Positions 1-64,000 of a DNA stretch of 64,000 nt are shown in pieces. The position numbers were made by a program, and so were the translations under genes. The notes beneath the pieces were generated by a model. The model saw only the letters and a program-made list of their open reading frames with translations. It had not been told where the DNA came from and ran no database searches. How positions within the stretch are numbered: the stretch's first letter is position 1; each line of letters starts with the position of its first letter. This DNA comes from Trypanosoma brucei (taxonomy: Eukaryota), in NCBI GenBank assembly GCA_000002445.1, contig CH464491.1, positions 1,632,001 through 1,696,000 on the forward strand, given 5' to 3'.

Positions 1-757
1 CAAGTCAGAAGGAAATAGTACAAAAAAAAAGGGATGTAAAGCTCGTGGGAGTCTGTGCACAGAGTGTGTTTTGAGAGTACCCAGTAGGATAAACTTGTGA
101 CTCTAATGAGTTGCGCGTAGAATTTCGGTGCGAGGACGAGAGCGCCGGGTTCTTATCTGCCCCGTTGAAGTTGTCCTTAGAGGTGCAGGTTTGGTCCCAA
201 AGCAACACGAAATGTGTGTGTTATGCGACAGAAGGTGCGCTGCGCAAGAGAAGAGAAGAGATGAGTGCCCTATTTTAATTTTTTTTACGGACGAGTATCG
301 GTGAGATGTACTTGCTGTCCAGTTTGTGCGACTCTAGTTAAGCCGTTGGGTTTAGAATGGGTAAATGGTGGCAAAGCAGTTGAAGTCCATCCATAATTGT
401 GAAAAGGTGGAGGTGCGCTCCATGTCGTGAATATTGAAGGGATCGCACGAGTAACAGAGTAAGTTAAATGCTAGTCGTAATGTTTTTCTTCGTTAACGTT
501 ACTACTTTGTACCGCTGGGTAAAGGGGGCAGATAGCCAATTAGCGGGGCTTGTATTTTCCGTGGCCACTACCGGATCTTCAACCTCTCTTTCACAACTCT
601 CCCGAACCATATATACAATCACACGTATCTTCAAACAATAATAACCCCATGACCAAACATATGAACAGTTAGCAAGGGTGAGTGGATATTTCTCTTTAGA
701 CACCGAACAGAAAGCAGGATACAAAAGGTCCGATAACAAAGAAAAAGGAAAAGAGAA

Positions 758-2173
758 ATGCCTGTGCTTCCGGAGTTCATCCCACTAGGGAAGCAAAAGG
801 AGATGTTCGCCGTCTCCTCATGGCGTGACTCCCCGCAAGCATCAACACCTGCGCTTTCAAACGTGGCAAATCAGCCAATGAGTCCCGCTCTACTGCCAGC
901 TGCTCAGTGCGAAAAGGATGTTGGACAACAGGGAAAGGGCCAACGTACACGAAAATCAAAAGGAAGGGGAAAGAACCAATCTTCACAGCGGCAACCTGAC
1001 GTGGAAGATTTCTTCGTCAACTTCGTTCTTCCACCTGGGATATCTTTTGCCAATATCAAGGAGGAACTGCAACTCTTTGCAACAACACCGCTGCACATAT
1101 ATGATGTTGGACCACCGCACACACTTTTGGTTAAGAAGAGCACAGGTGCAGTTGGTAATGCCGACGCGGATGTCAGCGCCGCATCCCAACAAGCCGATGG
1201 CACCGCCCCCCTCATCGACAAGGGCGTATCCAAGTGCGCTGCACATGAACAATCACCGATCCGAACACCAAACATCATGTGTGGTGTCACTGCAGACTGT
1301 AGCGGCGAGGTTGCGGGTGCAGCGATGCCTGGTATATCCCTTCCTCCATCCATCCCTGCAGAAACACTCTCAAAGGGTTATCTGATTTCACTTCTGTTCG
1401 CTGAAAGTAGCGAAGCAGAGAAGGTGAGCGAGTTACTCAAAAAGAAATGGCCGCAGTCCACAGTGACAATAGTTCCGCGTAACCGCTCGATGCTGAATGC
1501 ATCATTGGTTCTTAAGGGCCTCCCAAACCTTCCGAAAACGGAGGTTATTATTGAGGAACTTGATAAAATCATTCCACATAAGCCGTCATATATTCGCCTC
1601 CATCGTGGTGAGCGTGGGGTCTTCAAGAATGTGGTATTTATCAAGTACCCAAATCGAGAAATCGCTGAAGAGTGCAAGCTGCGGCTTGAGCGCCTCTACA
1701 TCGGATCGCGCCCGCTGAAGGTGGAATTTAAAAAGAAAGAAAAACCCGCTGCAGAAAAGGATGAGGGTATGACCTTACAGCAACTTGTTCGTGACCTACG
1801 CGTGAGCTCAGAGCATGAGGGTTTCAGATATCAGCGCAGTGATCTCAGCAAAGAAGACCTCAAAGTGCTCAAGCAACTCTGCAACTCTTATGGCCTTTCT
1901 TTCGATCTTGACGACCGCACCGTAACGGTGCGCCGTATTCTCCCATTGAGCGGGCGTCCCTCCCCAGCAATGCGTCCCGCTGCTGCCAATGGCTGTGCCT
2001 CCCACACGTTGACTGCAACAATGCCAACACCGGGAACACTGCAGCCGATGGATTTTCGGGGTATTCGCCATTGGCGGGAACTGAACAGCCAACAAGTTTC
2101 ACTGGGCATTGCACGACCGAAGGAGCCTGGTTCGGTACAACCTTTCGCTCCGGGTCGTGGTCGCCCCTTGTGA
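758..2173 (+). CDS. RRM-like RNA-binding protein (hypothetical)
   Basis: 471-aa ATG-start ORF. Central segment LVLKGLP ... RGVFKNVVFIKY ... IGSRPLKVEF matches RNP2/RNP1 spacing of an RNA-recognition motif; basic N-terminal region. A second degenerate RRM-like segment may lie upstream (FVNFVLPPGISFANIKEEL). Confidence 0.6.
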   Translation: MPVLPEFIPLGKQKEMFAVSSWRDSPQASTPALSNVANQPMSPALLPAAQCEKDVGQQGKGQRTRKSKGRGKNQSSQRQPDVEDFFVNFVLPPGISFANIKEELQLFATTPLHIYDVGPPHTLLVKKSTGAVGNADADVSAASQQADGTAPLIDKGVSKCAAHEQSPIRTPNIMCGVTADCSGEVAGAAMPGISLPPSIPAETLSKGYLISLLFAESSEAEKVSELLKKKWPQSTVTIVPRNRSMLNASLVLKGLPNLPKTEVIIEELDKIIPHKPSYIRLHRGERGVFKNVVFIKYPNREIAEECKLRLERLYIGSRPLKVEFKKKEKPAAEKDEGMTLQQLVRDLRVSSEHEGFRYQRSDLSKEDLKVLKQLCNSYGLSFDLDDRTVTVRRILPLSGRPSPAMRPAAANGCASHTLTATMPTPGTLQPMDFRGIRHWRELNSQQVSLGIARPKEPGSVQPFAPGRGRPL

Positions 2174-3330
2174 TTAATATAGTGACCCCACTTTAGTTGC
2201 AAGAAAAGTGGATGAAGAGAGGGGGTGTGGGAGCGAAGAGATGTGAAATTTGGAAAGTGAAGCAGATGTGGGGAGAAGTGTGGAGTGAAAAGATGGTGGT
2301 TCTGGAATGCTGCGCGAGGTCAACCTGACGAGTGTCCAGAGACCACCAGCAGGTCAAAGTAGACACTTAAAGAGGGACGAGTGAAACCAACGGCAACAAC
2401 GAGGTGATGGTGATATGGTGAAGGGAACCAACAAAAAGGGAACATAAAATAAAAGGAAAGAAGTAAAGGGTCAAAGGTCAGCAATCAACAGGTGAAGAAC
2501 TGTGAGAAAACGAGAAAATGAGTATTAAAGTAGGTAAGGGAAATGAAACAATAAACGTGCGTGTAAAGTGAAAACGCATTTCTTTTGCATTTCATTTGCA
2601 CATGCATTTATTGTAACATGTGTGTGCTAGGTTATTCTAACCGTCCCCAAAAAGTAGGAACACACCGCTCTTGGTCATAGATACATCTGACCGAAACCAC
2701 TGAAGTGCATCAGAGGTATCGTGAATGTACTGACCGTAGTGGTAGTGGGCCCACCAGCTATGAATCAGGTTGGTTTACTTGGTGGAGAAGGAGACAAAAT
2801 AAACGAGGGTGATGGAAGTATAACAAAACGTTGAATCGAAGGTGGGACACCGAGCCTTTTATCCTTCTCAGTTTCTCCACTGAACAATTTTTTTTTTTTT
2901 GATCCCCCTCTTTCCCTTATTATTTTGCTTGAGTTGATTTAATTCCCCTTTGAGAAGTGCTCTTTTGAGTACCATTCGTGTACACTCGGTGCCTCTTGTG
3001 ATTATTGCGCGTTTCACATCACTTCCACCACCCTCCCACACAAATTCTCTGTCTGTGGTGACTTTCTTTGTCTGTTATTTATGTTTTTGTTTTGTTTTGT
3101 TTTTGTTTCTTTTTCTGTTGTTTAAACCTTTTTTTTAGCTATTGGAAGGGACGGAAGGCTGCCGTCATTTTTCAATGGTTCTACAAGTTTTTGTGCCAAC
3201 GGTTGCCTGTTGCGGCGTCGATCACCGGTTACAATCACAACGGGGGATCTTTAGGGAGAACGTGTTATCCCTAGACTGGTGTGTGATTGCCATTTGTTTT
3301 GTTACAAGTGATTCTTATGATGTGTGATTT

Positions 3331-3391
3331 TCTTCCTCCTCACTGCCTTCCTTTTTTTTTTTCTTCCCTCTTCCTCCCCTCTTCCTTTGAG
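3331..3391 (+). promoter_or_regulatory. Strong polypyrimidine tract + AG in a gene-free interval (candidate trans-splice/polyadenylation-directing signal)
   Basis: tcttcctcctcactgccttccttttttttttttcttccctcttcctcccctcttcctttgAG. Further T-rich tracts at 2860-2930 and 3061-3137. The nearest downstream CDS start is 2.2 kb away. Confidence 0.4.
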
Positions 3392-4913
3392 GTTCACTTC
3401 ATGAAGGAAATAATAACCTTAAGGGAATTTAATTGGGGATGGATAGTCTTCCATGATAATGTGCACCGTGCGCATGCACACACACTTAGCGTCTTGACCA
3501 TTTAAGCTGCCGCAGCGTTAAGGTGAACAGTGGTTTGCTCAACCAGTTGTGAAACCCAGGGTAGTTAATAGAAACCTACTGGGCACTCACCGCAGCTCAT
3601 ACGTCCCAACTCCGCCCCATCATGCGAGTTAATGATAGGAACGAAGAGATGCGTTAAATGTGACTCTTAGGGAACCACCATGTACCTACACACTGGAGAT
3701 GTTAAAGCAGTGTAAAGATTACTGGAAGAAGGTGACATATTTGAATGAATAGAACCTCTCCATTCAATCGGGAAACAGGCTATTTGTTTCCGTTTGGCAC
3801 ATCTGACGCACCATCCGTACGGAGCGGCAAGCGGTTGCAAGGAAGGTGACGGCGAGAAAAGGGAAAAAGGATAACTACATATGCTTTCGTTTGCGGCAGG
3901 CTCAGCGATCGGCATAGGGAGTCGCGTTGATTGGGAGATGTTATAACCAACCAATTGTTGAAGGGGCAAAAAAAAATTTCCGGTGGACCGAGCTCCGGTG
4001 TAAAAATAGGAAAAAATCCAGCTACCTCATTGCTCTCCCTCCCAACGTACTCGCATATATGAGTGTGAGGAAGGGGAGATGCGATTGTCGGCGTAATCCT
4101 GCTCATATTTGACGGGCACATTATTTGTGTACCGCGGTATGAATCAAATAGCAACCCAGTAGTGGTGCGTCTGAGGCAGTCCCACAAGCTAAGGGCTAAG
4201 CCGCTGTTGCAACTTTAAAGTAGCACCGACGTCACGGTGTTTGTTGTAGAATGTGAAAACAAACCGCGGCTGCAATAAATCCCTCTGTTAGATTGCATGA
4301 TCCATATTGTCAATCCCATTAAATATTAAAACCCCTGATTTTCTACAATTTGGGGCACATGCTTCAGGCTTCCAACGCCATATGTGTCGTAGGCAGCGTG
4401 AGGCTGTGACATATATACGCAGTATCTCACACAAAGTATTTCCACACTGTTAGAAGATTCCGCAAAGGACATAGTTCCGTTTGGAGGGCTAACGCCGCTA
4501 ATTATTGTGTTTTGCTGACGGAAGGATCTCCGCGCGTCCCTGTTTGTTTCCTCAACTCTTACAAATCAAGCGGGTGGGACTGTCCAGAAGAGAATGATAC
4601 TTTTACGTGACGATGTATGAGGTAAGTTTCTAGCGAAGTGTCACATCTTTGGAGTAATGCCACTGGTTTAATACTGACGTTTTGTCGCGCCGGCATCACC
4701 AATTTTTGACTTGTCTCTGCGGCGGCAGTTTTCTTTATCGTGTGTGTGTGTGTTGGGGGCGGGGGAGGCGTCAGAGGGAATGCTGTGACCAAACCGTATA
4801 CCAGCGAAGGAGGAAACAGACAGAGGGGTAGCGTAACCGTATGGTATACAAGTAATCGGTGTGGTATACAAATGTTGAGAGAGTACCATGGACGGTGCTG
4901 AATGAAGCCGCTT

Positions 4914-4926
4914 CCCCCCCCCCCCC
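4914..4926 (+). repeat. C13 homopolymer tract
   Basis: cttcccccccccccccagtc read directly; the (TG)7 + G-rich block at 4741-4770 lies 150 bp upstream. Confidence 0.85.
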
Positions 4927-5568
4927 AGTCATCTCCCGTTATCCATCTCGTTTTCGTTCCCTTTAACGACTGGTAACGCAAGGGTTTCTTCTCGTGGTCA
5001 TCTCTAAAATGGGATCGACGTTAAACTTCTCCTTCACTTCCATTCCTCATATGTCAGAGTGCTCAAGCAAAGCGCAAATATTTTTGCCTGCTTGTTTATG
5101 TTAGTACTCGGGATGTTGTGGGCTTGCGATACACTTTTCGTTAGAGGAAGAAGGCAAGCGAACAATTGGGATTAATCGCTGCTGTTTTTTTTTTAAATAG
5201 GCTGGTAAAATCTCCCAATATTCATGCAATTGCTCGTCTTATTGAACATCTGTACGGGTTTTACTTCAATTCGTGAAGCTGAGAACTGTTTTTCGTATCC
5301 TTTTCGCGCGGGGGCGTGTCATGGTCTAGTGAGCACTCATCAGGTGGTCATTTTATATTTGTATACCCAGCGCTTTTCAATGTGGTTTCTTGGGAAAAAA
5401 AACTTTTTTTTGTGAGCACTCATGCTGGTTAGCAGTTTGGGAGAATGTCCTTAACCTTGCATTGCAGGTTCCTCTGCTCCTTACTATTGGTCCTCGTTGA
5501 CCACTCAAATGGAAATTTAAAACCTTCTACTTTTGCATTTCGTTTCCTACCAATTTAGTGGCACAAAC

Positions 5569-6597
5569 ATGTGTGGGAAGGATTCATCACATGACTACAG
5601 TACACTTGTAACCGCCCTTTCACGAACAATGGTTTTCAAGCAGGACTCACACCCACGTTACGAGGGTCCTGTAGCACTGAAAGTGGCAGCAAAATCGGGG
5701 TCAGATGATCGAGGTATGCACCCGTCACTACACGAAGCGGGTGTCTACAAGCTGATATGCCCACATCCTTCTATTCCTGATTACGTTGATTGCGTGGAAG
5801 ATTGGTTCGACACGGAGCGCTTTCTAGCTGAGGAGGAGCGCCGTGGGGAGCAGCGTTTGCCTGTTCTCGTCACACAGTTTATCAAGGCAGTTGCACTTGA
5901 CCGCTTTCTTTGTTCTGTACGCGTAATTCGGTGGTCCGTGGTCATTCACATCGCTAACCAGCTCGTTGAGGTACTTAAGCACATAAACAGCAAGGGCGTT
6001 GTATATCGTGACCTCAAGCTACCCAACGTAATAATTGGAGCAGGGGGTAACGTATGGCTCGTGGACTACGCGAGTTCAATGATTGTTGGGGGTGAAGAAC
6101 CATCAAGTGGTGTAACGTCTCACATGCGTCCGCCAGAATCGTTCGAGTTCCCGGATCACCAAAGTGGGGAACAAATATCGCAAGCTCAGCTCTCTTTCAT
6201 GGCGGACTTTTGGGTGTTCGGCGCGTTTCTACTGGAAATACTCTCTGGTCGTCCATACCTTGGGTCCTTCGACGTGCGGAGTAGTCATCTAACGCAGAGT
6301 CAACTGGAGGAAAAGGTGTTGGAAGGTGTTTCCGTGATTAAGGATCGTTACAAGGGTGCATACTACAACAGACGGTTTAATAAGAGTTTTCCATGCAACG
6401 CAAAGACTTTATGGGATGCGCTTACGGGGTTGCTTATTAAATTGCTGCGGCGTAATCCGAAGGAGAGGTTAGGCCATGATGGCGGTTGGTATGCCGTCAA
6501 GCAGCAACCATTCTTCAAATATACTCTCTGTGACCTCACCGTACCGTTTCCATTGGATTATGAAGATGAAATTGAAGAGCTTATGGCCGGTTTTTAG
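5569..6597 (+). CDS. Protein kinase-like protein, probable pseudokinase
   Basis: Track ORF 5533..6597 starts with TTG; first in-frame ATG is at 5569. VALKV (VAIK-like), YRDLKLPN in place of HRDLKPxN, DYA in place of DFG, PPE for APE and DFWVFGAFLLEILSG (subdomain IX) give kinase fold order with catalytic His and the DFG Phe substituted. Confidence 0.55.
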   Translation: MCGKDSSHDYSTLVTALSRTMVFKQDSHPRYEGPVALKVAAKSGSDDRGMHPSLHEAGVYKLICPHPSIPDYVDCVEDWFDTERFLAEEERRGEQRLPVLVTQFIKAVALDRFLCSVRVIRWSVVIHIANQLVEVLKHINSKGVVYRDLKLPNVIIGAGGNVWLVDYASSMIVGGEEPSSGVTSHMRPPESFEFPDHQSGEQISQAQLSFMADFWVFGAFLLEILSGRPYLGSFDVRSSHLTQSQLEEKVLEGVSVIKDRYKGAYYNRRFNKSFPCNAKTLWDALTGLLIKLLRRNPKERLGHDGGWYAVKQQPFFKYTLCDLTVPFPLDYEDEIEELMAGF

Positions 6598-9180
6598 CTT
6601 TTGCTCCCCCTTCAGCTGCCCCGCCACCTCCTCCCCATCCCTAAACTATCTGTGGAAACCGATCTTCCTGAATGTTTATGGTATGAGTAGTAGCTTCTAG
6701 GAAGCGTCAGTTTATTTTTGAGTCATCTAACCTTTTTTTTACTTTTTTTTTTGAATGGTTTTCAAACCAGTGCCCGGCATTTTTTTTTTAAATCTGAGTT
6801 TGCAACTTCAACCGTCGTTGGTCCATTAATCGGGCATTGTTACTCGCTTCATCAACCTGTCTTGTCTCCCTGCTACTGAAGAGGATGGAGATGTTTTTCT
6901 GCTATCATTGACAGCTGTCAGAAAAAAAGAGAAAAAAGCAGCTCCCGTACTTGAATACGGTAGCATCGTCTATATAACTGCGTCGTGGTTAACGTAGGTG
7001 CGTAATATTCGTTTTTGTATAACTTTGCGTCTCTGTATGTTTGTTATCGTTGTTGATCGGTGTGTTCTTTTTCTAAGTTCCTGATCCGTGTATAGTTTCC
7101 TACTACTTTCGTTGTTGATTTCACTTGGATTTGCTCGGCGCCCCGCTTATTCAAATGTTCGCTCTGCTTCATCGTAAGTGCTGCCAAAAAGGAATAGGGG
7201 AAAAACCGAAAGGGACGCGCACAGATCGCTGTGGTCAAGCGGCTTTTGTACAAATCTGCAGCACCGCGCGCAACCCGCGGTGTTCACCGTAACATGTCCA
7301 AAAGGCTCTAAAGGGAATTGGATAAACTTTAAGCGGTTTGTTGTGATCGCACCTTTTATAACTATCGTTCAAATCGCTTTAATATGCACAATTTGTCTCC
7401 CTTATAAAAATGCAAGTGCGAACGCCGTACAAGCTACCCTAATATTTCGCCGTAGTTGCCCTCGTTTATAAACGAGTGGGTGGTAAGCTCAAATGTTTTT
7501 TTTCTTAATTACCACTTTCTCATAGTTTGTGTACACGGGTAAGGTTGAGCTTTTGTCATCCGATATTCTTTACCACTATGGGGTTGGGTGATTGGTTTGG
7601 AGGATCCAATGAACTGCGTACCCGAAACTCCTGGGAAAAAGACATTTAAGGAGCATGTTGTATTTCGCGTAGTAAGCTGTGGTGGACAGATTGCTTTCTT
7701 TAACGCGATGCAGTGGTATTTGCCGCCCTGTTTATGTGCTCGAGATGCAATTCCTGAGACGTGATCGCACCGATGTCAAGGTGGTGTTGCTACTCACAAT
7801 GACACACATGATCTTTCCCCCACAAGTTAAAATAAAAAAAAGAGGAAATACCAGTCTGAGCATTACAAGGTCGGTTGAGACTACATTCACAACTGTGATG
7901 TGTTTAACGATGTGTTCGCCGCAACGAAGTATTTGGAAACGGATAATATTTAATCTGCTACCGACGTTCGCGACTACAGCAAATTAAGGCTGCGGAATAG
8001 GAGGGAAAAATCAGGGGTACCCTAATCAGTGAGCAGGGACGCAACCACGTGGTTTTCGCGTAGGATACGTCAAATGTTGTGTTGCATTTATGAGTAGCTG
8101 CGGAAACAGTGCGTGGATTACCAAGATAAAAAGCTTCCTCATAAGTTTGCAGAAAGACCAACGACGCGTGGGCTCTATAAAACTCTAGTGAGTGCCTTTA
8201 TTATTATTATTATTTTCGCATGACATTGCGGAGGGTTGTATGTATTTTGTTGTTGACAAAGTTTTTCAGGTTCGTAGTAAACAAATGCGAGCATAACCAA
8301 CTCGAGGATGCGGTCAGCGAGGCAGTGTATCTGATAGATTGCGAAATCATGTTTTTTTTTACCGTTGCCGACAAAAATTTGTTTTATTGGCTTGTTATCG
8401 TCACGCTTTGGTGTTCGCCGTTCGTTTACTCCAACGTGCCTCGCCGTGCCGCTTTTGCCTTCTGTTAGGGACATCTGCCTATCACTTCTACACTAGATTT
8501 CGATACGGAGTTGAGGGAACCCGAATGTACGCCTTCTTTTGGACAAGGAGGAACTCCGAACTCTTAACGCGCTTGCGCCTCATTGTACCCTTATCTCAAA
8601 GATTGGTCCTGCGTTAGGTATTCAGTGTGTATATTTGACCCTGCTGTGTCTCCTGGGGACGGTGATAGCAAATAAAAGAGAAGGAAGAGGTGTACTATCG
8701 TGTGTTTATGGTATAGGGAACACATTTTCCGTCTTACGCGTGCCCTCGTTTTCCACTATATTTGTCTCTTTAATCGGAAAACGTTCGCTACCAACGCCCG
8801 CAGTTCACCCTTGTTGCACACGTTAGTGTCGTGTATTTTATTGCTTTGCTGAATTTCATGCATAACAATGGCAGCGGTGGCAATAGTTTCAGGTGAAGGG
8901 TGTCAGATGTAGGTTGTCGTGTAATGCGTTAACTCGTCCACGTACCCTCTTCAATGCACTCCGTCCTTTCCTTTTAGCTGGTGGCAACTTATTCTTTATT
9001 TAAGAAGTGCAGCAGCAAAATATATAAAAAAAAAAAGCAGGCAACCAAATAAGTGGCACACCACTCAGCTGAACACCGTGAGTGGCAAGCGAGTGTGTAG
9101 ATCAAAACAAAAATATTGTCCTTGAATAACCTAAGGCAAAGGGTAAGTGTTTGACAAGGCACTACCGGATTGTTTGTTCC

Positions 9181-9201
9181 GTTATTTTCCTTTTGCCGTA
9201 G
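9181..9201 (+). promoter_or_regulatory. Polypyrimidine tract + AG: candidate trans-splice acceptor for the PHD-GNAT gene
   Basis: gttattttccttttgccgtag immediately upstream of the ATG at 9208. A second stronger tract (cctcttcaatgcactccgtcctttccttttag) at about 8945-8977 is an alternative acceptor. Confidence 0.4.
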
Positions 9202-9207
9202 TCTGCA

Positions 9208-10500
9208 ATGAGCACATCCCTCACGTCGTCCTCAACTAACGCAGTGGGGAGGGGTCGAAGGGTCACGCGTTCCCTTGTAGGTGCAAACACTACGGGAGGT
9301 GGGGTCCTACGTTGTGTATGCACTGCGTACCTCGTCTCAGTACAGGAAACACTTCTGGAATGTTGCCGATGCAGGAATTGGTGTCATCCGGCGTGCGTAG
9401 GTGTCGACCATGCGGAACTGCGGCGCTACTACACTGATAATAACTATGTTTGTCCTTTTTGTAGGGGTATGCAGAAGCGAGAACGTGGTGAAAGTCGTGC
9501 CCCAGCACCACGGCAAACACCACTGCGGCTTCGGGAGGTTCCTGATCGAGCACCCTTTGGTTTCGTGACGCAACTGCGCAACCTATTGAAAGTAACAACG
9601 CGGGCGGCACAACAGGCGGGTTATACAATTATTGACCTTCCCTCCACACCACTGACGGAGGTGATGGAGCGACAATGCCTAGAATGTTGCGCTGAGGCAA
9701 TAAAAGAGGCGACATTCTCGGAGCAATACCCGTTGTACTGCCTGAAGGAAGTTTGGACGCGCGCGCATCCATATATGCAGGGTACGTTACTCCGCTGCAG
9801 CGAATCTGGTCGGATTGTATCGATGGTTCTTTCCAACGGTATGGACGTGTATGGAAACCTTCGACCAACAATAACACAGTTGAAAAGCGGTATTAACCGC
9901 GGAATTATTGATAGAAAGCATCAGACAGCATTTATGGCGGCATGCACGAAACTGGATGATGTCTCCGACTTTGTACACATTACATTGAGCGCAACGCACA
10001 AAGATTATCAGCGGAGGGGACTTGCGCGCATGTTGATGGCGCTTGACCTACTCAAATGGGCGCTGAGAGGTCGTACGCGGGCTTACCTTAACATGGCGTT
10101 GGAAAAGAAAGTTGTGGATGGGGGGGCTCGATTGGAGTGTGTAGCTTCACCCTCCTCTCGGCGGCTATATGAATCATTTGGGTTTAGGGATGTGTATCCG
10201 CGGTTCGATCGGGAAACGGATGAACAGCGCTGGACACCAAAAGAGGCGGATATGGGCCGCGTCATGGCACACCTCAACTTTGTTGAAGATCTCGTAATCA
10301 TAGCATCACGGTACGACCCTAGTGGCAAGAAAGCAGCTGCCCCTAATCAATCGTCGATTGCTAACGACGGAAGTGCTTCGGTGGCGACGGCGGCCGACTG
10401 CGCTGAACGTGTGGCCGCCAATAGTAACAACGGCCAGGCAGCAACACAAGCACAAACGCCCGCAGGGAGACGTCTTTCTCTGTTTGGGAAGAAATCGTAA
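9208..10500 (+). CDS. PHD zinc-finger + GNAT N-acetyltransferase fusion protein
   Basis: ATG start. C4HC3 PHD pattern CVC-x14-CCRC-x4-H-x2-C(WCHPAC)-x19-CPFC near the N-terminus. C-terminal GNAT motif A YQRRGLARMLM and motif B SSRRLYESFGF. Acidic and Ala/Ser-rich tail. Confidence 0.65.
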   Translation: MSTSLTSSSTNAVGRGRRVTRSLVGANTTGGGVLRCVCTAYLVSVQETLLECCRCRNWCHPACVGVDHAELRRYYTDNNYVCPFCRGMQKRERGESRAPAPRQTPLRLREVPDRAPFGFVTQLRNLLKVTTRAAQQAGYTIIDLPSTPLTEVMERQCLECCAEAIKEATFSEQYPLYCLKEVWTRAHPYMQGTLLRCSESGRIVSMVLSNGMDVYGNLRPTITQLKSGINRGIIDRKHQTAFMAACTKLDDVSDFVHITLSATHKDYQRRGLARMLMALDLLKWALRGRTRAYLNMALEKKVVDGGARLECVASPSSRRLYESFGFRDVYPRFDRETDEQRWTPKEADMGRVMAHLNFVEDLVIIASRYDPSGKKAAAPNQSSIANDGSASVATAADCAERVAANSNNGQAATQAQTPAGRRLSLFGKKS

Positions 10501-11589
10501 TGGCCTGTTGTGCATTACCTTATTTTTCATGGGTGTTTTTCCTCCCCAGTGGTACTTCCATTTTTCATGCCTCAACCTTACCTCACCTGTAGGGTGTTTC
10601 TTGCAACTTTCATTGGAGAAAACCCACCGAAGAGAAGGGAAGCCACATAGAAGGAGGAGGAGATAAATTGAATGTTTGTTAAAACGTTTAATCTACCGCA
10701 ACCGGTGCAATACGTGGTTGAATGCATCGATGAGACGGGCCGCAGCCGCGTGCACCGCGGGAGTGGTCTTCAGTGTTTAGGAGTATTGTTTTTACGTGTG
10801 TGTAGCGGTGGTAGTCCCTTCCTTGACGGTACAAACGTTGGTTAACGTCAAGTGAGCGTTGATGAAGGCAGAGGAGCCTGTATTAGTATACATATTTTTA
10901 TATATATATTTATACGCTTCATACCGTAGACAAAGGGGCACAAGAGAAAGAGGGTTCAGCGCTACCTATGAATATTCCTTTCTGTAACTGCTTTATTTGC
11001 TTTCCTCAACTCCACATCCCCTCTCTGTACGCGTAATTTACCGAGTACTTAATAATTTTTATGTGAGTTTATTGTGGGGACAAATTGGCAAAACCAAGGT
11101 TGCAGGGGAAAGGGTAAAGAAGTTCAAGGGTTTCCTCAAAACGCACATGTGCTTTCACGTGTTTCTTTCCTGCTCAAGGGGTGACAGCGCCAGCAGTCAA
11201 GGTGAAAAAGAAGAATTGGGGGAGAAAGGAAAAATAAAGGACAAGGGTGCCCTTCTCGGTCAATTTGTTACCTCACAATGGCGTGTAAGTGACGATCTTC
11301 CTGTGTCTTTTCGTTTCTCAATCTCATCTCCGTGTGAAATCGTATTCCGCCTCTTTTTCTTCTCCTCTGAAGGCACGTCAGGCGCAAGGTGGGCACGTGA
11401 GCCGCGTCGGCACTCAGCGTGAGAAATTTGGTGTTTGCAAAGGAGGTACCAACAGACAGTTGAGATAGAATCTGCGGCTTCGAACTAAAGGATTCAACGT
11501 GTTGAAAGAGGTTGAGTGGCAGATACAAATATAGGATATCAGGGAAGGTGTCATAAGACTAAATACGAATAATAACAATTACACCAATA

Positions 11590-13263
11590 ATGATGCACTT
11601 GTCGTTACAACTATGTAAGCCGAAGACACTGGCGCACATGTTCCGCAAGTTGAAACTGGCGGGTGCTCATCCGGATGTCTTATGGGCCGTTGACGCTCAG
11701 AAGGCACAACACAACAGTGAGGAGATGATACGACTAGAAACCATGATGCACCAGCGGAGCACCCCTGGTGCGAGTAATAATCGCCAGAGTACCGCAGAAA
11801 GTTTCACATTTTGGCTGACAGATAATCAACAGCAGCCCCGTGCATTCGCAGCGGGCCGCAGTTCATTGCGATCTGTTTCGTGCACCATAAATCCCATAGC
11901 CCCAACGCGCACAATCAAGCAGCAGTTGACTCAGTTGTTTCGCGATGCTGGTGTATACGAAGATTTTGAGATTGGTGGTGAGGGGGTTGAAATGAATCTT
12001 GAATCTGTCCTACGACAGGCGGACGAGCGGCAAGAGGAACACCTACAACAGTCCGGTACCTTGTACATTCGCGGGGACAAGTCTATTGAGATGTTGCGTC
12101 GTTTTGGTGTCTTGCTAATCATCGAGGAAGAAGGTGTCACATATTTAGTTACATTACCGGATGTTCTTGACAAACCTGTAGATGACACGCCATCAACATA
12201 CACTCCGGCTAGGAGTCTCATCGGCCCTGACGGTGAAATCGATCCCAGAGTTCAAGATTACATTCGTGATCGCGGGCTCCGTGCCTTCGATCTGCGGATG
12301 GCTGGGAGCCATTCGTCCGTTGAGCGCTTCGTTTCTGCATTTGAGCGACTTGAACGGCTATACGAAGTGCACCGCGGGCGTGCTATGCGCTCCTGCGTTT
12401 GTCTTGTCCTTTCAATCAAAGCGCCAAAGTGTTACGTGGCGGAGGATGGTTGTATTGTTCTTTCTGTACAGCAGATGCCCATGTGGGAGGAGTTTCTGCT
12501 TTCGCTTCCGCAAGAAGTGTGGCAAAGCTGCGTGCAGATGCACAGAGACTGGCGCGTCGGGAATGCACCAAAGTTTCACGAACGACAGCGCCAACTGATG
12601 AAGGTGGCAGACATGTTTCACTTCTTCCGCGTAAGACTTGACGGTTGTATCGGATCACAAACGGACTGGCAGCAGCAGTTCATACTTAGCATGCAAAAGG
12701 AGGAGATGATCGTACGGAACGCAGTGAAAAAGTATAACCTGAAGTCGGAGTTACTGAAGAGACGAGGCGAAATATGTGTATCGAATACCCTTCGTAGCGC
12801 TGTCGACCCCACGAAAGAAATAGGTTATCGGATTGGGGGAGATGGTCGTGTTTATTTCAATCATAGTGCGATGAATACAGGTCAAATGCTACGAGCACTC
12901 AAAGACAATCTTCGACGGCTTGAAACTTTTCAGAAACAGCACGACGACGCAGTAGCGACGCTGGAACACATGAGTCGCAGTATCCCCGTCGACTTCAGCG
13001 TGGATACCAACTGGAAACTTCGGGAAGAGGGAAATTTGGTAAGTTGTTTACAGCGGTTTGTCAGAACGATCAAGGCGAACCAAACTCAGCTTTCAGCATT
13101 CTTGACAATGCTGTTAAAGAAACGAGATGGTGCGGGAGCACCCAAGAAAAGAATGGTTTGGATCATTTCAGAAAGGTTTGACACACTTCCCAGTGGTGTT
13201 GTTTATATCCCATGGGACGTCGATTTTGACTCGATAAAAAAACATTTACTTCCCTCAGGGTGA
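11590..13263 (+). CDS. Hypothetical protein (557 aa)
   Basis: Long ATG-start ORF in the plus-strand block, same orientation as neighbours; no recognisable domain by eye. Confidence 0.5.
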   Translation: MMHLSLQLCKPKTLAHMFRKLKLAGAHPDVLWAVDAQKAQHNSEEMIRLETMMHQRSTPGASNNRQSTAESFTFWLTDNQQQPRAFAAGRSSLRSVSCTINPIAPTRTIKQQLTQLFRDAGVYEDFEIGGEGVEMNLESVLRQADERQEEHLQQSGTLYIRGDKSIEMLRRFGVLLIIEEEGVTYLVTLPDVLDKPVDDTPSTYTPARSLIGPDGEIDPRVQDYIRDRGLRAFDLRMAGSHSSVERFVSAFERLERLYEVHRGRAMRSCVCLVLSIKAPKCYVAEDGCIVLSVQQMPMWEEFLLSLPQEVWQSCVQMHRDWRVGNAPKFHERQRQLMKVADMFHFFRVRLDGCIGSQTDWQQQFILSMQKEEMIVRNAVKKYNLKSELLKRRGEICVSNTLRSAVDPTKEIGYRIGGDGRVYFNHSAMNTGQMLRALKDNLRRLETFQKQHDDAVATLEHMSRSIPVDFSVDTNWKLREEGNLVSCLQRFVRTIKANQTQLSAFLTMLLKKRDGAGAPKKRMVWIISERFDTLPSGVVYIPWDVDFDSIKKHLLPSG

Positions 13264-14794
13264 ACACAGAGTGAGTAACTGAGTTTCTATCTAGGTGATA
13301 TAGAAGGCGTTTTGAGCGTTTAAGCGATATCAATCGCGCGAGTAACCTTCGCAATGTTTTTGAAGAGTTGAGATTACGGGACTTGTCTCATGCCACAGTA
13401 AATGCTCTCGGGGCGTGACAAATTGCGTCGCATAGGCGCGTTTTTTATCCTATAACAATCTGGCTATCTTTGTTTCAGTCACTATTCGGGACGTATTGTT
13501 GTGAGGAAGAAATTCACCGAGGATTAGGACATATGTGAGGCGGTAGCGCGAAGCTATGTCCAACTGAAAGTTATTGTCTCCCACTGAAAGTTTAGATGTA
13601 CTGGTGCGGCTCGCACAACGCTTCCCAGGATTGTTGGGATTCCCTTGTACAAGGGCTTGATGGTACATGGAGCGGCTTACGTCTTGGCTACCCGGTGTTA
13701 TGTCTTGACTCCGTCCGTAGTTTCTGAGCAAAAATGTACCAATAATTACGGTGGAATTGTGTGTGACGCAGCGGCAATCATTTACCGTGGCCGCATGTAG
13801 CAAACACACTTGATGCAGCAGACAAATATGTGTCGCGGCACCTCTGTGGAGGTGCTCCGCACGCTAACGGTTTAACCTGCGATGTTTAGCATTTCCCTCC
13901 TTTGATTACCAGTGATCTGTGGCGCATAGTAGGGTGGCCACGTACCCTACGTGCCGTCTTAAACAGAAACTGCAAAGTGCGTAATTTCCACAAGGAGAGA
14001 CCGCTGAATGTATGTGTGACTTGCAGGTTCTTCTCTTTGCCGTCTCCGGAAATGAAGTCCTTTTTTGTTAATTCACCACAAAAGGTTGCGCAACACGTAG
14101 AGTGCACCGCTGTTGATGATGTCAAACAATGTTAATAACCTTGACTAGGGGCTTTAAAGGAGTGACGCTGCAAAATGACCCCTTTACTACGGAGCGAGAT
14201 ATGGTTGATTTGTCGATGGGCTTTAGTTGTGGGAAGTACTTACTTTATTTTTGTGAGGTCGGTCGATGCCACATTAATGTGTAGCTAATGAAGCCTTTCC
14301 GTAGCATTAACTGGGAATTTGTGCGGCCGGAGGCATGGAGGGGTGTTTTTAGTTGCTCACAAATGGTTGTTTAGCATCGCATGCGTTCTCAATCAGCCCT
14401 TTCTCATCAAAAAAAAAGGAATGAACTGTCAGAGTCGTTAAAATATGTGACCTTCGGGTCACTGGTTGTATTCAGTTCGCTGGTTCCGAGTCTGTAACAC
14501 ATCTTGACGTGAGATATCATTTACTGCTGCTTTTTTTTTTTAAAATGATGGGTGGGGGTTCATTATCGATTTTGGTCATACGTTCGGTTAATTCGTTCAC
14601 TCAGTGTACCGTGTTTTATTTGAATGTTTTGTTCCCTTTGAGCACTTTGTTTTCCCTTCCTACACCCATCCTTACAAATTACCCATGTCTATTACAACTC
14701 TCTGCTGAAAGGTTAAGTAGACGAGTCGATCCGCAGCTTCAGTGCATTATTTGCAAATCCTACAATTTACTAGGAAGCGGTAAAAAGATAGTTA

Positions 14795-15454
14795 ATGGCC
14801 ACTGCGCGGTCGTATTTTTACTACCTCGACGCCCATGGGAACCTCTTTCCCGTCACAGACATTAAAGGACTCATTGACGGTACAAATATTCCAGCAGGTC
14901 CAATACAACTGCGTGACCGGGCTTTTCTAGACTTCTTCTACTTGCGACTTAAGCGAAGTGATGTAGAAGATGCAGCGGCATGTTCTAACGTTAGTGACCG
15001 TAGGGAAGAGGGGGAATTACTGCTGCACAGTGGCGCAAAGCTAACGCCGCAGGAGGTAGTGCAACACTTTCCGTATGTGAGCATATGTGGTCCCGAAAGA
15101 AATTTCTTAAAGGCAGAGGAGGCCCCGTTAGTGTTTGTAAACTACACTTCTGGTCATCCAAAGTGCAAGCAGCAAAACGGAACCCTTGCGTTTGGCGAGT
15201 CGCTATGGGAGGACTTCCAGCCCCAGGCGCTGGTCGTTACACGGGAAGGTAAACTCTTTCATCCCATCACTAAACTCAAGAATCTTATAGCCACTCAAAA
15301 TGGCGCAGGTGATGCAGTTCCACGTGGCTTAGTTGAAGCTCAGGTCGTGAAGAAATTGGGGCTGGAGTTAGTTTGTGACAGCGCTAAAAGTGGATACTAC
15401 GTCCTTGAGTGGAAAGGACAGAAGCAGCGCATTCCGTATTTTGACGAACTGTGA
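14795..15454 (+). CDS. Hypothetical protein (219 aa)
   Basis: ATG-start ORF on the plus strand; no recognisable motif. Confidence 0.4.
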   Translation: MATARSYFYYLDAHGNLFPVTDIKGLIDGTNIPAGPIQLRDRAFLDFFYLRLKRSDVEDAAACSNVSDRREEGELLLHSGAKLTPQEVVQHFPYVSICGPERNFLKAEEAPLVFVNYTSGHPKCKQQNGTLAFGESLWEDFQPQALVVTREGKLFHPITKLKNLIATQNGAGDAVPRGLVEAQVVKKLGLELVCDSAKSGYYVLEWKGQKQRIPYFDEL

Positions 15455-15852
15455 ATAGGACAATGAATTTGTCCGTGAGAAATGATGCCCACCTTCTACA
15501 GATAACTTGCTTGTCCAAGCTGTGGAGTTTGTGACGTGTACACGCGCCTCTTAACTTCATGTATTTTATTTCAAACGAAACCCTCGTATCAATTGCGGCC
15601 TTCTTAACTACTGTGAGGCTCACTTCCGCCTCCACATTTATGCAGCCCAAGAGGTGTCCTCAACCTTCAGGACCAGTAGTGCCGACGCTTAGCTTGTTTT
15701 TTTCACTTTGAGTTTTAGGTTAATACCGTTAGGACTAAACTGGTAGGCTTTGCTGTTGGAAAGACTGAGTGTGTTGATTTGTCTCCAGGAAGGAAGGTCT
15801 CCATAGACGACTCTGGCACTGAAACTAGCCGAGGTCAGGGGATTGGGAATAC

Positions 15853-15876
15853 AATATATATATATATATATATATA
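15853..15876. repeat. (AT)12 microsatellite
   Basis: atatatatatatatatatatatat about 55 bp upstream of the ATG at 15931. Confidence 0.9.
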
Positions 15877-15930
15877 TTCATATATAATTTTTACCCCTCT
15901 CTCTATCCACCTGTGCGTGCGCAAAGTAAA

Positions 15931-16896
15931 ATGGAAACCAGTGGCCCTAAGACAGTTCCGGGGACGGATCTGTGTCACAGAGTGCTTTACGCTGCGGTGG
16001 TGGGTGATAACGCGAAAGGCTGTCTTCCGGGATCGGTTAAGAAGATGACACCAGATGGAGTTGTTATCGTTGACCATGTAATGCGATGCGCACGGTATTA
16101 TGTTCCTGGATTATGCCTCTCTGGATCCTTACCGACATCAAAATGCGAGTCCTTATTGGATTTTTCGGATCAAGTACCTCCATTAAGTGCAGAACCGCAG
16201 AAGCAAGAACTTATTGACAGGATACTGTACTACTCGAGCGAATTGGAAAGCAGGACGCAGCAATTAGAGTTAAGAAAGCAAGAGGTCCAATCTCTTCAAA
16301 ATAAGCTGCGTATTGTAAACAAAGAACTTAAGAGAAGAGGGATAGTCATAGCGGACACTCCTGAGCGTGGGTACACGAAGGGAAGCGACTTCAAGAAAGT
16401 GTACAGTCCGGATGACAGCTATATCGGGAACAACTTCCCCGCACCTCCAAATTCAAGGGACATTGGCAGTGATGACCCCACACGACCGCCGCTCCCTCCC
16501 CTCCGCATCGACGGCGATTTAAGATCGTATACTTCGCGCCCACCTCCCCCATACTCTGCAGAGCCACTTGTACCGCCTTTCATATCGTGTGCGCTACCAC
16601 CAAAAAGTTTGATCGCTGATCAACCAGGGGTGACGGCACTGCCGTCGGGGAGGCGGGTTCAACAGGCATTCGCAAAAATGGTCCAAAACTCCCGGAGACA
16701 TGATAACCCCGCAGCAGCCGGCTGCCAACCAGTCTCCAATAGGGACGGGTTGGTAGGCACCATACCACAAGCAGAGGGAGTGGAATCAATCAACGGAGTG
16801 GAGAGGTTTGGGAACGACGGCGCAGATAATAACTCGAGGAGGGAAGAGGAGGGTAATTCGGATGTCGCTGCTAAGAAGAGTCACTCCTACAAATAA
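15931..16896 (+). CDS. Hypothetical protein with coiled-coil centre and Pro-rich C-terminus
   Basis: Track start 15913 is GTG; first ATG is at 15931 (METSGPK...). (AT)12 microsatellite and a polypyrimidine tract lie immediately upstream. Heptad-like segment QQLELRKQEVQSLQNKLRIVNKELKRR, then PPLPPLRIDG / PPPPYSAEPLVPP. Confidence 0.45.
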   Translation: METSGPKTVPGTDLCHRVLYAAVVGDNAKGCLPGSVKKMTPDGVVIVDHVMRCARYYVPGLCLSGSLPTSKCESLLDFSDQVPPLSAEPQKQELIDRILYYSSELESRTQQLELRKQEVQSLQNKLRIVNKELKRRGIVIADTPERGYTKGSDFKKVYSPDDSYIGNNFPAPPNSRDIGSDDPTRPPLPPLRIDGDLRSYTSRPPPPYSAEPLVPPFISCALPPKSLIADQPGVTALPSGRRVQQAFAKMVQNSRRHDNPAAAGCQPVSNRDGLVGTIPQAEGVESINGVERFGNDGADNNSRREEEGNSDVAAKKSHSYK

Positions 16897-19069
16897 TATC
16901 AGGAGTGAGTGGTGGCGTTCGTACTCCGCCGCAGCTCGCTATGTATGGGTATGTGGCTGTGGTTTTTCCTTACCCCGTGACGGGTAGTGAATCACATTAC
17001 TGTTTCCCCATGCGAATGCACATGCAGGGGTGACTATTCTGATAAGTGAAGAACAAAACTGTAGTGGTTCGGATGGCTCTTTGGTACTTACTTGTGCCCC
17101 TAACAACTCGTTAACGCTGTCCTGACGATAACCGCGCTTGCGAAGTTGTTTTCGCATGGTAACAACGGGAGTGCTTCGGACAGGGAGCTCTGGCACTACT
17201 TCATCATATGTACCGTCCCTCTTTATTTTTTTTAAAAAAAGTGGACCACGATGTTCACCACTATATTGTGGGTGTGGGAACCTCTGTTCGCTATAGTGCC
17301 ACTGGCCGAGGTGAACAGCAAAAGGAAAAACAAAAAATAAATAAACTCTCATTGAGTTGAAGGCGCGCAGCGCTCGCAAGTGTTTCAGAGTGGAGATGCA
17401 TGCTGGTAGTCCTTCCTTATGTTTTCAGCCGCTGGGTACCCTCCCCCATGTCTCTGCCTTTCTAACCCTTTTCTGGCTCATAATCTGCAGCCCATAACGC
17501 GCGCACAATTACGCGATACCTTCGACGCCCTAGCAGTCCGGAAGATGTTCTAAAAGCCAACTTTACCAAAAGACTGTTAATGGGGCCAAATAACTGATTA
17601 AGACAGGTAACTCCGGGAAGGTGGTTAGAGTAATGGGATCTGTGTTTAGATGATTTTTGTTGCTGTTTTAATAAAAGTGACCCTTTGACCTCTTTGGAAC
17701 TCCCTTTCGCCTCATTGTGCGCTACAGACTCTTCTGCAAGTGTTCTAAACGAAAGGGAGTTAACTTATTGATATCGTGTTTCCATTTTGAGGGAGAAGAG
17801 AAGCATCAAAGAGTACAAGAAGGGATCCACCGGCACCTTGATCTCATCTTCATCTGTTTTCCCATGTTTTCTGGAGAAACCTAGTAGTGAAGATGTTGTG
17901 TTATGATATAGGAGGCAGTGAAAGCATTGAGTAAGGAAAAGTTGTTTTCCTTCTTTCCTCATCCCCATTGGTAATTGGCACGTAACGGCGTCACCACCCA
18001 TGTATCGGGGGCTTTCGCTGAGTGTTGGATGAATGTGTGTTCGGGGTGCGAGCAAGGATCAGCAACATTTGTCAGGTAGAAGATACCTTCTTAACTTCTC
18101 ATCAGAAATGTTGATTTTGCTTCATCTGCTTTAAGGACGAGGGGAAGTTTATGGAAGTGTGTGAGAAAACTTAAGGGGGTGGATTTGTTGTGGTGCAGGC
18201 AGAGGCTTAATCCCTGGTAACGTTTTTCCCTTTGATAAAGAACTGAGGACAAAGGGAGTTAGGAAATGATGTGGGATATCGTCTTCTCTTTACCCTTTGT
18301 ATGTGAGAGAGGCCCCATGGATGTGTTACACTGGGGTATTTGTTGTGTCTGATGGGCGGAGAAGCGTTAAACTAAAATTAGGTGCGTAATAACTGTGGCT
18401 GTGGTGGAATATTTCGTGCCAAGCAGGGCGACAGCATTTGCTTCCTTGAGATATAGAATCACGTGCTGCCATAATGATTAGGGGTAGCAAAAGTGCCTGG
18501 AACAGTCCTCAATGGGAGTGAAACTGGGAAGGGCACAAAACTTCTCCGAGTAGTCGCGCGTGATATTGTAGATCATGTATAAGCACTGTGAAGGTTTGTA
18601 GCTCCTAATCGGTTGTGAACACATACAACCTACCGGTGCTCATGTACATCTCGCTCGTCGTCCCTTCATATGAAGACAGTGTGAACAGTACATCTTTTTC
18701 CCCCAAGAGCCGCGCACTTCACAACCGTAATGGAAGCAAGTGTTAAAAGGAGTACCGAGCGCTGAATTATGGGAGGGATGTCCACAATATCTGAAGTTTT
18801 TTTAAAGTTTGGTGAATGTGCAGAGGCACATGTACACCGATTGCCGAGGGGCGGGGCGTCCCGGGCACGACATATCGAGGGCGTTCTAGCTTTGTGTTTG
18901 GTGTGGTATTTTGAGCACGTGGAAAATTTTGTTTACTTTCTTATTTTCCGCCACCCCCACGCCCTTTGAAGGGGGCTGCCCCATAGAAGCGTAACAACAC
19001 AACTTCATTCTACGTGCTTACTACACTTGGTTATAGGGGTTGCTTAGGAACAATTGGCGAGAAAACAAA

Positions 19070-22000
19070 ATGCTCACAACCTTCGATTTTGGTGTCAACA
19101 TCGATGAGGAGGAATGGGGAGTTCTCCACAACAAATTGCGCTCGTTTGTGTCTGGCCACGAAAAAATGCTGATGGACATTCAACAAACATTCAACCGTCG
19201 CTGGGACCCAACAGTGTGGGATGCCCATTCCGATACTGTGTTCCTGCAGCTCGGAGCGGAGGCACTGCGACACCTACTCGAGAAGGACCCGCCGGAGGAG
19301 GAAGACGACGAATTTAGCACATCGATAGCAGACGTTCTTGGGAGGACGCAGATACAAAATCGTCTTTTCTATCGAATAACACTGTGCTTCGCAGACCTTG
19401 CGCTTAAAATGGAGTCGCTCACGAAGGAGGCAAACGACCTGTTGCTGCCACCTCTTGCAATGTTTGACGATAACAACTGTCGGGATGGATGTGCCGAAGA
19501 AACTGAAGATGAAGAAACCGATGGTATTACCGATGAGGAAGCGCTTCGAGGAGCCGGTCGCATGTTAGGCGTTCTTCAAAAGGTATGGAGGTGGCTTAGG
19601 CGCGTGCAGAAGGTTGTTTGCCACGTGGTGCAGCAACTTGCGTCGCTTTATTCACCGCAACACAAGTGTGAAAATTATCGCTCGTTCTCTCGCGTGCGCT
19701 ATTTGCTGATCTGGCGCAAGCTTGCAGATCTTCTCGGGGCCGTTGTTTGCGTAGAAGAGGTTTTATACTCACACGACACACTTCGTTACGGTCTCTCGAT
19801 ATATCGTAAGCTGCTCGCGCAAGTGTCAAGGAACTTGGAGAAATTCGAATGCGACGAGGAAAAATTAGATCTTTTTTGCCACTTGCTGACAAAAATCGAC
19901 AAGGAGTTACTTGATGACGGAATACTAAAACGCATAACCGGACAAGCATTTGAAACAGGTTTCGTGGCCACTGCTGATGAACCGCCACTGGTTGTTACAA
20001 CAAACAAAAGGCTCTACGAAGAGTTCACGGACGTTCTAATTCAGTTCATAACCTCTGCTGAAGGGACTATTGGAACCATGCGGGGATATGATGAACGTGA
20101 GCGCTACGTTGGAGTCCTTGGGCTCTACTATATGTACCTCCGCTTGTTCTCTAGTGTGGCCGAAGAGTCGCACCGACGGGACATTTGTAACCGTATTTTT
20201 GCTTTGTATCGCAAGATTCCCATTGTTTACATACGTGGAATGCATTGCTTTCGTACTGCTCTGTGGTTCATTCGACGCCTGAATGCGGAGCTAAAACGAT
20301 TTCACCTCGATGCGGTGAAGGAGAGGACGTTGCTTGTTAAGCAGGAGTGCCAAAACAGCAAGTTAGCATTTCTTCCGCAGATGAACCGCTTTACGACACT
20401 TGTTAGCGTGTGGCTCGCGGAAATGGAGAGCACCGCTGCAGCCGCAAACCACTCGCAGCACGGGGAGTTTCTCCAGACAGTTGCGTTGGTGCTGCAGCGG
20501 GGTGTTTTTCTGGCACATAATGTCCGAAGATTAATTGTATATCACGTTGCCCTGCATGACTGCGCAGATGACGCTCTTTCTGTGCATGACGTTGATGGAA
20601 TATCCCAGGGTGTGCAGATGCTGATGATGATACGGGCTGCGTACCACGATAAAACAGGAGTAATTGCCGCTTCGTACAATGTGTTAGTGGGTCATATTAA
20701 ATATGTAATGGAGCAACATTTGTACGACATGTGCCTCGGAATGAGCAAAATTCCTCAGCGTAACAGCACTGCAGAAACCAAAGATCAGTACAGTGCCATC
20801 TGTATGGCACTTGATCTGCTGCGTAAACCACAAACACCCGAAAACGTCATGTGCATTGACCTTGTACTAAGTGTTGTGTTTCACAGGCAGAAAACAAACG
20901 GGACTTCTTCAACAGCTGCCCTAACCGCTGAGCACGGCGGTGGTACTCTTATCGCCTTCTCGCAACTTGGCCGCATAGCTTCATACCAAAAGTCGATTCA
21001 GGATGCAACTAACTGTGAGTTTTTGTACTGGCAGCGGGAAGTATTCTTTCCAACCTTCATCAAGCGGCTCTACCAAAAACCATTGAACTCCGAGTACATG
21101 CCATACACGATACTGGCAATGCACGATTGTGTCCCGTCTATTCTTTCCTCCAGGCACACCAAGAGCGCAAGGTCTCTGCTCGACGCTTATACTTCTTACA
21201 CGTGGGGGTGTATTCGCGAGCACCTTATCGAGCCGTTGTGTGTTGACATTGAAAACGACCTCCGTCTGTGTACCCACTCAGTCGTCTTGGGGCAGCCGTT
21301 TAGACAAATTGGGGCCTCGACACGCGCACGAGATATGGCACGGTTTACGCGGCTACCCCCGATCTGTCTTTTCAGTGAGTGGCTACACATTGCAACCGAA
21401 GTGGAGAAGCACTTGGACGAGAAATTTTATAATCTTAATGCCCTAATGGCCAATGATTGGAAGACATACGAGGAAATACGCAACTTGGCGCTCCAGCGGT
21501 ATGGATTGCGGATATGTGATGGATATCTTCCGGGTAGTATAGTTGATCAGGGACTCGATGTGCTTGTAATAACGGAGAACATACAAGTTTTTGTTGCTAA
21601 CTACACGTACAACATGAATGAACAACTCTTTGTGCAACGACCGTCGACTACAGAGTCGAAACATCTGCACACCCTGCATATTCGCCACATTGCCAATTCC
21701 ATACGGACACACGGAACTGGTATTATGAATACAACAGTAAACTATGTTTACAAGTGTCTCTTAAAGAAACTTGCTATACTTTCACAATTTCTTTGCGATG
21801 ACCACGTTAAGTCGAGGTTACTCAAAAATGCGAAGCTGCTGCACCACAAGAAGGAGGAGCGAAGCGTCGAGTACACGCTCGCGTGGGCAGAAAAATTTAT
21901 TCGTGAGATGCATAAGTTGGGAGTTGCGGATGACGGTCAAACTTTCCTCTCTAAATTTCGTCACCTCGTTTCGGAAATTGGCAACGCCCTAGCTTACATG

Positions 22001-22843
22001 AGGATGATGCGCAGCGGCGGTCTGCGTGCCGTCGCTGATTCTGCGGCTTTTGTACCGTTTGTTGATGCCGACGTTAGTCTGGAGCGGTTCGTTATCCCTG
22101 AATCCGATGAAGAAAATGAAGGCAATGGTGATAATAAGTCGAATGATGCTGACGGAAATTGTGAGAAAGGCAGCGACAGTGGTGAATGCAGGAAAAGCAG
22201 AGAAAAAGTACCGCAGTGTACCACTCAGGCGGTGCAAGTAGTCGATGGAGTCATTGGTAGCATGCGTGAGAAGTTGTCTGATGGCTCAGCGTACTTCCGC
22301 ATGCTTCTGGAGGCAGTGACCAAGCGCTTAAAAGGGGCCGTCAAGTACACTCATTTGAAAAACTTCTATCTCATTGTTCCACCCATATGTGTTCTGCACG
22401 TTGAAACCATGATACGGGAGAAAGAACAACTCGTCAAGAAGAACAAGGACGGTATATTTACGGATGACGGTTTTGCATTGGGGTGTTCTTTCTTGCTTAA
22501 ACTTTTTGGTGTGTGGAACCTTTTTGATTCACTACACTGGTTCGAAAACATACGGAAGCATTATGGGTCCCACCTCCAAGAGGTTCGTGAAGGGATTGCC
22601 AGACACGAACAAAAGATGAAAGCAAGCAAGAACGCAGCTGTTTGTTGGGAAGAAGAGGTCAACAACATGCATCTGACGTCTATGATGCTTGAATGTTCAC
22701 TGGGTGAGTATACCGCATTGGAGGAGGCTTTCGTGTCAAGCAAAGTTTTCTTCTACTTTGCGACGCCGGAGGACGCCAGCGGTGAGCTTCAAGATGATGA
22801 CAAGGACGAAAGTGAAGAAGGTACAGATGCAGATGAAGGCTAG
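19070..22843 (+). CDS. Large hypothetical protein (about 1257 aa) with acidic C-terminus
   Basis: Track start 19040 is TTG; first ATG is at 19070 (MLTTFDF...). Uninterrupted 3.8-kb frame; polypyrimidine tract 18927-18968 upstream; C-terminal DDDKDESEEGTDADEG. Confidence 0.6.
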   Translation: MLTTFDFGVNIDEEEWGVLHNKLRSFVSGHEKMLMDIQQTFNRRWDPTVWDAHSDTVFLQLGAEALRHLLEKDPPEEEDDEFSTSIADVLGRTQIQNRLFYRITLCFADLALKMESLTKEANDLLLPPLAMFDDNNCRDGCAEETEDEETDGITDEEALRGAGRMLGVLQKVWRWLRRVQKVVCHVVQQLASLYSPQHKCENYRSFSRVRYLLIWRKLADLLGAVVCVEEVLYSHDTLRYGLSIYRKLLAQVSRNLEKFECDEEKLDLFCHLLTKIDKELLDDGILKRITGQAFETGFVATADEPPLVVTTNKRLYEEFTDVLIQFITSAEGTIGTMRGYDERERYVGVLGLYYMYLRLFSSVAEESHRRDICNRIFALYRKIPIVYIRGMHCFRTALWFIRRLNAELKRFHLDAVKERTLLVKQECQNSKLAFLPQMNRFTTLVSVWLAEMESTAAAANHSQHGEFLQTVALVLQRGVFLAHNVRRLIVYHVALHDCADDALSVHDVDGISQGVQMLMMIRAAYHDKTGVIAASYNVLVGHIKYVMEQHLYDMCLGMSKIPQRNSTAETKDQYSAICMALDLLRKPQTPENVMCIDLVLSVVFHRQKTNGTSSTAALTAEHGGGTLIAFSQLGRIASYQKSIQDATNCEFLYWQREVFFPTFIKRLYQKPLNSEYMPYTILAMHDCVPSILSSRHTKSARSLLDAYTSYTWGCIREHLIEPLCVDIENDLRLCTHSVVLGQPFRQIGASTRARDMARFTRLPPICLFSEWLHIATEVEKHLDEKFYNLNALMANDWKTYEEIRNLALQRYGLRICDGYLPGSIVDQGLDVLVITENIQVFVANYTYNMNEQLFVQRPSTTESKHLHTLHIRHIANSIRTHGTGIMNTTVNYVYKCLLKKLAILSQFLCDDHVKSRLLKNAKLLHHKKEERSVEYTLAWAEKFIREMHKLGVADDGQTFLSKFRHLVSEIGNALAYMRMMRSGGLRAVADSAAFVPFVDADVSLERFVIPESDEENEGNGDNKSNDADGNCEKGSDSGECRKSREKVPQCTTQAVQVVDGVIGSMREKLSDGSAYFRMLLEAVTKRLKGAVKYTHLKNFYLIVPPICVLHVETMIREKEQLVKKNKDGIFTDDGFALGCSFLLKLFGVWNLFDSLHWFENIRKHYGSHLQEVREGIARHEQKMKASKNAAVCWEEEVNNMHLTSMMLECSLGEYTALEEAFVSSKVFFYFATPEDASGELQDDDKDESEEGTDADEG

Positions 22844-23172
22844 GGAAACGGTTGCTCCACCAAGTACCGCTTGTACTACAACACGGTGTTTGTACACACT
22901 TACCACCTTCGATGTTAAATCGGGTGGTGTGAAAACGTCAGGTGAGTTTCCTGCAGGTGGTGGGCCGAAACTGCCACGGGACCCGTTGCTTCACTATTTC
23001 GTAAAATCGCTCCACGGTTTTCTTTCAACTTGCTTGGTCGTGACATCCCAACGGCTAGTAACATTTAGCGCCAACAATAACTTCTTCTGCATCGCCACTG
23101 TATTTCCCACCCTTCACACTTCTCCCAGCGTTAAAAATAGTAAGTCGTTGGCATTAAGAGGAAAGACCGAAA

Positions 23173-25704
23173 ATGTTGTCACGGAGCGCCTGGGTGTTTG
23201 CAATGAGTCCTCGCGCGGCACTCACTGCGCTTGGCATCCAGTTCACCTCTAATATCACACAGGCGACTGTCAAGAAGGCATACATTGCACAGACGCTGCG
23301 CTGCCATCCGGATCTCAACCCCGAAGATCCAAATGCGACAGAAAAATTCCGAACTATATCTGAGGCGCTTCGTGTTGTACTGAAGTCCCTTGAAGCGAGA
23401 AGAAATGCAACAGCACCGGGAGAAGGAGCAAAAACCACTGTATGCCCTGCATTCAATGATCCGGAGGGTGCCATAGAGACGCTGCGTCAGGCGGTTGCCG
23501 CTTACCACCGGCATCGAGAGATAATGCGCTCTGCTGCCTTTGTGGCGGGGAAGAATAAGAGTGTGCCGGCTGAGCGGGTAAATCCTTTCGTTGATAACTC
23601 ACTGGAGCATGTGTCTTTTGTCTGCCGCTCGGAGGCCGTTGCGATGCAGAGGGTGCGGCGGTTTTGTAACGAGCTGCCAGAGGTGTTATGCGGTCGTTCG
23701 TGTGCCCTTTTCGAAGCAGTAGCCTTCTTTAACTCACGGTACGTCGAAGCAACGTCTCAATGTGTGCTGCGGTTTTCAAAGAACCTTCCCATAATCGTCA
23801 GCCGAGTTGTGAAGAATCGGAAGAAGTACGTGCGTTACACGCAAAATAAGGCAATTTCGGGTTTTGGAACGGGGAGTCGACCCCAGCGACAGCGCATCGA
23901 AGACATGTCAATGAAACCCCTCGTCCTCGTTGGTGCGTTGATTTTCGACCAGGGAGGCAGGTGCTGCCCAAACGCTGAGTGTTCATGTAGTTCTGAACAC
24001 AGTGGGTCAAACTATAACTTGCACAACTGTAATCAAAGCACTTGCGGCGCCGTGTGCAAGGAAGAACTAAAAATATGTGATGAACTGAAGTGTGTTATCA
24101 ATCCTTCAGATTCAATAGGTGATATCACAGAGAATATTGGTCGTTGGGAAGCCGCTAGTTTTAACCGACTCCAGCTGGAACTTGCAATGGTAGATATCAC
24201 GTCCCTAATCTCCGGTATTCTCGAGCTTAACGACCACCCACTAACAATGATGAACCACTTGCACCTCCCAAAATCGACGTCTGAGAGGGTGTCGTTAACT
24301 CTTCAGAAGCTTGCTTGTGGTTTGTGCCACCACTGCGGCGAACACGAACGTGGAGTTACCACTGACGTGGAAGCCTCTGGTTCCCACCGTTGCCCAGAGA
24401 TAACGACTATCGCAGACAGGATAAACTTCTGCCGACACCTAGCTCACACTGCGGCCAGCTATATTAAAGGAAACATAATCCTCGTGTTGGATGATCATTC
24501 TTCCCTGGTGGAAAGCGCTAATGAAGTGGTTGTGGACGAAGTAGGGGATATTACAACGGGGACGAAACTGAACTCGGTTGATTGTGAAAAAGATTACCAA
24601 GTCGCTCGTCACATGAGTTGCTGCACCGCTGAGATGATACAGTTTTCGGTGTCTGTCAAACTCTCGAAGGACGTGGAACACTTTCTCGACTGCGTAATCG
24701 CCGCGATGACACGGGTGTCTGAGGAAGCTGAATCCTCAGTTTTTACGTTACCAACTCTTCTGGAATTGAGGGAGAGGGTGGTGCAGGAGGAGTTTATCCC
24801 GGTGGGTGAAGGTGCCGGGCAGCTGAATGCAGATGCTGTCAATGAGGGAGTGAATTGTGCAGAAAAATATCCTGCCGAGGCAGTTGCAGCCGCGGAGGGG
24901 AATCTGGAAGGTGGTAGTGTGGAAACGGACAGTGAGTGCCGCGCCGCCAACCAGCTAGACTTCGACTCCTCGCGCCAATTGTGTGAAGTTGAAGAACGAT
25001 GTGACGCAGAATATCGGTACCGCGGGCCAATACGCTGCTTTCCTCGTATATTTTCAATGGATGCACAACAGGAACTCTTGTTCTGGAAAAACGTGCGCAA
25101 ACATCGTTTGTATCTTGCAAGGCGCGCACCCGCCATGAATTCTGTGAATATTTACTACGATTGTATGCCCTACGATCCACATCGGCACTCGCTGCATCAC
25201 GATCTCCGCCGCAATAAGGATGAACTTTTTGCAGGATGGGTGGGTGAAGCTGAGGAGGGTGTAGACGACGCGGTGATTACAAAAAAGGAACTGCAAAGCA
25301 GTGCCATGTTTCTTGAGTGGCTGGAAGATGTTGCGGAGCAATCTTCACTAAACAAGGAATGCCAACGAATAGTCCGCGAGTCGGGAATCGGCTACATCTC
25401 GCGTGATCCGCTGCTTCCTCTACAGCATTACTTATCGTTCGTTAAAGTTTTTTCCGCTGCGGCGACAGTGCGAAGCATCATTGAAAGTGGCGCCAGCAAT
25501 GACAAAGGAGCAACTTCGGAGAACCCTGGCCTATTCATTGTGGTTGGCACGGAGTGCGATGTGCGTGACGGTGGACGGCTTTTAGTGCCGTGGTGGATGG
25601 ATCCCCTAGCACTGCTAGCGCTCTTGCAGTGCGACGACGCACAGGAAACACGCTGCCTCAATGGAGGTGCCGCTGCGTCGCCATCAGCAGCACAAACGCC
25701 ATGA
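23173..25704 (+). CDS. DnaJ (J-domain) protein
   Basis: ATG start. N-terminal region KKAYIAQTLRCHPDLNPEDPNATEKFRTISEA carries the J-domain HPD signature. An internal Cys-rich segment follows (CCPNAECSCSS...CNQSTCGAVCKEELKICDELKC). Last gene of the plus-strand block. Confidence 0.65.
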   Translation: MLSRSAWVFAMSPRAALTALGIQFTSNITQATVKKAYIAQTLRCHPDLNPEDPNATEKFRTISEALRVVLKSLEARRNATAPGEGAKTTVCPAFNDPEGAIETLRQAVAAYHRHREIMRSAAFVAGKNKSVPAERVNPFVDNSLEHVSFVCRSEAVAMQRVRRFCNELPEVLCGRSCALFEAVAFFNSRYVEATSQCVLRFSKNLPIIVSRVVKNRKKYVRYTQNKAISGFGTGSRPQRQRIEDMSMKPLVLVGALIFDQGGRCCPNAECSCSSEHSGSNYNLHNCNQSTCGAVCKEELKICDELKCVINPSDSIGDITENIGRWEAASFNRLQLELAMVDITSLISGILELNDHPLTMMNHLHLPKSTSERVSLTLQKLACGLCHHCGEHERGVTTDVEASGSHRCPEITTIADRINFCRHLAHTAASYIKGNIILVLDDHSSLVESANEVVVDEVGDITTGTKLNSVDCEKDYQVARHMSCCTAEMIQFSVSVKLSKDVEHFLDCVIAAMTRVSEEAESSVFTLPTLLELRERVVQEEFIPVGEGAGQLNADAVNEGVNCAEKYPAEAVAAAEGNLEGGSVETDSECRAANQLDFDSSRQLCEVEERCDAEYRYRGPIRCFPRIFSMDAQQELLFWKNVRKHRLYLARRAPAMNSVNIYYDCMPYDPHRHSLHHDLRRNKDELFAGWVGEAEEGVDDAVITKKELQSSAMFLEWLEDVAEQSSLNKECQRIVRESGIGYISRDPLLPLQHYLSFVKVFSAAATVRSIIESGASNDKGATSENPGLFIVVGTECDVRDGGRLLVPWWMDPLALLALLQCDDAQETRCLNGGAAASPSAAQTP

Positions 25705-25875
25705 GGTGGTTAAACGGAATAAGTTGCTTTTGTTAATCTTGAAAAATATCTGCATTTATTTCACTAATAGTTGGGAAGAAATCTTCCTGTTACCATAATA
25801 CTCTGTTGCTCACTCTACTTTAAACAGCTATTTTTCATGTGCGCACTGGAATGGGAAGGAGCGAGCCGCAATGCT

Positions 25876-26175
25876 ACTGCGGAAAGTCGCACGGCAACCG
25901 GGGCGCAACGGATTTTCCGCCATTGGTAAACTACGGCATGTGACGGACGATAACGGAAAACATGGCACGTGGGAAGACGGTTTTTTGGCCATGGGAAGCT
26001 GCAGCAGTGCTTCCCGACCAAGGAGCAAGAAAGTCGCACGGCAACCGGGGCGCAACGGATTTTCCGCCATTGGTAAACTACGGCATGTGACGGACGATAA
26101 CGGAAAACATGGCACGTGGGAAGACGGTTTTTTGGCCATGGGAAGCTGCAGCAGTGCTTCCCGACCAAGGAGCAA
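25876..26175. repeat. Tandem duplication, 147-bp unit x2, GC-rich, open on both strands
   Basis: The motif aagtcgcacggcaaccggggcgcaacgg recurs at 25884 and 26031 (period 147). The whole unit is repeated near-identically. Each unit contains the hairpin gggaagc-tgcagcagt-gcttccc. Track ORFs on both strands show the 49-aa repeat KVARQPGRNGFSAIGKLRHVTDDNGKHGTWEDGFLAMGSCSSASRPRSK. Confidence 0.85.
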
Positions 26176-26671
26176 AGATCTTTCGGAACCTAACGTGGGA
26201 TGAGGAAGTTTACGGTACGATTGATGACGAAAGAAAGATGCCGCGGCGATCGTTGAGGCATTGCGACCTTCGCATTGAAAATGCCAACAAATCGTCGAGC
26301 GAAGGGATTCACTTTGCCGCGTTTTTCGTCAAAACCGGTCATGCCCGGACTGCTAAAATTCTCGTTTTTTTACGGAGTGGGCCTACTGGGGTGCCCATTC
26401 GCCTTCTATCGTTCTTCACGGATGCCCATACCCTTCGGAAAAGCCTTGTCGTCCTCTCCCCCACGTGGACCGATGAAGAGCGTCCTTAAATCCATTGTCA
26501 GGATTATCCGGAATCTGCTTCTCTGCCCGAAGCCTTTTTACTGGTGCGATGCCTATTAGCACCTCCAACAACGGTATCTGCGGCATCTTCTGGTTTGGTT
26601 GCCATTTAAGATTTCACAGTTTCAGCCGCCGTGGATATTCACCGATTTTCAAGTGGACTTACACGCGCATT

Positions 26672-26687
26672 GGGGGGGGGGGGAGGG
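26672..26687 (+). repeat. G12AGGG homopolymer tract (G-quadruplex-capable)
   Basis: tggggggggggggagggcgcgg read directly in the sequence. Confidence 0.8.
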
Positions 26688-28855
26688 CGCGGCCTTTCAA
26701 TCTAGTCTTATACCCTTCGGTTTAAACGGCGTGCATAAGAAACGTACCGGTCACTTGTGGAGTGGCAATCTTCTTTCCAGGATGTTCTCTGCCCCAACTT
26801 CTTCCTGCGTCGCATATATTGGAGCGGGTATAGTAATTGCCGGAAAGATTCGCCGAGTTCGATTTCTGAAGTTTTGTTTTAATTTTCTACCGTGTCCGCT
26901 TGCTTATGCTGCGTGCGTTTGATACGAACACCTCGTCCCCAGCATTTTTCTGGGCACTGAAGGGTCTTTGCAGGCAGTTTTGTTACCAGAAATGTTGCAT
27001 CATCCATATTTCTCCTTTATTTTTACTGAATTTTTTACAGGGTATTGATTCCTGATGCGTGGGGAAAAGCCTAGAACGCGAGCGTGTCAGTACCACGTTC
27101 CGCACTTTTCCTCAATTGGGAGTTTTGGCGTGGCTCCAAGAAGGGTTTAGTGCTTCCGCCCTCTCCTCCTCCCCCTTGCACTCTTTTCCTTCCCCCTCCT
27201 GTGACTTCTACCCCCAACTCCGCAGGGAGCGAAAGGGGCCGTCTCGTTCTCATTGTCAACCCTTCGCGCTACTAATGGCCGTCGACCCTTATAACACTTA
27301 GTGTCTGTTCCCCCATGCCCTTGAGCACACAACCTAATGCCCACGCACAGAACATACCCGTTTCGGAATTCATCGCCCCAGTGCACCAATCCAACCTTTG
27401 CCTCCCGGAACAAAGCGCTTGTGAAACGTTAGCCCCCGCTTTTTCGCTAAAAAGTTTTCGACCGTGCCTTCAGCTCTCAAATTCGTTGTAAGCATCTACG
27501 TGGCTACCAGCGGTGGAGCGCGTCCATGAATTGTCTTCGCGTTCCATCGCATTTCCAGCACAAGTTATAGATCACTGCTGCGAGTGCCCGTGTTGTTGCC
27601 AAGTTTCTACAATCCCTCCTTATGTTTGTTTGTTTTTTTTTCCAACCTGAAGCGATGCCGGTGGGGAATTCACCAAACACTAGTTTGAACTCTACCATGG
27701 TAAATGGTATGGACCTAAAACCTCCCCGCTGCTCCAAGCAATAACGCCCGTGATGCCATTCGTATCGTATTCTCTCGGTTTCCCTTCCATGTATCCCAGA
27801 GCTCAATCGCCCGCTGATTCTTTGATAACCTCAGACCATTAGTCACTACAATGGGCGTGCTCAACAACCTCAGAACAAGCAGCGAGTTTATCAGGTTCCG
27901 GTCCCTTGATTTATTTTTTGAATTCTGTTTCTAGCCCTTACCTCCTCCATTGTTCTGCGGCCACCTCCTTCAGCACTTGTTTTAGCTTTGCAAATTTTTG
28001 TTCCCTTTTTCCTGCAATTCGCACAATTTTCAGCATCTGCTTCCATATCCGGCATTTCTTTAATCCAGAAAGATGGCACCAACTCATTTCCTTCGCCAGT
28101 TGCTTTCATTGATTCCATGCGGATTGAGGAGGAAATTGCGTTGCCCATCCCATCCGTCATCCTACGGTAATATTAAAAACCGTGGATGAACTTCCTAGAC
28201 GCATATTTGCCGCCGAGTTGCCCAATCGGTGCTATTCCATGCGAATAGTAGACGTCTATGACGGCACAAACGGACTCAATAGCTGTCCCTACGGATGCTT
28301 GCTTCGAGCTTTATTTAACGGTCTACTAACGATGCAAACCATTCCCTCCGGTGGAGAAGATATGTAAAAACATTAGAGCCAGCAGGAGGCCTGTGGTTTC
28401 CCTCAAGTCCGCTTGGAACGGGGGCATTGAACGGTTAGCAGTGGTAAAAGAAAAAAGGAACAATTAAAGCGATTGAAACATCGTACTCGATAACGAACAC
28501 TACCTGGTGCCTTTGAATGATCCCCTCTAAGTATCTTCTTCATGTTTGGATATCTCATGAAGAAAGAGAGAAGGGGGAAAAGAAGGGGGCTTGTTACCTT
28601 CCACTGTAACAATAACCCCCATTCTATTCTCCGCCGCCTTTAGAGAGTCCGAAAATACACGCGTACAGAAACAATCATTTTGGAGAAGATGCGCAAACTT
28701 CTCCCGACTTCCCTCCTCTTCTCACCACGACCCCAACGCCCCCTCAATGGAACAAAAACCACCAACTCCTCATCATGTTTGCACAACCGCTAAGCGGGAG
28801 CGGTTAAGGGGCACCGCGCCGGCATGACTTCTTCCTTCAAACAATATGCAGTTCA

Positions 28856-28878
28856 GTGTGTGTGTGTGTGTGTGTGTG
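28856..28878. repeat. (GT)11 microsatellite
   Basis: gtgtgtgtgtgtgtgtgtgtgtg read directly. Confidence 0.9.
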
Positions 28879-29540
28879 GAAGAATATAGCAGAAAGGGAT
28901 CAAAACAATAACAACATAATGGAGGCAGAAACAATGAAAGCGGTATACGCGATCTGTTGGTGGCTGGAATGTTTTAAAAGTTAAGAGGCCTGCGGGGGAA
29001 CCACATATATAACGACCCCTGCGGAGGCACACGCTAAGATTACAATCTCATAAGTGGCGGAAGCATAGTTCTCACATTGCCACTGTATGAATCCGCTGTC
29101 AATGTTAAAAAGAGAAGGAGAGGGCGCGCAAATAGCGCCAGGCACCATACTGCAGTCCCATGTGAAGGAGACGAAACGTATGGAAACGAAAAAAAAAGGG
29201 AGCGTGTTAATGGAAGAGGGGTTAAATTACAAAATTTAAAAAAATAACTTCGTCACGGAAGCACCTGTCACGTTACCGTATGTGACATGGAAAGAGGGCA
29301 TTTAGCCAGCACCTACAACAGGGGTTGGCGCCAGCATTCGCTATCAAAATAATAATAATAATTAAACAGTAAGGTTATTAAGTGTATGCCAAAGACACAC
29401 CATAAACACATGGAAGGGAATGGAATGTAAACGAATAAAGAGTAGGGATACAGTGGCGAACATCAACATTAACATCCAGATGAGTGATTCTGTATCAGCA
29501 CCACGTCTGCCTGCAAGGGTGTGGGGGATGAGATTTAAAA

Positions 29541-29560
29541 ATATATATATATATATATAT
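29541..29560. repeat. (AT)10 microsatellite
   Basis: atatatatatatatatatat about 200 bp beyond the GRESAG4 stop codon. Confidence 0.9.
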
Positions 29561-29759
29561 TTGTCGGGCGCAAAGGCACCGGCAAGGCACCCTAGTAAGC
29601 CGTTGCTGGTTAAATAACGCTAAGAAATAAGTCGCTTAGTGCGAGGTAGTAGAAGGAAGTGCATCTGATTTAAAACACAAAACAATAACTTTAAAAAAAA
29701 ACAAAAACGATTCTCGCATAAGGTGTGGGTTGGTAAGGGGGAAAATAGCTACGCAACTC

Positions 29760-32700
29760 TCACACCGACACAAAGGGCTGGTCAGCAGAGAAGCACTCAT
29801 CAAGTTGCGAGCAACGGTTGGAGATGTAAATCACTGATGTGCTGTGAGTGCTGGTAGTGAGTTCATTATTACCATTCGCAGAGTGATCCACAACCCGTCC
29901 CACCTTTGCGGCAATACGGCGTATCACATCCCCGCAATAAACATCGTCCCAGACTGGATTCGCCTGGTTGGGAAGAGGGACACGCCATCGCTCACAATAC
30001 GGCCGCAGGAGTTTCTCGCGCTGGGGGACCTTAAATGTACTGAGGAGTGCCTCCAGGGAGCTCGCAATCATTTGGGCGGACTCGCTCAAATCAGCCAGTG
30101 ATGAACTGTGGTCGCTTGTGGTTATGGTTGTCCCGTCGCCGCCCTCGTCAAAATAGTATTCACGGTCAAGCCGCAGTGCTGCGAAGGTGCGACCAGGCAC
30201 GGCGTTCAACTGGTAAAGTTCCACTGGTTGTGGTGCACCACGCAGTGCAACAAGCCCCAGGGGGACGACGTCGATTTCCTTTCGTTCATCTTCGCTCAGA
30301 GCAAGGTATGTGGCCCGAGTTAGCAGCACCTGACCGCCGTTCGCGACGCTCTCCGTACGTGCGGCCATGTTAGTTGTACCCCCATAGTAGTCGTAGCCCT
30401 TCGTCACTTCATCATAGCGGATGTCACACAACCCGGTATGAACACCTACACGTACACGCAAGCCGTTCCAGAGACTCCCGTACACGTCAGGAGCAAGACG
30501 GGCAGTGGGTGGAGTGTACTCTTTATCGTCGCAAGCTCGCTGCTCTTCAAAGGCATGATAGAAGCGGTCGAACACCTCCGTTTCCCATTTGTGACTCAGG
30601 AATTGCCGCTGGAGTTCACTCACGAGCTGCACCGCAGCAAATGGGCTCCGGCAAGCAATCATGAACGAGTCACCAATCGTTTTCACTTCGTAGCAGTTGT
30701 ACTCGACCATCAGGGACCGGATAATTTTATGGTGTGACGCCACGGCGTCAGGCATAAGCTCGGGGAAACCGGCCCACTGTGCTGTGCTGCTCTCAATGTC
30801 CGTGAACACGAGTGTAACGGGCTCCGTCGATTCCCTCGGCGCAAGCTCGTTGTCGCGGGCATTGCGCAGGGTGAAGTACAGTACCAGAGCAAGCGCAGCG
30901 AGCAGCAATGCGACGAGGGTAGAGCCAATAGCAATCGCAATCACCTGCCCTTGTGTAAGTTTGTTTTCGTCGACGTAAACTAGCGTTGGTGTCACACCAT
31001 TTTGTAGCGGCGGTGTGGCGGGATCCAGCAATCGAGTCAGGGACCACACGGAGATGTTTGTTCCCCCGTAATTGGAAAGGCAATTGCTGGCAAGAGCGAC
31101 GCCATTCACAATGCAATCAACATCGCTAAAGGGCCCGTACCGCATGTCATCGACGTTGATGGTGGACTCGGAGTAGAAATAGTCAGCCAGCAATTTCGCG
31201 TCAACCTTCTCCATATGGTCAAGGACGGACACCATCAGCCGCGCCGTGGAAAAGCCCCGCAACGACATGGGAGTTCTCATCGCCGGCTCAGGCACGGCCT
31301 TGTGGTAAGCTTGAACAGTCAGTGACGACGAGTTCTCCTCCGCCCAGTGGGGCTGGTTGGTGGCGAATACGAAGCGGTTGGTGGTCGTAGGCGGGGTTCT
31401 GCTAAATGCTGCTCTCAACTCCTCGTACATTAGCGTTACATCAGGATAAATGGCGAAGATCCGTAGACCTCTTTTAGCATCAAGGTGCTCAGCCAGGTCA
31501 TACACCTCTAACGCCGTAAACCCAATAACAAACACGTCCCCGCTAGAGGGGAGATGGGGTTTCAACGAGCCCTCATTATCCACAATTACCTTCGATTGCA
31601 TGAAAATACCGTACGTCCGCAGTGTGGCTATCAACACCTCCAATATCATATCCGCATCGTGGGTTCGAATCACTACACGCACGTTTCCGCCAGGGTGCTC
31701 CGAGATGTACTGAACCAGAACATAGAGTTCCTGCGCAAGCGTAGGTGACACGTATATCACGTTTCGGTTAAACCTGTTCATACGAGGGTTGCTGGTTATG
31801 GGGTCAATGAACGCCAAATTCTCCGTGGCCAAGATTTCCTTATTCACGACGCCAAACAGGGCCGGGATCACCTTCACATCACGCATTTGCTCCAGTTGCT
31901 CGACAGCCTCATCGCCCGTTGCCTCTAAGGGATGCAAGAAGAACCTGTCACGCTCTCCAATCCGGCCGTTGCCCAGCAAGGCGGAGGCGCCGTTAAGATA
32001 CCTCAGACTCGCGCGGTAAACAACCACATTGTCCATCAACTGCACAATAAGGCCGTTCAATGGTGCGCGCAGAACAACACCAGCGCTGGAGCACTCTGAT
32101 GCGCCCCACGTCAGAAACCCCGTGACCACGGGCTGCAACCGAAAACCATCCACGACCTCCTTCATGTACACCACGCTCCCACCCTGGTTGCACTGACACA
32201 CAGCACCTTGCCATGCAGCAAACGCATCGCAATCACCTCCAAAGTCGCCAACAACGAGATCATCAATAAGGTAGCGCCGTTGTTCGTACAGTGAGTCTAT
32301 GAATGCTGTGCTGTTAGTTAACGACAATGTGCTCCGGAGAGCTCGTGATACGACTTCCCCGGTGATCCATCCAGTGAGCATCAACTCCCCGCTGGTATCA
32401 TCTTCAAGGAGTTCCTGTCGCATCGCAAACCTGTGCCCCTCATCACTAGATGAGAGGTACTCGTCCACCTCTTCCCGGAACCGTTTCACAACCGCAAATC
32501 GTGCGTGGTTCGAGAGGGGGTTAACACCGCTTATAATCAGTTGTCCGGGTATCAGTTCACGACCACTCTCCTCTAAGGCATCCCGCCAAGTATTAATCAG
32601 GAAAACCTGAGCGCTGGATGGCGCAAGTACGTACACACCTGTGGTGCGATCGTCGGTAGCCATTCTCCTCACAAACTCTCTGGTGACGGGATTGGGTGAG

Positions 32701-33494
32701 CCAAGTAAAAGCACGGCTAATGGGCGGGTATTCACAAACTGCTCCCACTCGGCATCAAACGCGGTGCTGACAACCTCCAGTCCACCGGTACCCTCGAGGG
32801 AGAAAGTTCCGCTCAACTCGTACCCCATTCCCGACAATATCTTTAAGGTGAACGCATGCGACTCCTTACCGAAATATGAGTCACTCAGATACATAAACCC
32901 AAGGCGGGAAAGTCGCAGGGTGACGGCAAAGTATCGAATCAGGGTCAGCAGTTCAGCGTCTGGCTCAGCGGTAGTGAAGTACAGGTGGCGATTCCACCCA
33001 CGAGCCTCATCCGAGTAAGTTAGGGGTGAGAAAGCAACTACATCGTTGTTCTTAAGGTGTTCGAGGGACCAGAGCACATTGTCGTTGCCCAGCGGACCCA
33101 CTGCTATCAAAAGCTTTCCTTTACTTGCCTCCACGGCACTCTCAAAAAGCTCCTCAATAGGCTGGTCATGGGACGAGGGTCGAATGACAGAGACTTTCAC
33201 CCCGTTGGGGATGTCTCCACGACGGGCGGCCAGCGACGCCTCGAAACCGGTGCTCAGGGCGTCAACACTCACCTTGGGGAATTTAGGGTTGTACATAAGG
33301 TAGAGAATGTTGACTGTCACCTCCGCGCCGGCAGCCACACGCACCCCAACGGACAGCAGCGCGAGGAGCGCCACCGCCATGGTGAAGGGGCGCGGTAAGT
33401 TGGACGCAACCAACGGCGGGGCCCGGACGACACGCGAGGCAGGACGGCAATTCAATACCGCCCCGCACCCACCACACAAACGGTAATCGTTCAT
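29760..33494 (-). CDS. GRESAG4: Receptor-type adenylate cyclase (GRESAG4 / ESAG4-like)
   Basis: 1244-aa ATG-start ORF. N-terminal signal peptide (MAVALLALLSVGVRVAAGA), large extracellular periplasmic-binding-protein-like region, single TM (VIAIAIGSTLVALLLAALALVLYFTL), then class III cyclase motifs LVFTDIESSTAQWA, YEVKTIGDSFMIA, GVHTGLCDIRYDEVTKGYDYYGGTTNMAARTES. Architecture is that of trypanosome receptor adenylate cyclases. Confidence 0.9.
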   Translation of the reverse strand: MNDYRLCGGCGAVLNCRPASRVVRAPPLVASNLPRPFTMAVALLALLSVGVRVAAGAEVTVNILYLMYNPKFPKVSVDALSTGFEASLAARRGDIPNGVKVSVIRPSSHDQPIEELFESAVEASKGKLLIAVGPLGNDNVLWSLEHLKNNDVVAFSPLTYSDEARGWNRHLYFTTAEPDAELLTLIRYFAVTLRLSRLGFMYLSDSYFGKESHAFTLKILSGMGYELSGTFSLEGTGGLEVVSTAFDAEWEQFVNTRPLAVLLLGSPNPVTREFVRRMATDDRTTGVYVLAPSSAQVFLINTWRDALEESGRELIPGQLIISGVNPLSNHARFAVVKRFREEVDEYLSSSDEGHRFAMRQELLEDDTSGELMLTGWITGEVVSRALRSTLSLTNSTAFIDSLYEQRRYLIDDLVVGDFGGDCDAFAAWQGAVCQCNQGGSVVYMKEVVDGFRLQPVVTGFLTWGASECSSAGVVLRAPLNGLIVQLMDNVVVYRASLRYLNGASALLGNGRIGERDRFFLHPLEATGDEAVEQLEQMRDVKVIPALFGVVNKEILATENLAFIDPITSNPRMNRFNRNVIYVSPTLAQELYVLVQYISEHPGGNVRVVIRTHDADMILEVLIATLRTYGIFMQSKVIVDNEGSLKPHLPSSGDVFVIGFTALEVYDLAEHLDAKRGLRIFAIYPDVTLMYEELRAAFSRTPPTTTNRFVFATNQPHWAEENSSSLTVQAYHKAVPEPAMRTPMSLRGFSTARLMVSVLDHMEKVDAKLLADYFYSESTINVDDMRYGPFSDVDCIVNGVALASNCLSNYGGTNISVWSLTRLLDPATPPLQNGVTPTLVYVDENKLTQGQVIAIAIGSTLVALLLAALALVLYFTLRNARDNELAPRESTEPVTLVFTDIESSTAQWAGFPELMPDAVASHHKIIRSLMVEYNCYEVKTIGDSFMIACRSPFAAVQLVSELQRQFLSHKWETEVFDRFYHAFEEQRACDDKEYTPPTARLAPDVYGSLWNGLRVRVGVHTGLCDIRYDEVTKGYDYYGGTTNMAARTESVANGGQVLLTRATYLALSEDERKEIDVVPLGLVALRGAPQPVELYQLNAVPGRTFAALRLDREYYFDEGGDGTTITTSDHSSSLADLSESAQMIASSLEALLSTFKVPQREKLLRPYCERWRVPLPNQANPVWDDVYCGDVIRRIAAKVGRVVDHSANGNNELTTSTHSTSVIYISNRCSQLDECFSADQPFVSV

Positions 33495-33525
33495 ATTTTA
33501 AGTTTTACTAGGTTAATCGCAATGT

Positions 33526-33560
33526 CTTCGGAAGGAGGAGGTAGGAAAGAAGGTTGCATA
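33526..33560 (-). promoter_or_regulatory. Polypyrimidine tract (minus strand) with downstream AG: candidate trans-splicing signal for GRESAG4
   Basis: Plus-strand polypurine ggaaggaggaggtaggaaagaagg lies 35-65 nt upstream (in the minus sense) of the ATG at 33494; AG dinucleotides lie between the tract and the ATG. Confidence 0.45.
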
Positions 33561-35170
33561 GGTGGTAGAGTGGTGGACAACAACTAAAGCACTGGTGCAA
33601 TAGAAGACGGCCGAAGCAAGTCTCGAACGATCATCTCGCCGGTAGCCCACGGCACTGCGCAGAATGGCACTAACAAGCCGCCCCCTGCGCGCAACAACAA
33701 GCACGGAAAGGTGTCTTCACGCACTGTGGTGTCCAGCAACTTACGTATGGAGTGACACAAAGGGCATGGTGCCAAAGTTTGGACGGAGTGCATCTAACAA
33801 GTCAAAATGACGGGTGATAACGGCTTTGGTTTATCTTCCTTGGGGTTAGTGTCATCGCCTTCGTTCTCGTTTCGTCGGCAACCGCTCACAGGGCAAGGCA
33901 AATAAGACTGTAGATGCTGTAACTATCTAATACGCACATCGGTGTAAAACCTGAATTCTGCGTAGGAACCTCGCATGTGAGGGTGTTTAGGTTATCGATC
34001 ACAAAGAACCGTTACGTCGTTCCATGTTTTTCACACATCACAACGAGTGGGCAGCAGAAAGGGTTGCATTTTCACTGATGAATATGAGTTATGTCGACAA
34101 CAGTAATGATATCGCAGCGACTCTGCGTGAAGAGTTCATCCTCATCAACATATTTCTTCTATCAATGTATGAATTCAATGCAATACAAGCACAATTAAGT
34201 CGACGAGTTAACGCCGCGGCATCCGTGGAGGTCGAAAAGGTGCTTCACAGGTCTTGCACAGCACCAAAGAGCGGAGACTTGTTATCGTCAGGACGCAAAA
34301 CAGTCAGCACACCGCAGCGTACACCGCCGGCAAGCGTGACTCCAGGGGAGCGCATGGATGGAGCTTTAAAATCTCCGGATGATAACATCTTAAGTGTGAT
34401 GCAAAAACTAAACAGTCGACGCCAACGAAATTCACGAGTAATGATTAGACGGAAAGGCCTTATGCACCCTCTGCATTCAATCTACCCACGTCAAACTTCC
34501 ATAACTCACAAGTCGTTTGTATCTTCTACAATTCAATAACGGCATGATCCAGCATAAACCGTCAAATCCCTGTCAAAGCAGGTCGCAACTCGCCTTGCAC
34601 AATCTTCACTCAGCTGGGGTAACAAACAAAAACTGACAAAGGGGGAAAGAAACACGTCAACAGAAGCGTTATTAAGGGCACCCCAACATGAAAAAGGGAG
34701 CGAATCCGCCACCCTCAAAGCCCCCTTTCCCACCTCATATGAACGGAGAACGAAAAAAAAATTGAATAAAAAAATGAGGGGAGTTCAGTACAACAACAAA
34801 AGTAAATAAATGGCAAAAGATGACAGCATCCTTACGGTGTCTTCCCGTCCCCGTTTTGCTTCCTACGTTTATTACGTATACGTTATTTTAGTCATACCCT
34901 TTCCCATTTTGCGCAGTAACTTATGCTTCCCTACCCGTCCACTAGCACAGTCCCTTCTCTACGTTATTTTTCACACAGCTAACACACCGCCGATGCGCCT
35001 GAAGAGGCACAAAAGAGTGCGCATAGACTAGGGTCGAAGGATTAAAAATTTCCGTCCTCTGTGGACACAATAAACATCTCGGAAGATGCTCCAAAAGAAA
35101 TAAACAAATACAAAAAAATTAAGAAAAAAAAACAAGTGGTACTGTCTACTACGAACTCCTTGGTTCAACT

Positions 35171-35494
35171 TCAAACGGTTGCCTGCTCCTTCTTTGCACC
35201 ATCATCAGCAGCCGTTTCGTTAGCGCCGGGATTTTCATTGTTCTCAGGTCCGTCAGCGCGCGTCATTTCTTCCGTTTCCTCATCAGATGCACCAGGGATG
35301 TGAAGCTCATCAGGACGGCGGTGTGCAACATACAATGCAATGCCAATGCCTACCACTGTAATACCGAGGCAAACCCATACGAGTGGGAATTCCTTTTCAG
35401 TGGCACCACCCGGAGCGGGATCTGGGGCGGCGGCACGCACCACCTCCATAACGAAGGCGATGGCAAAGACAAGTGCGACGGATTTCGAGAACAT
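35171..35494 (-). CDS. Small single-pass membrane protein (108 aa), copy 1 of tandem pair
   Basis: First ATG at 35494 (MFSKSVALVFAIAFVMEVVRAAAP...): hydrophobic N-terminal signal, TM segment FPLVWVCLGITVVGIGIALYVA, stop-transfer HRR, acidic cytoplasmic tail (DEETEEMTRADGPENNENPGANETAADDGAKKEQATV). The longer track ORF begins in repeat-junction sequence and is probably not the real start. Confidence 0.45.
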   Translation of the reverse strand: MFSKSVALVFAIAFVMEVVRAAAPDPAPGGATEKEFPLVWVCLGITVVGIGIALYVAHRRPDELHIPGASDEETEEMTRADGPENNENPGANETAADDGAKKEQATV

Positions 35495-36099
35495 AACGAA
35501 CTTTAAAATAGCTTGAGAGAAAAACTGCGCTAGAAGTATCCTGTCACAATAGAAGAATAGTGAAAATGAAAGAGAAAGAATCACGTCAACAGAAGCGTTA
35601 TTAAGGGCACCCCAACATGAAAAAGGGAGCGAATCCGCCACCCTCAAAGCCCCCTTTCCCACCTCATATGAACGGAGAACGAAAAAAAAATTGAATAAAA
35701 AAATGAGGGGAGTTCAGTACAACAACAAAAGTAAATAAATGGCAAAAGATGACAGCATCCTTACGGTGTCTTCCCGTCCCCGTTTTGCTTCCTGCGTTTA
35801 TTACGTATACGTTATTTTAGTCATACCCTTTCCCATTTTGCGCAGTAACTTATGCTTCCCTACCCGTCCACTAGCACAGTCCCTTCTCTACGTTATTTTT
35901 CACACAGCTAACACACCGCCGATGCGCCTGAAGAGGCACAAAAGAGTGCGCATAGACTAGGGTCGAAGGATTAAAAATTTCCGTCCTCTGTGGACACAAT
36001 AAACATCTCGGAAGATGCTCCAAAAGAAATAAACAAATACAAAAAAATTAAGAAAAAAAAACAAGTGGTACTGTCTACTACGAACTCCTTGGTTCAACT

Positions 36100-36423
36100 T
36101 CAAACGGTTGCCTGCTCCTTCTTTGCACCATCATCAGCAGCCGTTTCGTTGGCGCCGGGATTTTCATTGTTCTCAGGTCCGTCAGCGCGCGTCATTTCTT
36201 CCGTTTCCTCATCAGATGCACCAGGGATGTGAAGCTCATCAGGACGGCGGTGTGCAACATACAATGCAATGCCAATGCCTACCACTGTAATACCGAGGCA
36301 AACCCATACGAGTGGGAATTCCTTTTCAGTGGCACCACCCGGAGCGGGATCTGGGGCGGCGGCACGCACCACCTCCATAACGAAGGCGATGGCAAAGACA
36401 AGTGCGACGGATTTCGAGAACAT
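36100..36423 (-). CDS. Small single-pass membrane protein (108 aa), copy 2 of tandem pair
   Basis: Identical predicted protein to 35171..35494, exactly 929 bp away; one silent nucleotide difference. Confidence 0.45.
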   Translation of the reverse strand: MFSKSVALVFAIAFVMEVVRAAAPDPAPGGATEKEFPLVWVCLGITVVGIGIALYVAHRRPDELHIPGASDEETEEMTRADGPENNENPGANETAADDGAKKEQATV

Positions 36424-37401
36424 AACGAACTTTAAAATAGCTTGAGAGAAAAACTGCGCTAGAAGTATCCTGTCACAATAGAAGAATAGTGAAAATGAAA
36501 GAGTTTTGAAATAGAAACAACGCAACATCGTCCACGGGGTTCATAAATATAAATAAATTATTTTATCCAGTTTGAAAAGGGAAAAGGGGCTGAGGAAAAT
36601 TTCTTTGTTATTGCCCATCCCACATATCTTGCCTGTGGCCCCGGAAAGTGACGATGCACTTTTTCGTCTGGACCATCATTGACTTCCGATATCTTTTGTA
36701 GCTTAATTTCCGTATATTCGATCAACTAGAAAGTAGGGATGTGGAACGGAAATCAGTTACCTAACTGCGACCGCCGCAGTCCTTGAGCAGCGAAACAATC
36801 GGCAGAGGAAACAGGCATCCGTCTACGAAACGAATTTACATTTACAGAAATACGAACACGTAGTGGAAGCACGTGTGCGAAGGAAGGACAAAATGAAGCA
36901 TCAGACCCATATAAGCCCAATTACCACATTACGTTCCTTCCTTCTAACCCCCACACACAAAAGAAAAAAAAATCGTTCAGCTCACCTATCCTGCCTCACG
37001 GTGTGAGGACATGAAAGTAAGCGGAGACAACAAAGAAATAAACTCAAATGAAGTGATGAATTGGAAAAGTAGGTACTGAACGAAACATTATCCTCGGTCG
37101 AAATATAGGGAATCCCTGGTGATTTTACCCACACGCAAAAAAAAAACAAAACAAAACAAAAGAACACCGTCGGTGTATTCATATATGATGTCGTGATGAG
37201 TGTAATACTCACCGAAGGCACGATAGAACGGCCAACAAAAATGAAAATAACAGTGTCAAGAAAAATATATGTTTAAATATATATATATATCAGTAAAAAT
37301 GAGCTACGCTGTGAAGACCATGGCACAACATGGTGCCATAAAGTCGGGTACATGCAACGCACACTTGTAACCCAATTGAAGAACACGATATTCTCAAACT
37401 C

Positions 37402-39546
37402 CTACTGATAAGATACTTGAACCATTAAAAAAGAGCCATGTATAATAGATCCTTTGAGGTCTCGAAGGGGGACCTGGCGAATTCCTTTTTTTAGGGCACG
37501 TAATGGCACAACATATTCACCCAGAAGGTTATTGCTTTTGGTATCCTCGTCATACACCTGCATGACAAGGGTGGACAGTTCCCACTCGTACACCTTCCAG
37601 CAGAACTCGTTGTTTAGGCGCTCACCCCGCCAGACAGGATGAAAGCCATTATTGTGAATGGGAGATGTGTTTCGTTGGCTTTTCTCCATGCCGGGGCCCT
37701 CAATCAAGGCGGCTACGCGAGAATCCACAATACTGCTACCGGATGCATTTTTCCGCCTGGGAAGACAGAAAGCTGATATAATTTCTATTGTGAGCAACCG
37801 TGACTGCCGTTTTGGCCCCCTTGCACGTGCAATGTCCACAGCAGTCGGTTTGAGAAGGTAGCCGCAGTTACCATTGTCGCTGAAGAACCCCCTATTTAGC
37901 CTAAGCTGGTATGACTTGTAATTCTGCCAATTGAGTGCAACTAGTTGGCACCCACAATTCCAAAACGTTTGAGGATGAAAGTTACTGCTACCGATGCGAG
38001 TTCCTGTGGGGTATATGCGACTCAAACACCGATTATTGATGGCAACAAACTCCTCCTGGTTAGAAGAGGCAATTTTCCCCGCTTTCCCTTCAGTAAAAGA
38101 GCTGCAGTGATATGGTTGACGCATTTCAAGATAACTTAGATCCTCAACACCCTTATAACCAATGGATTCGATTGAAATAAGACGAGATAGTTTCTCTGAA
38201 ACCTTTGAAACCTTCTTTTTCTTTTCAGCACCCCTTGAATTCGTTTTTCCACCACCGCGACAACGCCGAGCAGTTTCAGGTGGTACGAAATTTTCCACCA
38301 CACCATCGGCTTCCTCATCCTCATCGTCGTCATCATCAACCTGTACCCCATCGGTAGGTGTAGTAGCCCGTTTGCTCTTTAGCAGAATTTTTCCCTTTAG
38401 CGCTTCCGGCGAGAATGTGAAAGAAGTCTGTTCACCAGCACCCCAAGGACTGCAGAATAGCATATCTCCGAGCGTTTCACACAAAATTTCCGCCATTCGA
38501 TCCTGTTGGCGGAGGCTAGTGTGAACCTCAAGCGACAAAATGACAGGGTATATTGAATTAACGAAAGCATACTTCTTGATCGTGCTAATACAGTCCCGGA
38601 ACCAAAGCTTGGAAGTCCTTGTGTAACCATGATAAACTACAGGCTGACCCTTGCGACCATCCCAACAATCAAGTTCAACGCAGCGGCAGCCATCCAGTAG
38701 AACCCTCTTGTACATATCCGTGGAAGATTTGCTCAAGAGTTGATCACCCGTAAGGTAGGTATTGTGCGAGGAATTGATGAAATACTCACATATCGGGCGA
38801 GTCATATCGTGGTAAACACTAGACACCTTTCTGTTGTTCACAATGGAGTTAAAGCGCCTGTCGCTGAGAAATGATAAGAATGCGTCCAAATGTACAGGAT
38901 GCTCTTCGGTACAGCCAACAGCGTCTAGAAATACGTGCAGCTCCTCACCATCGGCACCCTCTCCTTGAGTTTCCTTCAGGAAGGTAACAAACTCAGCCTT
39001 TGTCATCACGTCCCGATCGGGACCCACAATATTTCGCATTGCATATGTCAGTTCATTAAGTCTTGTCAGAGACATAAATGTCCCCTGCATCAACTTGTAG
39101 TTTGCCCTCCCCCCTGTAGCTTCCAGCTCGTCAATCATCTTTTGTGAGAGCCTTTCAGGGAAGCTCAAACCCTTCAAGATTTTCCTCAATTCACGAACGC
39201 ATATGTCCCCGCTGTTGTCGTCGTCGTACTTTATCCATATCATCATGAACTTCGCGTGATTCACATCCCATTTTATGAGATTCAGCGGATTTGCAGCACA
39301 AAAGGAAGTAAACAACTCTGCCGCCCGTGGGTTTGCACTACTTGCGCATGCAAGGAACTCGACGGCATCCTCCCGGCTGCACTTCAAAAGGTCCGTGATG
39401 GCTCCCAGCAGAGAAGAAAAGAAGGGCTGAAGCTCGTGTGCCTCAACTGCCCCTGTCGAAAGATGCTCATCAACGAGGTTGCCGGTACGGTGGGAGTAAC
39501 ATGCGAGTTTCTCTTCTGAGAGCCCACGTGACGTACACCCTCCCAT
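37402..39546 (-). CDS. PLC: Phosphoinositide-specific phospholipase C (PI-PLC)
   Basis: 714-aa ATG-start ORF. X-box motifs [12 protein letters not shown] and VELDCWDG; Y-box SLEVHTS and [12 protein letters not shown]; acidic X-Y linker ([12 protein letters not shown]); C-terminal C2-like region. N-terminus MGGCTSRG fits the N-myristoylation (G2) plus palmitoylation (C4) consensus. Confidence 0.85.
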
Positions 39547-39954
39547 TCCGTTCGAATATGAACTAAACCCCGCTTACAGAAAGGGGCGTCTCAATCGCCT
39601 CAATTTCGTTTCGTTCAGTCTTTTTGGTCAGTGCAGGTTTCTTTCTTTTTTCGTTTGGCGTCCCCTCCTCTGCTTAGTGTGTGCCACCCTTGATATTACC
39701 CCCAGTATGTCTTGCCTACCACATTGGACGAGGGGGAAAAAGAGAGAGGAGCATGTTGGTGTAGTTATCGTTTGGAAACTCAAAACACCTCCACACGAGG
39801 AGAGCACAAGAACATTTGGAAACACTAATACTGTGCACATGCCCGCAAATATCTATGTCTCTATGCCTACATCGCCCATTACCTTACTGAGTGCGTTGGG
39901 CGCCCAGCACAGGCGAAAGAGTAAACTCCATATTACATGTATGTATGGAACCGG

Positions 39955-41109
39955 TTAGATGCGAGTTGTTCCGTTGGGTGTGGGTGCTCTTCTCAGCAGC
40001 ATTTCACTCTCCGTTGCCTGACGAAGGGCCCGACTCATCTCTTCCAACTCTGCGCGCTGCTGCAAATGGACCTTGAGTTTCTTCGCCTCCCTTTCCCAGT
40101 GATTATGCTCATCTTCCGCGGCAATATACCGTTCACGCCCTTCAGCTATCGCTTGACGCAAACGTTCCTCCTCTTCCGCACTGTTCGATGCCGATAAGCT
40201 ACTGTAGCGTCGTTTTTCTTCCCTGTACTTCATTTTGATCTCCTCCGCCTGCTCAGCCCAATAGCTTAATAGTGCCCGGACTTTGGCGTCCCTAATGACT
40301 ATCCGGCGGACCAGCCGTTGTCTCTCCTGACAAATATTATAACGCGCCTCTTGGATCTGTTTGCTGAGTGCTGACAACTCCACACCCGTATCACGCACCT
40401 CTCTATGGCACTGTCGAAGCCGCTCGTACAGCAGTTCTCGGTACAGTGAATTTTCGTTAACATAGGCTTCCTTCCCCGAAAAGAGTTCCGCTACACATGA
40501 AGGGAATTTGGTCGGTGCGGGGCACTCCCGACTCTTAATCTCAACTAGTAAGGAAGAAAGCTCATTCACAAGGTTCACCATCGTAGTTTTATCTGCGCTA
40601 TTTAAGCAATGGACCTCCTGTTCGCCTCCCTGGTAGTCCGACGTTTGCTCCTTCGGAACAAAGTGTGTAGCACCATGATAACGAATCGAATCCCGTTCCA
40701 TGTCGTTAACACATTCTAGCAGCCGCCTGCAAGAAGCATCTCGCTGTATCAGCTGAAATTGAATACCCTCCAGGAGTTGAACAATGTTTAGCTCGTCACT
40801 ACCATTTTCATCTTGGGGAAGTGCATCTCTCCCACTTAGAGGCGGAGGAACATACGGCGGCCGCTCAAACTTAACGCCTCGTGCCGATTGGAGAACAAAG
40901 AAATCACGGAGTAATTCCTCAGAGGGGCAACCAACATCGACTTCTTCCATTAGCGACGAGGGCAACAGTCCTCTAACTCCTTCTAAGGTCTTCCCGGTCC
41001 ACCACCCGCTCGGGTGCTTTTCCATAACAAAAATGAGGTCGCCCTCGCGAAATCGCAAATAATGACGACCGGGACCCTCGTAGTCATCAAGTGCGCATGC
41101 AATAGACAT
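39955..41109 (-). CDS. SH3-domain protein with C-terminal coiled-coil
   Basis: Track start 41130 is TTG; first ATG is at 41109 (MSIACALDDYEG...). N-terminal ALDDYEGPGRHYLRFREGDLIFVMEKHPSGWWTGKTLEGVRGLLPSSLMEEV is a canonical SH3 (ALYDY...GD.I......WW.G...G..G.FPSNYV). The C-terminal third is heptad-rich, with Glu/Arg/Leu. Confidence 0.6.
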   Translation of the reverse strand: MSIACALDDYEGPGRHYLRFREGDLIFVMEKHPSGWWTGKTLEGVRGLLPSSLMEEVDVGCPSEELLRDFFVLQSARGVKFERPPYVPPPLSGRDALPQDENGSDELNIVQLLEGIQFQLIQRDASCRRLLECVNDMERDSIRYHGATHFVPKEQTSDYQGGEQEVHCLNSADKTTMVNLVNELSSLLVEIKSRECPAPTKFPSCVAELFSGKEAYVNENSLYRELLYERLRQCHREVRDTGVELSALSKQIQEARYNICQERQRLVRRIVIRDAKVRALLSYWAEQAEEIKMKYREEKRRYSSLSASNSAEEEERLRQAIAEGRERYIAAEDEHNHWEREAKKLKVHLQQRAELEEMSRALRQATESEMLLRRAPTPNGTTRI

Positions 41110-41681
41110 TTGCACTCTGTTGGACCCCAACCCGACCCAGGTCTATTGTCCTTTGCACGTCCAAAGCATCGATAAGGTGACAATGGAAAGAAAAAAAAAG
41201 GGAGAAAACTTACGCGAAGCCGTATAAGGTAATGAGCGATGGCAAAAAAAAAACAAATTAATCACGACGCAACAGATTCCCCACACATCGACCCAAAGCA
41301 TGCCCGCATGCCTCACCAAACAAAAAATGAATAACACACAGAGAAGCAACCTCCCTCCTTTTTTACACGAATAATTATGTCATGACTTCAAGCTGTACAC
41401 GCGCGCGCCCGTAATGAAACAACATCGTATAACCTATAAGCATCTGCATAAAGAACTGACTTTTGGAAAAAAAAAGCACAGTTAATAGCCGTTTGCACGC
41501 ACACACACATAAGTGAATTGTATGATAGTGGATGGCACGCGCATGCTGCAACAAAACGGACGTCGCCTGCATACATTAACTGGTAAAAAGAGAAATACTC
41601 ACGGCGCTACAAAGTTACTAACAAGAGGAACAAAACAAGCACAGTCGTAGTCCCTTGATGATGGCACCCCGCACATTGACC

Positions 41682-43532
41682 CTACAATAAGCCATAGAGG
41701 TCGTGAAAAGATGCATGACGGAGGTCAAATACTTCCCTCAACATAACGAAGGGAGATGAGTCCTCGGGGAGGTAGCAAGAAAGTACAACGGAGTTTGGCC
41801 CCCGGTGCGTCTTCAATATTTCTTCCATTTTTTCCGTAAAGCGTTCCGACACGTTATACACGCAGGGCTCGCGAACTCTCGTCGAATAGTCTATATCCCC
41901 GATTTGTACGAGTTTCCGCTCTTGCATAACCGCAAGGTCAGACTTAATCGATGTCAGAGAGTTTGGGTCTCGAATTACAGACACTTGCATATTGACAGGT
42001 TTTGTTATCAAATGCCGGTAGAACTGTAGTGGGTTTGACAGAGGGGATGGCATCTGTTCATCGAACAGAAATGACATCCCGTGCTTCGTCGCAAACTCCA
42101 CATAAAGTTTTTTATCCAGAGGCGATAAATGGGGAAAAAGGCAATTATTGGCAGCTACTGAACCGTACGGAACTGGGAGAACAACATCAGTTATCTTAAA
42201 GGTTCCCTTCTCCTCATCGTCTTTGGTCACTAAATGATAGTTGCCACAGTTGTTAGGCAATGAAGAGGAGTCACAACCTGAGACGCTATCAGCGGGACCC
42301 ATACGGACTACATCCCCTTCAACGACATTTAAACCCTTGGACAACAGTCGCTGTGAGGCCATGGCGTTCCATACAAATTCGGCAGCGCTACGTCGCAGTG
42401 CCTCACGCATCGGAAGGGCGCTCCATAGCTCAGCGAGGTACGATGACTTCCCACATTCGGCGTCTGCGTGATATTTATGAAGGCCCCTCAATAACTGTAC
42501 AATCCAGTTGGGTGAGCGCATGTGCTTAGCAGTGGTGGCCCATGTCTGTGCAATGCCAGGGACCGTACTGGGATCGGCGTTGAGATACTTCAGAAAGTGA
42601 TCATAGTGCACACCGTTGCTTTCCGCGACGCAATGGAGCAGGGCCCCTATAGACTTCAGGTAGTCTCCCCTCGCAGCCAACACGGCCATGTCAAAGAACC
42701 GGTTTGTTCCAACACTAAACCTGTCTAACCAAAAATAATTAATAAATCCCCTTTCTGCCGTCTTCTTCAGCAAGGCCTTTATGGTGTCCTGGCTTCCTTC
42801 CACGCACCTCAAGAGAACACGGTGGTGGTGACCACGCGCCCCCTGTAACAAGGAATGCAGCTTATCAGTTGAAAAGTACTCCCGCGGTTCAAAAATCAGG
42901 GGATGCAGATTGTAATGTCGCGATGCATGTGACAAAATCTCCTTTGTTACTCCTAGGCAGACGCCGTGCTGGGTGATACAACCAAATGAACCTCCGGGTT
43001 GGTCCCGTAAGAAAACGCAGTCGGGTTGAAGCGAAAGCACATACCCGAGGCGGTTTTCCACACTATTTAGCGAATAAGAGTCACGATACAAGACGAAGCG
43101 CAGAACTGGAAGATCCCGCGGAAGTTTTCCCGTTAGTCGCACATATTCGCCATAGCTCTGTACACGTGGGGAAAAAGACTTGGACGGGTCGCTAAATGGT
43201 GTCCTGGCATCGTCTTCAATGAGAAGGGTCTTCTGCCTGGATATTTTGCGCCACTTCCCTTTTACAACTTTTGACAGCGCAGCCACGTCCCCGACGGCAT
43301 CAACTTCATTTACCTGAAGGTCGCTTGGTTGTGCTTTTACCACAGCTACAGGAAGTTGGTCATTTTTCGCCAGCGGCTGACAAATGTCTCTAATTCGCAA
43401 CAGAAGACCTGAATGTTTCTCTTCATCGCTAAGATCGCGGCCACAACGCCATTCGCTTGGAGACGAAACGAGCCCTGACGTTGGTCTACTGAGCGCCCAC
43501 CGCACGATAGGGCCCCTTGAACTTACCTTCAT
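41682..43532 (-). CDS. TruD/Pus7-family pseudouridine synthase-like protein (divergent)
   Basis: Track start 43571 is TTG; first ATG is at 43532. GFINYFWLDRFSVG resembles the TruD/Pus7 signature GFPNYFG-QRFG, with G->W, Q->D and G->S substitutions. The N-terminal FLRDQPGGSFGCITQ aligns only loosely to the catalytic G-KD---AVT-Q motif and carries an insertion. Confidence 0.4.
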   Translation of the reverse strand: MKVSSRGPIVRWALSRPTSGLVSSPSEWRCGRDLSDEEKHSGLLLRIRDICQPLAKNDQLPVAVVKAQPSDLQVNEVDAVGDVAALSKVVKGKWRKISRQKTLLIEDDARTPFSDPSKSFSPRVQSYGEYVRLTGKLPRDLPVLRFVLYRDSYSLNSVENRLGYVLSLQPDCVFLRDQPGGSFGCITQHGVCLGVTKEILSHASRHYNLHPLIFEPREYFSTDKLHSLLQGARGHHHRVLLRCVEGSQDTIKALLKKTAERGFINYFWLDRFSVGTNRFFDMAVLAARGDYLKSIGALLHCVAESNGVHYDHFLKYLNADPSTVPGIAQTWATTAKHMRSPNWIVQLLRGLHKYHADAECGKSSYLAELWSALPMREALRRSAAEFVWNAMASQRLLSKGLNVVEGDVVRMGPADSVSGCDSSSLPNNCGNYHLVTKDDEEKGTFKITDVVLPVPYGSVAANNCLFPHLSPLDKKLYVEFATKHGMSFLFDEQMPSPLSNPLQFYRHLITKPVNMQVSVIRDPNSLTSIKSDLAVMQERKLVQIGDIDYSTRVREPCVYNVSERFTEKMEEILKTHRGPNSVVLSCYLPEDSSPFVMLREVFDLRHASFHDLYGLL

Positions 43533-43743
43533 GAACCTCTGTCGCACATTTTTCAAATTAATTCGCGACAAAACCGGAAGAAGAGCAACACGGGAGGACG
43601 AACTGGTAGGTCACGGACACAAAGGCTCAGAACAAAATGTGCACGCAGTAAGCGGCAGGTGTTCGAGAAGGGGGGAAATGGAGAGAATTATAGGACGATC
43701 ACGAAACATGTGAGAATTTTTTAAAAAAAAAGTCACTCATAAA

Positions 43744-45123
43744 CTAACTGAGCATTGACCACGATACTTTCTTGCCATCGACAAATTTTTGCACCGTTCC
43801 GTCCGCCCCGTCGACAGCATATGAGGCGTCCATATTATCCTTCCATGGATTGTACGGATTATCAATAAAGGACTTGTACATGTCGCTTTCAGCTTCCTCC
43901 GTACGAGCGGCCGCCTCCATTTGGATTGTTTTTAGTGAAGGCACGCAATCACCAAGAGCTTCGGAATCAAGATAACCATATTCGGGCAACTGATTGCGAA
44001 TGTGTGGCGGTAGTATCTGCAACTTGTGCTCGTAGAGCTCGTCCTCTAACTGCATTAGCGCCCCTTCAGTAATGACCAGCCTGTCGTGTTTCATTGCATC
44101 GTAGGCATTGAATCGATTAATAGGAATAGGATTCTTCGCTCCCTTGGGGCCTTTCATTCGCTGCTTGGCCGCCGTTTTGTTGTAATCATACTGCTCATCA
44201 CATAGAACGGTGGGGCGAACAATCTTGTTCCTCCCGTTAAAGAAGCTTCCAAAGAAAAAGGCTCTGTCAAACTCACTACTGGGTGTAATGCGGGAACCCC
44301 CGTCCATGAAAAGTACCCCACCACCCGTATGTCGCACGTCCCATGACATATTACGGCACAGTTCCAAGTAACACTCTTGCGTAGGCTCCTCCAACGTGAG
44401 ACGGTCCACGACCTGTAATCTCCCTTGCAACATCTTTAGCGTGAGCATCATACGATTGCTTTTGCTCCATGTTTTGACATCCATCGTGGGCATCAGCATG
44501 TTCCATGGCTTTGAGGGTTTGGTACGACCACCCCATGTGTACAAGTGATTTTTTCGGTTACCCACGCGGGGCATTCCCATACCTGTGTTGGGCCAGTTCT
44601 TTTTGGCCTTTCGCCATATCTCCCGTGTTTCATAGTCCCACTTGCTCGCAAAATTCTGACAGCGAACCATCCAATACGTGAGATTTTTACTCAGCTCCTC
44701 TACCTCAGGATACATACCAAAAATAAAAGGATCTAACTCACGCGTGTATATGACTTCATTCTTCAAGTTAAACACCGGTGCTATGATACGCTCCTTCATC
44801 GTGCCGTATGTGTAGACAATTGGCTTCGTTGTACTAAAGTGGGGAAGCTCAGGAAGCGGCGCTGTAAAGTATGGATGAGAGCGCTGAGGGGAAGGAATAT
44901 ACGGCGATATGACAGGCCGAGTGATGGTATTGTGTGGGTGGTGCAAAGGAAGGGGATGCGCCCCGGGCAACACATGTTGTGGTCCTTGGTACAAAAAGTC
45001 TCCCTCATCACGCGGGGCGATATCATGAACACCAGACGTGCGCCAGTCGTATCTGGGGCTAAAAATGCTAGAGTGCCGCTTTCCAAATGTCGCCAAAACT
45101 ACGGAGAAAGAGACGCGGCGCAT
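43744..45123 (-). CDS. Hypothetical protein (459 aa)
   Basis: ATG-start ORF co-oriented in the minus-strand block; no recognisable domain; basic, hydroxylated N-terminus (MRRVSFSVVLATFGKRHSS) may be an organellar presequence. Confidence 0.5.
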   Translation of the reverse strand: MRRVSFSVVLATFGKRHSSIFSPRYDWRTSGVHDIAPRDEGDFLYQGPQHVLPGAHPLPLHHPHNTITRPVISPYIPSPQRSHPYFTAPLPELPHFSTTKPIVYTYGTMKERIIAPVFNLKNEVIYTRELDPFIFGMYPEVEELSKNLTYWMVRCQNFASKWDYETREIWRKAKKNWPNTGMGMPRVGNRKNHLYTWGGRTKPSKPWNMLMPTMDVKTWSKSNRMMLTLKMLQGRLQVVDRLTLEEPTQECYLELCRNMSWDVRHTGGGVLFMDGGSRITPSSEFDRAFFFGSFFNGRNKIVRPTVLCDEQYDYNKTAAKQRMKGPKGAKNPIPINRFNAYDAMKHDRLVITEGALMQLEDELYEHKLQILPPHIRNQLPEYGYLDSEALGDCVPSLKTIQMEAAARTEEAESDMYKSFIDNPYNPWKDNMDASYAVDGADGTVQKFVDGKKVSWSMLS

Positions 45124-45601
45124 AGCATAAAGCCTGCTGCTCAGTTAGATATCAGTAGATTTCCGGCGATGGTCCCCTCCCCTCTTCCTAATCCCTCACA
45201 CACTGTTTTCAACTAAAGCCGTCCCTCAGAGTTGACAAGGAGGGAAATGCCCGCCAAGAAATGAAAAGATGAGAGAAAGATAGAAGTGGGCAACGTGTTT
45301 GTGCTGCGTGGTGAGTGACAGTGTGAGCAAGGAAGAGCACGGCAACCGTGGAACGAAAGTTAAATCTACAAATGGAGTTCGCAAATACTTGTGTGTATCC
45401 CTACAGAGTGAAGGTCACTCACTAATTCCTGTTGATGAGAAGCGCATCCAAGTCGCCCCTACTTCTTCCTTGTTGTCATTGCACTCTTTACCACTTCCGT
45501 ACGTCACCTTCTCCCCTTCTCTTCTTGTTTAATAAAGCCTCTTTTCCCTCGGCACAAAGTCACAGGTCACTCGATTACTCAATTTCGGGAACCGATGGCA
45601 G

Positions 45602-46096
45602 TTATACGAGCTCCCTTTTTTCAAGCAATTCCCTTAGTTGTTGGTTCTCCACTCGCAAGCGTTTGATTTCACTGCGCGCCTCTTGCAACTGTTGCCTGAG
45701 CAATGTATTCGCTTCATCGAGCACGGTGTATCGCTCTAATGAGATCTTACTAGCATTGTCTAGAAGACTGATCTGCAGCTCCGCCGCCCCCAACCGGTCA
45801 CGGAGAGCAGTGGCATCGGCAGGTGACCCACCCTCACAGGCATCAACGGGTTCAGTTGCCACGATTGCCTTCCCCACCTTCGCAGCATGACGACAAGAAA
45901 ATGAAGAGGAACTAGTGATGAAATTTGGAAATAGCGAAACCGCACGCGGGAGGGGTAATCGAGGGTTCCTAAGCGCCAACACGACTCCCGTATCCTCCAC
46001 AGCGCAGCGTTCCGATAAAGTGCTGAGGTGGCGAAGGGTTGCGCAGGGAGCGCTAAGGGAGCGGTTTATCACAAGCACCTGATCGGCACCGCGCAT
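45602..46096 (-). CDS. Hypothetical coiled-coil protein (164 aa from first ATG)
   Basis: Track start 46147 is GTG; first ATG is at 46096. C-terminal LRQQLQEARSEIKRLRVENQQLRELLEKRE is a clear heptad coiled-coil. Weak call. Confidence 0.3.
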   Translation of the reverse strand: MRGADQVLVINRSLSAPCATLRHLSTLSERCAVEDTGVVLALRNPRLPLPRAVSLFPNFITSSSSFSCRHAAKVGKAIVATEPVDACEGGSPADATALRDRLGAAELQISLLDNASKISLERYTVLDEANTLLRQQLQEARSEIKRLRVENQQLRELLEKRELV

Positions 46097-46403
46097 GCAG
46101 ATCCGGAGAAAAGAATTATCTAGTGAGCGGATACAAACCAGAGACACAGGGGGAAAAAAAAAGAAGATAAGAAAGAGGAGAGTTATGTGTGTACAAGACG
46201 ATCATCAACTACAGGTGTAATAACAGCACAGTTGTCATTTTCGTCGTTACAACACTATTCTTCCGAATTTGGAGAGCTAATCTAACTATTCTACATCCCC
46301 AACTCTATTTCGCCACCCCGCCGTTGACATAGCAAGTGTAGGGATTTATATATAAAAAATAAACACGTTAAGTTAGGTTCAGTCAAAAGAAAAAAACAGA
46401 AAA

Positions 46404-47213
46404 TTAGTACTTCCCATATCTCCTGTAGGTCGTTGCTCGCGTAAGATGAGGGCGGTGGTACGCAAAGTCGCCATAACGATTTGATAACTCCGCGAACCAG
46501 CTAACGTCTATTGATTCACTCAGAGGTGGAATGATATTATCTGCCCTTTGCTGTATCTGGTACCATGTTCCAAAAGCTCCACAATCCTCTAGCAGCAGAT
46601 CCTCATAGGAAGGAATATAATCTAAACAAGGCGATGAAGAGCAGCTGAAAGGGTGGTCGCACCACTCCACAGAAGCAGCCGCCCCTGGCGTATCAGCCAC
46701 TTTCAAATCGACAGAACACGCCTTTCCGCCTACAACTCTTACTTCATGAACCTCTTGTGGTTCTGTACGAGGTACCGATACCCCTGCATTCGCAGAGCGA
46801 CTCCGTTCAATCGGTGAAACGTTGGGAAACAACGGTGGAAGATGAGTTGGTGTAACAGTTATCTCACCGCTTGTGTCGTCCTCTTCCTCTCCTTCCCCAC
46901 GTCGAGAGGACTCCGATATGGTTGTTGCACAGCACTGGTAATACCGCTCCACTTGAGGAGGAGGAGTGCCTGGAGATGTCATTTCAGATATTTCCATAGT
47001 TAGATATGAGTAGTCCACACATTCGCCTTTAGAAGAGTTTATCTCTTTGGAAGTATCCGCACGCAGTCGGGAAACAGGACTCGCGGCAGATAAAGATTCA
47101 CCAAACCCTCTGAAGCTTTCAGGACTGCCAAGAGATTGCAAGCACTCACTAAATGGGGGAAGATTCACTCGTCCCTGATATTTAAAGGGGTTACGCGGTG
47201 ACACATCAAACAT
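46404..47213 (-). CDS. Hypothetical protein (269 aa), Ser/Pro-rich
   Basis: ATG-start ORF in the minus-strand block; low-complexity acidic segment (GEGEEEDDTSGE). Confidence 0.4.
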   Translation of the reverse strand: MFDVSPRNPFKYQGRVNLPPFSECLQSLGSPESFRGFGESLSAASPVSRLRADTSKEINSSKGECVDYSYLTMEISEMTSPGTPPPQVERYYQCCATTISESSRRGEGEEEDDTSGEITVTPTHLPPLFPNVSPIERSRSANAGVSVPRTEPQEVHEVRVVGGKACSVDLKVADTPGAAASVEWCDHPFSCSSSPCLDYIPSYEDLLLEDCGAFGTWYQIQQRADNIIPPLSESIDVSWFAELSNRYGDFAYHRPHLTRATTYRRYGKY

Positions 47214-47612
47214 ACCTAAAAATATATATAAATAGTCTACTAAGTAAAGGTAAATATTAGTATTTCAGGAGGGGGAAAGGGACAAATAACACAGGTAGAG
47301 TAATATTTTTGACAAGAACACGATCACATAAAAATTTAAAAGGCTGACTCAACAGGTGTATCGTCAGCGACAAAATAAGACGCGGTTGAGTCTGCTTCTT
47401 CCTTGACCTCTTTTGCCGTTCCTTCAAGCGTTCTGTCAGGGTTAAAGTGAGTTCTCCCTCATTAATCCCAGTCGGCGGCCCGGAACGCATCAGCAGAAGC
47501 AGGTTTCTGTGCATTGCCCTCCTTAACGGGTGTACACCGCCCGTAGCTGCCTGCATTTAATCCTCAGTCTCGCCCACACATTCAGAGAATTTTACACCCC
47601 AACCTAATTATT

Positions 47613-47632
47613 ACACACACACACACACACAC
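47613..47632. repeat. (AC)10 microsatellite
   Basis: acacacacacacacacacac read directly. Confidence 0.9.
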
Positions 47633-48001
47633 GCATCAGACTAAAAGTCAGGCCAATCACATTCCAACGAGCAATAAATACATGCCAGCAGTCTAAAAGT
47701 GTCTCCTACCATGATGGACTTGTACTAACTATGCAAAACCCAAACACAAACAAAGGTGAAGAAAAATGGAGAAAGATATTGCATGGATGGCCGGTGTCTG
47801 TACTACACACATTGCATTTCCAATTGGGGTAAAGAAACGAACATATAAGGAGGATGGGTTTATGTTACACAGCAAAACTATCGTATCGGAAGGCAACCAG
47901 TCAAACAACCTCAGAGGATGGGAATCCAACAACGAAGTGTGGGGACCATATGACAGAATGAATATACACAAGAAAAACAACAACAACAACAACAAATATT
48001 A

Positions 48002-48682
48002 TCAGAGCATAGTGCATCCCGATTTCTTTTTCCTATTTGCAATGCCGGGCGACTCCTCCTCATGCTCGTCTACCAGATCCACTGAAGGTAACTCCAGTTG
48101 GTGAACCTCATCGCGGACCTCTGAAATGGTCGCTGCAGGGGGGAAAATAACATTAGGACTTCGACATTCCAACCATGACTCCTCTCCACGGATGCTTCGC
48201 ACTAAAGTCTCGAATACGGCCGCTGCCATGGAATGATCCTTTGCTGTAACCTCCAGCAGCGGATACATAAATTGTGCGGCAAACTTGCTTGCCTCTTCAC
48301 TACTCACCGCACGGTGCTTCACCTCATCTACTTTATTACCGACAAGAACGCAGGGTATTGATGGAGACCCCCTCGCGCGACAAAGTTGCGTGTGAATCGC
48401 CTTGATATGGGAGAAGCTTTCAGCGTCTATCACGCTGTACACGAGAATAACGCCATGACATTTCCGTATATATTTGTAACGCATTCCACCGAATACATCC
48501 TGCCCGGAAGTGTCGACTATTGTAAGCACGGTAGGTTGTGCATCCACCTCTACTGCCTTTTGGTACACGTCCTCAATCGTGGCTTCATACTTCACAACGA
48601 AGCGGTTTCGAACGTACTGAATGATGAGGGAACTCTTTCCAACACCGCCGTCACCCAAAACGACGAGGTTAATATTCCTCAT
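48002..48682 (-). CDS. Ras-family small GTPase with C-terminal CAAX box
   Basis: Track start 48694 is GTG; ATG at 48682 gives MRNINLVVLGDGGVGKSSL (G1). Effector loop YEATIEDVYQK, G3 DTSGQD, G4 GNKVD, G5 TAK (Thr where Ras has Ser, SAK). The protein ends ...KKKSGCTML: a CAAX box with terminal Leu, predicting geranylgeranylation. Confidence 0.8.
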   Translation of the reverse strand: MRNINLVVLGDGGVGKSSLIIQYVRNRFVVKYEATIEDVYQKAVEVDAQPTVLTIVDTSGQDVFGGMRYKYIRKCHGVILVYSVIDAESFSHIKAIHTQLCRARGSPSIPCVLVGNKVDEVKHRAVSSEEASKFAAQFMYPLLEVTAKDHSMAAAVFETLVRSIRGEESWLECRSPNVIFPPAATISEVRDEVHQLELPSVDLVDEHEEESPGIANRKKKSGCTML

Positions 48683-49593
48683 CCCTGTTTTCACTGGAGA
48701 AACTTGAGGGAAAATAAAAAAAGAAGGGGTAAAGAATGATAAGAATGATTAATAATAATAATAATAAAGAAACACTTCAATGAACATAATTTCCTTTCAT
48801 TTCCTGCCGATTCCTTTAGGGTGGACGGCCACGCTCAAACAGTGCCACTGCCCTCGCCTGCTCTTGCTGCTACAAAACACTTCACACACAGAGAGAAAAA
48901 AAAAATGCATTTAGATTCTGCGTTTTCGTCAGTGTGCGTGCGCGTGCGTGTCTGTAAGCATAATAGTGGGTCAATAAATTGAAAATAAAGAAAACAAATA
49001 AATAAACACTTTTTCTTAAGAATGAAAAAAAAAAGACGCGGAAACAAACATATCGATGACAAAAGGTAACACAAGTCAACTGCAAACAGGCAGCGACATA
49101 AAACGGAGGAAAAAAAAAAGAAAGGAAGAAAAGGCTTCACATAATATAACCATAGATGCACACATAATTTTCACAAAACAGATTCTGTTCTCCGTCCATT
49201 TTTTTGGCAGGTGTGACTCACATCTGAACTAAAAGAAAATAAAAAGAAACCAACGCTCACTCACCGCAACCAAGCACATATGTATGCATACAGGCAAATA
49301 TAAACCTTTAAGGCAGAAATGATGCCGAGGTGCAAGCCAAGTTAACAGGCGCGACGACGGAGAGAACAAAAAAAATGGAAAAAAGGCTTCAAAAAAAAAA
49401 AAGTAATAAAAAGAAAGATAATATTTATTCACGCTTTCATTCATTCACCCACACACTAACTCATGGAGGTATTTATGAAAAAGACACCAAACAACAGAAG
49501 AAAATAAATACGAAGAAACCCATGGGACTAAAACTTTAACGAAAAAAAAAAAGACAAAGATATGGAAATACAGAGAAAGATGTGCCTTCTAAG

Positions 49594-51525
49594 TTAATAA
49601 ATGAACCCACCCCTCTTTTTGATTCGCAGGAAAAAATATACTGCCAAGGGGAGAGCCAACACATTGACAATAGCACACACAACAAGAGGAATCCACACGC
49701 ACACAGTCCCCACACATTCACGAACATCCCACAACCCCTGTTTTTTGCTGTAATGATCGTAAATGGGGCCGAAGAGGCCGACGTTGAAAATTATCGGTGA
49801 GACAATTCCTGCGGTGAACAAAACGGCGTAATGCTTACCGCAGCTTGTTGGAGCAAACAAACTTTTAATTACAAGAATTGTACTTCCCCAAGACACACCA
49901 GTCGCAAGACCAATGATAAAAAAAGGGAGGAACAACGCACTCTTCGGAATAAAAATAAACAAAGGCAAACCAATAATATTCAGAACAGGAGCTCCGCAAA
50001 GAAATATAGATATGGGTATCTTACGGCTGACAAGCATGGGGTGAATCGAACCCACAATCACACGGCCAACGGCACTGGCCACGCCGTAAATGGAGACGTA
50101 TGCCACATTGACCGTTGAAGAGTAGTTATCAAAGTTAAGTGCTTTGTAAATCTGCGTGCTGTTTGTTGAAACCAAAGTTGCCGAGCTCCATGCCGCAAGG
50201 CACGAGTACCACATAACCCACATCTCACGCCTGAGAATGTTTGTGAGCAGCGAGTCGCCGTTCAACTTTATTCCCTGCAACTCCGCAACAACTTCGCTGT
50301 TATTCACGGTTCGCTCGTGGTTGCTCCTTTCCGCAGCCCTTCGCCCCTCTTCGTTAGGGTTCAAAAGGTTATCCCCATTTTGCGGTTCGGTGGGCTCTCG
50401 TTCATTCAGTCCATTTGTATCATCTTTTGAAACGCCTCTGCCACGCCCAATCCCCTCTGCATCAGGTGCATTTACGTCACAACGTCTCGCTGTTTCATTA
50501 TCCACAGCTTCAGTGGGTGCCCGCTGTGAATTACAATTATTTTGTCCGGGCACTGTAGTGGTCATCTCGTCCACCAAATGGGAACTCCACGATGAGTTCG
50601 CAGACCGAGAGTGGTACCCACCCACATTATTGGAGTAGCTCGGCGTTGCAAGGATCATAAACAAGAAGCTCACGCACAAAATAATTGTGGTGATTCCTAT
50701 AATATGACGATCAGAAACAGATATTTCACGGTAATTCTCTACCATTGTCACGATGAAGGTGTACATGATGGCAACGAAGAGAATCCCGGTCCCTACGTTG
50801 AACGGAACTTTGAATAGCGAAGATTCGCCACCTCCGCTCGCAACAACACCCTTGTCAGGGATGCTCAATCCCAAGCATTGCGTCTTCTCGGTTGGCAAAC
50901 GAACGAACAGTGTTCCAAGTACGCCAACAGTAAACGAGTACAACACCAAAAAAAGGAAGAAGGGCCATATACCGTCGAAGTGAATCTCAAAGAAGGCAAT
51001 GTAAATTTGAACGATAAGGGAGCTTCCAAGACCCATAAACGTTTTCTGTACAAGAATCACGCGTCCCTGATAGCATATAAATGCATCCAGATTAGTTAGG
51101 AGACTCCCCGTCTCATAAAAGCTGGCTGAAAACTGTGAAATGGCGTAGAAGAGACTCATTACCCAAAGACTGGTCCCCATCAAAGGATCCTCAGGTTTGA
51201 GAAAAATTAGCATCATACCAAGCCACCCTACCACATTCAGCACCGTTCCCACCATGAGGGTTACCTTTGGACCCTTTGCGTCGTACAAGAATCCTGTCGG
51301 TAGCGAAAAGTAGCTAAAAATGACACCGATGGTGGACAGAACATTCACCTGAGATTGGTTAAACATAAATGCACCACCCTTCATGAATGGGGTAAATATA
51401 CCAAAGCAAAAGCAAGCCCCATTGTTGAGACAGATCAATATGCTAACAAAAAACTGAAGAAACCAGCGTCGTTCCAACGTGCATCCAAGCGCATACGTGC
51501 GCTCTCCAGCTTGCTCCAAATGCAT
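49594..51525 (-). CDS. Nodulin-like / major-facilitator-superfamily membrane protein
   Basis: 643-aa ATG-start ORF. About 6 N-terminal and 6 C-terminal hydrophobic helices separated by a long hydrophilic loop rich in Asn/Ser/Glu. N-terminal half resembles nodulin-like MFS proteins (GFLYDAKGPKVTLMVG...). Confidence 0.6.
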   Translation of the reverse strand: MHLEQAGERTYALGCTLERRWFLQFFVSILICLNNGACFCFGIFTPFMKGGAFMFNQSQVNVLSTIGVIFSYFSLPTGFLYDAKGPKVTLMVGTVLNVVGWLGMMLIFLKPEDPLMGTSLWVMSLFYAISQFSASFYETGSLLTNLDAFICYQGRVILVQKTFMGLGSSLIVQIYIAFFEIHFDGIWPFFLFLVLYSFTVGVLGTLFVRLPTEKTQCLGLSIPDKGVVASGGGESSLFKVPFNVGTGILFVAIMYTFIVTMVENYREISVSDRHIIGITTIILCVSFLFMILATPSYSNNVGGYHSRSANSSWSSHLVDEMTTTVPGQNNCNSQRAPTEAVDNETARRCDVNAPDAEGIGRGRGVSKDDTNGLNEREPTEPQNGDNLLNPNEEGRRAAERSNHERTVNNSEVVAELQGIKLNGDSLLTNILRREMWVMWYSCLAAWSSATLVSTNSTQIYKALNFDNYSSTVNVAYVSIYGVASAVGRVIVGSIHPMLVSRKIPISIFLCGAPVLNIIGLPLFIFIPKSALFLPFFIIGLATGVSWGSTILVIKSLFAPTSCGKHYAVLFTAGIVSPIIFNVGLFGPIYDHYSKKQGLWDVRECVGTVCVWIPLVVCAIVNVLALPLAVYFFLRIKKRGGFIY

Positions 51526-51935
51526 TGGACTTCAGAAGGAAAACAAAAACAAAACACTCCCTATTGATGTTCCCTCAATCTAAACGAAAGGAGGAATGAA
51601 AACAAAAAAATGGAAAAAGAAACGTTTATATATTTTTATCACTACTACTAAACCTCTTAATGATACTATCAATATTACTAACTACACATATAGAGAGAGA
51701 AAAGAAAAGAATCATGTGTGCTGTGTTGCGCAGCAATGGGCAAAAGGGGGAAAAGTAGCACTTTACAGTGACACTAAATCAACAGTAAAAAAAAATAATA
51801 ATAGAAATGAGGAAGTAAAATCATAATAATGCAGATAATGATAATAAAAAGCGTGCTTTTCGTACGCCACCGGTGGAGCGCAGTCTGTTCTACGATGCAG
51901 AAGAAAAGAGAAACATTTGGCATACGTCCATATAT

Positions 51936-51958
51936 GCATATATATATATATATATATG
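51936..51958. repeat. (AT)11 microsatellite
   Basis: atatatatatatatatatatat read directly in the intergenic region. Confidence 0.9.
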
Positions 51959-52170
51959 TAATATGTTCCACCGATGCTCGTGTAATCGCACCAGTGAGGT
52001 GTGCGTGAACGAGCCAAAAGAAAAAAAAGGACCTGTGTCTCTCCCCGTCCCACTTCACTTTCCTCAAAAAGGCTTTTTACATATCTAAAGTTTGACCACA
52101 TGAAAATTACATCCGCTGCTGAATGGTGATGAAACCAGGGGAAAAGATCCCTGTAACATCACTTACTCAC

Positions 52171-55100
52171 TCACTCGACGGTATGGTGGAGTGGCAAGCG
52201 GTGGGTACTGGCAGGAATAAATGTGTTGATTCGTGACGGCCCGAGTAACACCACAGGCAGCTTGGGAACTTCTGGAGGCTTTTGTGGTAACTTATCCTCT
52301 TCCTCTTCCTCCTGCTCCTCCCGTGGTTCCGCGGTTTCAGCCCTGACCTCAACATCAACGGATCCCGTTTCAAATGCCACGCAAAGCGATGCCCTCATCG
52401 GCCCTGGTGGTTGGGTACCAAGGAGCTCGACGTCCGCCCTGATGGTTAACCCAGGTGCTAAGAACTGGTGCCGGTAGTTAACGTGTATCATCTTCTTGAA
52501 GCTGGGACAGAAGGTGATCCGGTGACGACACGGGTAAGTGGACGTATTCGTGAGGATAAGGGGGAGTACGTAGCGGTAGCCAGGTTCCACTAGCCCAAAA
52601 TCAAGCACTGTTGGTGTGACAGAGAGCGTTGGCACAGAGATTCGCTCCTGAGGTGGCATTTCCTTTATTAATCTAGTGTGCATGAATGGCACACCGTTGG
52701 GTCTGATTGAGTCTGCTCCCTCAGTCGGGTGGTTGTCGTCGGCGTGCACCTCCAACTGCTTCGCTGCCTCACTATAGGCAGCCACCTCACCGGAGCGAGC
52801 AGAAGAAGCCGCTGAACAGCCGTTTATTCCGCGTGCATCGGGGACCCCGTTCTCTGCAGCAACGATGATGCCAGAGGAAGCCCAGTAATTGAACCTCCCC
52901 TTATGGGTTTTAATGTCGCCACGACAGAGGCTAGAGCGTTGACTCTCCGGCTCGCACACGCTGTGGTCACGTAGTTGTTCAAGGGGACCAGTATCATCAC
53001 AGTGCGCGAGAGTTGATGCTTCAGACGGAGGCAGAGTTCGTATTGTTTCCTCCCACACCTTCTCCTCACATAATGCCAAACGCTCATGGCACAGCAACTC
53101 CGCCACTGTAGACATTCGGAACGGAACATCAGGTTGGGACGCGGCTACATGCAGGACATCCCTTTCGCGCTCCTCCTTCTGAAAAAAGGAACAATGTAAA
53201 CAAGGAATGAGTAGAAAGTCCGAAATGGACCTCGGAAATGGTGTGCCCGCCCCACGAGCCGTCGACCCCTCTTTCGGTGGTTGAAGGAAGAGCACACGCT
53301 CTTTGATGGTTTTATCACCGAGGGCCGCACACGCGAGTGGGCGAAGGTACGCTAAATCAATGTATGCTTTTAGCCGGTGCGTGAGCAGCTTGGATAACCA
53401 CAAGTTTCCAAAGAACAAAACGTTGTCGTTGATACAGTGTTCGCTATTCCGCCACACCACAGCGCGCAAAACATCTTTGGTGCGACCAACACCAGAGGGA
53501 ACTAACTTGTCGATTTCGTTTTCCGCGTAACTCCTGTAACTTGACGTCGTCGTCCTCGCCAACGGCGACTTTCGACGAACCAGCATCTCGCCGAGGGGAC
53601 AAGGTATATTCTGCTCAGCCACCCAACGGGGCGTTTCCATATCTGACTCGGGCAAAGTTTCGTTGAAGAACTGTAAGAATGTTTCACTGATAATTTCTGG
53701 GAGTTTAAAGACCTCTTCCCTTGATTCCCCGCAGCGCCCGAGGGTTGAAACACAATACTCGGTATCTTTGGAATGCCCAACGAGCCCGCCAAAGGCACAA
53801 TCAATGGTATAGTTGTCTCCACCAGGCATCGGTTTTACGTGTAGCCTGTGGCTTTTCCAGTCTAGAAGTGCCTCGCTTCCACTACGGTGGTGGAGGACAC
53901 GTAGAGTGTGTCCAATGATATCCATAACAGCCTCCACATGGTCGTATGTGAAACCCACTTTACTCTCCGACGGTGTTACACAAATGTCTGGAAACCCGGA
54001 GATGCGCCAAACAAACTTCTCACCATCCCGCGTGCATGAAAAACCAGCACTATGAAGAAGCCTGTCAAGCCGCCCGTTTGGCCATAAGGTCACCTGCAAA
54101 CCATCTTGACGGACCAGCACCTGTTTGCCTGTGGGTACATCAACCGTAGAGGCTACCTTGTACATCCCCAAGTCCACAATTTCACCAGAAGGCATAACCA
54201 CGGTACGCTTTCCGGACACCTCCACGCGCACTAACGTGCCACCAGGGTCCATCGTCACGTAGTTGCCAAAGACGTCAAGGGATAGGCGGTACCCTACCAA
54301 CTCTGGGCAGTACACAACCGCGCAACCATCCGCAAGCACTTCGATAGCTTCGATATAGTTAACCTTGACGGTACGCACCTTGTCAGTGTCCCAAATATCA
54401 ACAACTAAATTTGCTATGGTGGTGTGGAGGACCCCCTGCACCACGCTAAAACGTAAGTACTTCCCGCCCACGCTAAAAGTTCCCGCTGTTCCATTTTTCA
54501 GCAAAAGAGTTGTCATCGCAGCCGGGGGTCTCCTCCCCCGTATAACGGGAACCGGAACTCTTGAAATAAATTCCTCTTCCAGGGTGCTTAGCGGCGGAAC
54601 AAAAACCTTCTCCTTAGAGTTCTTTGGTGGCTTGATACTCTCAAGCATGTCCCTGTGCGCCTTCGCATCGTCCTTCGCCGCTTTTACGGCTAAATCATAT
54701 TTCATCTGCGATACGGCATCGGAGTTGTCCGCAACGACTTCGAAAAAGAACTGCACCACATCGACTATAATGAAGTAGCAGCGCAGACCACAGGGTATCA
54801 CTGCGGGAACTTCCTCTAGTGGTTGGGCATCTTCGGTGAGGAAGCCGAACAACAAACCACCAGGATCACTTACACAGCAATCAACATGTCGAGTATTGGC
54901 CACCGTCCGGCGCACCTCAATAGCGCAACCATCTTCCGTGAACATCCATTGCACCTCCTGCGACACGCAGCATGCACCTTGGCTTGACACTAGAAGTTCC
55001 TGATGTACTTTTGACTCGTTCTTGTCACCACTGATCCGGTGCATAATGTCCTCGTATACACAGCGGCGCCGCAATGCCGTCTCAGCAATATCAACAACGT

Positions 55101-57294
55101 CCACAGACGGAACCTCCTCTTCCTCCACAGATTTCTTTCTATCCTTTGACCTCTTTCCTTTCCTAGGCTTATCTAATTTGCTCCTTTCGGTGGCACTGGA
55201 GTGACCATGATCTTCAGCTCCATCGTCTTCGTCTTCCTCCTCTTCCTCTTCTTCCTCTTCCTCTTCCTGCTCCTCCTCATCACTGGATTCCTCCGCATCA
55301 CTGTCAGGAGGAGGCGGATGATAATACAGCTCTTCAGTTGAACAGTGAGCCCGTAAGTCTACATACTCAGAAAAGGTAGTGCCTCCACGAAAAGCATACA
55401 CACAGCTTTCAGTGCGACATGTCCGGTCTCCACGATAGAAAATCTCTAAGTTGTACTCCCCAATCTTCAAGCGTGAAGACCTCCAGCTTGCAGACCTATT
55501 AGCCCTTAGAAACTGCCGTATATCACTTTGCTTTGCAGAGGTCACGACACCCACAGCGATCACTTCCGAAACCAACTGCTTCGCCCGTTCCGCGTCAACT
55601 GAAAAAGATTTCTGCAAGGTATTGACAATGACCTCCCGGACGTCCGATTCCAAGCCTTCTGTCGACTCCACTTCTTCAAAGATGTTAAATCCGACATTGG
55701 TGGGGAGCGTTTCCATCGAACTCACCGAAGTTGTCTGCGTCTCAAAGGTAGTCTTGGAGGTAGTCCTCGTGTTGACGGGAATTTTATAGCTCCTGAGGCG
55801 GTTTTGGAAGGCTGCATGGGCCCCATGTGTGACAGCGCTAAACATATACCTGACAAACGAGGCAGCCTCCTCCTTGTTTCGAAGCATCGCGAGCTCTTCT
55901 CTCTTTGTAAGAGGGATGAATGGACTCAAAAGTTCAGGGGACATCATCGTCGAGGTGAATTCCACCTGCTTAAGGCAGGCGGCACGAAACGCCTTCCAGT
56001 CGATTGTACCCACTCTCTGTTTTCCAAACATTGCCTTGTAAACTTCACGATGAGCGGTGACGTCTTCCATGCTCTTTGGAATATCATCAAAAAGAGGGAT
56101 CATCTCCGCTGTGGAGGAATGCGACGTTTGTGGGGCGCTCAGCTTCTTCCTGGAAGTGCTAGGCCTCCTCCTATCCTTTTCGACTGGCTGGGCGGCAGTT
56201 GCCGTTGGACGAGGGTATTTGAGGGCGATGTAGGTAGGCACGTTTGCCTCCACTCGGGAACGCTTCCACTCAGAGTAAGAATTAAACTGGTCTTCAAGCC
56301 TCATGATGGCATCAATGAGTTCACCAAAGACGGCGCTCTCGGAGTCTTTTAATTTATACGTGACGGGTGGCTCCACACCACCATCGGCCGGGGCAGCAGT
56401 TGGTACAACGGCCGCGGGGACCGCTCCCCCAACGACCTCAGTAGGCACCTGAAACGAGTGTATGCATATGTTTTTCAAGCAAGGATCAGGTTGCTTGGTT
56501 TGCATAATGTAGTTCCTAAGCTCGGTAGCCAATGGAAGTTTCGCCTGATTCGCTGCATTATCTTTTCCGTGCTTGCTAAGTTGCCTTGTATCGCGCCTCG
56601 CTCTGCCTTTTGCCGAGTGAGATGGCTGAAGTGGAGCGTCGTCACCCACTGAACCACTCAGAGGAACCCGACTAGATATTGAAATAACCGCATGGAGACA
56701 AACTCCTGCAGCCTTCAGTGTCAATACTTCTTCAATGGAGTGGGGGCAAGTGCGAAGAAAAACGAACAGAGACTCATGATGGTTCCCCTCGTCGCTAGAC
56801 GCCCCGTCAGCAGCCTCTGCCTCCTCCATCTCCTGCTCAGCAGCGGCAATAGCCTCTTCCTTGCTGAGGCCATCCTCAATATAAAGTGCCGCAATTGCGT
56901 CCCTTTCAGCCTCCCGCGCCTTTAATTCGGCACGGCGCTTTACCTCCCTCTCCACAGCAAAGCGTACGTAGTCATCATAAAGAAGAGCATCCACTGACTT
57001 CACGTTTTCAGCATTCTGCTTTCTACGATCACCTGGTGTATTCCGTTGCTTCGAGGAGGAGGCGATGGTTGCTGCAGAGGCAGTAGCAGTGTCAAGAACG
57101 TAGAGACACTTGGCGAAAACAGGGTCTCGCATAATGGCTTCATTGAGTCTCGGGACGCAAACGTTTTTTGGAGTCTCCACGGATATGGCAAACACTAAGG
57201 GATTGAAACGCTTCAGTGCCTCTGCTTGTAGTTCTGGGTCAACGGGTGCAGAGGCCACGGGGGCCGAAGTGTTGGCCGTCGGCACTGAAGGCAT
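52171..57294 (-). CDS. Large hypothetical protein (1707 aa) with internal poly-Glu tract and C-terminal MSP/PapD-like beta-sandwich region
   Basis: ATG-start 5.1-kb frame. Acidic run SDEEEQEEEEEEEEEEEDEDDGAEDHGH is encoded by a GAA/GAG trinucleotide repeat. The C-terminal segment PTLSVTPTVLDFGLVEPGYRYVLPLILTNTSTYPCRHRITF...LTIRADVEL has the alternating-hydrophobic pattern of MSP/ASH/PapD-like Ig folds; this domain assignment is inference only. Confidence 0.65.
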   Translation of the reverse strand: MPSVPTANTSAPVASAPVDPELQAEALKRFNPLVFAISVETPKNVCVPRLNEAIMRDPVFAKCLYVLDTATASAATIASSSKQRNTPGDRRKQNAENVKSVDALLYDDYVRFAVEREVKRRAELKAREAERDAIAALYIEDGLSKEEAIAAAEQEMEEAEAADGASSDEGNHHESLFVFLRTCPHSIEEVLTLKAAGVCLHAVISISSRVPLSGSVGDDAPLQPSHSAKGRARRDTRQLSKHGKDNAANQAKLPLATELRNYIMQTKQPDPCLKNICIHSFQVPTEVVGGAVPAAVVPTAAPADGGVEPPVTYKLKDSESAVFGELIDAIMRLEDQFNSYSEWKRSRVEANVPTYIALKYPRPTATAAQPVEKDRRRPSTSRKKLSAPQTSHSSTAEMIPLFDDIPKSMEDVTAHREVYKAMFGKQRVGTIDWKAFRAACLKQVEFTSTMMSPELLSPFIPLTKREELAMLRNKEEAASFVRYMFSAVTHGAHAAFQNRLRSYKIPVNTRTTSKTTFETQTTSVSSMETLPTNVGFNIFEEVESTEGLESDVREVIVNTLQKSFSVDAERAKQLVSEVIAVGVVTSAKQSDIRQFLRANRSASWRSSRLKIGEYNLEIFYRGDRTCRTESCVYAFRGGTTFSEYVDLRAHCSTEELYYHPPPPDSDAEESSDEEEQEEEEEEEEEEEDEDDGAEDHGHSSATERSKLDKPRKGKRSKDRKKSVEEEEVPSVDVVDIAETALRRRCVYEDIMHRISGDKNESKVHQELLVSSQGACCVSQEVQWMFTEDGCAIEVRRTVANTRHVDCCVSDPGGLLFGFLTEDAQPLEEVPAVIPCGLRCYFIIVDVVQFFFEVVADNSDAVSQMKYDLAVKAAKDDAKAHRDMLESIKPPKNSKEKVFVPPLSTLEEEFISRVPVPVIRGRRPPAAMTTLLLKNGTAGTFSVGGKYLRFSVVQGVLHTTIANLVVDIWDTDKVRTVKVNYIEAIEVLADGCAVVYCPELVGYRLSLDVFGNYVTMDPGGTLVRVEVSGKRTVVMPSGEIVDLGMYKVASTVDVPTGKQVLVRQDGLQVTLWPNGRLDRLLHSAGFSCTRDGEKFVWRISGFPDICVTPSESKVGFTYDHVEAVMDIIGHTLRVLHHRSGSEALLDWKSHRLHVKPMPGGDNYTIDCAFGGLVGHSKDTEYCVSTLGRCGESREEVFKLPEIISETFLQFFNETLPESDMETPRWVAEQNIPCPLGEMLVRRKSPLARTTTSSYRSYAENEIDKLVPSGVGRTKDVLRAVVWRNSEHCINDNVLFFGNLWLSKLLTHRLKAYIDLAYLRPLACAALGDKTIKERVLFLQPPKEGSTARGAGTPFPRSISDFLLIPCLHCSFFQKEERERDVLHVAASQPDVPFRMSTVAELLCHERLALCEEKVWEETIRTLPPSEASTLAHCDDTGPLEQLRDHSVCEPESQRSSLCRGDIKTHKGRFNYWASSGIIVAAENGVPDARGINGCSAASSARSGEVAAYSEAAKQLEVHADDNHPTEGADSIRPNGVPFMHTRLIKEMPPQERISVPTLSVTPTVLDFGLVEPGYRYVLPLILTNTSTYPCRHRITFCPSFKKMIHVNYRHQFLAPGLTIRADVELLGTQPPGPMRASLCVAFETGSVDVEVRAETAEPREEQEEEEEDKLPQKPPEVPKLPVVLLGPSRINTFIPASTHRLPLHHTVE
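55225..55285 (-). repeat. (GAR)n trinucleotide repeat encoding a poly-Glu/Asp tract
   Basis: Plus strand reads ttcgtcttcctcctcttcctcttcttcctcttcctcttcctgctcctcctcatc; this is GAA/GAG codons on the coding minus strand. Confidence 0.85.
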
Positions 57295-57787
57295 AATCGA
57301 CAGCCAACCACGAGAAGCCAGGAAGACGTTTTCACGCTATTCCCTTTGGGCAAAGCCAAGAATGCGTGATATATGTATATGTATACGCTCGCGGAAAGTT
57401 TCCTTAGCAGAAAAACAAGTAAGGGATAAAGGGAAGGAGCACATGTACAGGTAAACCCAATCGCCTCACGCACGGACCCATGTTTACACGCACGTTAAGT
57501 TCACCATTGTCCTTCCCGTACTGGCACGCACGCATGCGTCAACAGATTCTCTTCCACAGGCAGTGTGTAAAAAAAAAAAAAGATGGCATCTTGTTCTACT
57601 CCCCCTCCTATCCTTAGCGGGAGGTAGAGTAGACGAAAATAAGAATTTCCAAAGTCAGAATACGAAGTGGGTGCGAAACCACGAAAGGGAAGAAGAAGAA
57701 AAAAGACAAAAAGGTGAAAAAGGTGAAAAAGGAAAACATGCCACGCCATACAGCGACACACTCACGTGCATTGTCTGTGAAACTGAC

Positions 57788-59182
57788 TTAGCCCATCAAA
57801 AAGGTGGGAAACTCCCACCGCAGCATCGAAGAAAGATTTTCCATCATTTCCTCATCATCTATAGGTGAGAATATTATAAACGCAGCACAACCAACCGCAA
57901 CTGCAGCCATCGACGCATCGACACGATTTGAGAGTACAAACATCATCACACCAAGTGCAAGGGGAACACCAACTAGTTGGTTCACATTTTTTTCGTCCGG
58001 AAGCAGCATCTGGATCACCATAAAGAGTACAGGCTGCCACTGCTTCATAATCTTCCTCGCACAAACTTGCATCTTCAGCGCCAGTTCCCGCTCAGCCTCC
58101 TTGAAGCTGTTGGTGGTGTAAGCAGTAAAAGCCGATTGCAACACGGCAGCCGGCAAGTCCGTTAAGAGCGTCGACACAACAAAGTAAAACCCCATGCCAT
58201 GCTTTGCAAACCGTGAACTCGCCCACATGCTTAGAAAGAATAGCAAGGAGCACAAGCAAACTAGCACACGAGGGGTTCCCTTGTACCTCCTCAAAACAAG
58301 AGGCGCCACAAATATCTGCATGAAGGTATCCACCATCATGTGAGCTCCCACCGCCAAGTAAGAAAAATTGAAGACACGGCGATCGACGGAAGGGTATAGC
58401 GATTGAACGATTGAGGCACAAAACCCCAACAGTGCAACGGGGAGGAGGTGTGCAATTTTACTGCCAGGCTGTAGCAACAGCCATTCCCTCAAGGTACTCT
58501 GCCGCTGCGCAGTTGGCACTGTTTTGGGGGTACGTGCGAAAATAAAGGCCACAACACCAACAGCAACAGCGGTGATGAACTCGACTAAAGCCATCACACC
58601 ACTAATTGCCGCAATGTTAGGCCACCAATCCCCCAGGACGCCACCGAGTATCACAGCAACTCCAAGGAAATACGGGGCAAAGTGCTTCACGTCACAACAG
58701 CGCGAGAACTCCGGGTACTGGTGGCCAACAACCGCACTCACCGTGGCGCTGTGTCTGAATAATCCAGCCACCGTGCGTGAAACAAGGTACATGGGTACCG
58801 ACTTGTAGTGAAGAGCAGCTGTTGAAAGAAAAGCGCTTACTGATGTGGCAAACAGCGCTAAGCTATACAATACGATCCCTCCGAAGCGGATGGCGAAGCG
58901 CTCAGCCACAAACGTACTAAAAATCTGCGGAACGAGGTATAACAATTGAGCTATGATTGTTTCGAATACGGTTATAGAAAGAGTCTGGGTAAACATAACA
59001 ATCAGGGGAGATAACGCAGCCATGGCCACTATGTCTGCACATCCTGCAGCACACAAAAGAAGAGCTATGCTACGAGTCTCCCATGGCACTACCTGATTAT
59101 CTTCAGAACTGTTTTTTCTTCGTATTGTGGGCTTTCGTACCCTTTTCAGTGATGTCGTTCGCTTTCTTAACCCCCCTTCCAT
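57788..59182 (-). CDS. Polytopic membrane protein, transporter-like (possibly MFS-type)
   Basis: Track start 59209 is TTG; first ATG is at 59182. At least 10 hydrophobic helices; basic N-terminal cytosolic segment (RKRTTSLKRVRKPTIRRK). Confidence 0.5.
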   Translation of the reverse strand: MEGGLRKRTTSLKRVRKPTIRRKNSSEDNQVVPWETRSIALLLCAAGCADIVAMAALSPLIVMFTQTLSITVFETIIAQLLYLVPQIFSTFVAERFAIRFGGIVLYSLALFATSVSAFLSTAALHYKSVPMYLVSRTVAGLFRHSATVSAVVGHQYPEFSRCCDVKHFAPYFLGVAVILGGVLGDWWPNIAAISGVMALVEFITAVAVGVVAFIFARTPKTVPTAQRQSTLREWLLLQPGSKIAHLLPVALLGFCASIVQSLYPSVDRRVFNFSYLAVGAHMMVDTFMQIFVAPLVLRRYKGTPRVLVCLCSLLFFLSMWASSRFAKHGMGFYFVVSTLLTDLPAAVLQSAFTAYTTNSFKEAERELALKMQVCARKIMKQWQPVLFMVIQMLLPDEKNVNQLVGVPLALGVMMFVLSNRVDASMAAVAVGCAAFIIFSPIDDEEMMENLSSMLRWEFPTFLMG

Positions 59183-59621
59183 TGCGACTAACGATGTCCT
59201 CTTCCCCAAAAGTGTGTCAACTAATAGTTAATCCACTCCCAAACAACCCTTTACCCTCCCCCTAACCTGGTTAAACCTTCAACGAGGCGCCAACCGCCCT
59301 AAATGTAGCGGCAGCATTCGTTTGAGCAAAAAAAAAAACACAAAGTAAAAAAGAAAAAGATCTTAAACGGAAAGTCACAGGCGGGACATGTAAGGAACAA
59401 GAACTTCAGAAGGCGGTATATCACGACCAAAACGTTAAATGAGTCGCACCATGGTGAAGGCGCTTTGTTTCGGCACCCCTATTGTTCTGGAATCACTACC
59501 ACTGCCCACCGACGGCTATTTACATTTGAATCAAGCTTGGAAGGAGGAATGTCATAGTCTACACAAAGCCAAGCGTGCACGAGACGCTGTGGGTAAAAGA
59601 AAAAAATCCCCGGAAACAGAG

Positions 59622-60929
59622 TTAACACTTTCGTTCCAGCTGGCTAAGGGCCTCGCAGATCGAAGATGTTAGTGGCTGGTAGTCATCAGCCACGGAAGAA
59701 AGGGACTGTAGCCGCTCTTTAGCACCCAGGAGTCGCTTCCTCCCCACCGGGTGCTCGGCTACATTAATAATTCCCTTTACGACATTAACAAGCACATCCC
59801 GCTCCTCCTCCTCCATCAGTAAAGCCAGTAAAAGAGGAGGAAGCCCTTCATCCACAGCCTGATACTTTCCAGGTTCGTATATTGTCAGCTGCGCCACAGC
59901 GCCGGTGACGGCAGTGCGGACACGCAAATTCTGGTGAAGCATGTGCGGCATCAAAGCTACAAGTGTGCGGCAGTCCACCGCAGCCTTTTTGCCCATGCGA
60001 TAACTTGCAGCGTGCGTCACGACGTCGGCCGCCTCTGAAATAACAAATGGGTCATCCCGATGGAGAGCCACAGTTAACTCGGACATACCGCCCAGCCGAA
60101 TGAACGGTATGAAAGCCTCCTTTACAGAGAAAATTGTCACAAGAGCAGTGCACGCGGTTGCTACCACTCGATCTTCCGGGTGCCTCAGTAGTGCGATGCC
60201 ACGTTCTATGAAGTTGTACTTGACAAGGCGGGCAATCGCCTCATAGGAGTTAAAGGCCATACGACACGGTAAAATAAGTCGCAACGACAAGATCACGACC
60301 TCGTGAGAGGGATCGCTCAATGTGGCAAGCAACTCGCGGAGTGTGAACTTTTCATCGTCCATAGCGAGAAGCATGTCCACAGCCAAGGGCTCCATCAGAA
60401 GCATTGCAAGGGCCTCAGCCGCTTTGCACCGCATCGTTTCCTCCTCATCATTGTGAAGAGTGGATAACAACAGCTCTAGAAATCCGTATCGGAGGCTACG
60501 AACCGCATTCTCTCGCTGCTGCGTGTACAACTCAATCAGGTGATCAATGGCCTGAACCCGCTTGTTAAACTCTTCGCTTAGCATCCACGTTCGTGTCTTT
60601 TCGTACTCTAGGAGACCATACGCTCGGGTGAATATGTCAGGATCAAGAGGCCGCGGGTGGGGCTTCATTTCGTGCATCATAATACTTTGCTGATTACGCT
60701 CAATGCGGGATTCAGCGGAGGTGTCACTGTCATCGTCCAGCGGAACCCCCTGAAGTTTACGAATGACAGACCACATCAAAGCAGCAAGTCCGACAGCACT
60801 AAGAGACGGTTTCCTGCAAAGATACAGCTGATTCTCTATATATACAGTTACTGTGTTGTTGTTCCCACAGTTGTTTTTGTCGCAGTAAACGAAAGATAAG
60901 CAGGAAACAGAAAAGTGTGTTAAGTACAT
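59622..60929 (-). CDS. Hypothetical protein with armadillo/HEAT-like helical repeats
   Basis: Track start 61055 is TTG; first ATG is at 60929, but later Mets (for example MWSVIRK) are equally plausible starts. Repetitive about 40-aa helical units with conserved Leu/Ala/Val (LLSTLHNDEEETMRCKAAEALAMLL..., LLATLSDPSHEVVILSLRLIL..., LLRHPEDRVVATACTALVTIF...). Confidence 0.4.
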   Translation of the reverse strand: MYLTHFSVSCLSFVYCDKNNCGNNNTVTVYIENQLYLCRKPSLSAVGLAALMWSVIRKLQGVPLDDDSDTSAESRIERNQQSIMMHEMKPHPRPLDPDIFTRAYGLLEYEKTRTWMLSEEFNKRVQAIDHLIELYTQQRENAVRSLRYGFLELLLSTLHNDEEETMRCKAAEALAMLLMEPLAVDMLLAMDDEKFTLRELLATLSDPSHEVVILSLRLILPCRMAFNSYEAIARLVKYNFIERGIALLRHPEDRVVATACTALVTIFSVKEAFIPFIRLGGMSELTVALHRDDPFVISEAADVVTHAASYRMGKKAAVDCRTLVALMPHMLHQNLRVRTAVTGAVAQLTIYEPGKYQAVDEGLPPLLLALLMEEEERDVLVNVVKGIINVAEHPVGRKRLLGAKERLQSLSSVADDYQPLTSSICEALSQLERKC

Positions 60930-61329
60930 GAAGAAGTGGAAGGGGGCAGCGGTCGGCGGCCGCACACGTGTCAGTGCCGGAACGGTTAGGATCCCTACTC
61001 CGCATTGCTCACTAACACTGTCAACAATTTCCTCCAATTCGTAAAGATGTTCCAAAACTAACCCACTATTCGACGAACGGGCAGGGGGAAATTATGAACA
61101 TCCTCCTGTGCGAATGAAAATAGATAATTGTTGTACTTAACGCGCGGAGTTTCATTCTTAATGGCCTTTCGGTTAACTCTCCACTCCTGTTGGGATGAAT
61201 AGCAGTCCATTCACTCGCAACGCACGCGCCGCCTTCTCAACCCAAACAACAAGAATACCAAGCGGAATACATCGCCTATCCACACGAAAAACCAGCCGCT
61301 CCCGCAACACCGTTAATGTTATCCGATTA

Positions 61330-61899
61330 TCATTGTACACCTCCAGCAGACCGCTGACGCCGCAGCCGCTCGAGCGTCTCAGCACGTTCCTCTTCCATAA
61401 GCTTCCGCTCCATCGACATTGTTTCCTCGTACGTCAAGAAGAAGCCAGGTGGTACGTCGTTGATAATACGCTGCAGTTCACTGTCGCAAAGAGATCCGCC
61501 AAACGTTCTACGCACAATCTCTTCTACGGGTACCCTAAAATGTCTGTGCCGTTCACCAATGGCGCGGGCCTCCTCCTCGTAAGTTACTTCCGCTGTTGTT
61601 GTGTCACCCACTGTTTTTTCGTCTTGACATCCCTCTACTGCTGCAGGACGGCTTTGGGCCTCGTCTTCGTCACGCACCTCGCCGTCACCGTCCTTTTGTG
61701 CTGTCAAGGCAGAAGCGGCACCATTGGTCTTACGGCGCTCCACCTCCGCTAAATATTTCGAGTAGCGTTCGCGGATACCGTTTCCACCATCCGGTAGGCG
61801 GCTCAAAAGTGCCGGCTGCTTCATCAACCGCTCACACCGCTCGATGTGCACTTGGAGTGCCTGGGCTGTTAACTTTGTCACATCCACATCTTTATCCAT
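61330..61899 (-). CDS. Hypothetical protein (about 189 aa)
   Basis: Track start 61974 is TTG; first ATG is at 61899. Charged helical protein; no recognisable domain. Confidence 0.35.
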   Translation of the reverse strand: MDKDVDVTKLTAQALQVHIERCERLMKQPALLSRLPDGGNGIRERYSKYLAEVERRKTNGAASALTAQKDGDGEVRDEDEAQSRPAAVEGCQDEKTVGDTTTAEVTYEEEARAIGERHRHFRVPVEEIVRRTFGGSLCDSELQRIINDVPPGFFLTYEETMSMERKLMEEERAETLERLRRQRSAGGVQ

Positions 61900-62322
61900 G
61901 GAGCGAACTAACCTACCAATGTTTTGTGGGAAAAGTTTTGTTGAGTAGTCGGAAACATGACCCAAAACTAACAAGGACTGAGGTAATGAATGGTGGAAGA
62001 CACGTTAATGTTCAGTGCCCTTGTTATTTAAGGTGTAAGTCAGCAACAAAATAAATAAAGGTTCAAGAAACAAGATGGGTGATGAAAAGGCAAGGATTAA
62101 GAACTTCATTATTACGCGCATCCAATACATTATCCTTAATCGAAGATCGTTTCCACGTCACAAAATACATTGACTCAAATGACATGGACTGGACGCCTGA
62201 CTGAATCAAATGGTCGATGACAGCGGAACCACGTAAAAAAAAAAAGAAGGAAGGATGTCGAAGAGAAAAATCTCAGTTACCTACCACTAGCCTTATTGTT
62301 GAGTTTTAGTTTTCTCCGGCTA

Positions 62323-63327
62323 TTACCCATCTGGGTGACACGGTCGAAAAGGAAAAAGTTGACGCGTGTTGTTATATATGCGGTGCGCGAGGCTCTCAAT
62401 ATTCTCCACGCTCTCGCGATGGAGTTCATAAAGAATCTCCAAGACGCGTATCAAATGGCATGGCTCGCACCGAGATTTCACCACAGACCCGTCGACAAAC
62501 TTTTCCTTGCGGCATATCGGAAACTGAGCAAGCAACGAGTCGGCCACACTTTCGCCCCTTTCCGCCGCGCGTTGCAGTAGCCGATGCGAGGCGTGCGTAT
62601 TTCTTATTTCGCACCAGGGTCCATCGGTTTCAATCATGAGCCTGTCAAGTGGAACGGCACCAGCAACGGCGAGGTTTTCCTCCGTCTTGAGACTACATCC
62701 GTTAATACCAATGTATAAGTCGAGTGAAAGTAACTTGTTAAGCTCCCCTTGCGTGCCCGTAAAACTGTGTACGACCCCTCCGGGGAAGCGCTGGCGGTGT
62801 CGTTGCAAAACTGTGAATAAGTCGTCGCCCGTATTGCGGTCGTGAATAAAGAGTGGTAGTTGGAATTCTTCTGCAAGTTCTAACTGTTTAACGAAGTAGG
62901 TCATCTGGACATCCTTCTCGCAGAAGGAAACCCGGTCGTAGTCTAATCCCAACTCCCCAACCGCAGCTACACATCCACCTTCCTTTCGCACGGTGTTCTC
63001 AAATATGAGGGAGCGAAGGACGTTGAAATAATTCTCTGGTTCGTTAGCAAACTCATTGCAGCGTGTTGGGTGACACCCAACGGTGCAGAAACATTGCAGC
63101 CCATCACTGTTATATTTTCTGCACAATTCAATGGCGCTTTTGCTTTCTTCTACCGTGCCAGCAGTAATAAGAAGACATTTTACACCCACCGCGACCGCAC
63201 GAGCGAGCACGGACTCAACGTCACCGGGGTGCTTCACGTGGCCGTGATACACGCCAGAAAACATACCATCCACAAGGTTGATGCCGATATCAATCATCGG
63301 TAAATATTTGGCTGTAACTGACGACAT
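62323..63327 (-). CDS. tatD: TatD-family metal-dependent deoxyribonuclease
   Basis: ATG start. Order of conserved TatD elements: IDIGINL (strand 1), CFCTVGCHPTRC (His-containing strand), AAVGELGLDYDR (GEIGLD motif), PLFIHDRNT, GGVVHSFTG (HxF.G), LMIETDGPW (ETD-P). Confidence 0.8.
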   Translation of the reverse strand: MSSVTAKYLPMIDIGINLVDGMFSGVYHGHVKHPGDVESVLARAVAVGVKCLLITAGTVEESKSAIELCRKYNSDGLQCFCTVGCHPTRCNEFANEPENYFNVLRSLIFENTVRKEGGCVAAVGELGLDYDRVSFCEKDVQMTYFVKQLELAEEFQLPLFIHDRNTGDDLFTVLQRHRQRFPGGVVHSFTGTQGELNKLLSLDLYIGINGCSLKTEENLAVAGAVPLDRLMIETDGPWCEIRNTHASHRLLQRAAERGESVADSLLAQFPICRKEKFVDGSVVKSRCEPCHLIRVLEILYELHRESVENIESLAHRIYNNTRQLFPFRPCHPDG

Positions 63328-63689
63328 TAATCAGAGCGTGAAATACCCGCAATCCAAATGGGGGATAGGGGTGACTTGAAACGTATATCTACAACACTTC
63401 GCGATCGCCCAGTGAGAAGTATAAAGTGAGGGTTAGCGGCGTGAGATAAGCGATATAACAAGTAGTTGTCCGGAATCAACCATGCATCGCAGTACTGTCC
63501 CGTTCCTTCGGAGCCGAGACAAAAAAAAAATAGAACAAGACAGTAACTAAACATATCTTGTTTGTAAAAACAAGAAAGAGCAAGAAAAAGGCATCAAACT
63601 ACCCCTTCCTAGAATTCAACCAACAAAACCACAGTGGATCGGCACGAGAGTTCGCACATAACTCCTCGTTCTCTCACCCGCGCCGCATT

Positions 63690-63932
63690 TCACTCACAAC
63701 CGGTGTCGGTTTCTCTCCTCACCGGCACTCCACGCGCACCCCTCCTTTCACTCAACGACGAGGGGCAGTCTTGGCGAAGCAAACGGTGCTCCCTCCGTAG
63801 ATAATCTAAACGGTTTTGGGAAACACTCATGTGGTGCTCACCTGCCGATCTGTCCCCTACATTTTCCTCTATAATCTTTTCTAGTGACTGGAGTACAGCA
63901 TCAGACATGACGTGATAGTCGTTTCTCTCCAT
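63690..63932 (-). CDS. Small ORF (80 aa), uncertain
   Basis: ATG-start ORF bounded by an upstream in-frame stop at 63960-63962; charged helical sequence; no motif. Could be a small protein or noise. Confidence 0.2.
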   Translation of the reverse strand: MERNDYHVMSDAVLQSLEKIIEENVGDRSAGEHHMSVSQNRLDYLRREHRLLRQDCPSSLSERRGARGVPVRRETDTGCE

Positions 63933-64000
63933 CCACGATAGAAATTGCCAGACAGCAGCAGAGTTGGTTAATTGTGATTGCGGTGTAGGCTCCCCCGCGG

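What the first reader, a model, noticed from the sequence alone, without database searches (positions are those of the whole stretch)
9208..10500. PHD-finger fused to a GNAT acetyltransferase: a putative chromatin reader-writer in one polypeptide
A canonical C4HC3 PHD finger, including the W-x-H-x2-C signature, lies about 35 residues from the N-terminus. About 200 residues downstream is a GNAT acetyl-CoA-binding core, with motif A QRRGLAR and motif B RRLYESFGF. PHD fingers read histone H3 tails, so a PHD-GNAT fusion suggests a histone- or chromatin-protein acetyltransferase targeted by methyl-lysine state. This architecture differs from the MYST HATs characterised in trypanosomes.
Basis: partly seen in the sequence, partly recalled or inferred. 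Interest (0 to 1): 0.6.

Follow-up and report, generated by a model that had tools for sequence, protein, structure and literature searches.

The report
Known trypanosome PHD5: PHD finger plus GNAT
The gene is real and does encode a PHD zinc finger fused to a GNAT acetyltransferase, but it is the already catalogued Trypanosoma brucei protein PHD5 (Tb927.11.5870), which published screens found dispensable, not enriched at any genomic site and without stable partners, so its substrate is still unknown.

Summary
Observation confirmed. Window 9208-10500 (+) is a 430-aa ORF with a C4HC3 PHD finger (residues 36-85) and a GNAT domain (about 106-357) with intact motif A (QRRGLAR) and motif B (RRLYESFGF). 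It is identical to T. brucei TREU927 Q385I1 = Tb927.11.5870. Staneva et al. 2021 named it PHD5 and listed it as 'PHD and GNAT' (HHpred 99% and 91%). They found it nuclear and cytoplasmic, with no fitness loss in RIT-seq, no specific ChIP-seq enrichment and no convincing interactors. The architecture is therefore already known.

New here:
- The fusion occurs throughout Kinetoplastea and in diplonemids, and nowhere else among 1.84 billion representatives.
- All eight zinc ligands are conserved.
- The aromatic cage of H3K4me3-reading PHD fingers is not conserved; only the Trp is kept, and the first Tyr is a conserved Arg.

Best reading: a soluble acetyl-CoA-dependent protein acetyltransferase whose PHD finger docks a peptide. 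Targeting by methyl-lysine state is not supported. Interest is low to moderate.

The parts
9208..10500 (+). Complete ORF, 430 aa plus stop. It equals T. brucei PHD5 / Tb927.11.5870 / UniProt Q385I1 / XP_828662.1.
   Evidence: ORF list. Exact-sequence look-up. Name and gene ID from Staneva et al. 2021, Supplemental Table S1.
9208..9312 (+). N-terminal tail, residues 1-35, predicted disordered. It holds a conserved basic motif (R17, T20, R21: 'R-[MV]-[VI]-T-R').
   Evidence: pLDDT below 50 for residues 1-32. R17, T20 and R21 are conserved in at least 90% of orthologues.
9313..9462 (+). PHD zinc finger, residues 36-85. Ligands are C36, C38, C52, C55, H60, C63, C82 and C85. W58-x-H60-x2-C63 lies at nt 9379-9396.
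   Evidence: Pattern and shuffle test. PDB matches to the PHD fingers of BPTF, PHF2, PHF8, EBS and DIDO1. Ligands conserved in 19 of 21 kinetoplastid sequences and in diplonemids.
9499..9549 (+). Conserved segment 'APAPRQxPLxLREVPD' (residues 98-114) between the PHD finger and the GNAT core. The 'LRLREV-PD' part looks like the usual GNAT beta1 / start of alpha1 (inference).
   Evidence: L108, V111, D113 and P116 are invariant; P99, R102, Q103 and E110 are conserved in at least 90%. Model confidence rises from residue 108 onward.
9523..10278 (+). Enlarged GNAT acetyltransferase domain, about residues 106-357. It is about 250 aa against about 160 in minimal GNATs.
9970..10029 (+). Beta4 strand FVHITLSATH (residues 255-264; H257, A262 and T263 invariant even in diplonemids), followed by acetyl-CoA-binding motif A, Q268-R-R-G271-L-A273-R.
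   Evidence: Coordinates. Conservation. Pfam Acetyltransf_1, _7 and _10 align here.
10159..10185 (+). Motif B / alpha4, RRLYESFGF (residues 318-326). Y321 is conserved and sits where many GNATs have their general-acid Tyr. It is separated from beta5 (LNMA, N295) by a hairpin insertion of variable length.
   Evidence: Coordinates. S317, L320, Y321 and G325 are invariant in kinetoplastids; Y321 is conserved in at least 90% when diplonemids are included. Variable insertion seen in alignment columns about 900-940.
10228..10275 (+). Family-specific conserved C-terminal extension of the GNAT core, RWTPKEADMGRVMAHL (residues 341-356).
   Evidence: W342, T343, E346, G350, V352 and M353 are invariant. 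Confidently modelled as a helix plus a strand.
10324..10497 (+). C-terminal tail, residues 373-430, predicted disordered. It ends in 'RRLSLFGKKS', which is conserved within the genus Trypanosoma (RRLSL = residues 421-425, nt 10468-10482).
   Evidence: pLDDT below 50 for residues 376-430. Alignment columns 1101-1163.

Best explanation
The ORF is the already catalogued T. brucei protein PHD5 (Tb927.11.5870). It has two modules joined by a flexible linker: an N-terminal PHD zinc finger (residues 36-85) and an enlarged GNAT acetyltransferase domain (about residues 106-357).

Most likely mechanism:
- The GNAT domain binds acetyl-CoA through motif A (Q268-x-x-G271-x-A273) and transfers the acetyl group to an amino group of a protein substrate. 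The conserved Y321 would act as general acid, and the invariant H257 on beta4 is a candidate base.
- The PHD finger acts as a peptide-docking module that brings in a substrate or a partner. The most plausible target is a basic tail such as a histone tail.
- The enzyme is soluble, shuttling between nucleus and cytoplasm or present in both, rather than stably bound to chromatin.
- The PHD finger is probably not a canonical H3K4me3 reader.

Shown: the ORF, both domains, conservation of the ligands and motifs, the GNAT fold, the phyletic range, and the identity with PHD5 together with its published phenotypes. Inferred: catalytic competence, a protein (not small-molecule) substrate, the docking role of the PHD finger, and the roles of Y321 and H257.
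For: Identity: exact match to Q385I1 / XP_828662.1, named PHD5 = Tb927.11.5870, 'PHD and GNAT'. Published HHpred gives GNAT 99.03% (3TT2_A) and PHD 90.64% (3KQI_A).

PHD finger: C4HC3 pattern with 0 of 200,000 shuffles matching. BPTF PHD finger at E=6e-5 for the single sequence and 1.2e-6 for the family profile. Ligands conserved across kinetoplastids and diplonemids.

Separate modules: Leishmania orthologues carry low-complexity inserts of about 100-200 residues between the PHD finger and the GNAT domain.

Selection: a compact family with 51 representatives at E<=1e-30, spanning Kinetoplastea and Diplonemea.

Soluble enzyme: published localisation is nuclear and cytoplasmic with either tag position, there is no specific ChIP-seq enrichment, and the IP recovered the bait, UNC119 (listed as a frequent contaminant) and a weakly enriched HECT ligase.
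Against: No enzymatic activity or substrate has been shown for this protein, here or in the papers found. RIT-seq shows no fitness cost in any condition tested, so any role is redundant or specific to conditions not tested. The single T. brucei sequence scores below Pfam's PHD gathering cut-off (17.7 against 24 bits), and the PHD finger is modelled at only moderate confidence (pLDDT about 55-82). No histones were recovered in the pull-down. Some high-ranking Foldseek neighbours are small-molecule (arylalkylamine or polyamine) acetyltransferases, so a non-protein substrate is not excluded. The published ChIP and IP used an N-terminal YFP tag about 35 residues from the PHD finger, which could have impaired it, so the negative results are not decisive.
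Confidence: 0.55

Rival explanations
1. PHD5 is a chromatin reader-writer: the PHD finger reads a methylated H3 lysine (for example H3K4me3) and directs the GNAT domain to acetylate neighbouring histone tails.
For: The best PDB sequence matches of the PHD finger are H3K4me3 readers: BPTF, PHF2, PHF8, DIDO1 and EBS. W58, at the position of BPTF cage residue W32, is conserved as W or Y in kinetoplastids, and an aromatic Y/F41 lies next to the position of BPTF Y17. Part of the protein is nuclear. H3K4me3 exists in trypanosomes. From memory, not tested here: PHD plus GNAT-type histone acetyltransferases exist in plants (IDM1/ROS4).
Confidence: 0.15
2. PHD5 is an N-alpha-acetyltransferase similar to NatD. 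It would modify the N-termini of histones or other specific proteins and fill the place of the NAA40 that has not been found in trypanosomes. The PHD finger would help to hold the tail.
Confidence: 0.1
3. The GNAT domain acetylates a small amine (polyamine, arylalkylamine or another metabolite). The PHD finger serves only for protein-protein interaction or stability.
For: In Foldseek, ranks 2-11 are all insect dopamine, arylalkylamine or spermine N-acetyltransferases; further polyamine acetyltransferases and PaiA follow lower in the list. An invariant His on beta4 (H257) plus a conserved Tyr (Y321) resembles the His/Tyr chemistry of AANAT-type enzymes (recalled from general knowledge of AANAT, not tested). 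There are no stable protein partners and no chromatin association.
Against: A PHD finger fused to a metabolic GNAT has no known precedent. The fusion has been kept since before the kinetoplastid-diplonemid split, which argues that the two modules work together on a peptide. Foldseek RMSDs to the AANATs are poor (about 8 A, against 5.3 A for NatD). Part of the protein is nuclear.
Confidence: 0.1
4. PHD5 is a non-catalytic scaffold, or a decaying dispensable gene whose motifs are kept for structural reasons only.
For: RIT-seq score 1-1-1-1, meaning no fitness loss. No partners and no chromatin signal.
Against: The acetyl-CoA and catalytic-type residues (G271, N295, Y321, H257) and all zinc ligands are conserved from trypanosomes to diplonemids. 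That is strong purifying selection on exactly the functional positions. The ORF is intact in every species examined, and the tagged protein is expressed.
Confidence: 0.05

Closest known systems
T. brucei PHD5 (Tb927.11.5870, UniProt Q385I1), Staneva et al. 2021, Genome Res 31:2138 (PMC8559703)
   Same: It is the same protein, with an identical 430-aa sequence. The paper already lists the 'PHD and GNAT' architecture, HHpred probabilities, localisation, RIT-seq score, ChIP-seq outcome and interactors.
   Different: Nothing differs. The paper gives no substrate or activity.
BPTF / PHF2 / PHF8-type PHD fingers (H3K4me3 readers)
   Same: Same C4HC3 ligand pattern, the W-x-H-x2-C signature, similar length, and the best sequence matches (E=6e-5 for the single sequence, 1.2e-6 for the profile).
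   Different: The aromatic cage is not kept. BPTF Y10, Y17 and Y23 align to R35, L42 and L49; only W32 is matched, by W58. The loop between the second and third ligands is one residue longer.
NatD / Naa40 (histone H4/H2A N-terminal acetyltransferase; PDB 4ua3, 4u9w)
   Same: Top structural neighbour in two independent methods, with the longest aligned stretch (168-180 residues).
   Different: Identity is 8-11%. The margin over other GNATs is small and there is no sequence-level match. NatD has no PHD finger. Trypanosome histone N-termini differ from the SGRGK motif that NatD recognises (recalled from general knowledge).
KKT23 (kinetoplastid kinetochore GNAT that acetylates the H2A C-terminal tail; PDB 9evq, 9f5q)
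   Different: KKT23 has a helical N-terminal domain instead of a PHD finger, sits at kinetochores, is needed for normal growth, and is structurally closest to Gcn5. PHD5 is dispensable, diffuse and not Gcn5-like.
Arabidopsis IDM1/ROS4 and related plant 'acyl-CoA N-acyltransferase with PHD finger' proteins (recalled from memory; only its H3K23 acetylation was seen in a paper, PMC5499861)
   Same: Same logic and same domain order: a PHD finger N-terminal to a GNAT-type acetyltransferase in one polypeptide, acting as a histone reader-writer.
   Different: No homology beyond the shared superfamilies was detected. No plant protein appears among the GNAT-spanning hits of the exhaustive search. IDM1 also carries an MBD domain. 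If the function is analogous, the fusion is most likely independent.
Trypanosomatid MYST acetyltransferases HAT1-4, and Elp3a/b
   Same: All are nuclear or partly nuclear acetyl-CoA-dependent acetyltransferases of trypanosomes.
   Different: No MYST (MOZ_SAS) or Elp3 Pfam model is matched, even at E<=10. HAT1 and HAT2 are essential and sit at transcription start regions; PHD5 is dispensable and shows no genomic enrichment.

Membership tests
PHD finger (Pfam PF00628; C4HC3 zinc finger) | Eight zinc ligands in the order Cys4-His-Cys3 with canonical spacing | tested here: met
   C36-x-C38-x13-C52-x2-C55-x4-H60-x2-C63-x18-C82-x2-C85. 0 of 200,000 shuffles match. The ligands are conserved in 19 of 21 kinetoplastid sequences and in diplonemids.
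PHD finger (Pfam PF00628; C4HC3 zinc finger) | Profile match at or above the curated threshold | tested here: inconclusive
   The T. brucei sequence alone scores 17.7 bits (E=0.0036) against a cut-off of 24. However, 7 of 12 family members match PF00628 (best E=3.3e-5), the family profile hits the BPTF PHD finger at E=1.2e-6 and dozens of other PHD fingers, and published HHpred gives 90.64%.
PHD finger (Pfam PF00628; C4HC3 zinc finger) | Conserved aromatic residue (Trp) two positions before the His ligand | tested here: met
   W58-C59-H60. The position is W in 18 and Y in 2 of the 20 kinetoplastid sequences that cover it. It is W or L in diplonemids.
PHD finger (Pfam PF00628; C4HC3 zinc finger) | Binding of two zinc ions in a cross-braced fold | not testable with these tools
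   The AF2 model has only moderate confidence over residues 36-89 (pLDDT about 55-82). Metals are not modelled.
H3K4me3-reading PHD subclass (BPTF / ING / PHF2 type) | Aromatic cage of two to four aromatic residues, including the Tyr just before the first Cys ligand | tested here: not met
   In the HMMER alignment to BPTF (2fui), Y10 aligns to R35 (Arg in 19 of 20 sequences), Y17 to L42 (with Y/F41 next to it), Y23 to L49 (invariant Leu) and W32 to W58. Only one, or at most two, aromatic positions remain.
H3K4me3-reading PHD subclass (BPTF / ING / PHF2 type) | Presence at H3K4me3-marked chromatin in vivo | not testable with these tools
   Published data only. YFP-PHD5 is among the candidates with no specific ChIP-seq enrichment, while H3K4me3 marks divergent strand-switch regions. 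Caveat: the tag sits near the PHD finger.
GNAT superfamily (Gcn5-related N-acetyltransferases) | Profile match above the curated threshold | tested here: met
   Acetyltransf_10: 31.6 bits against 23.6. Acetyltransf_1: 22.6 against 20.7. Acetyltransf_7: 26.5 against 27, just below. Nine of 12 family members match Acetyltransf_7.
GNAT superfamily (Gcn5-related N-acetyltransferases) | Motif A, Q/R-x-x-G-x-G/A, which binds the pyrophosphate of acetyl-CoA | tested here: met
   Q268-R-R-G271-L-A273. G271 is conserved in at least 90% of sequences including diplonemids, and invariant in alignment A3.
GNAT superfamily (Gcn5-related N-acetyltransferases) | GNAT alpha/beta fold | tested here: met
GNAT superfamily (Gcn5-related N-acetyltransferases) | Acetyl-CoA binding and acetyl transfer | not testable with these tools
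   No biochemical data were found for this protein.
Gcn5/PCAF histone acetyltransferase subfamily | Gcn5 is the closest structural or sequence relative, usually with a C-terminal bromodomain | tested here: not met
NatD / Naa40 N-terminal acetyltransferases | Specific structural similarity to NatD beyond the generic GNAT fold | tested here: inconclusive
NatD / Naa40 N-terminal acetyltransferases | Closed substrate tunnel formed by the alpha1-alpha2 and beta6-beta7 loops, and N-alpha specificity | not tested
There are no enzymatic data.
MYST histone acetyltransferases | MOZ/SAS (MYST) catalytic domain | tested here: not met
   No MYST model appears among the Pfam hits, even at E<=10. The fold hits are GNATs.
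Plant IDM1/ROS4-type PHD-acetyltransferases | Orthology or specific sequence relationship to IDM1 | not tested
   No IDM1 sequence was available to compare. Indirectly, every GNAT-spanning hit whose source was checked in the 1.84-billion-protein search came from a euglenozoan or from an unnamed environmental contig, and none from a plant.

The most novel reading that the evidence does not exclude
PHD5 is the functional counterpart, in kinetoplastids and diplonemids, of the apparently missing NatD/Naa40. It would be a dedicated N-terminal (or tail-specific) histone acetyltransferase whose built-in PHD finger grips the divergent histone tails. That would make it a reader-writer for the protein N-terminus, not for a methyl-lysine. 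This rests only on NatD being the top fold neighbour in two methods by a narrow margin, on one published BLAST screen that found no NAA40 in T. cruzi, and on the dual nuclear and cytoplasmic localisation.
Probability: 0.08. Interest if true: 0.55.

Novelty: already known. Interest (0 to 1): 0.22.

Why it matters
Trypanosomes control gene expression largely without regulated transcription initiation, so every chromatin writer and reader is of interest. PHD5 is their only protein that joins a PHD finger to an acetyltransferase, and the fusion is old and restricted to the kinetoplastid-diplonemid lineage. However, its existence and architecture are published, and the first experiments (localisation, ChIP-seq, pull-down, genome-wide RNAi) gave no sign of a chromatin role or of essentiality. 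The open question is its substrate. The value of this re-examination is mainly negative. The finding should not be treated as a discovery, and the 'methyl-lysine-guided histone acetyltransferase' reading should not be assumed, because the methyl-lysine cage is not conserved.

Tried and rejected
- Literature beyond Staneva et al. 2021: full-text searches for 'Q385I1', 'Tb927.11.5870' and 'PHD5 + Trypanosoma' found no other paper about this protein.
- Iyer/Aravind 2008 comparative-genomics paper: I tried a PubMed id and a PMC id recalled from memory, and neither is held. I cannot say whether it noted the architecture earlier.
- Foldseek against AFDB50: the library is not installed.
- Independent PHD-GNAT fusions outside Euglenozoa: the hits just past the family boundary are ordinary multi-PHD proteins, for example a KDM7-like JmjC protein of Porphyridium and a PLU-1-like protein of Prototheca. 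Only the top 150 of 752 hits are listed, so weaker fusions cannot be excluded.
- Open-text source for the IDM1 domain architecture: not found. That comparison is marked as recalled.
- Inspecting the model's substrate groove and PHD cage in 3D: the coordinates are not exposed to the scripting environment.
- Gene neighbourhood as a functional clue: rejected, because trypanosome polycistrons do not group genes by function (general knowledge), and the neighbours are unrelated (kinase, DUF4505, WASH subunit, DnaJ).
Full report
**1. The observation**

Window 9208-10500 (+) is an ATG-initiated ORF of 430 codons. Residues 36-85 (nt 9313-9462) read C36-x-C38-x13-C52-x2-C55-x4-H60-x2-C63-x18-C82-x2-C85. 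This is a textbook C4HC3 PHD pattern and includes W58-x-H60-x2-C63. QRRGLAR is at residues 268-274 and RRLYESFGF at residues 318-326. The pattern did not occur in 200,000 shuffles of the same protein (once with a looser pattern), and it is the only such match in the six frames of the window.

**2. Domain assignments**

- Pfam places the C-terminal half in the GNAT clan above curated cut-offs: Acetyltransf_10 31.6 against 23.6 bits, Acetyltransf_1 22.6 against 20.7.
- The Pfam PHD model scores 17.7 bits for this single sequence, below its cut-off of 24.
- Other evidence supports the PHD call. phmmer against PDB sequences finds only PHD fingers at the top (BPTF E=6e-5, PHF2, PHF8, EBS, DIDO1). 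A profile of 21 orthologues raises BPTF to E=1.2e-6 and adds dozens of further PHD fingers. Seven of 12 diverse family members match PF00628.
- An AlphaFold2 model built on the orthologue alignment is confident (pLDDT 80-97) over residues about 110-375, moderate over the PHD finger, and disordered at residues 1-32, 90-107 and 376-430.

**3. Identity and prior knowledge**

The protein sequence is identical to T. brucei brucei TREU927 XP_828662.1 / EAN79550.1 / UniProt Q385I1 on chromosome 11, and 99% identical to the T. b. gambiense protein. Staneva et al. 2021 (Genome Res 31:2138, PMC8559703) list Q385I1 = Tb927.11.5870 as PHD5. Their data for it are:

| Item | Result |
|---|---|
| Domains | 'PHD and GNAT' |
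| RIT-seq | 1-1-1-1, no significant fitness loss in any condition |
| Localisation | Nuclear and cytoplasmic, in their study and in TrypTag with either tag position |
| HHpred | GNAT (3TT2_A) 99.03%, PHD finger (3KQI_A, PHF2) 90.64% |
| YFP-PHD5 pull-down | The bait (log2 11.5), UNC119 (listed by the authors as a frequent contaminant) and a HECT ubiquitin ligase, Tb927.11.3390 (log2 2.7) |

I found no other paper on the protein. The 2020 review of trypanosomatid histone modification still counts only Elp3a/b as GNAT-family histone acetyltransferases.

**4. Phyletic distribution (added here)**

The word-indexed search found 31 relatives, all kinetoplastid. An exhaustive hmmsearch of 1.84 billion representatives with the family profile gave 51 proteins at E<=1e-30 and then a sharp break. 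After the break come PHD-only proteins.

Members whose source could be traced:
- Kinetoplastea: Trypanosoma, Leishmania, Bodo saltans, Perkinsela, Trypanoplasma borreli, and the prokinetoplastid Papus.
- Diplonemea: Diplonema papillatum, D. ambulator, Lacrimia lanifica, Sulcionema specki and Flectonema neradi.

The diplonemid proteins align over both modules and keep the zinc ligands, motif A and Y321. The fusion therefore predates the kinetoplastid-diplonemid split and has been kept under selection. The first hits past the boundary are ordinary multi-PHD proteins, for example a KDM7-like demethylase. No independent PHD-GNAT fusion turned up, although only the top 150 hits are visible.

**5. 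Is the PHD finger a methyl-lysine reader?**

The best matches are H3K4me3 readers. The HMMER alignment to BPTF (2fui) places its four cage residues as follows:

| BPTF cage residue | PHD5 position |
|---|---|
| Y10 | R35 (Arg in 19 of 20 kinetoplastid sequences) |
| Y17 | L42 (an aromatic Y/F41 is adjacent) |
| Y23 | L49 (invariant Leu) |
| W32 | W58 (W or Y) |

The residue numbers of the BPTF cage come from my knowledge of the BPTF structure papers. They agree with the chain numbering printed. W58 is Leu in some diplonemid homologues. A canonical cage is therefore not conserved.

H3K4me3 is concentrated at divergent strand-switch regions in T. brucei, whereas PHD5 shows no ChIP-seq enrichment. 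The caveat is that the YFP tag was N-terminal, about 35 residues from the finger. I conclude that methyl-lysine reading is unsupported but not excluded.

**6. What kind of GNAT is it?**

The domain is about 250 residues, larger than the minimal fold. It has a variable hairpin insertion between beta5 (LNMA, N295) and alpha4 (RRLYESFGF), and a conserved family-specific C-terminal extension (RWTPKEADMGRVM).

Conserved positions:
- Conserved in at least 90% of sequences: G271, N295, S317 and Y321.
- Invariant out to diplonemids: H257, A262 and T263 on beta4.

This fits an active enzyme. Y321 lies where many GNATs have their general-acid Tyr, and H257 is a candidate base; both roles are inferred.

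- Many N-terminal acetyltransferases follow it. Insect arylalkylamine acetyltransferases come next in Foldseek.
- A GNAT-only profile against PDB sequences gives only non-significant hits. The best is KKT23 (E=0.08) over beta4, motif A and alpha3.
- KKT23 is a kinetoplastid kinetochore GNAT that acetylates the H2A C-terminal tail and is structurally Gcn5-like. I treat the link to it as a lead only.
- A published BLAST screen found no NAA40 homologue in T. cruzi (PMC6115888). This keeps a NatD-like role formally open.

**7. Most likely mechanism**

PHD5 is a two-module, soluble enzyme found in nucleus and cytoplasm. The GNAT domain binds acetyl-CoA and acetylates an amino group, most probably on a protein. 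The PHD finger is tethered by a flexible linker, which is expanded by 100-200 low-complexity residues in Leishmania, and docks a peptide of the substrate or of a partner.

Confidence by step:
- Very high that it is a PHD plus GNAT protein.
- Moderate (about 0.55) for a catalytically active protein acetyltransferase that uses the PHD finger for docking.
- Low (about 0.15) for a histone acetyltransferase guided by H3K4me3.
- About 0.1 each for an N-alpha-acetyltransferase similar to NatD and for a small-amine acetyltransferase.
- About 0.05 for a dead scaffold.

**8. Comparison and novelty**

The feature is PHD5 itself, so it is already known. It works like reader-writer fusions known elsewhere: the double-PHD MYST enzymes, the PHD finger inside the p300 core, and the plant IDM1/ROS4 PHD plus GNAT-type acetyltransferases. 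These three are recalled from memory and were not tested here. It is not a member of the Gcn5, MYST or Elp3 subfamilies. A specialist would not be surprised. The open point is the substrate, and the gene is dispensable in culture. Interest is low to moderate (0.22).

**9. Context**

PHD5 lies in a + strand polycistron (ORFs from 758 to 25704) that ends at a convergent strand-switch region at about 25.7-29.7 kb, without tRNA genes. Its neighbours are functionally unrelated, as is usual for trypanosome polycistrons.

Noticed in passing
window 25705-29759: Convergent strand-switch region. All long ORFs from 758 to 25704 are on the + strand, and all from 29760 to 63327 are on the - strand. The cumulative GC skew peaks here. 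No tRNA genes are found anywhere in the window. In T. brucei such regions are RNA polymerase II termination sites.
   Followed up: partly
window 19040-22843 (+): A 1267-aa ORF with very strong matches to WASH complex subunit domains: WASH-7_mid at E=1.8e-139, plus WASH-4_N and WASH-7_C. It is a SWIP-like WASH complex subunit in a trypanosome.
   Followed up: no
window 758-2173, 5533-6597, 11590-13263, 14795-15454, 15913-16896, 23173-25704 (+): Other genes of the same polycistron. These are a protein kinase (5533-6597), a DUF4505 protein (14795-15454), a DnaJ-domain protein (23173-25704), and three ORFs without any Pfam match (758-2173, 11590-13263, 15913-16896).
   Followed up: partly
window 10468-10482 (PHD5 residues 421-425): The otherwise disordered and variable C-terminal tail ends in a motif conserved within the genus Trypanosoma, [KR]-R-L-S-L-x-G-[KR]-[KR]. 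It looks like a basophilic kinase (R-R-x-S) phosphorylation site or a 14-3-3-type site. It is absent from most Leishmania and bodonid sequences.
   Followed up: no
P0067, P0069, P0070, P0072 (diplonemid homologues), about residues 1-100: The diplonemid PHD-GNAT proteins share an extra conserved N-terminal region that kinetoplastids lack ('MPGAHGPPETWL..G.EVR ... GTVLGVD ... VW'). Pfam gives no match for P0067. It could be a further small reader-like domain.
   Followed up: no
P0016 / P0017 (Leishmania donovani, 692 aa): In the alignment, P0016 lacks the segment that carries the last two zinc ligands (C82, C85). A closely related Leishmania-type sequence, P0013, and the other Leishmania species have it. 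P0017 has the same length but was not aligned. This is either a real deletion that inactivates the PHD finger in this species or an assembly or gene-model artefact.
   Followed up: no
window 9970-10080 (PHD5 residues about 255-290): The stretch 'FVHITLSATHKDYQRRGLARMLMALDLLKW' resembles 'FVEVPLFATGVGYKKHGFGRLMNAALLQW' of the kinetochore acetyltransferase KKT23 (PDB 9evq, 9f5q). KKT23 is the best sequence-level PDB hit of the GNAT-only profile, but the match is not significant (E=0.08). The two kinetoplastid GNATs may be distantly paralogous.
   Followed up: partly
window 9499-9549 (PHD5 residues 98-114): The segment 'APAPRQxPLxLREVPD' between the PHD finger and the GNAT core is among the most conserved parts of the protein, yet its first half is modelled as disordered. 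The second half probably forms GNAT strand beta1. The role of the conserved 'PAPRQ' part is unexplained.
   Followed up: no

What the first reader, a model, noticed from the sequence alone, without database searches (positions are those of the whole stretch)
25705..29759. Convergent strand-switch region (about 4 kb) with no Pol III gene but several structured repeats
All CDS left of 25704 are on the plus strand and all right of 29760 on the minus strand, so two polycistronic units terminate head-on here. In trypanosomatids such termination zones are marked by base J and histone variants H3.V/H4.V and often hold tRNA/snRNA genes. I scanned for A/B-box tRNA signatures and found none. The region instead holds a GC-rich 147-bp tandem duplication, a G12 tract, (GT)11 and (AT)10. 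At 4 kb it is long for a termination zone lacking Pol III genes. Overlapping read-through transcripts from both blocks would make dsRNA here.
Basis: partly seen in the sequence, partly recalled or inferred. Interest (0 to 1): 0.5.

Follow-up and report, generated by a model that had tools for sequence, protein, structure and literature searches.

The report
Ordinary, already-catalogued trypanosome transcription termination zone
This 4-kb gene-free stretch is where two head-on gene arrays of Trypanosoma brucei chromosome 11 stop being transcribed; it is real, but it is a typical example of a well-studied kind of site, and this very locus already appears in published termination and small-RNA datasets.

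Summary
Window 25705-29759 is a 4055-bp convergent strand-switch region (cSSR) with no tRNA or Rfam hit. It contains a perfect 147-bp x2 duplication, G12, (GT)11.5 and (AT)10.

The window is T. brucei brucei TREU927 chromosome 11. The flanking genes are Tb927.11.5920 (J-domain protein, + strand) and Tb927.11.5940 (GRESAG4 adenylate cyclase, - strand).

It is frameshifted in T. b. gambiense and T. b. equiperdum.

The locus is already in the literature:
- Schulz 2016 used Tb927.11.5920 as a representative cSSR-proximal gene. Antisense RNA to both flanking genes rises when base J and H3.V are removed.
- Tschudi 2012 (CTU46) and Reynolds 2016 list a chromosome 11 cSSR at matching coordinates. It gives modest, two-stranded, DCL2-dependent siRNAs.

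The 4-kb length is not anomalous. T-richness flips sharply at about 28.3 kb, so the interval is two back-to-back 3' tails of about 2.6 and 1.45 kb. tRNAs were reported in only 2 of 15 cSSRs analysed.

The repeats are polymorphic between subspecies and look neutral. The 147-bp duplication is TREU927-specific.

Verdict: interpretation supported, already known, low interest.

The parts
23173..25704 (+). Last gene of the + strand polycistronic unit: J-domain protein Tb927.11.5920. The TREU927 GenBank model EAN79555 starts at 23524 (726 aa).
   Evidence: Pfam DnaJ hit at residues 25-76. 99% identical to the T. b. gambiense orthologue. Cluster members listed. Schulz S6 gives a start-to-cSSR distance of 2182, which matches the 2181-nt model.
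25705..29759 (.). Convergent strand-switch region (Pol II termination zone), 4055 bp.
   Evidence: Literature.
25882..26175 (+). Perfect tandem duplication of a 147-bp unit (56% GC). It is single-copy in T. b. gambiense, T. b. equiperdum and T. equiperdum OVI.
26109..26489 (+). Tb927.11.5930 / EAN79556.1, 'hypothetical protein, unlikely' (126 aa). Its ATG lies in repeat copy 2. In gambiense and T. b. equiperdum a 1-bp insertion puts that ATG out of frame.
26672..26687 (+). G12AGGG, the only + strand canonical G-quadruplex motif in the window. The run is G14 in gambiense.
27159..27200 (+). Strong polypyrimidine tracts on the + strand. They could be an RNA-processing signal inside the + strand tail.
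   Evidence: The function is inferred.
28300..28350 (.). Compositional switch point. The cumulative T-minus-A walk peaks at 28316, which is also the maximum for the whole 64 kb. The pyrimidine walk peaks at 28349.
   Evidence: homopolymer polarity.
28521..28625 (.). Two adjacent imperfect palindromes (hairpins). They include a 31-nt polypurine tract at 28559-28589, which reads as polypyrimidine on the - strand.
   Evidence: z is about -2.5 to -2.9 with 200 shuffles, which is not significant after scanning 210 windows.
28856..28878 (.). (GT)11.5 microsatellite, 8 bp shorter in gambiense.
29541..29560 (.). (AT)10 microsatellite, about 6 bp shorter in gambiense.
29760..33494 (-). Last gene of the - strand unit: receptor-type adenylate cyclase GRESAG4, Tb927.11.5940 / EAN79557.1.
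   Evidence: Exact sequence match. Pfam hits. Gene ID and name.

Best explanation
The interval is a standard convergent strand-switch region of T. brucei TREU927 chromosome 11, lying between Tb927.11.5920 and Tb927.11.5940.

Proposed mechanism:
1. RNA polymerase II from the + unit runs past the J-domain gene. Polymerase from the - unit runs past the adenylate cyclase gene.
2. Each continues through its own T-rich 3' tail, about 2.6 kb and about 1.45 kb. The two tails meet near 28.3 kb.
3. Elongation is stopped by chromatin carrying base J and histone H3.V (with H4.V), read by the JBP3/PNUTS/Wdr82 (PJW/PP1) complex. No specific DNA terminator or Pol III gene is involved.
4. Residual overlap of the two transcripts gives dsRNA. 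Nuclear DCL2 dices it into a modest amount of AGO1-bound siRNA.

The repeats (147-bp duplication, G12, GT and AT runs) are neutral, polymorphic by-products of unconstrained DNA. The site is also a synteny breakpoint where the Trypanosoma lineage differs from Leishmania.

What is shown: the geometry, the absence of genes and RNA genes, the composition flip, the polymorphism, and the published J/H3.V dependence of antisense RNA to both flanking genes.

What is inferred: the exact stop position, the presence of J and H3.V on this DNA, and the equation of this window with CTU46 / the fifth chromosome 11 cSSR, which rests on coordinates.
For: Identity: the adenylate cyclase protein matches TREU927 EAN79557.1 exactly, and the 126-aa ORF matches EAN79556.1 exactly.

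Gene IDs: PI-PLC1 is Tb927.11.5970. 5930 is 'unlikely' and 5940 is 'GRESAG 4'. 5920 lies 2182 nt from the cSSR edge, matching the 2181-nt model. Two 107-aa gene copies fill 5950 and 5960.

No Pol III or known RNA gene.

No conserved CDS:
- All ORFs of 100 aa or more are frameshifted in the sister subspecies. The 89-aa ORF has 3 of 4 substitutions nonsynonymous.
- There are no pseudogene relics.

Composition: the T-A walk peaks at 28316, the maximum for the whole window. T-runs lie left of the switch and A-runs right of it.

Constraint: divergence from gambiense is 1.16%. Other intergenic DNA gives 0.78-1.71% and CDS gives 0.29-0.83%.

Published experiments on this locus:
- Tb927.11.5920 antisense rises from 0.071 to 0.403 in J-null H3.V-null cells (q 0.010). 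It is one of five genes confirmed by stranded qPCR.
- Tb927.11.5940 antisense log2 RPKM is -9.97 in wild type, -2.48 in J-null, -6.54 in H3.V-null and -1.81 in the double mutant.
- CTU46 (1654000-1666000) gives 434 top and 356 bottom reads. The dcl2-/- level is 0.8% of wild type.
- The Tb427 chromosome 11 cSSR at 1651056-1661888 gives 3 RPM in wild type and 10 RPM in the H3.V knockout. For 21-27 nt reads the FDR is 0.011.
- The Tb927.11.5930 transcript is low-level and enriched in the RBP33 immunoprecipitate.
Against: I could not read any ChIP or J-IP track for this exact DNA. The presence of J, H3.V and H4.V here is inferred from mutant phenotypes of the flanking genes.

Reynolds 2016 reported no read-through into opposing units by small-RNA-seq after H3.V or J loss. 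This contrasts with the mRNA-seq result of Schulz 2016.

The CTU46 / cSSR 11.5 assignment rests on coordinate agreement across three assemblies (1.65-1.675 Mb) and on a 314-kb spacing check. It is not a sequence match.

The RBP33 table labels Tb927.11.5930 as downstream of a 'divergent' SSR. That conflicts with the geometry and is probably a slip.

The interval is the largest gap in the window.
Confidence: 0.9

Rival explanations
1. The interval hides a functional unannotated gene, either a small protein or a long non-coding RNA such as the Tb927.11.5930 transcript. In that case the true termination zone would be much shorter.
For: Tb927.11.5930 is annotated in TREU927 and in T. equiperdum OVI. 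A transcript is marked as detected in Kolev et al. and is about 8-fold enriched in the RBP33 immunoprecipitate. Strong polypyrimidine tracts at 27159-27200 (+) and 28559-28589 (-) could drive trans-splicing. The first 800 bp show low divergence, 3 substitutions in 796 bp.
Against: In gambiense and T. b. equiperdum the start codon of the 126-aa ORF is out of frame with the rest of the ORF. The 103-, 110- and 64-aa ORFs are also frameshifted there. The remaining ORFs carry mostly nonsynonymous changes. None except 5930 is in the 15-billion-protein collection. There is no Rfam family hit. Read counts are tiny, 48 and 39 against 6. There is no DNA similarity to T. cruzi or T. vivax.
Confidence: 0.1
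2. The repeats and structures are functional signals that position base J, stop Pol II or nucleate dsRNA, rather than neutral DNA. The candidates are the G12 G-quadruplex motif, the twin palindromes at 28521-28625, the GT and AT runs and the 147-bp duplication.
For: G12AGGG is the only + strand G4 motif in 64 kb. The twin hairpins sit 200-300 bp from the compositional switch and gave the lowest z in a 210-window scan. From my own recollection, not checked here, J has been linked to G-rich DNA in Leishmania.
Against: All four simple repeats differ in length between TREU927 and gambiense, and the duplication is absent from three relatives. Hairpin z of -2.5 to -2.9 is what about 200 tests would give by chance. 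Tandem-repeat density equals that of other intergenic DNA. The literature reports no defined termination sequences downstream of the last gene of a unit.
Confidence: 0.06
3. The region holds a Pol III gene or another known structured RNA that the first reader missed.
For: None was found. tRNA genes do occur in a minority of T. brucei cSSRs.
Against: ARAGORN finds none in the window or in seven related loci. Rfam finds none at gathering thresholds and only E>0.4 noise with permissive filters. There is no B-box.
Confidence: 0.01
4. The unusual length reflects another chromosomal function sited at the strand switch, such as a replication origin or a recombination and insertion hotspot.
For: The site is a synteny break. 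In L. donovani the genes after the J-domain gene continue on the same strand. In T. cruzi the convergent gap is only 1.36 kb and is followed by different genes. In T. vivax 10 kb with no called gene follows. In T. brucei a member of the expanded GRESAG4 family sits at the boundary.
Against: Nothing in the sequence marks an origin. No retroelement or pseudogene relic was found in the interval. A recombination history explains how the region arose, not a present function, so it is compatible with the best explanation.
Confidence: 0.05

Closest known systems
T. brucei convergent strand-switch regions / convergent transcription units (Tschudi 2012 CTU1-50; Reynolds 2016, 72 cSSRs; Schulz 2016)
   Same: The geometry is head-on and there is no defined terminator. 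Antisense RNA to the flanking genes is suppressed in a J/H3.V-dependent way. siRNAs come from both strands and depend on DCL2. The length falls in the 1-5 kb class. This locus appears to be CTU46, the fifth chromosome 11 cSSR.
   Different: Nothing material differs. siRNA output is about the median in procyclic AGO1 immunoprecipitates (116 normalised; range 4-4888) and low in bloodstream small-RNA-seq (3 RPM). TREU927 carries a private 147-bp duplication.
tRNA/snRNA-containing termination regions of trypanosomatids
   Same: They also sit between converging or head-to-tail units and also end Pol II transcription.
   Different: There is no Pol III gene here. In T. brucei only 2 of 15 cSSRs analysed held tRNAs.
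Leishmania cSSRs marked by base J
   Same: Base J lies at the ends of converging units, and J loss causes read-through into the opposite unit.
   Different: L. major lacks a complete RNAi pathway, so no siRNAs arise there. At the orthologous J-domain gene, L. donovani has no strand switch at all.
CIR147 centromeric 147-bp satellite of T. brucei
   Same: The unit length is the same, 147 bp. CIR147 is also an siRNA source and is H3.V-enriched.
   Different: Here there are only two copies, 56% GC, unique among the sequences held and single-copy in sister subspecies. Sequence similarity to CIR147 could not be tested. The shared length is most likely coincidence.

Membership tests
Trypanosomatid convergent strand-switch region (Pol II termination zone) | Two co-directional gene arrays converge, with no conserved CDS between them. 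| tested here: met
   ORF map. The only annotated ORF inside is 'unlikely', and its start codon is out of frame with the ORF in sister subspecies.
Trypanosomatid convergent strand-switch region (Pol II termination zone) | Sense-strand compositional polarity (T- and pyrimidine-richness of non-coding DNA) flips inside the interval. | tested here: met
   The T-A walk maximum at 28316 is the maximum of the whole 64 kb. Homopolymer polarity agrees.
Trypanosomatid convergent strand-switch region (Pol II termination zone) | Loss of base J and H3.V raises antisense transcripts of the flanking genes. | tested here: met
   Looked up in published tables: Tb927.11.5920 (S6 Table, Fig 4D-F) and Tb927.11.5940 (S2 Data) of Schulz 2016. 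The gene-ID mapping was verified.
Trypanosomatid convergent strand-switch region (Pol II termination zone) | Physical enrichment of H3.V, H4.V and base J on this DNA. | not testable with these tools
   No ChIP or J-IP tracks are available. General statements only.
T. brucei siRNA-producing convergent transcription unit | Small RNAs of 21-27 nt from both strands, dependent on DCL2. | tested here: met
   CTU46 gives 434 top and 356 bottom reads, and dcl2-/- retains 0.8% of wild type. The Tb427 cSSR at 1651056-1661888 rises from 3 to 10 RPM in the H3.V knockout. The assignment to this window rests on coordinate agreement and is an inference.
Pol III gene-bearing strand-switch region | A tRNA, snRNA, 5S or 7SL gene lies within the interval. 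| tested here: not met
   ARAGORN, Rfam and an A/B-box scan were all negative.
CIR147 satellite | Long arrays of a shared 147-bp unit at centromeric regions. | tested here: not met
   There are two copies only, unique to this locus among held sequences and single-copy in three relatives. Similarity to the CIR147 consensus was not testable because no sequence was available.
snoRNA cluster or other tandem ncRNA array | Repeat units matching C/D or H/ACA snoRNA models. | tested here: not met
   There are only sub-threshold archaeal sR28 and sR55 hits, at E 0.78 and 4.5, and both lie outside the repeat.

The most novel reading that the evidence does not exclude
The sharp compositional switch at about 28.3 kb, the adjacent twin palindromes (28521-28625) and the lone G-quadruplex motif (26672-26687) could be sequence-encoded elements. 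They might fix where base J and H3.V are laid down, or where convergent polymerases stop and dsRNA is nucleated. If so, T. brucei termination zones would have a DNA-level grammar that has so far escaped detection.
Probability: 0.04. Interest if true: 0.45.

Novelty: already known. Interest (0 to 1): 0.1.

Why it matters
It matters little beyond bookkeeping. The locus is a textbook T. brucei termination zone, and published work has already covered its J/H3.V dependence and its DCL2-dependent siRNAs.

The useful by-products are minor:
- a base-level estimate of where the two transcription polarities meet (about 28.3 kb);
- evidence that Tb927.11.5930 is not a conserved gene;
- the observation that this cSSR is a Trypanosoma-specific synteny break occupied by a GRESAG4 gene.

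Tried and rejected
- tRNA and Pol III genes: ARAGORN, Rfam at gathering and permissive thresholds, and an A/B-box regex were all negative.
- Hidden CDS: all ATG ORFs of 45 aa or more were listed. An exact look-up of ten found only the 'unlikely' EAN79556. Intactness in gambiense and equiperdum showed frameshifts or nonsynonymous drift.
- Pseudogene relics: tblastn of 33 neighbouring T. brucei, T. cruzi, L. donovani and T. rangeli proteins against the interval gave nothing below E 0.15.
- Structured RNA: a z-score scan of 210 windows on both strands found only the twin hairpin at 28.5-28.6 kb. On re-test with 200 shuffles it was z -2.5 to -2.9, so not significant.
- Cross-species DNA conservation: there was no blastn match to the T. 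cruzi or T. vivax loci.
- CIR147 relationship: I looked for a CIR147 sequence in the Tschudi 2012 oligonucleotide file and found none, so this is untested.
- T. cruzi 107-aa gene as orthologue of the T. brucei 107-aa gene: rejected, no similarity.
- Exact-protein look-ups for TREU927 contigs failed because TREU927 is not in the gene-position index. The TREU927 coordinate of the window is therefore inferred.
Full report
**Where the window comes from.** The 1244-aa minus-strand protein at 29760-33494 is identical to EAN79557.1, a receptor-type adenylate cyclase GRESAG4 of T. brucei brucei TREU927. The 126-aa ORF at 26109-26489 is identical to EAN79556.1, 'hypothetical protein, unlikely', of the same strain. 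The 843-aa plus-strand protein at 23173-25704 carries a J domain. It is 99% identical to the T. b. gambiense chromosome 11 orthologue. TREU927's own model of it (EAN79555) is a shorter 726-aa version.

**Gene IDs follow from the literature.**
- PI-PLC1 (window 37402-39546) is Tb927.11.5970.
- Tb927.11.5920 is a 'hypothetical protein, conserved' whose start lies 2182 nt from a cSSR edge. That equals the 2181-nt TREU927 J-domain model.
- Two tandem copies of a 107-aa gene fill 5950 and 5960.

**Observation.** All large ORFs left of 25704 are on + and all right of 29760 are on -. The gap is 4055 bp. ARAGORN finds no tRNA in the window. Rfam finds nothing at gathering thresholds and only four chance-level hits with permissive filters. 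No B-box exists.

The repeats are as described:
- a 147-bp unit x2.0 at 25882-26175, 100% identical;
- G12 at 26672-26683;
- (GT)11.5 at 28856-28878;
- (AT)10 at 29541-29560.

Tandem-repeat density is about 1 per kb, the same as in the other roughly 23 kb of intergenic DNA. Only the duplication and the G-run stand out.

**Anatomy.** Non-coding DNA in this window is T-rich on the transcribed strand. The cumulative T-minus-A walk peaks at 28316, and this is the maximum for the whole 64 kb, not just the interval. T-runs of 9 or more all lie left of 27.7 kb. Of the 27 A-runs, 23 lie right of 29 kb.

The 4 kb is therefore two back-to-back tails with essentially no neutral middle. One is about 2.6 kb with + polarity and the other about 1.45 kb with - polarity. 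Polypyrimidine tracts at 27159-27200 (+) and 28559-28589 (-) could be processing signals inside each tail. This is an inference.

Two adjacent imperfect palindromes at 28521-28625 gave the lowest folding z-score in a 210-window scan. On re-test they reach only -2.5 to -2.9, which is not significant after multiple testing.

**Is anything encoded?** In gambiense and T. b. equiperdum a 1-bp insertion just after the ATG throws the start of the 126-aa ORF out of frame. The 103-, 110- and 64-aa ORFs are also frameshifted in those subspecies. The 89-aa ORF shows 3 nonsynonymous changes out of 4.

No relic of neighbouring or orthologous-context proteins is present. Divergence from gambiense is 1.16%. 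Other intergenic DNA gives 0.78-1.71% and CDS gives 0.29-0.83%. The interval evolves as unconstrained DNA.

The simple repeats are polymorphic: G12 against G14, (GT) 8 bp shorter and (AT) about 6 bp shorter in gambiense. The 147-bp unit is single-copy in gambiense, T. b. equiperdum and T. equiperdum OVI. It occurs nowhere else in the sequences held. The duplication is therefore recent and TREU927-specific.

**Published experiments on this locus.**
- Schulz et al. 2016 (PMC4721952) chose Tb927.11.5920 as one of five representative cSSR-proximal genes. Antisense RNA rose from 0.071 to 0.403 in J-null H3.V-null cells (q 0.010) and was confirmed by stranded qPCR.
- On the other side, antisense to Tb927.11.5940 went from undetectable (log2 RPKM -9.97) to -2.48 without J, -6.54 without H3.V and -1.81 without both.
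- Tschudi et al. 2012 (PMC3447711) list CTU46 at Tb927_11_01_v4 1654000-1666000. It has 434 top-strand and 356 bottom-strand AGO1-bound small RNAs, about the median of 49 units. The count fell to 0.8% of wild type in dcl2-/-.
- Reynolds et al. 2016 (PMC4721609) list a Tb427 chromosome 11 cSSR at 1651056-1661888. It gives 3 RPM in wild type and 10 RPM in the H3.V knockout, with FDR 0.011 for 21-27 nt reads.

I equate those entries with this window for four reasons:
- The gambiense coordinate is 1.671-1.675 Mb.
- The nearest other listed cSSRs are more than 300 kb away.
- The 314-kb spacing to the previous cSSR matches the Schulz gene distances.
- The 10.8-kb quantified region roughly equals J-domain gene plus gap plus cyclase gene.

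This is an inference, not a sequence match.

RBP33, which binds silenced RNAs from unit ends, enriches the low-level Tb927.11.5930 transcript. The JBP3/PNUTS/Wdr82 complex is required for termination at cSSRs in general.

**Is 4 kb long?** No.
- Schulz et al. analysed cSSRs measuring 1-5 kb between 3' UTRs.
- Mean 3' UTR length is 676 bp, and no defined terminator sequence is known.
- Within-unit gaps of 2.6 and 3.4 kb occur in this same window.
- Pol III genes are the exception: tRNAs were found in 2 of 15 cSSRs analysed.

**Evolution.** The J-domain gene ends a plus-strand unit in T. brucei, T. cruzi and T. rangeli. The T. cruzi gap is 1.36 kb and is followed by unrelated genes. T. vivax has 10 kb with no called gene. 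L. donovani continues on the same strand after a 4.7-kb gap. The cSSR is thus a synteny break. In T. brucei it is occupied by a member of the expanded GRESAG4 family.

**Verdict.** The repeats are neutral. Interest is low. The only open thread is whether the switch-point palindromes or the G4 motif have any role, and I rate that unlikely.

Noticed in passing
window 34645-36528: The 107-aa small membrane-protein gene is tandemly duplicated: 35171-35494(-) and 36100-36423(-), with a 929-bp period. A 300-nt 99% identical repeat lies at 34645-34944 and 35574-35873. The two copies are presumably Tb927.11.5950 and 5960.
   Followed up: partly
window 23173-23523: The TREU927 GenBank model of Tb927.11.5920 (726 aa, start 23524) omits the upstream 117 codons. 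Those codons contain the whole J domain (residues 25-76 of the 843-aa ORF), and the gambiense and equiperdum models include them. The TREU927 model looks N-terminally truncated.
   Followed up: partly
L006 12428-17155 (L. donovani): In Leishmania the J-domain gene is followed by a 4.7-kb gene-free gap and then by genes on the same strand. No tRNA lies in the gap. The Trypanosoma convergent switch therefore sits at a synteny breakpoint.
   Followed up: partly
L003 12257-22256 (T. vivax): About 10 kb downstream of the T. vivax J-domain gene has no called gene. It consists largely of DNA that is pyrimidine-rich on the minus strand, with long spurious ORFs.
   Followed up: no
L002 13913-22553 (T. 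cruzi): The minus-strand genes after the T. cruzi cSSR recur as a repeated set of about 107-120, 270 and 207 aa, flanking an MFS/nodulin-like gene. That gene's T. brucei homologue lies 20 kb further into the unit (window 49594-51525).
   Followed up: partly
window 29760-33494 (Tb927.11.5940): In the RBP33 paper's table this GRESAG4 mRNA is RBP33-enriched (log2FC 2.7). It ranks 7755 and 7690 of 7782 for translational efficiency, that is, it is almost untranslated.
   Followed up: no
L005 13367 (T. equiperdum OVI contig end): The OVI assembly contig ends inside the cSSR, about 835 bp after the J-domain stop codon. The cyclase is on a separate 53-kb contig. This suggests the interval is hard to assemble from short reads.
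   Followed up: no
PMC4162612 Table S1 (Tb927.11.5930): [quoted passage not shown] That conflicts with the convergent geometry seen in the sequence and is probably a slip in the table.
   Followed up: no

What the first reader, a model, noticed from the sequence alone, without database searches (positions are those of the whole stretch)
34654..36503. Near-identical 929-bp tandem duplication, each copy encoding the same 108-aa single-pass membrane protein
Two complete 929-bp units differ at only about 2 positions, one of them a silent change inside the CDS. That implies very recent duplication or ongoing gene conversion, and copy number probably varies between isolates. The encoded protein has a signal-anchor, one TM helix and an acidic cytoplasmic tail with a tiny ectodomain. 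It sits between the receptor adenylate cyclase and PI-PLC genes. Tandem arrays in trypanosomes usually mark genes under dosage demand, since there is no transcriptional control.
Basis: seen in the sequence. Interest (0 to 1): 0.6.

Follow-up and report, generated by a model that had tools for sequence, protein, structure and literature searches.

The report
Tandem pair of small membrane-protein genes

Summary
Window 34645-35573 and 35574-36502 are two head-to-tail 929-bp units with 3 mismatches, one of them silent in the CDS. Each encodes the same protein of 107 aa, not 108.

The window is T. brucei TREU927 chromosome 11. The genes are the annotated Tb927.11.5950 and Tb927.11.5960, lying between GRESAG4 adenylate cyclase and PI-PLC.

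The duplication is not recent. T. b. gambiense DAL972 and T. b. equiperdum IVM-t1 carry it with the same junction. Three sites are shared by both copies within a lineage but differ between lineages, which indicates concerted evolution. One assembly (T. equiperdum OVI) has a single copy.

The ORF is real. Published ribosome profiling shows heavy translation in both life stages with clean ribosome release at the stop codon. TrypTag lists Tb927.11.5950 under flagellar-pocket "ring".

The family is kinetoplastid-restricted. It has a variable signal peptide, a tiny ectodomain and a near-invariant TM helix plus RRPDELHLPG. No Pfam or PDB relative was found. The gene follows PI-PLC in T. vivax, T. 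melophagium (at least 5 tandem copies) and T. cruzi.

This is an ordinary, already catalogued tandem pair of an uncharacterised but interesting small protein.

The parts
34645..35573 (-). Repeat unit 1. It is the downstream unit in the direction of transcription and contains Tb927.11.5950.
   Evidence: Offset-929 self-identity with 3 mismatches. It is identical to the single unit of T. equiperdum OVI.
35574..36503 (-). Repeat unit 2, the upstream unit, containing Tb927.11.5960. The last base, 36503, is the 1-nt overlap.
   Evidence: All three differences from unit 1 are private to this unit among seven Trypanozoon units.
35171..35494 (-). CDS copy 1, 107 aa plus stop. Identifiers: Tb927.11.5950, Tb11.02.3760, XP_828670.
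   Evidence: Translation. Exact database match. Coordinates and ribosome footprints. TrypTag flagellar-pocket 'ring'.
36100..36423 (-). CDS copy 2, 107 aa plus stop. Identifiers: Tb927.11.5960, Tb11.02.3770. GenBank models it as 142 aa starting at the ATG at 36526-36528.
   Evidence: The TrypTag N-terminal tagging primer ends at 36424, so that gene model uses the 107-aa ATG. All homologues start at this Met.
36470..36503 (-). Proximal polypyrimidine tract (78% C/T) ending in AG at 36471-36470. It is the first 34 nt of the unit, and the upstream duplication breakpoint lies at its 5' edge.
   Evidence: Sequence. Its use as a splice acceptor is inferred.
35541..35585 (-). The same proximal polypyrimidine tract and AG (35542-35541) for copy 1. 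It spans the unit junction.
   Evidence: Sequence. RNA coverage over the annotated 168-nt 5'UTR is 4-25 times lower than over the CDS, which argues that most mRNAs are spliced nearer the ATG (headers).
35663..35715 (-). Distal polypyrimidine tract plus AG (35664-35663), the annotated spliced-leader acceptor of copy 1. The 5'UTR starts at 35662. An identical copy lies at 34734-34786.
   Evidence: 5'UTR length and gene location in the Vasquez 2014 table. AG checked.
34633..34655 (-). Polypyrimidine tract and AG (34634-34633) of the adenylate cyclase gene. The downstream duplication breakpoint (34645/34644) lies inside this tract.
   Evidence: The AC location 1661760-1666632 with a 1137-nt 5'UTR corresponds to window 34632. 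Sequence.
29760..33494 (-). Downstream neighbour: receptor-type adenylate cyclase GRESAG4 (Tb927.11.5940).
   Evidence: Pfam. Exact match.
37402..39546 (-). Upstream neighbour: PI-PLC (Tb927.11.5970). It is the conserved syntenic partner across Trypanosoma.
   Evidence: Pfam. Exact match. Synteny.

Best explanation
This is a two-copy head-to-tail duplication of one gene cassette in a polycistronic transcription unit of T. brucei chromosome 11.

The duplicated segment runs from the polypyrimidine tract in front of the small gene to the polypyrimidine tract in front of the next gene, the adenylate cyclase. Each copy therefore keeps a CDS, its downstream region and a proximal pyrimidine tract with AG.

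The duplication arose once, before T. b. brucei, T. b. gambiense and T. b. equiperdum separated. Gene conversion or unequal crossing-over has since kept the copies alike. In TREU927 the last homogenisation was recent, leaving 3 differences, all private to the upstream copy.

Both copies encode the same 107-aa type I membrane protein. Its parts are a cleaved signal peptide of about 21 residues, an ectodomain of about 16 residues, one TM helix and a disordered acidic tail of about 47 residues. It is strongly translated in bloodstream and procyclic forms, and the tagged protein is listed at the flagellar pocket. The duplication most plausibly serves dosage.

The following is inferred with lower confidence, about 0.3. 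The near-invariant TM helix has Trp40, Cys42 and a small-residue face of Gly44, Thr46, Gly49 and Ala53. Together with the juxtamembrane RRPDELH(L/I)PG motif, this points to tight intramembrane packing with itself or with a conserved partner, in the manner of small single-pass accessory subunits. The Ser/Thr-containing acidic cluster may act in sorting through the pocket and endosomal system.
For: Structure of the repeat.

Identity of the locus: exact protein matches to TREU927 chromosome 11, and gene IDs and coordinates.

Shared junction: BLAST of the unit gives full-length 1-930 hits, two per genome, in DAL972 and IVM-t1.

Concerted evolution:
- Sites 171, 317 and 545 are lineage-specific but shared by both paralogues.
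- A GCT insertion marks orthology of DAL_up and IVM_up.
- Paralogue divergence is 0.32-0.75%, against 1-1.8% in the flanks between TREU927 and DAL972.

Translation (Vasquez 2014):
- Footprints are 875 RPKM in bloodstream forms and 1258 RPKM in procyclic forms.
- Translational efficiency is 2.9 and 4.8.
- CDS footprints number 11300 (Tb11.02.3760) and 11460 (Tb11.02.3770), against 9 and 7 downstream of the stop.
- Ribosome release scores are 166 and 244.

Localisation: TrypTag source data for the flagellar-pocket subcompartments list Tb927.11.5950 as 'ring'.

Protein architecture: hydropathy. AlphaFold predicts helices 3-21 and 38-59 with the rest unstructured. In 18 homologues the N-terminal region varies, Ala is invariant at -1, and the core is invariant. 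Family-wide invariants are C42, R60 and P61.

Recurrent amplification at the same position: at least 5 copies in T. melophagium, a tandem pair in T. vivax, two adjacent genes in T. congolense, and an 8-copy read-through model, P0039.
Against: - Identical copies cannot be told apart by short reads or by tagging primers. Expression and localisation therefore apply to the pair, not to each gene.
- The TrypTag row with the tagged terminus and full annotation was not in the stored part of the table. Only the 'ring' listing was seen.
- The protein was not found in the supplements held for the bloodstream surface-labelled proteome.
- The conversion signal rests on three sites.
- Dosage benefit is an inference. 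T. cruzi manages with one copy at this position.
- No interaction partner is known. A single TM helix gives no homology handle.
Confidence: 0.8

Rival explanations
1. The duplication is very recent and specific to the TREU927 lineage. Near-identity then simply reflects youth.
For: There are only 3 differences in 929 bp. The closely related T. equiperdum OVI assembly has one unit, identical to the TREU927 downstream copy.
Against: DAL972 and IVM-t1 have two units with exactly the same boundaries. Independent events hitting the same two nucleotides are very unlikely. Their copies carry a copy-specific GCT indel shared between the two strains.
Confidence: 0.05
2. This is an assembly artefact. Either the two copies are a spurious duplication, or the true array is longer and was collapsed to two.
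For: Near-identical repeats are prone to mis-assembly. One assembly shows a single copy. T. melophagium has at least 5 copies running to a contig end.
Against: Three independent assemblies of different strains give exactly two units, each with copy-specific differences. TREU927 chromosome 11 is a finished clone-based sequence; this last point is from general knowledge and was not tested here.
Confidence: 0.08
3. The N-terminal hydrophobic segment is an uncleaved signal-anchor. The protein would then be a two-helix hairpin with both ends in the cytosol, closer to the reader's wording.
For: AlphaFold models residues 3-21 as a helix. No cleavage predictor or N-terminal sequencing was available.
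Against: The N-terminal segment varies freely between species while the second helix is nearly invariant. Ala is invariant at the predicted -1 position, with a small or aliphatic residue at -3. The segment is about 20-23 residues long with a short polar start, as expected of a signal peptide. RR or KR after the second helix fits an N-out, C-in orientation.
Confidence: 0.12
4. The two copies are kept for differential regulation, not dosage. They share a CDS but have different upstream flanks, so their mRNAs may be processed differently by stage.
For: The upstream flank of copy 2 is unique sequence. Copy 1 sits behind the repeated 3' tail, which has its own annotated acceptor at 35662.
Against: Both copies share the proximal pyrimidine tract, the AG and the 80 nt before the ATG. 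RNA coverage suggests that the proximal site dominates. Footprint counts for the two genes are nearly equal, although multi-mapping makes that uninformative.
Confidence: 0.12

Closest known systems
Tandem gene arrays of trypanosomatids homogenised by concerted evolution (for example tubulin, histone H2B, hexose transporters and phosphoglycerate kinase)
   Same: The units are head-to-tail on the same strand inside one polycistron. Each unit carries a CDS plus processing signals. Paralogues within a genome are more alike than the flanks are between strains. This is usually read as a way to raise dosage without promoter control. Histone H2B and beta-tubulin paralogues appear as near-identical entries in the same ribosome-profiling table.
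   Different: There are only two copies in T. brucei. The breakpoints fall in two different pyrimidine tracts, so the downstream copy has a chimeric upstream region. The product is an uncharacterised 107-aa membrane protein rather than a housekeeping protein.
Small single-pass accessory subunits of membrane transporters (FXYD proteins of the Na,K-ATPase, yeast Pmp1/Pmp2 of the H+-ATPase)
   Same: The architecture matches: an optional signal peptide, an ectodomain of a few residues, a highly conserved TM helix with a small-residue face, basic residues at the cytosolic end and a short tail. This comparison comes from general knowledge and is a functional analogy only.
   Different: There is no FXYD motif and no detectable sequence relationship. 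No Pfam family reaches its threshold. No partner is known. Membership is not claimed.
PetG (cytochrome b6f subunit 5)
   Same: It was the best PDB profile hit. The TM end and following motif, LGITVVGviiaLYvaYRRPDeLhL, aligned with [24 protein letters not shown] at E = 0.025.
   Different: The E-value falls to 2.4 with the wider family profile. PetG has no signal peptide and is plastid-encoded, and kinetoplastids have no b6f complex. The resemblance is treated as chance between two short helices.
Type I membrane proteins of the T. brucei flagellar pocket and endosomal system (ISG65/75, CRAM)
   Same: They are type I proteins with a short cytoplasmic tail and a pocket or endosomal location (from general knowledge). 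TrypTag lists Tb927.11.5950 at the pocket.
   Different: Those proteins have large ectodomains and are restricted to African trypanosomes. This family has almost no ectodomain and occurs throughout the trypanosomatids.

Membership tests
Trypanosomatid tandem gene array under concerted evolution | Head-to-tail units on the same strand, each with a complete CDS | tested here: met
   Two 929-bp units, each with an intact 324-nt CDS on the minus strand.
Trypanosomatid tandem gene array under concerted evolution | Each unit carries its own trans-splicing signals (pyrimidine tract plus AG) | tested here: met
   A proximal tract of 78% C/T plus AG lies within the first 34 nt of each unit. A distal tract plus AG matches the annotated acceptor at 35662. 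Actual usage of each site by each copy was not resolved.
Trypanosomatid tandem gene array under concerted evolution | Paralogues within a genome share derived states that differ between lineages, despite a shared duplication junction | tested here: met
   The junction is the same in three genomes. Sites 171, 317 and 545 follow lineage, not copy. Paralogue divergence is below the TREU927-DAL972 flank divergence.
Trypanosomatid tandem gene array under concerted evolution | Copy number varies between strains or species | tested here: inconclusive
   Within Trypanozoon there are 2, 2, 2 and 1 copies, and the single-copy OVI assembly may be collapsed. Between species: T. vivax has 2 diverged copies, T. 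congolense 2, T. melophagium at least 5 and T. cruzi 1 at this position.
Type I single-pass membrane protein with cleavable signal peptide | N-terminal hydrophobic segment followed by a small-x-small cleavage motif | tested here: met
   Residues 1-21 are hydrophobic. Ala21 is invariant in 18 homologues, with V, A or S at -3, while the rest of the segment varies.
Type I single-pass membrane protein with cleavable signal peptide | Actual cleavage and N-out, C-in orientation | not testable with these tools
   This needs N-terminal mass spectrometry or protease protection. Only the positive-inside rule (HRR, YRR or YKR after the TM helix) supports the orientation.
FXYD / Pmp1-type regulatory subunits | Family signature (the FXYD motif for FXYD proteins) or a significant profile match | tested here: not met
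   No Pfam family is above its cut-off for any of 30 members. The ectodomain motif is (E/D)FPLVW, not FXYD.
PetG (PF02529) | Significant profile match | tested here: not met
   PDB profile E = 0.025 with the close family and 2.4 with the wide family. The Pfam PetG model is matched by 2 of 30 members at best E = 0.027, and none of the 30 members reaches any Pfam family's gathering cut-off.
MASP and 'cardiolipin synthase N-terminal domain' (automatic UniRef names on T. cruzi and Angomonas members) | Match to the corresponding Pfam models | tested here: not met
   The names were seen. Pfam scans of these and related members return neither family.

The most novel reading that the evidence does not exclude
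The protein may be an abundant, kinetoplastid-wide intramembrane partner (a 'beta subunit') of a conserved flagellar-pocket or plasma-membrane machine. It could be functionally tied to PI-PLC signalling.

Three observations allow this reading. The gene has stayed immediately downstream of PI-PLC in T. brucei, T. vivax, T. melophagium and T. cruzi. TrypTag places both gene products in the same 66-protein flagellar-pocket 'ring' class. The TM helix and juxtamembrane motif are almost invariant from Trypanosoma to Leishmania and Phytomonas.
Probability: 0.1. Interest if true: 0.6.

Novelty: already known. Interest (0 to 1): 0.27.

Why it matters
As a genome feature it is routine. Both genes are in the reference annotation, in orthogroup tables, and in genome-wide tagging and ribosome-profiling datasets.

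Its value is as a worked example and a lead. It shows a duplication whose breakpoints sit in two trans-splicing pyrimidine tracts. It gives a small, clean case of concerted evolution datable against subspecies divergence.

It also highlights an unstudied protein. The protein is heavily translated and restricted to kinetoplastids. Its membrane helix is almost invariant, it localises to the flagellar pocket, and it has been tandemly amplified repeatedly. No paper in the searchable library mentions it by any identifier tried.

Tried and rejected
- Tandem Repeats Finder found nothing because its longest period is 500. The repeat was established by self-offset comparison instead.
- I hypothesised that the adenylate cyclase uses the repeated distal acceptor at 34733, which would make copy 1 a hijacker of the cyclase's splice site. 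The published 5'UTR length places the cyclase acceptor at 34632, just outside the repeat, so I dropped this.
- I first read '93' in the ribosome-release table as a mapped 3'UTR length. The table header shows it is only the distance to the next ATG, so no poly(A) site is claimed.
- The PetG resemblance did not survive a broader profile.
- Pfam scans of 35 family members gave only sub-threshold TM noise: TMEM190, SfLAP and several DUFs.
- Microhomology at the breakpoints is at most 1 nt. A shared TCTTTC hexamer does not line up with the junction.
- The gene IDs were absent from the stored supplements of the bloodstream surface proteome and of Jensen 2014 ribosome profiling. One surface-proteome paper (PMC4587323) is not held.
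- Fold search was not run. The model is two isolated helices plus disorder, so any match would be meaningless.
- No tRNA or Rfam family was found anywhere in the window.
Full report
**1. The observation**

A direct-repeat search finds one family with a start-to-start spacing of 929. A base-by-base comparison at that offset shows identity from 34645 to 35574 against 35574 to 36503. There are three mismatches: 34652/35581, 34865/35794 and 35222/36151. Matching is random immediately outside these limits.

So there are exactly two units, 34645-35573 and 35574-36502, sharing one extra base. BLAST of the flanks against the unit finds nothing beyond short low-complexity words, so there is no decayed third copy. 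Tandem Repeats Finder is silent only because its longest period is 500.

Each unit carries a minus-strand ORF, at 35171-35494 and 36100-36423. The two encode the same protein. The single CDS difference is a silent third-position change in codon 91.

**2. Where this is**

The 107-aa protein, the PI-PLC and the adenylate cyclase all match T. brucei brucei TREU927 chromosome 11 proteins exactly. Published tables give the coordinates. Tb11.02.3760 lies at Tb927_11_01_v4:1667171-1667662(-), so window coordinate equals chromosome coordinate minus 1,632,000.

| Gene | Current ID | Old ID |
|---|---|---|
| GRESAG4 cyclase | Tb927.11.5940 | Tb11.02.3740 |
| Copy 1 | Tb927.11.5950 | Tb11.02.3760 |
| Copy 2 | Tb927.11.5960 | Tb11.02.3770 |
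| PI-PLC | Tb927.11.5970 | Tb11.02.3780 |

Both copies are annotated 'hypothetical protein, conserved'. They are grouped as paralogues in a published orthogroup table. The feature is therefore already catalogued.

**3. Age of the duplication and concerted evolution**

I fetched the locus from three other genomes:
- T. b. gambiense DAL972 (L002) has two copies.
- T. b. equiperdum IVM-t1 (L003) has two copies.
- T. equiperdum OVI (L001) has one copy.

The TREU927 unit aligns full-length, positions 1-930, twice in DAL972 and twice in IVM-t1. The junction is therefore the same and the duplication predates their separation.

An alignment of the seven units has 15 variable columns:
- At unit sites 171, 317 and 545, both TREU927 copies and OVI share one base, and both copies of DAL972 and IVM-t1 share another. 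This is the signature of homogenisation after lineage separation.
- A GCT insertion occurs only in the upstream copies of DAL972 and IVM-t1, which shows those two copies are orthologous.
- All three TREU927 differences are private to its upstream copy.

Paralogues differ by 0.32% in TREU927, 0.75% in DAL972 and 0.65% in IVM-t1. The unique flanks differ by 1.0-1.8% between TREU927 and DAL972.

The single OVI unit is identical to the TREU927 downstream copy. Whether that reflects a real one-copy allele or a collapsed assembly cannot be decided here.

**4. Anatomy of the unit**

Read in the direction of transcription (minus strand), the unit has three parts:
- 34 nt of pyrimidine-rich sequence ending in AG, followed by 46 nt up to the ATG.
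- The 324-nt CDS.
- 525 nt of downstream sequence. This contains a second long pyrimidine tract ending in AG at 35664-35663, with an identical copy at 34735-34734.

A published table gives copy 1 a 167-nt 5'UTR, so its annotated spliced-leader acceptor is exactly that distal AG. RNA coverage over that 5'UTR is 4-fold lower than over the CDS in bloodstream forms and 25-fold lower in procyclic forms. I infer that most mRNAs are spliced at the proximal AG that both copies share.

The cyclase has a 1137-nt 5'UTR, which puts its acceptor at 34634-34633. That is 13 nt beyond the repeat boundary. Both breakpoints therefore lie in pyrimidine tracts just upstream of splice acceptors. The duplicated segment is one 'tract-to-tract' gene cassette. 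Microhomology at the junction is at most 1 nt.

GenBank models copy 2 as 142 aa, starting at an ATG at 36528 outside the repeat. The extra 35 residues are the translated pyrimidine tract, and no homologue has them. TrypTag's tagging primers use the 107-aa ATG.

**5. Is the ORF real?**

Yes. In Vasquez et al. 2014 (PMC3973304), Tb11.02.3760 has these values (headers):

| Stage | mRNA (RPKM) | Footprints (RPKM) | Translational efficiency |
|---|---|---|---|
| Bloodstream | 303 | 875 | 2.9 |
| Procyclic | 264 | 1258 | 4.8 |

The ribosome-release table gives 11300 footprint reads in the CDS against 9 downstream, for a score of 166. For Tb11.02.3770 the figures are 11460 against 7, for a score of 244 (headers). 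Per nucleotide this exceeds 14-3-3-I and is about half of ribosomal protein L24 in the same table. Reads cannot be assigned between identical copies, so these figures describe the pair.

TrypTag (PMC9981465) lists Tb927.11.5950 under 'ring' in the source data sheet 'Figure5I'. That sheet has eight categories, matching the eight flagellar-pocket subdomains of Fig. 5i. PI-PLC (Tb927.11.5970) is in the same class. For Tb927.11.5960 the table records 'not attempted' in one tagging field and 'tagging attempted', with N-terminal tagging primers and no localisation, in the other. The arms used for tagging are identical for both genes.

The protein was not found in the stored supplements of a bloodstream surface-labelled proteome.

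**6. The protein and its family**

Hydropathy shows two hydrophobic segments, at residues 1-21 and 36-58. AlphaFold with a 30-sequence alignment gives helices 3-21 and 38-59, and no other helix or strand (pLDDT 50-70 over most of the remainder).

A word-indexed search found homologues of 76-98 aa in T. cruzi, T. rangeli, T. melophagium, Phytomonas, Leishmania, Porcisia, Novymonas and Angomonas. An exhaustive profile search of 1.84 billion representatives found only 28 proteins. All are small and share this architecture. They include T. vivax, T. congolense and Strigomonas members and several unnamed assemblies.

Among 18 close homologues:
- The N-terminal segment varies freely but ends in an invariant Ala.
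- The ectodomain is 3-16 residues.
- The stretch EFPLVWVCLGITVVG..ALYVAY(R/K)RPDELH(L/I)PG is almost invariant.
- Most members end in (D/E)-x-(V/I/L).

Across 30 diverse members, C42, R60 and P61 are invariant. F36, P37, L38, W40, G44, T46 and G49 are at least 90% conserved.

I read this as a cleaved signal peptide, a minimal ectodomain, a TM helix under strong packing constraint, a basic stop-transfer with a conserved cytosolic motif, and an acidic Ser/Thr-rich tail.

No Pfam model reaches threshold for any member. The only PDB profile hit, PetG, drops from E = 0.025 to 2.4 with the broader profile. Automatic UniRef names on some members (MASP, cardiolipin synthase N-terminal domain) are unsupported.

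**7. Synteny and recurrent amplification**

| Species | Arrangement after PI-PLC |
|---|---|
| T. vivax | SH3 protein, PI-PLC, a 98-aa member, then a diverged 110-aa paralogue with no DNA similarity to it |
| T. melophagium | At least five copies (period about 1610 bp) to the contig end, in two internally homogeneous blocks (99.6% and 100%) that are 89.5% alike |
| T. cruzi | One member after PI-PLC, and a second at an unrelated locus |
| T. congolense | Two adjacent genes |

One EukProt gene model of 1817 aa is a read-through of eight tandem copies. The Leishmania locus examined has neither PI-PLC nor a second copy within 10 kb.

Linkage to PI-PLC is thus conserved across Trypanosoma. Tandem amplification at this spot is recurrent, which fits a dosage explanation.

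**8. Verdict**

The finding is accurate and its interpretation largely right, but it describes an ordinary and already annotated tandem gene pair.

The added results are these:
- The duplication is ancient relative to the T. brucei subspecies and is maintained by concerted evolution.
- Its breakpoints lie in two trans-splicing pyrimidine tracts.
- The product is heavily translated and localises to the flagellar pocket.
- The protein belongs to an uncharacterised, kinetoplastid-restricted family with a strikingly conserved membrane helix.

The molecular function remains inferred only. I favour an intramembrane accessory or sorting role, at roughly 0.3 confidence.

Noticed in passing
window 36424-36528 (-): GenBank (EAN79559/XP_828671) and the T. 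b. gambiense record model copy 2 as 142-143 aa from an upstream ATG. The extension is the translated pyrimidine tract and is absent from all homologues. TrypTag primers use the 107-aa start.
   Followed up: yes
window 25705-29759: A convergent strand-switch region. Large ORFs are on the + strand up to 25704 and on the - strand from 29760 onward. ARAGORN and Rfam find no tRNA or known RNA family here or anywhere else in the window.
   Followed up: partly
window 33495-34632 (-): The adenylate cyclase has a 1137-nt 5'UTR with 15 uORFs. Its translational efficiency is very low (0.06 in bloodstream forms, 0.09 in procyclic forms) in published ribosome profiling, in sharp contrast to its small upstream neighbour (2.9 and 4.8).
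   Followed up: partly
window 34024-34539 (+): A 171-aa ORF lies antisense within the cyclase 5'UTR. It has no Pfam match and is probably spurious.
   Followed up: partly
L008 8001-16279 (T. melophagium): At least five tandem copies follow PI-PLC, in two homogenised sub-blocks with different tail sequences (TVMVSTESEEVSGKN versus TEMVYNENEEAHGGN). The array runs to the contig end, so the true number is unknown.
   Followed up: partly
L009 8001-10101 (T. vivax): The tandem pair after PI-PLC has diverged strongly. The 110-aa second member has a long ectodomain with N-glycosylation sequons and an altered core (VPFMWVCLGLTLFG). The two show no DNA similarity, so there is no conversion in this species.
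   Followed up: partly
P0039 (EukProt, unnamed organism): An 1817-aa 'protein' is a gene-model read-through of eight tandem copies of a family member with the variant motif YRRPMEPY. This looks like a second subfamily, together with P0045 and P0054.
   Followed up: no
window 37402-39546 (-) and 35171-35494 (-): TrypTag puts PI-PLC (Tb927.11.5970) and Tb927.11.5950 in the same 66-member flagellar-pocket 'ring' class, and the two genes are adjacent across Trypanosoma. This may be coincidence or a functional link.
   Followed up: partly
L001 versus window 33494-37404: T. equiperdum OVI is identical to TREU927 in the repeat unit and the 1.15-kb downstream flank (0 substitutions). It differs by 1.1% in the 0.9-kb upstream flank. 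This suggests a haplotype recombination breakpoint at or near the repeat, or a mosaic consensus assembly.
   Followed up: no
P0041, P0065-P0067: UniRef labels the T. cruzi members 'Mucin-associated surface protein (MASP)' and an Angomonas member 'Cardiolipin synthase N-terminal domain-containing protein'. Pfam scans support neither label.
   Followed up: yes
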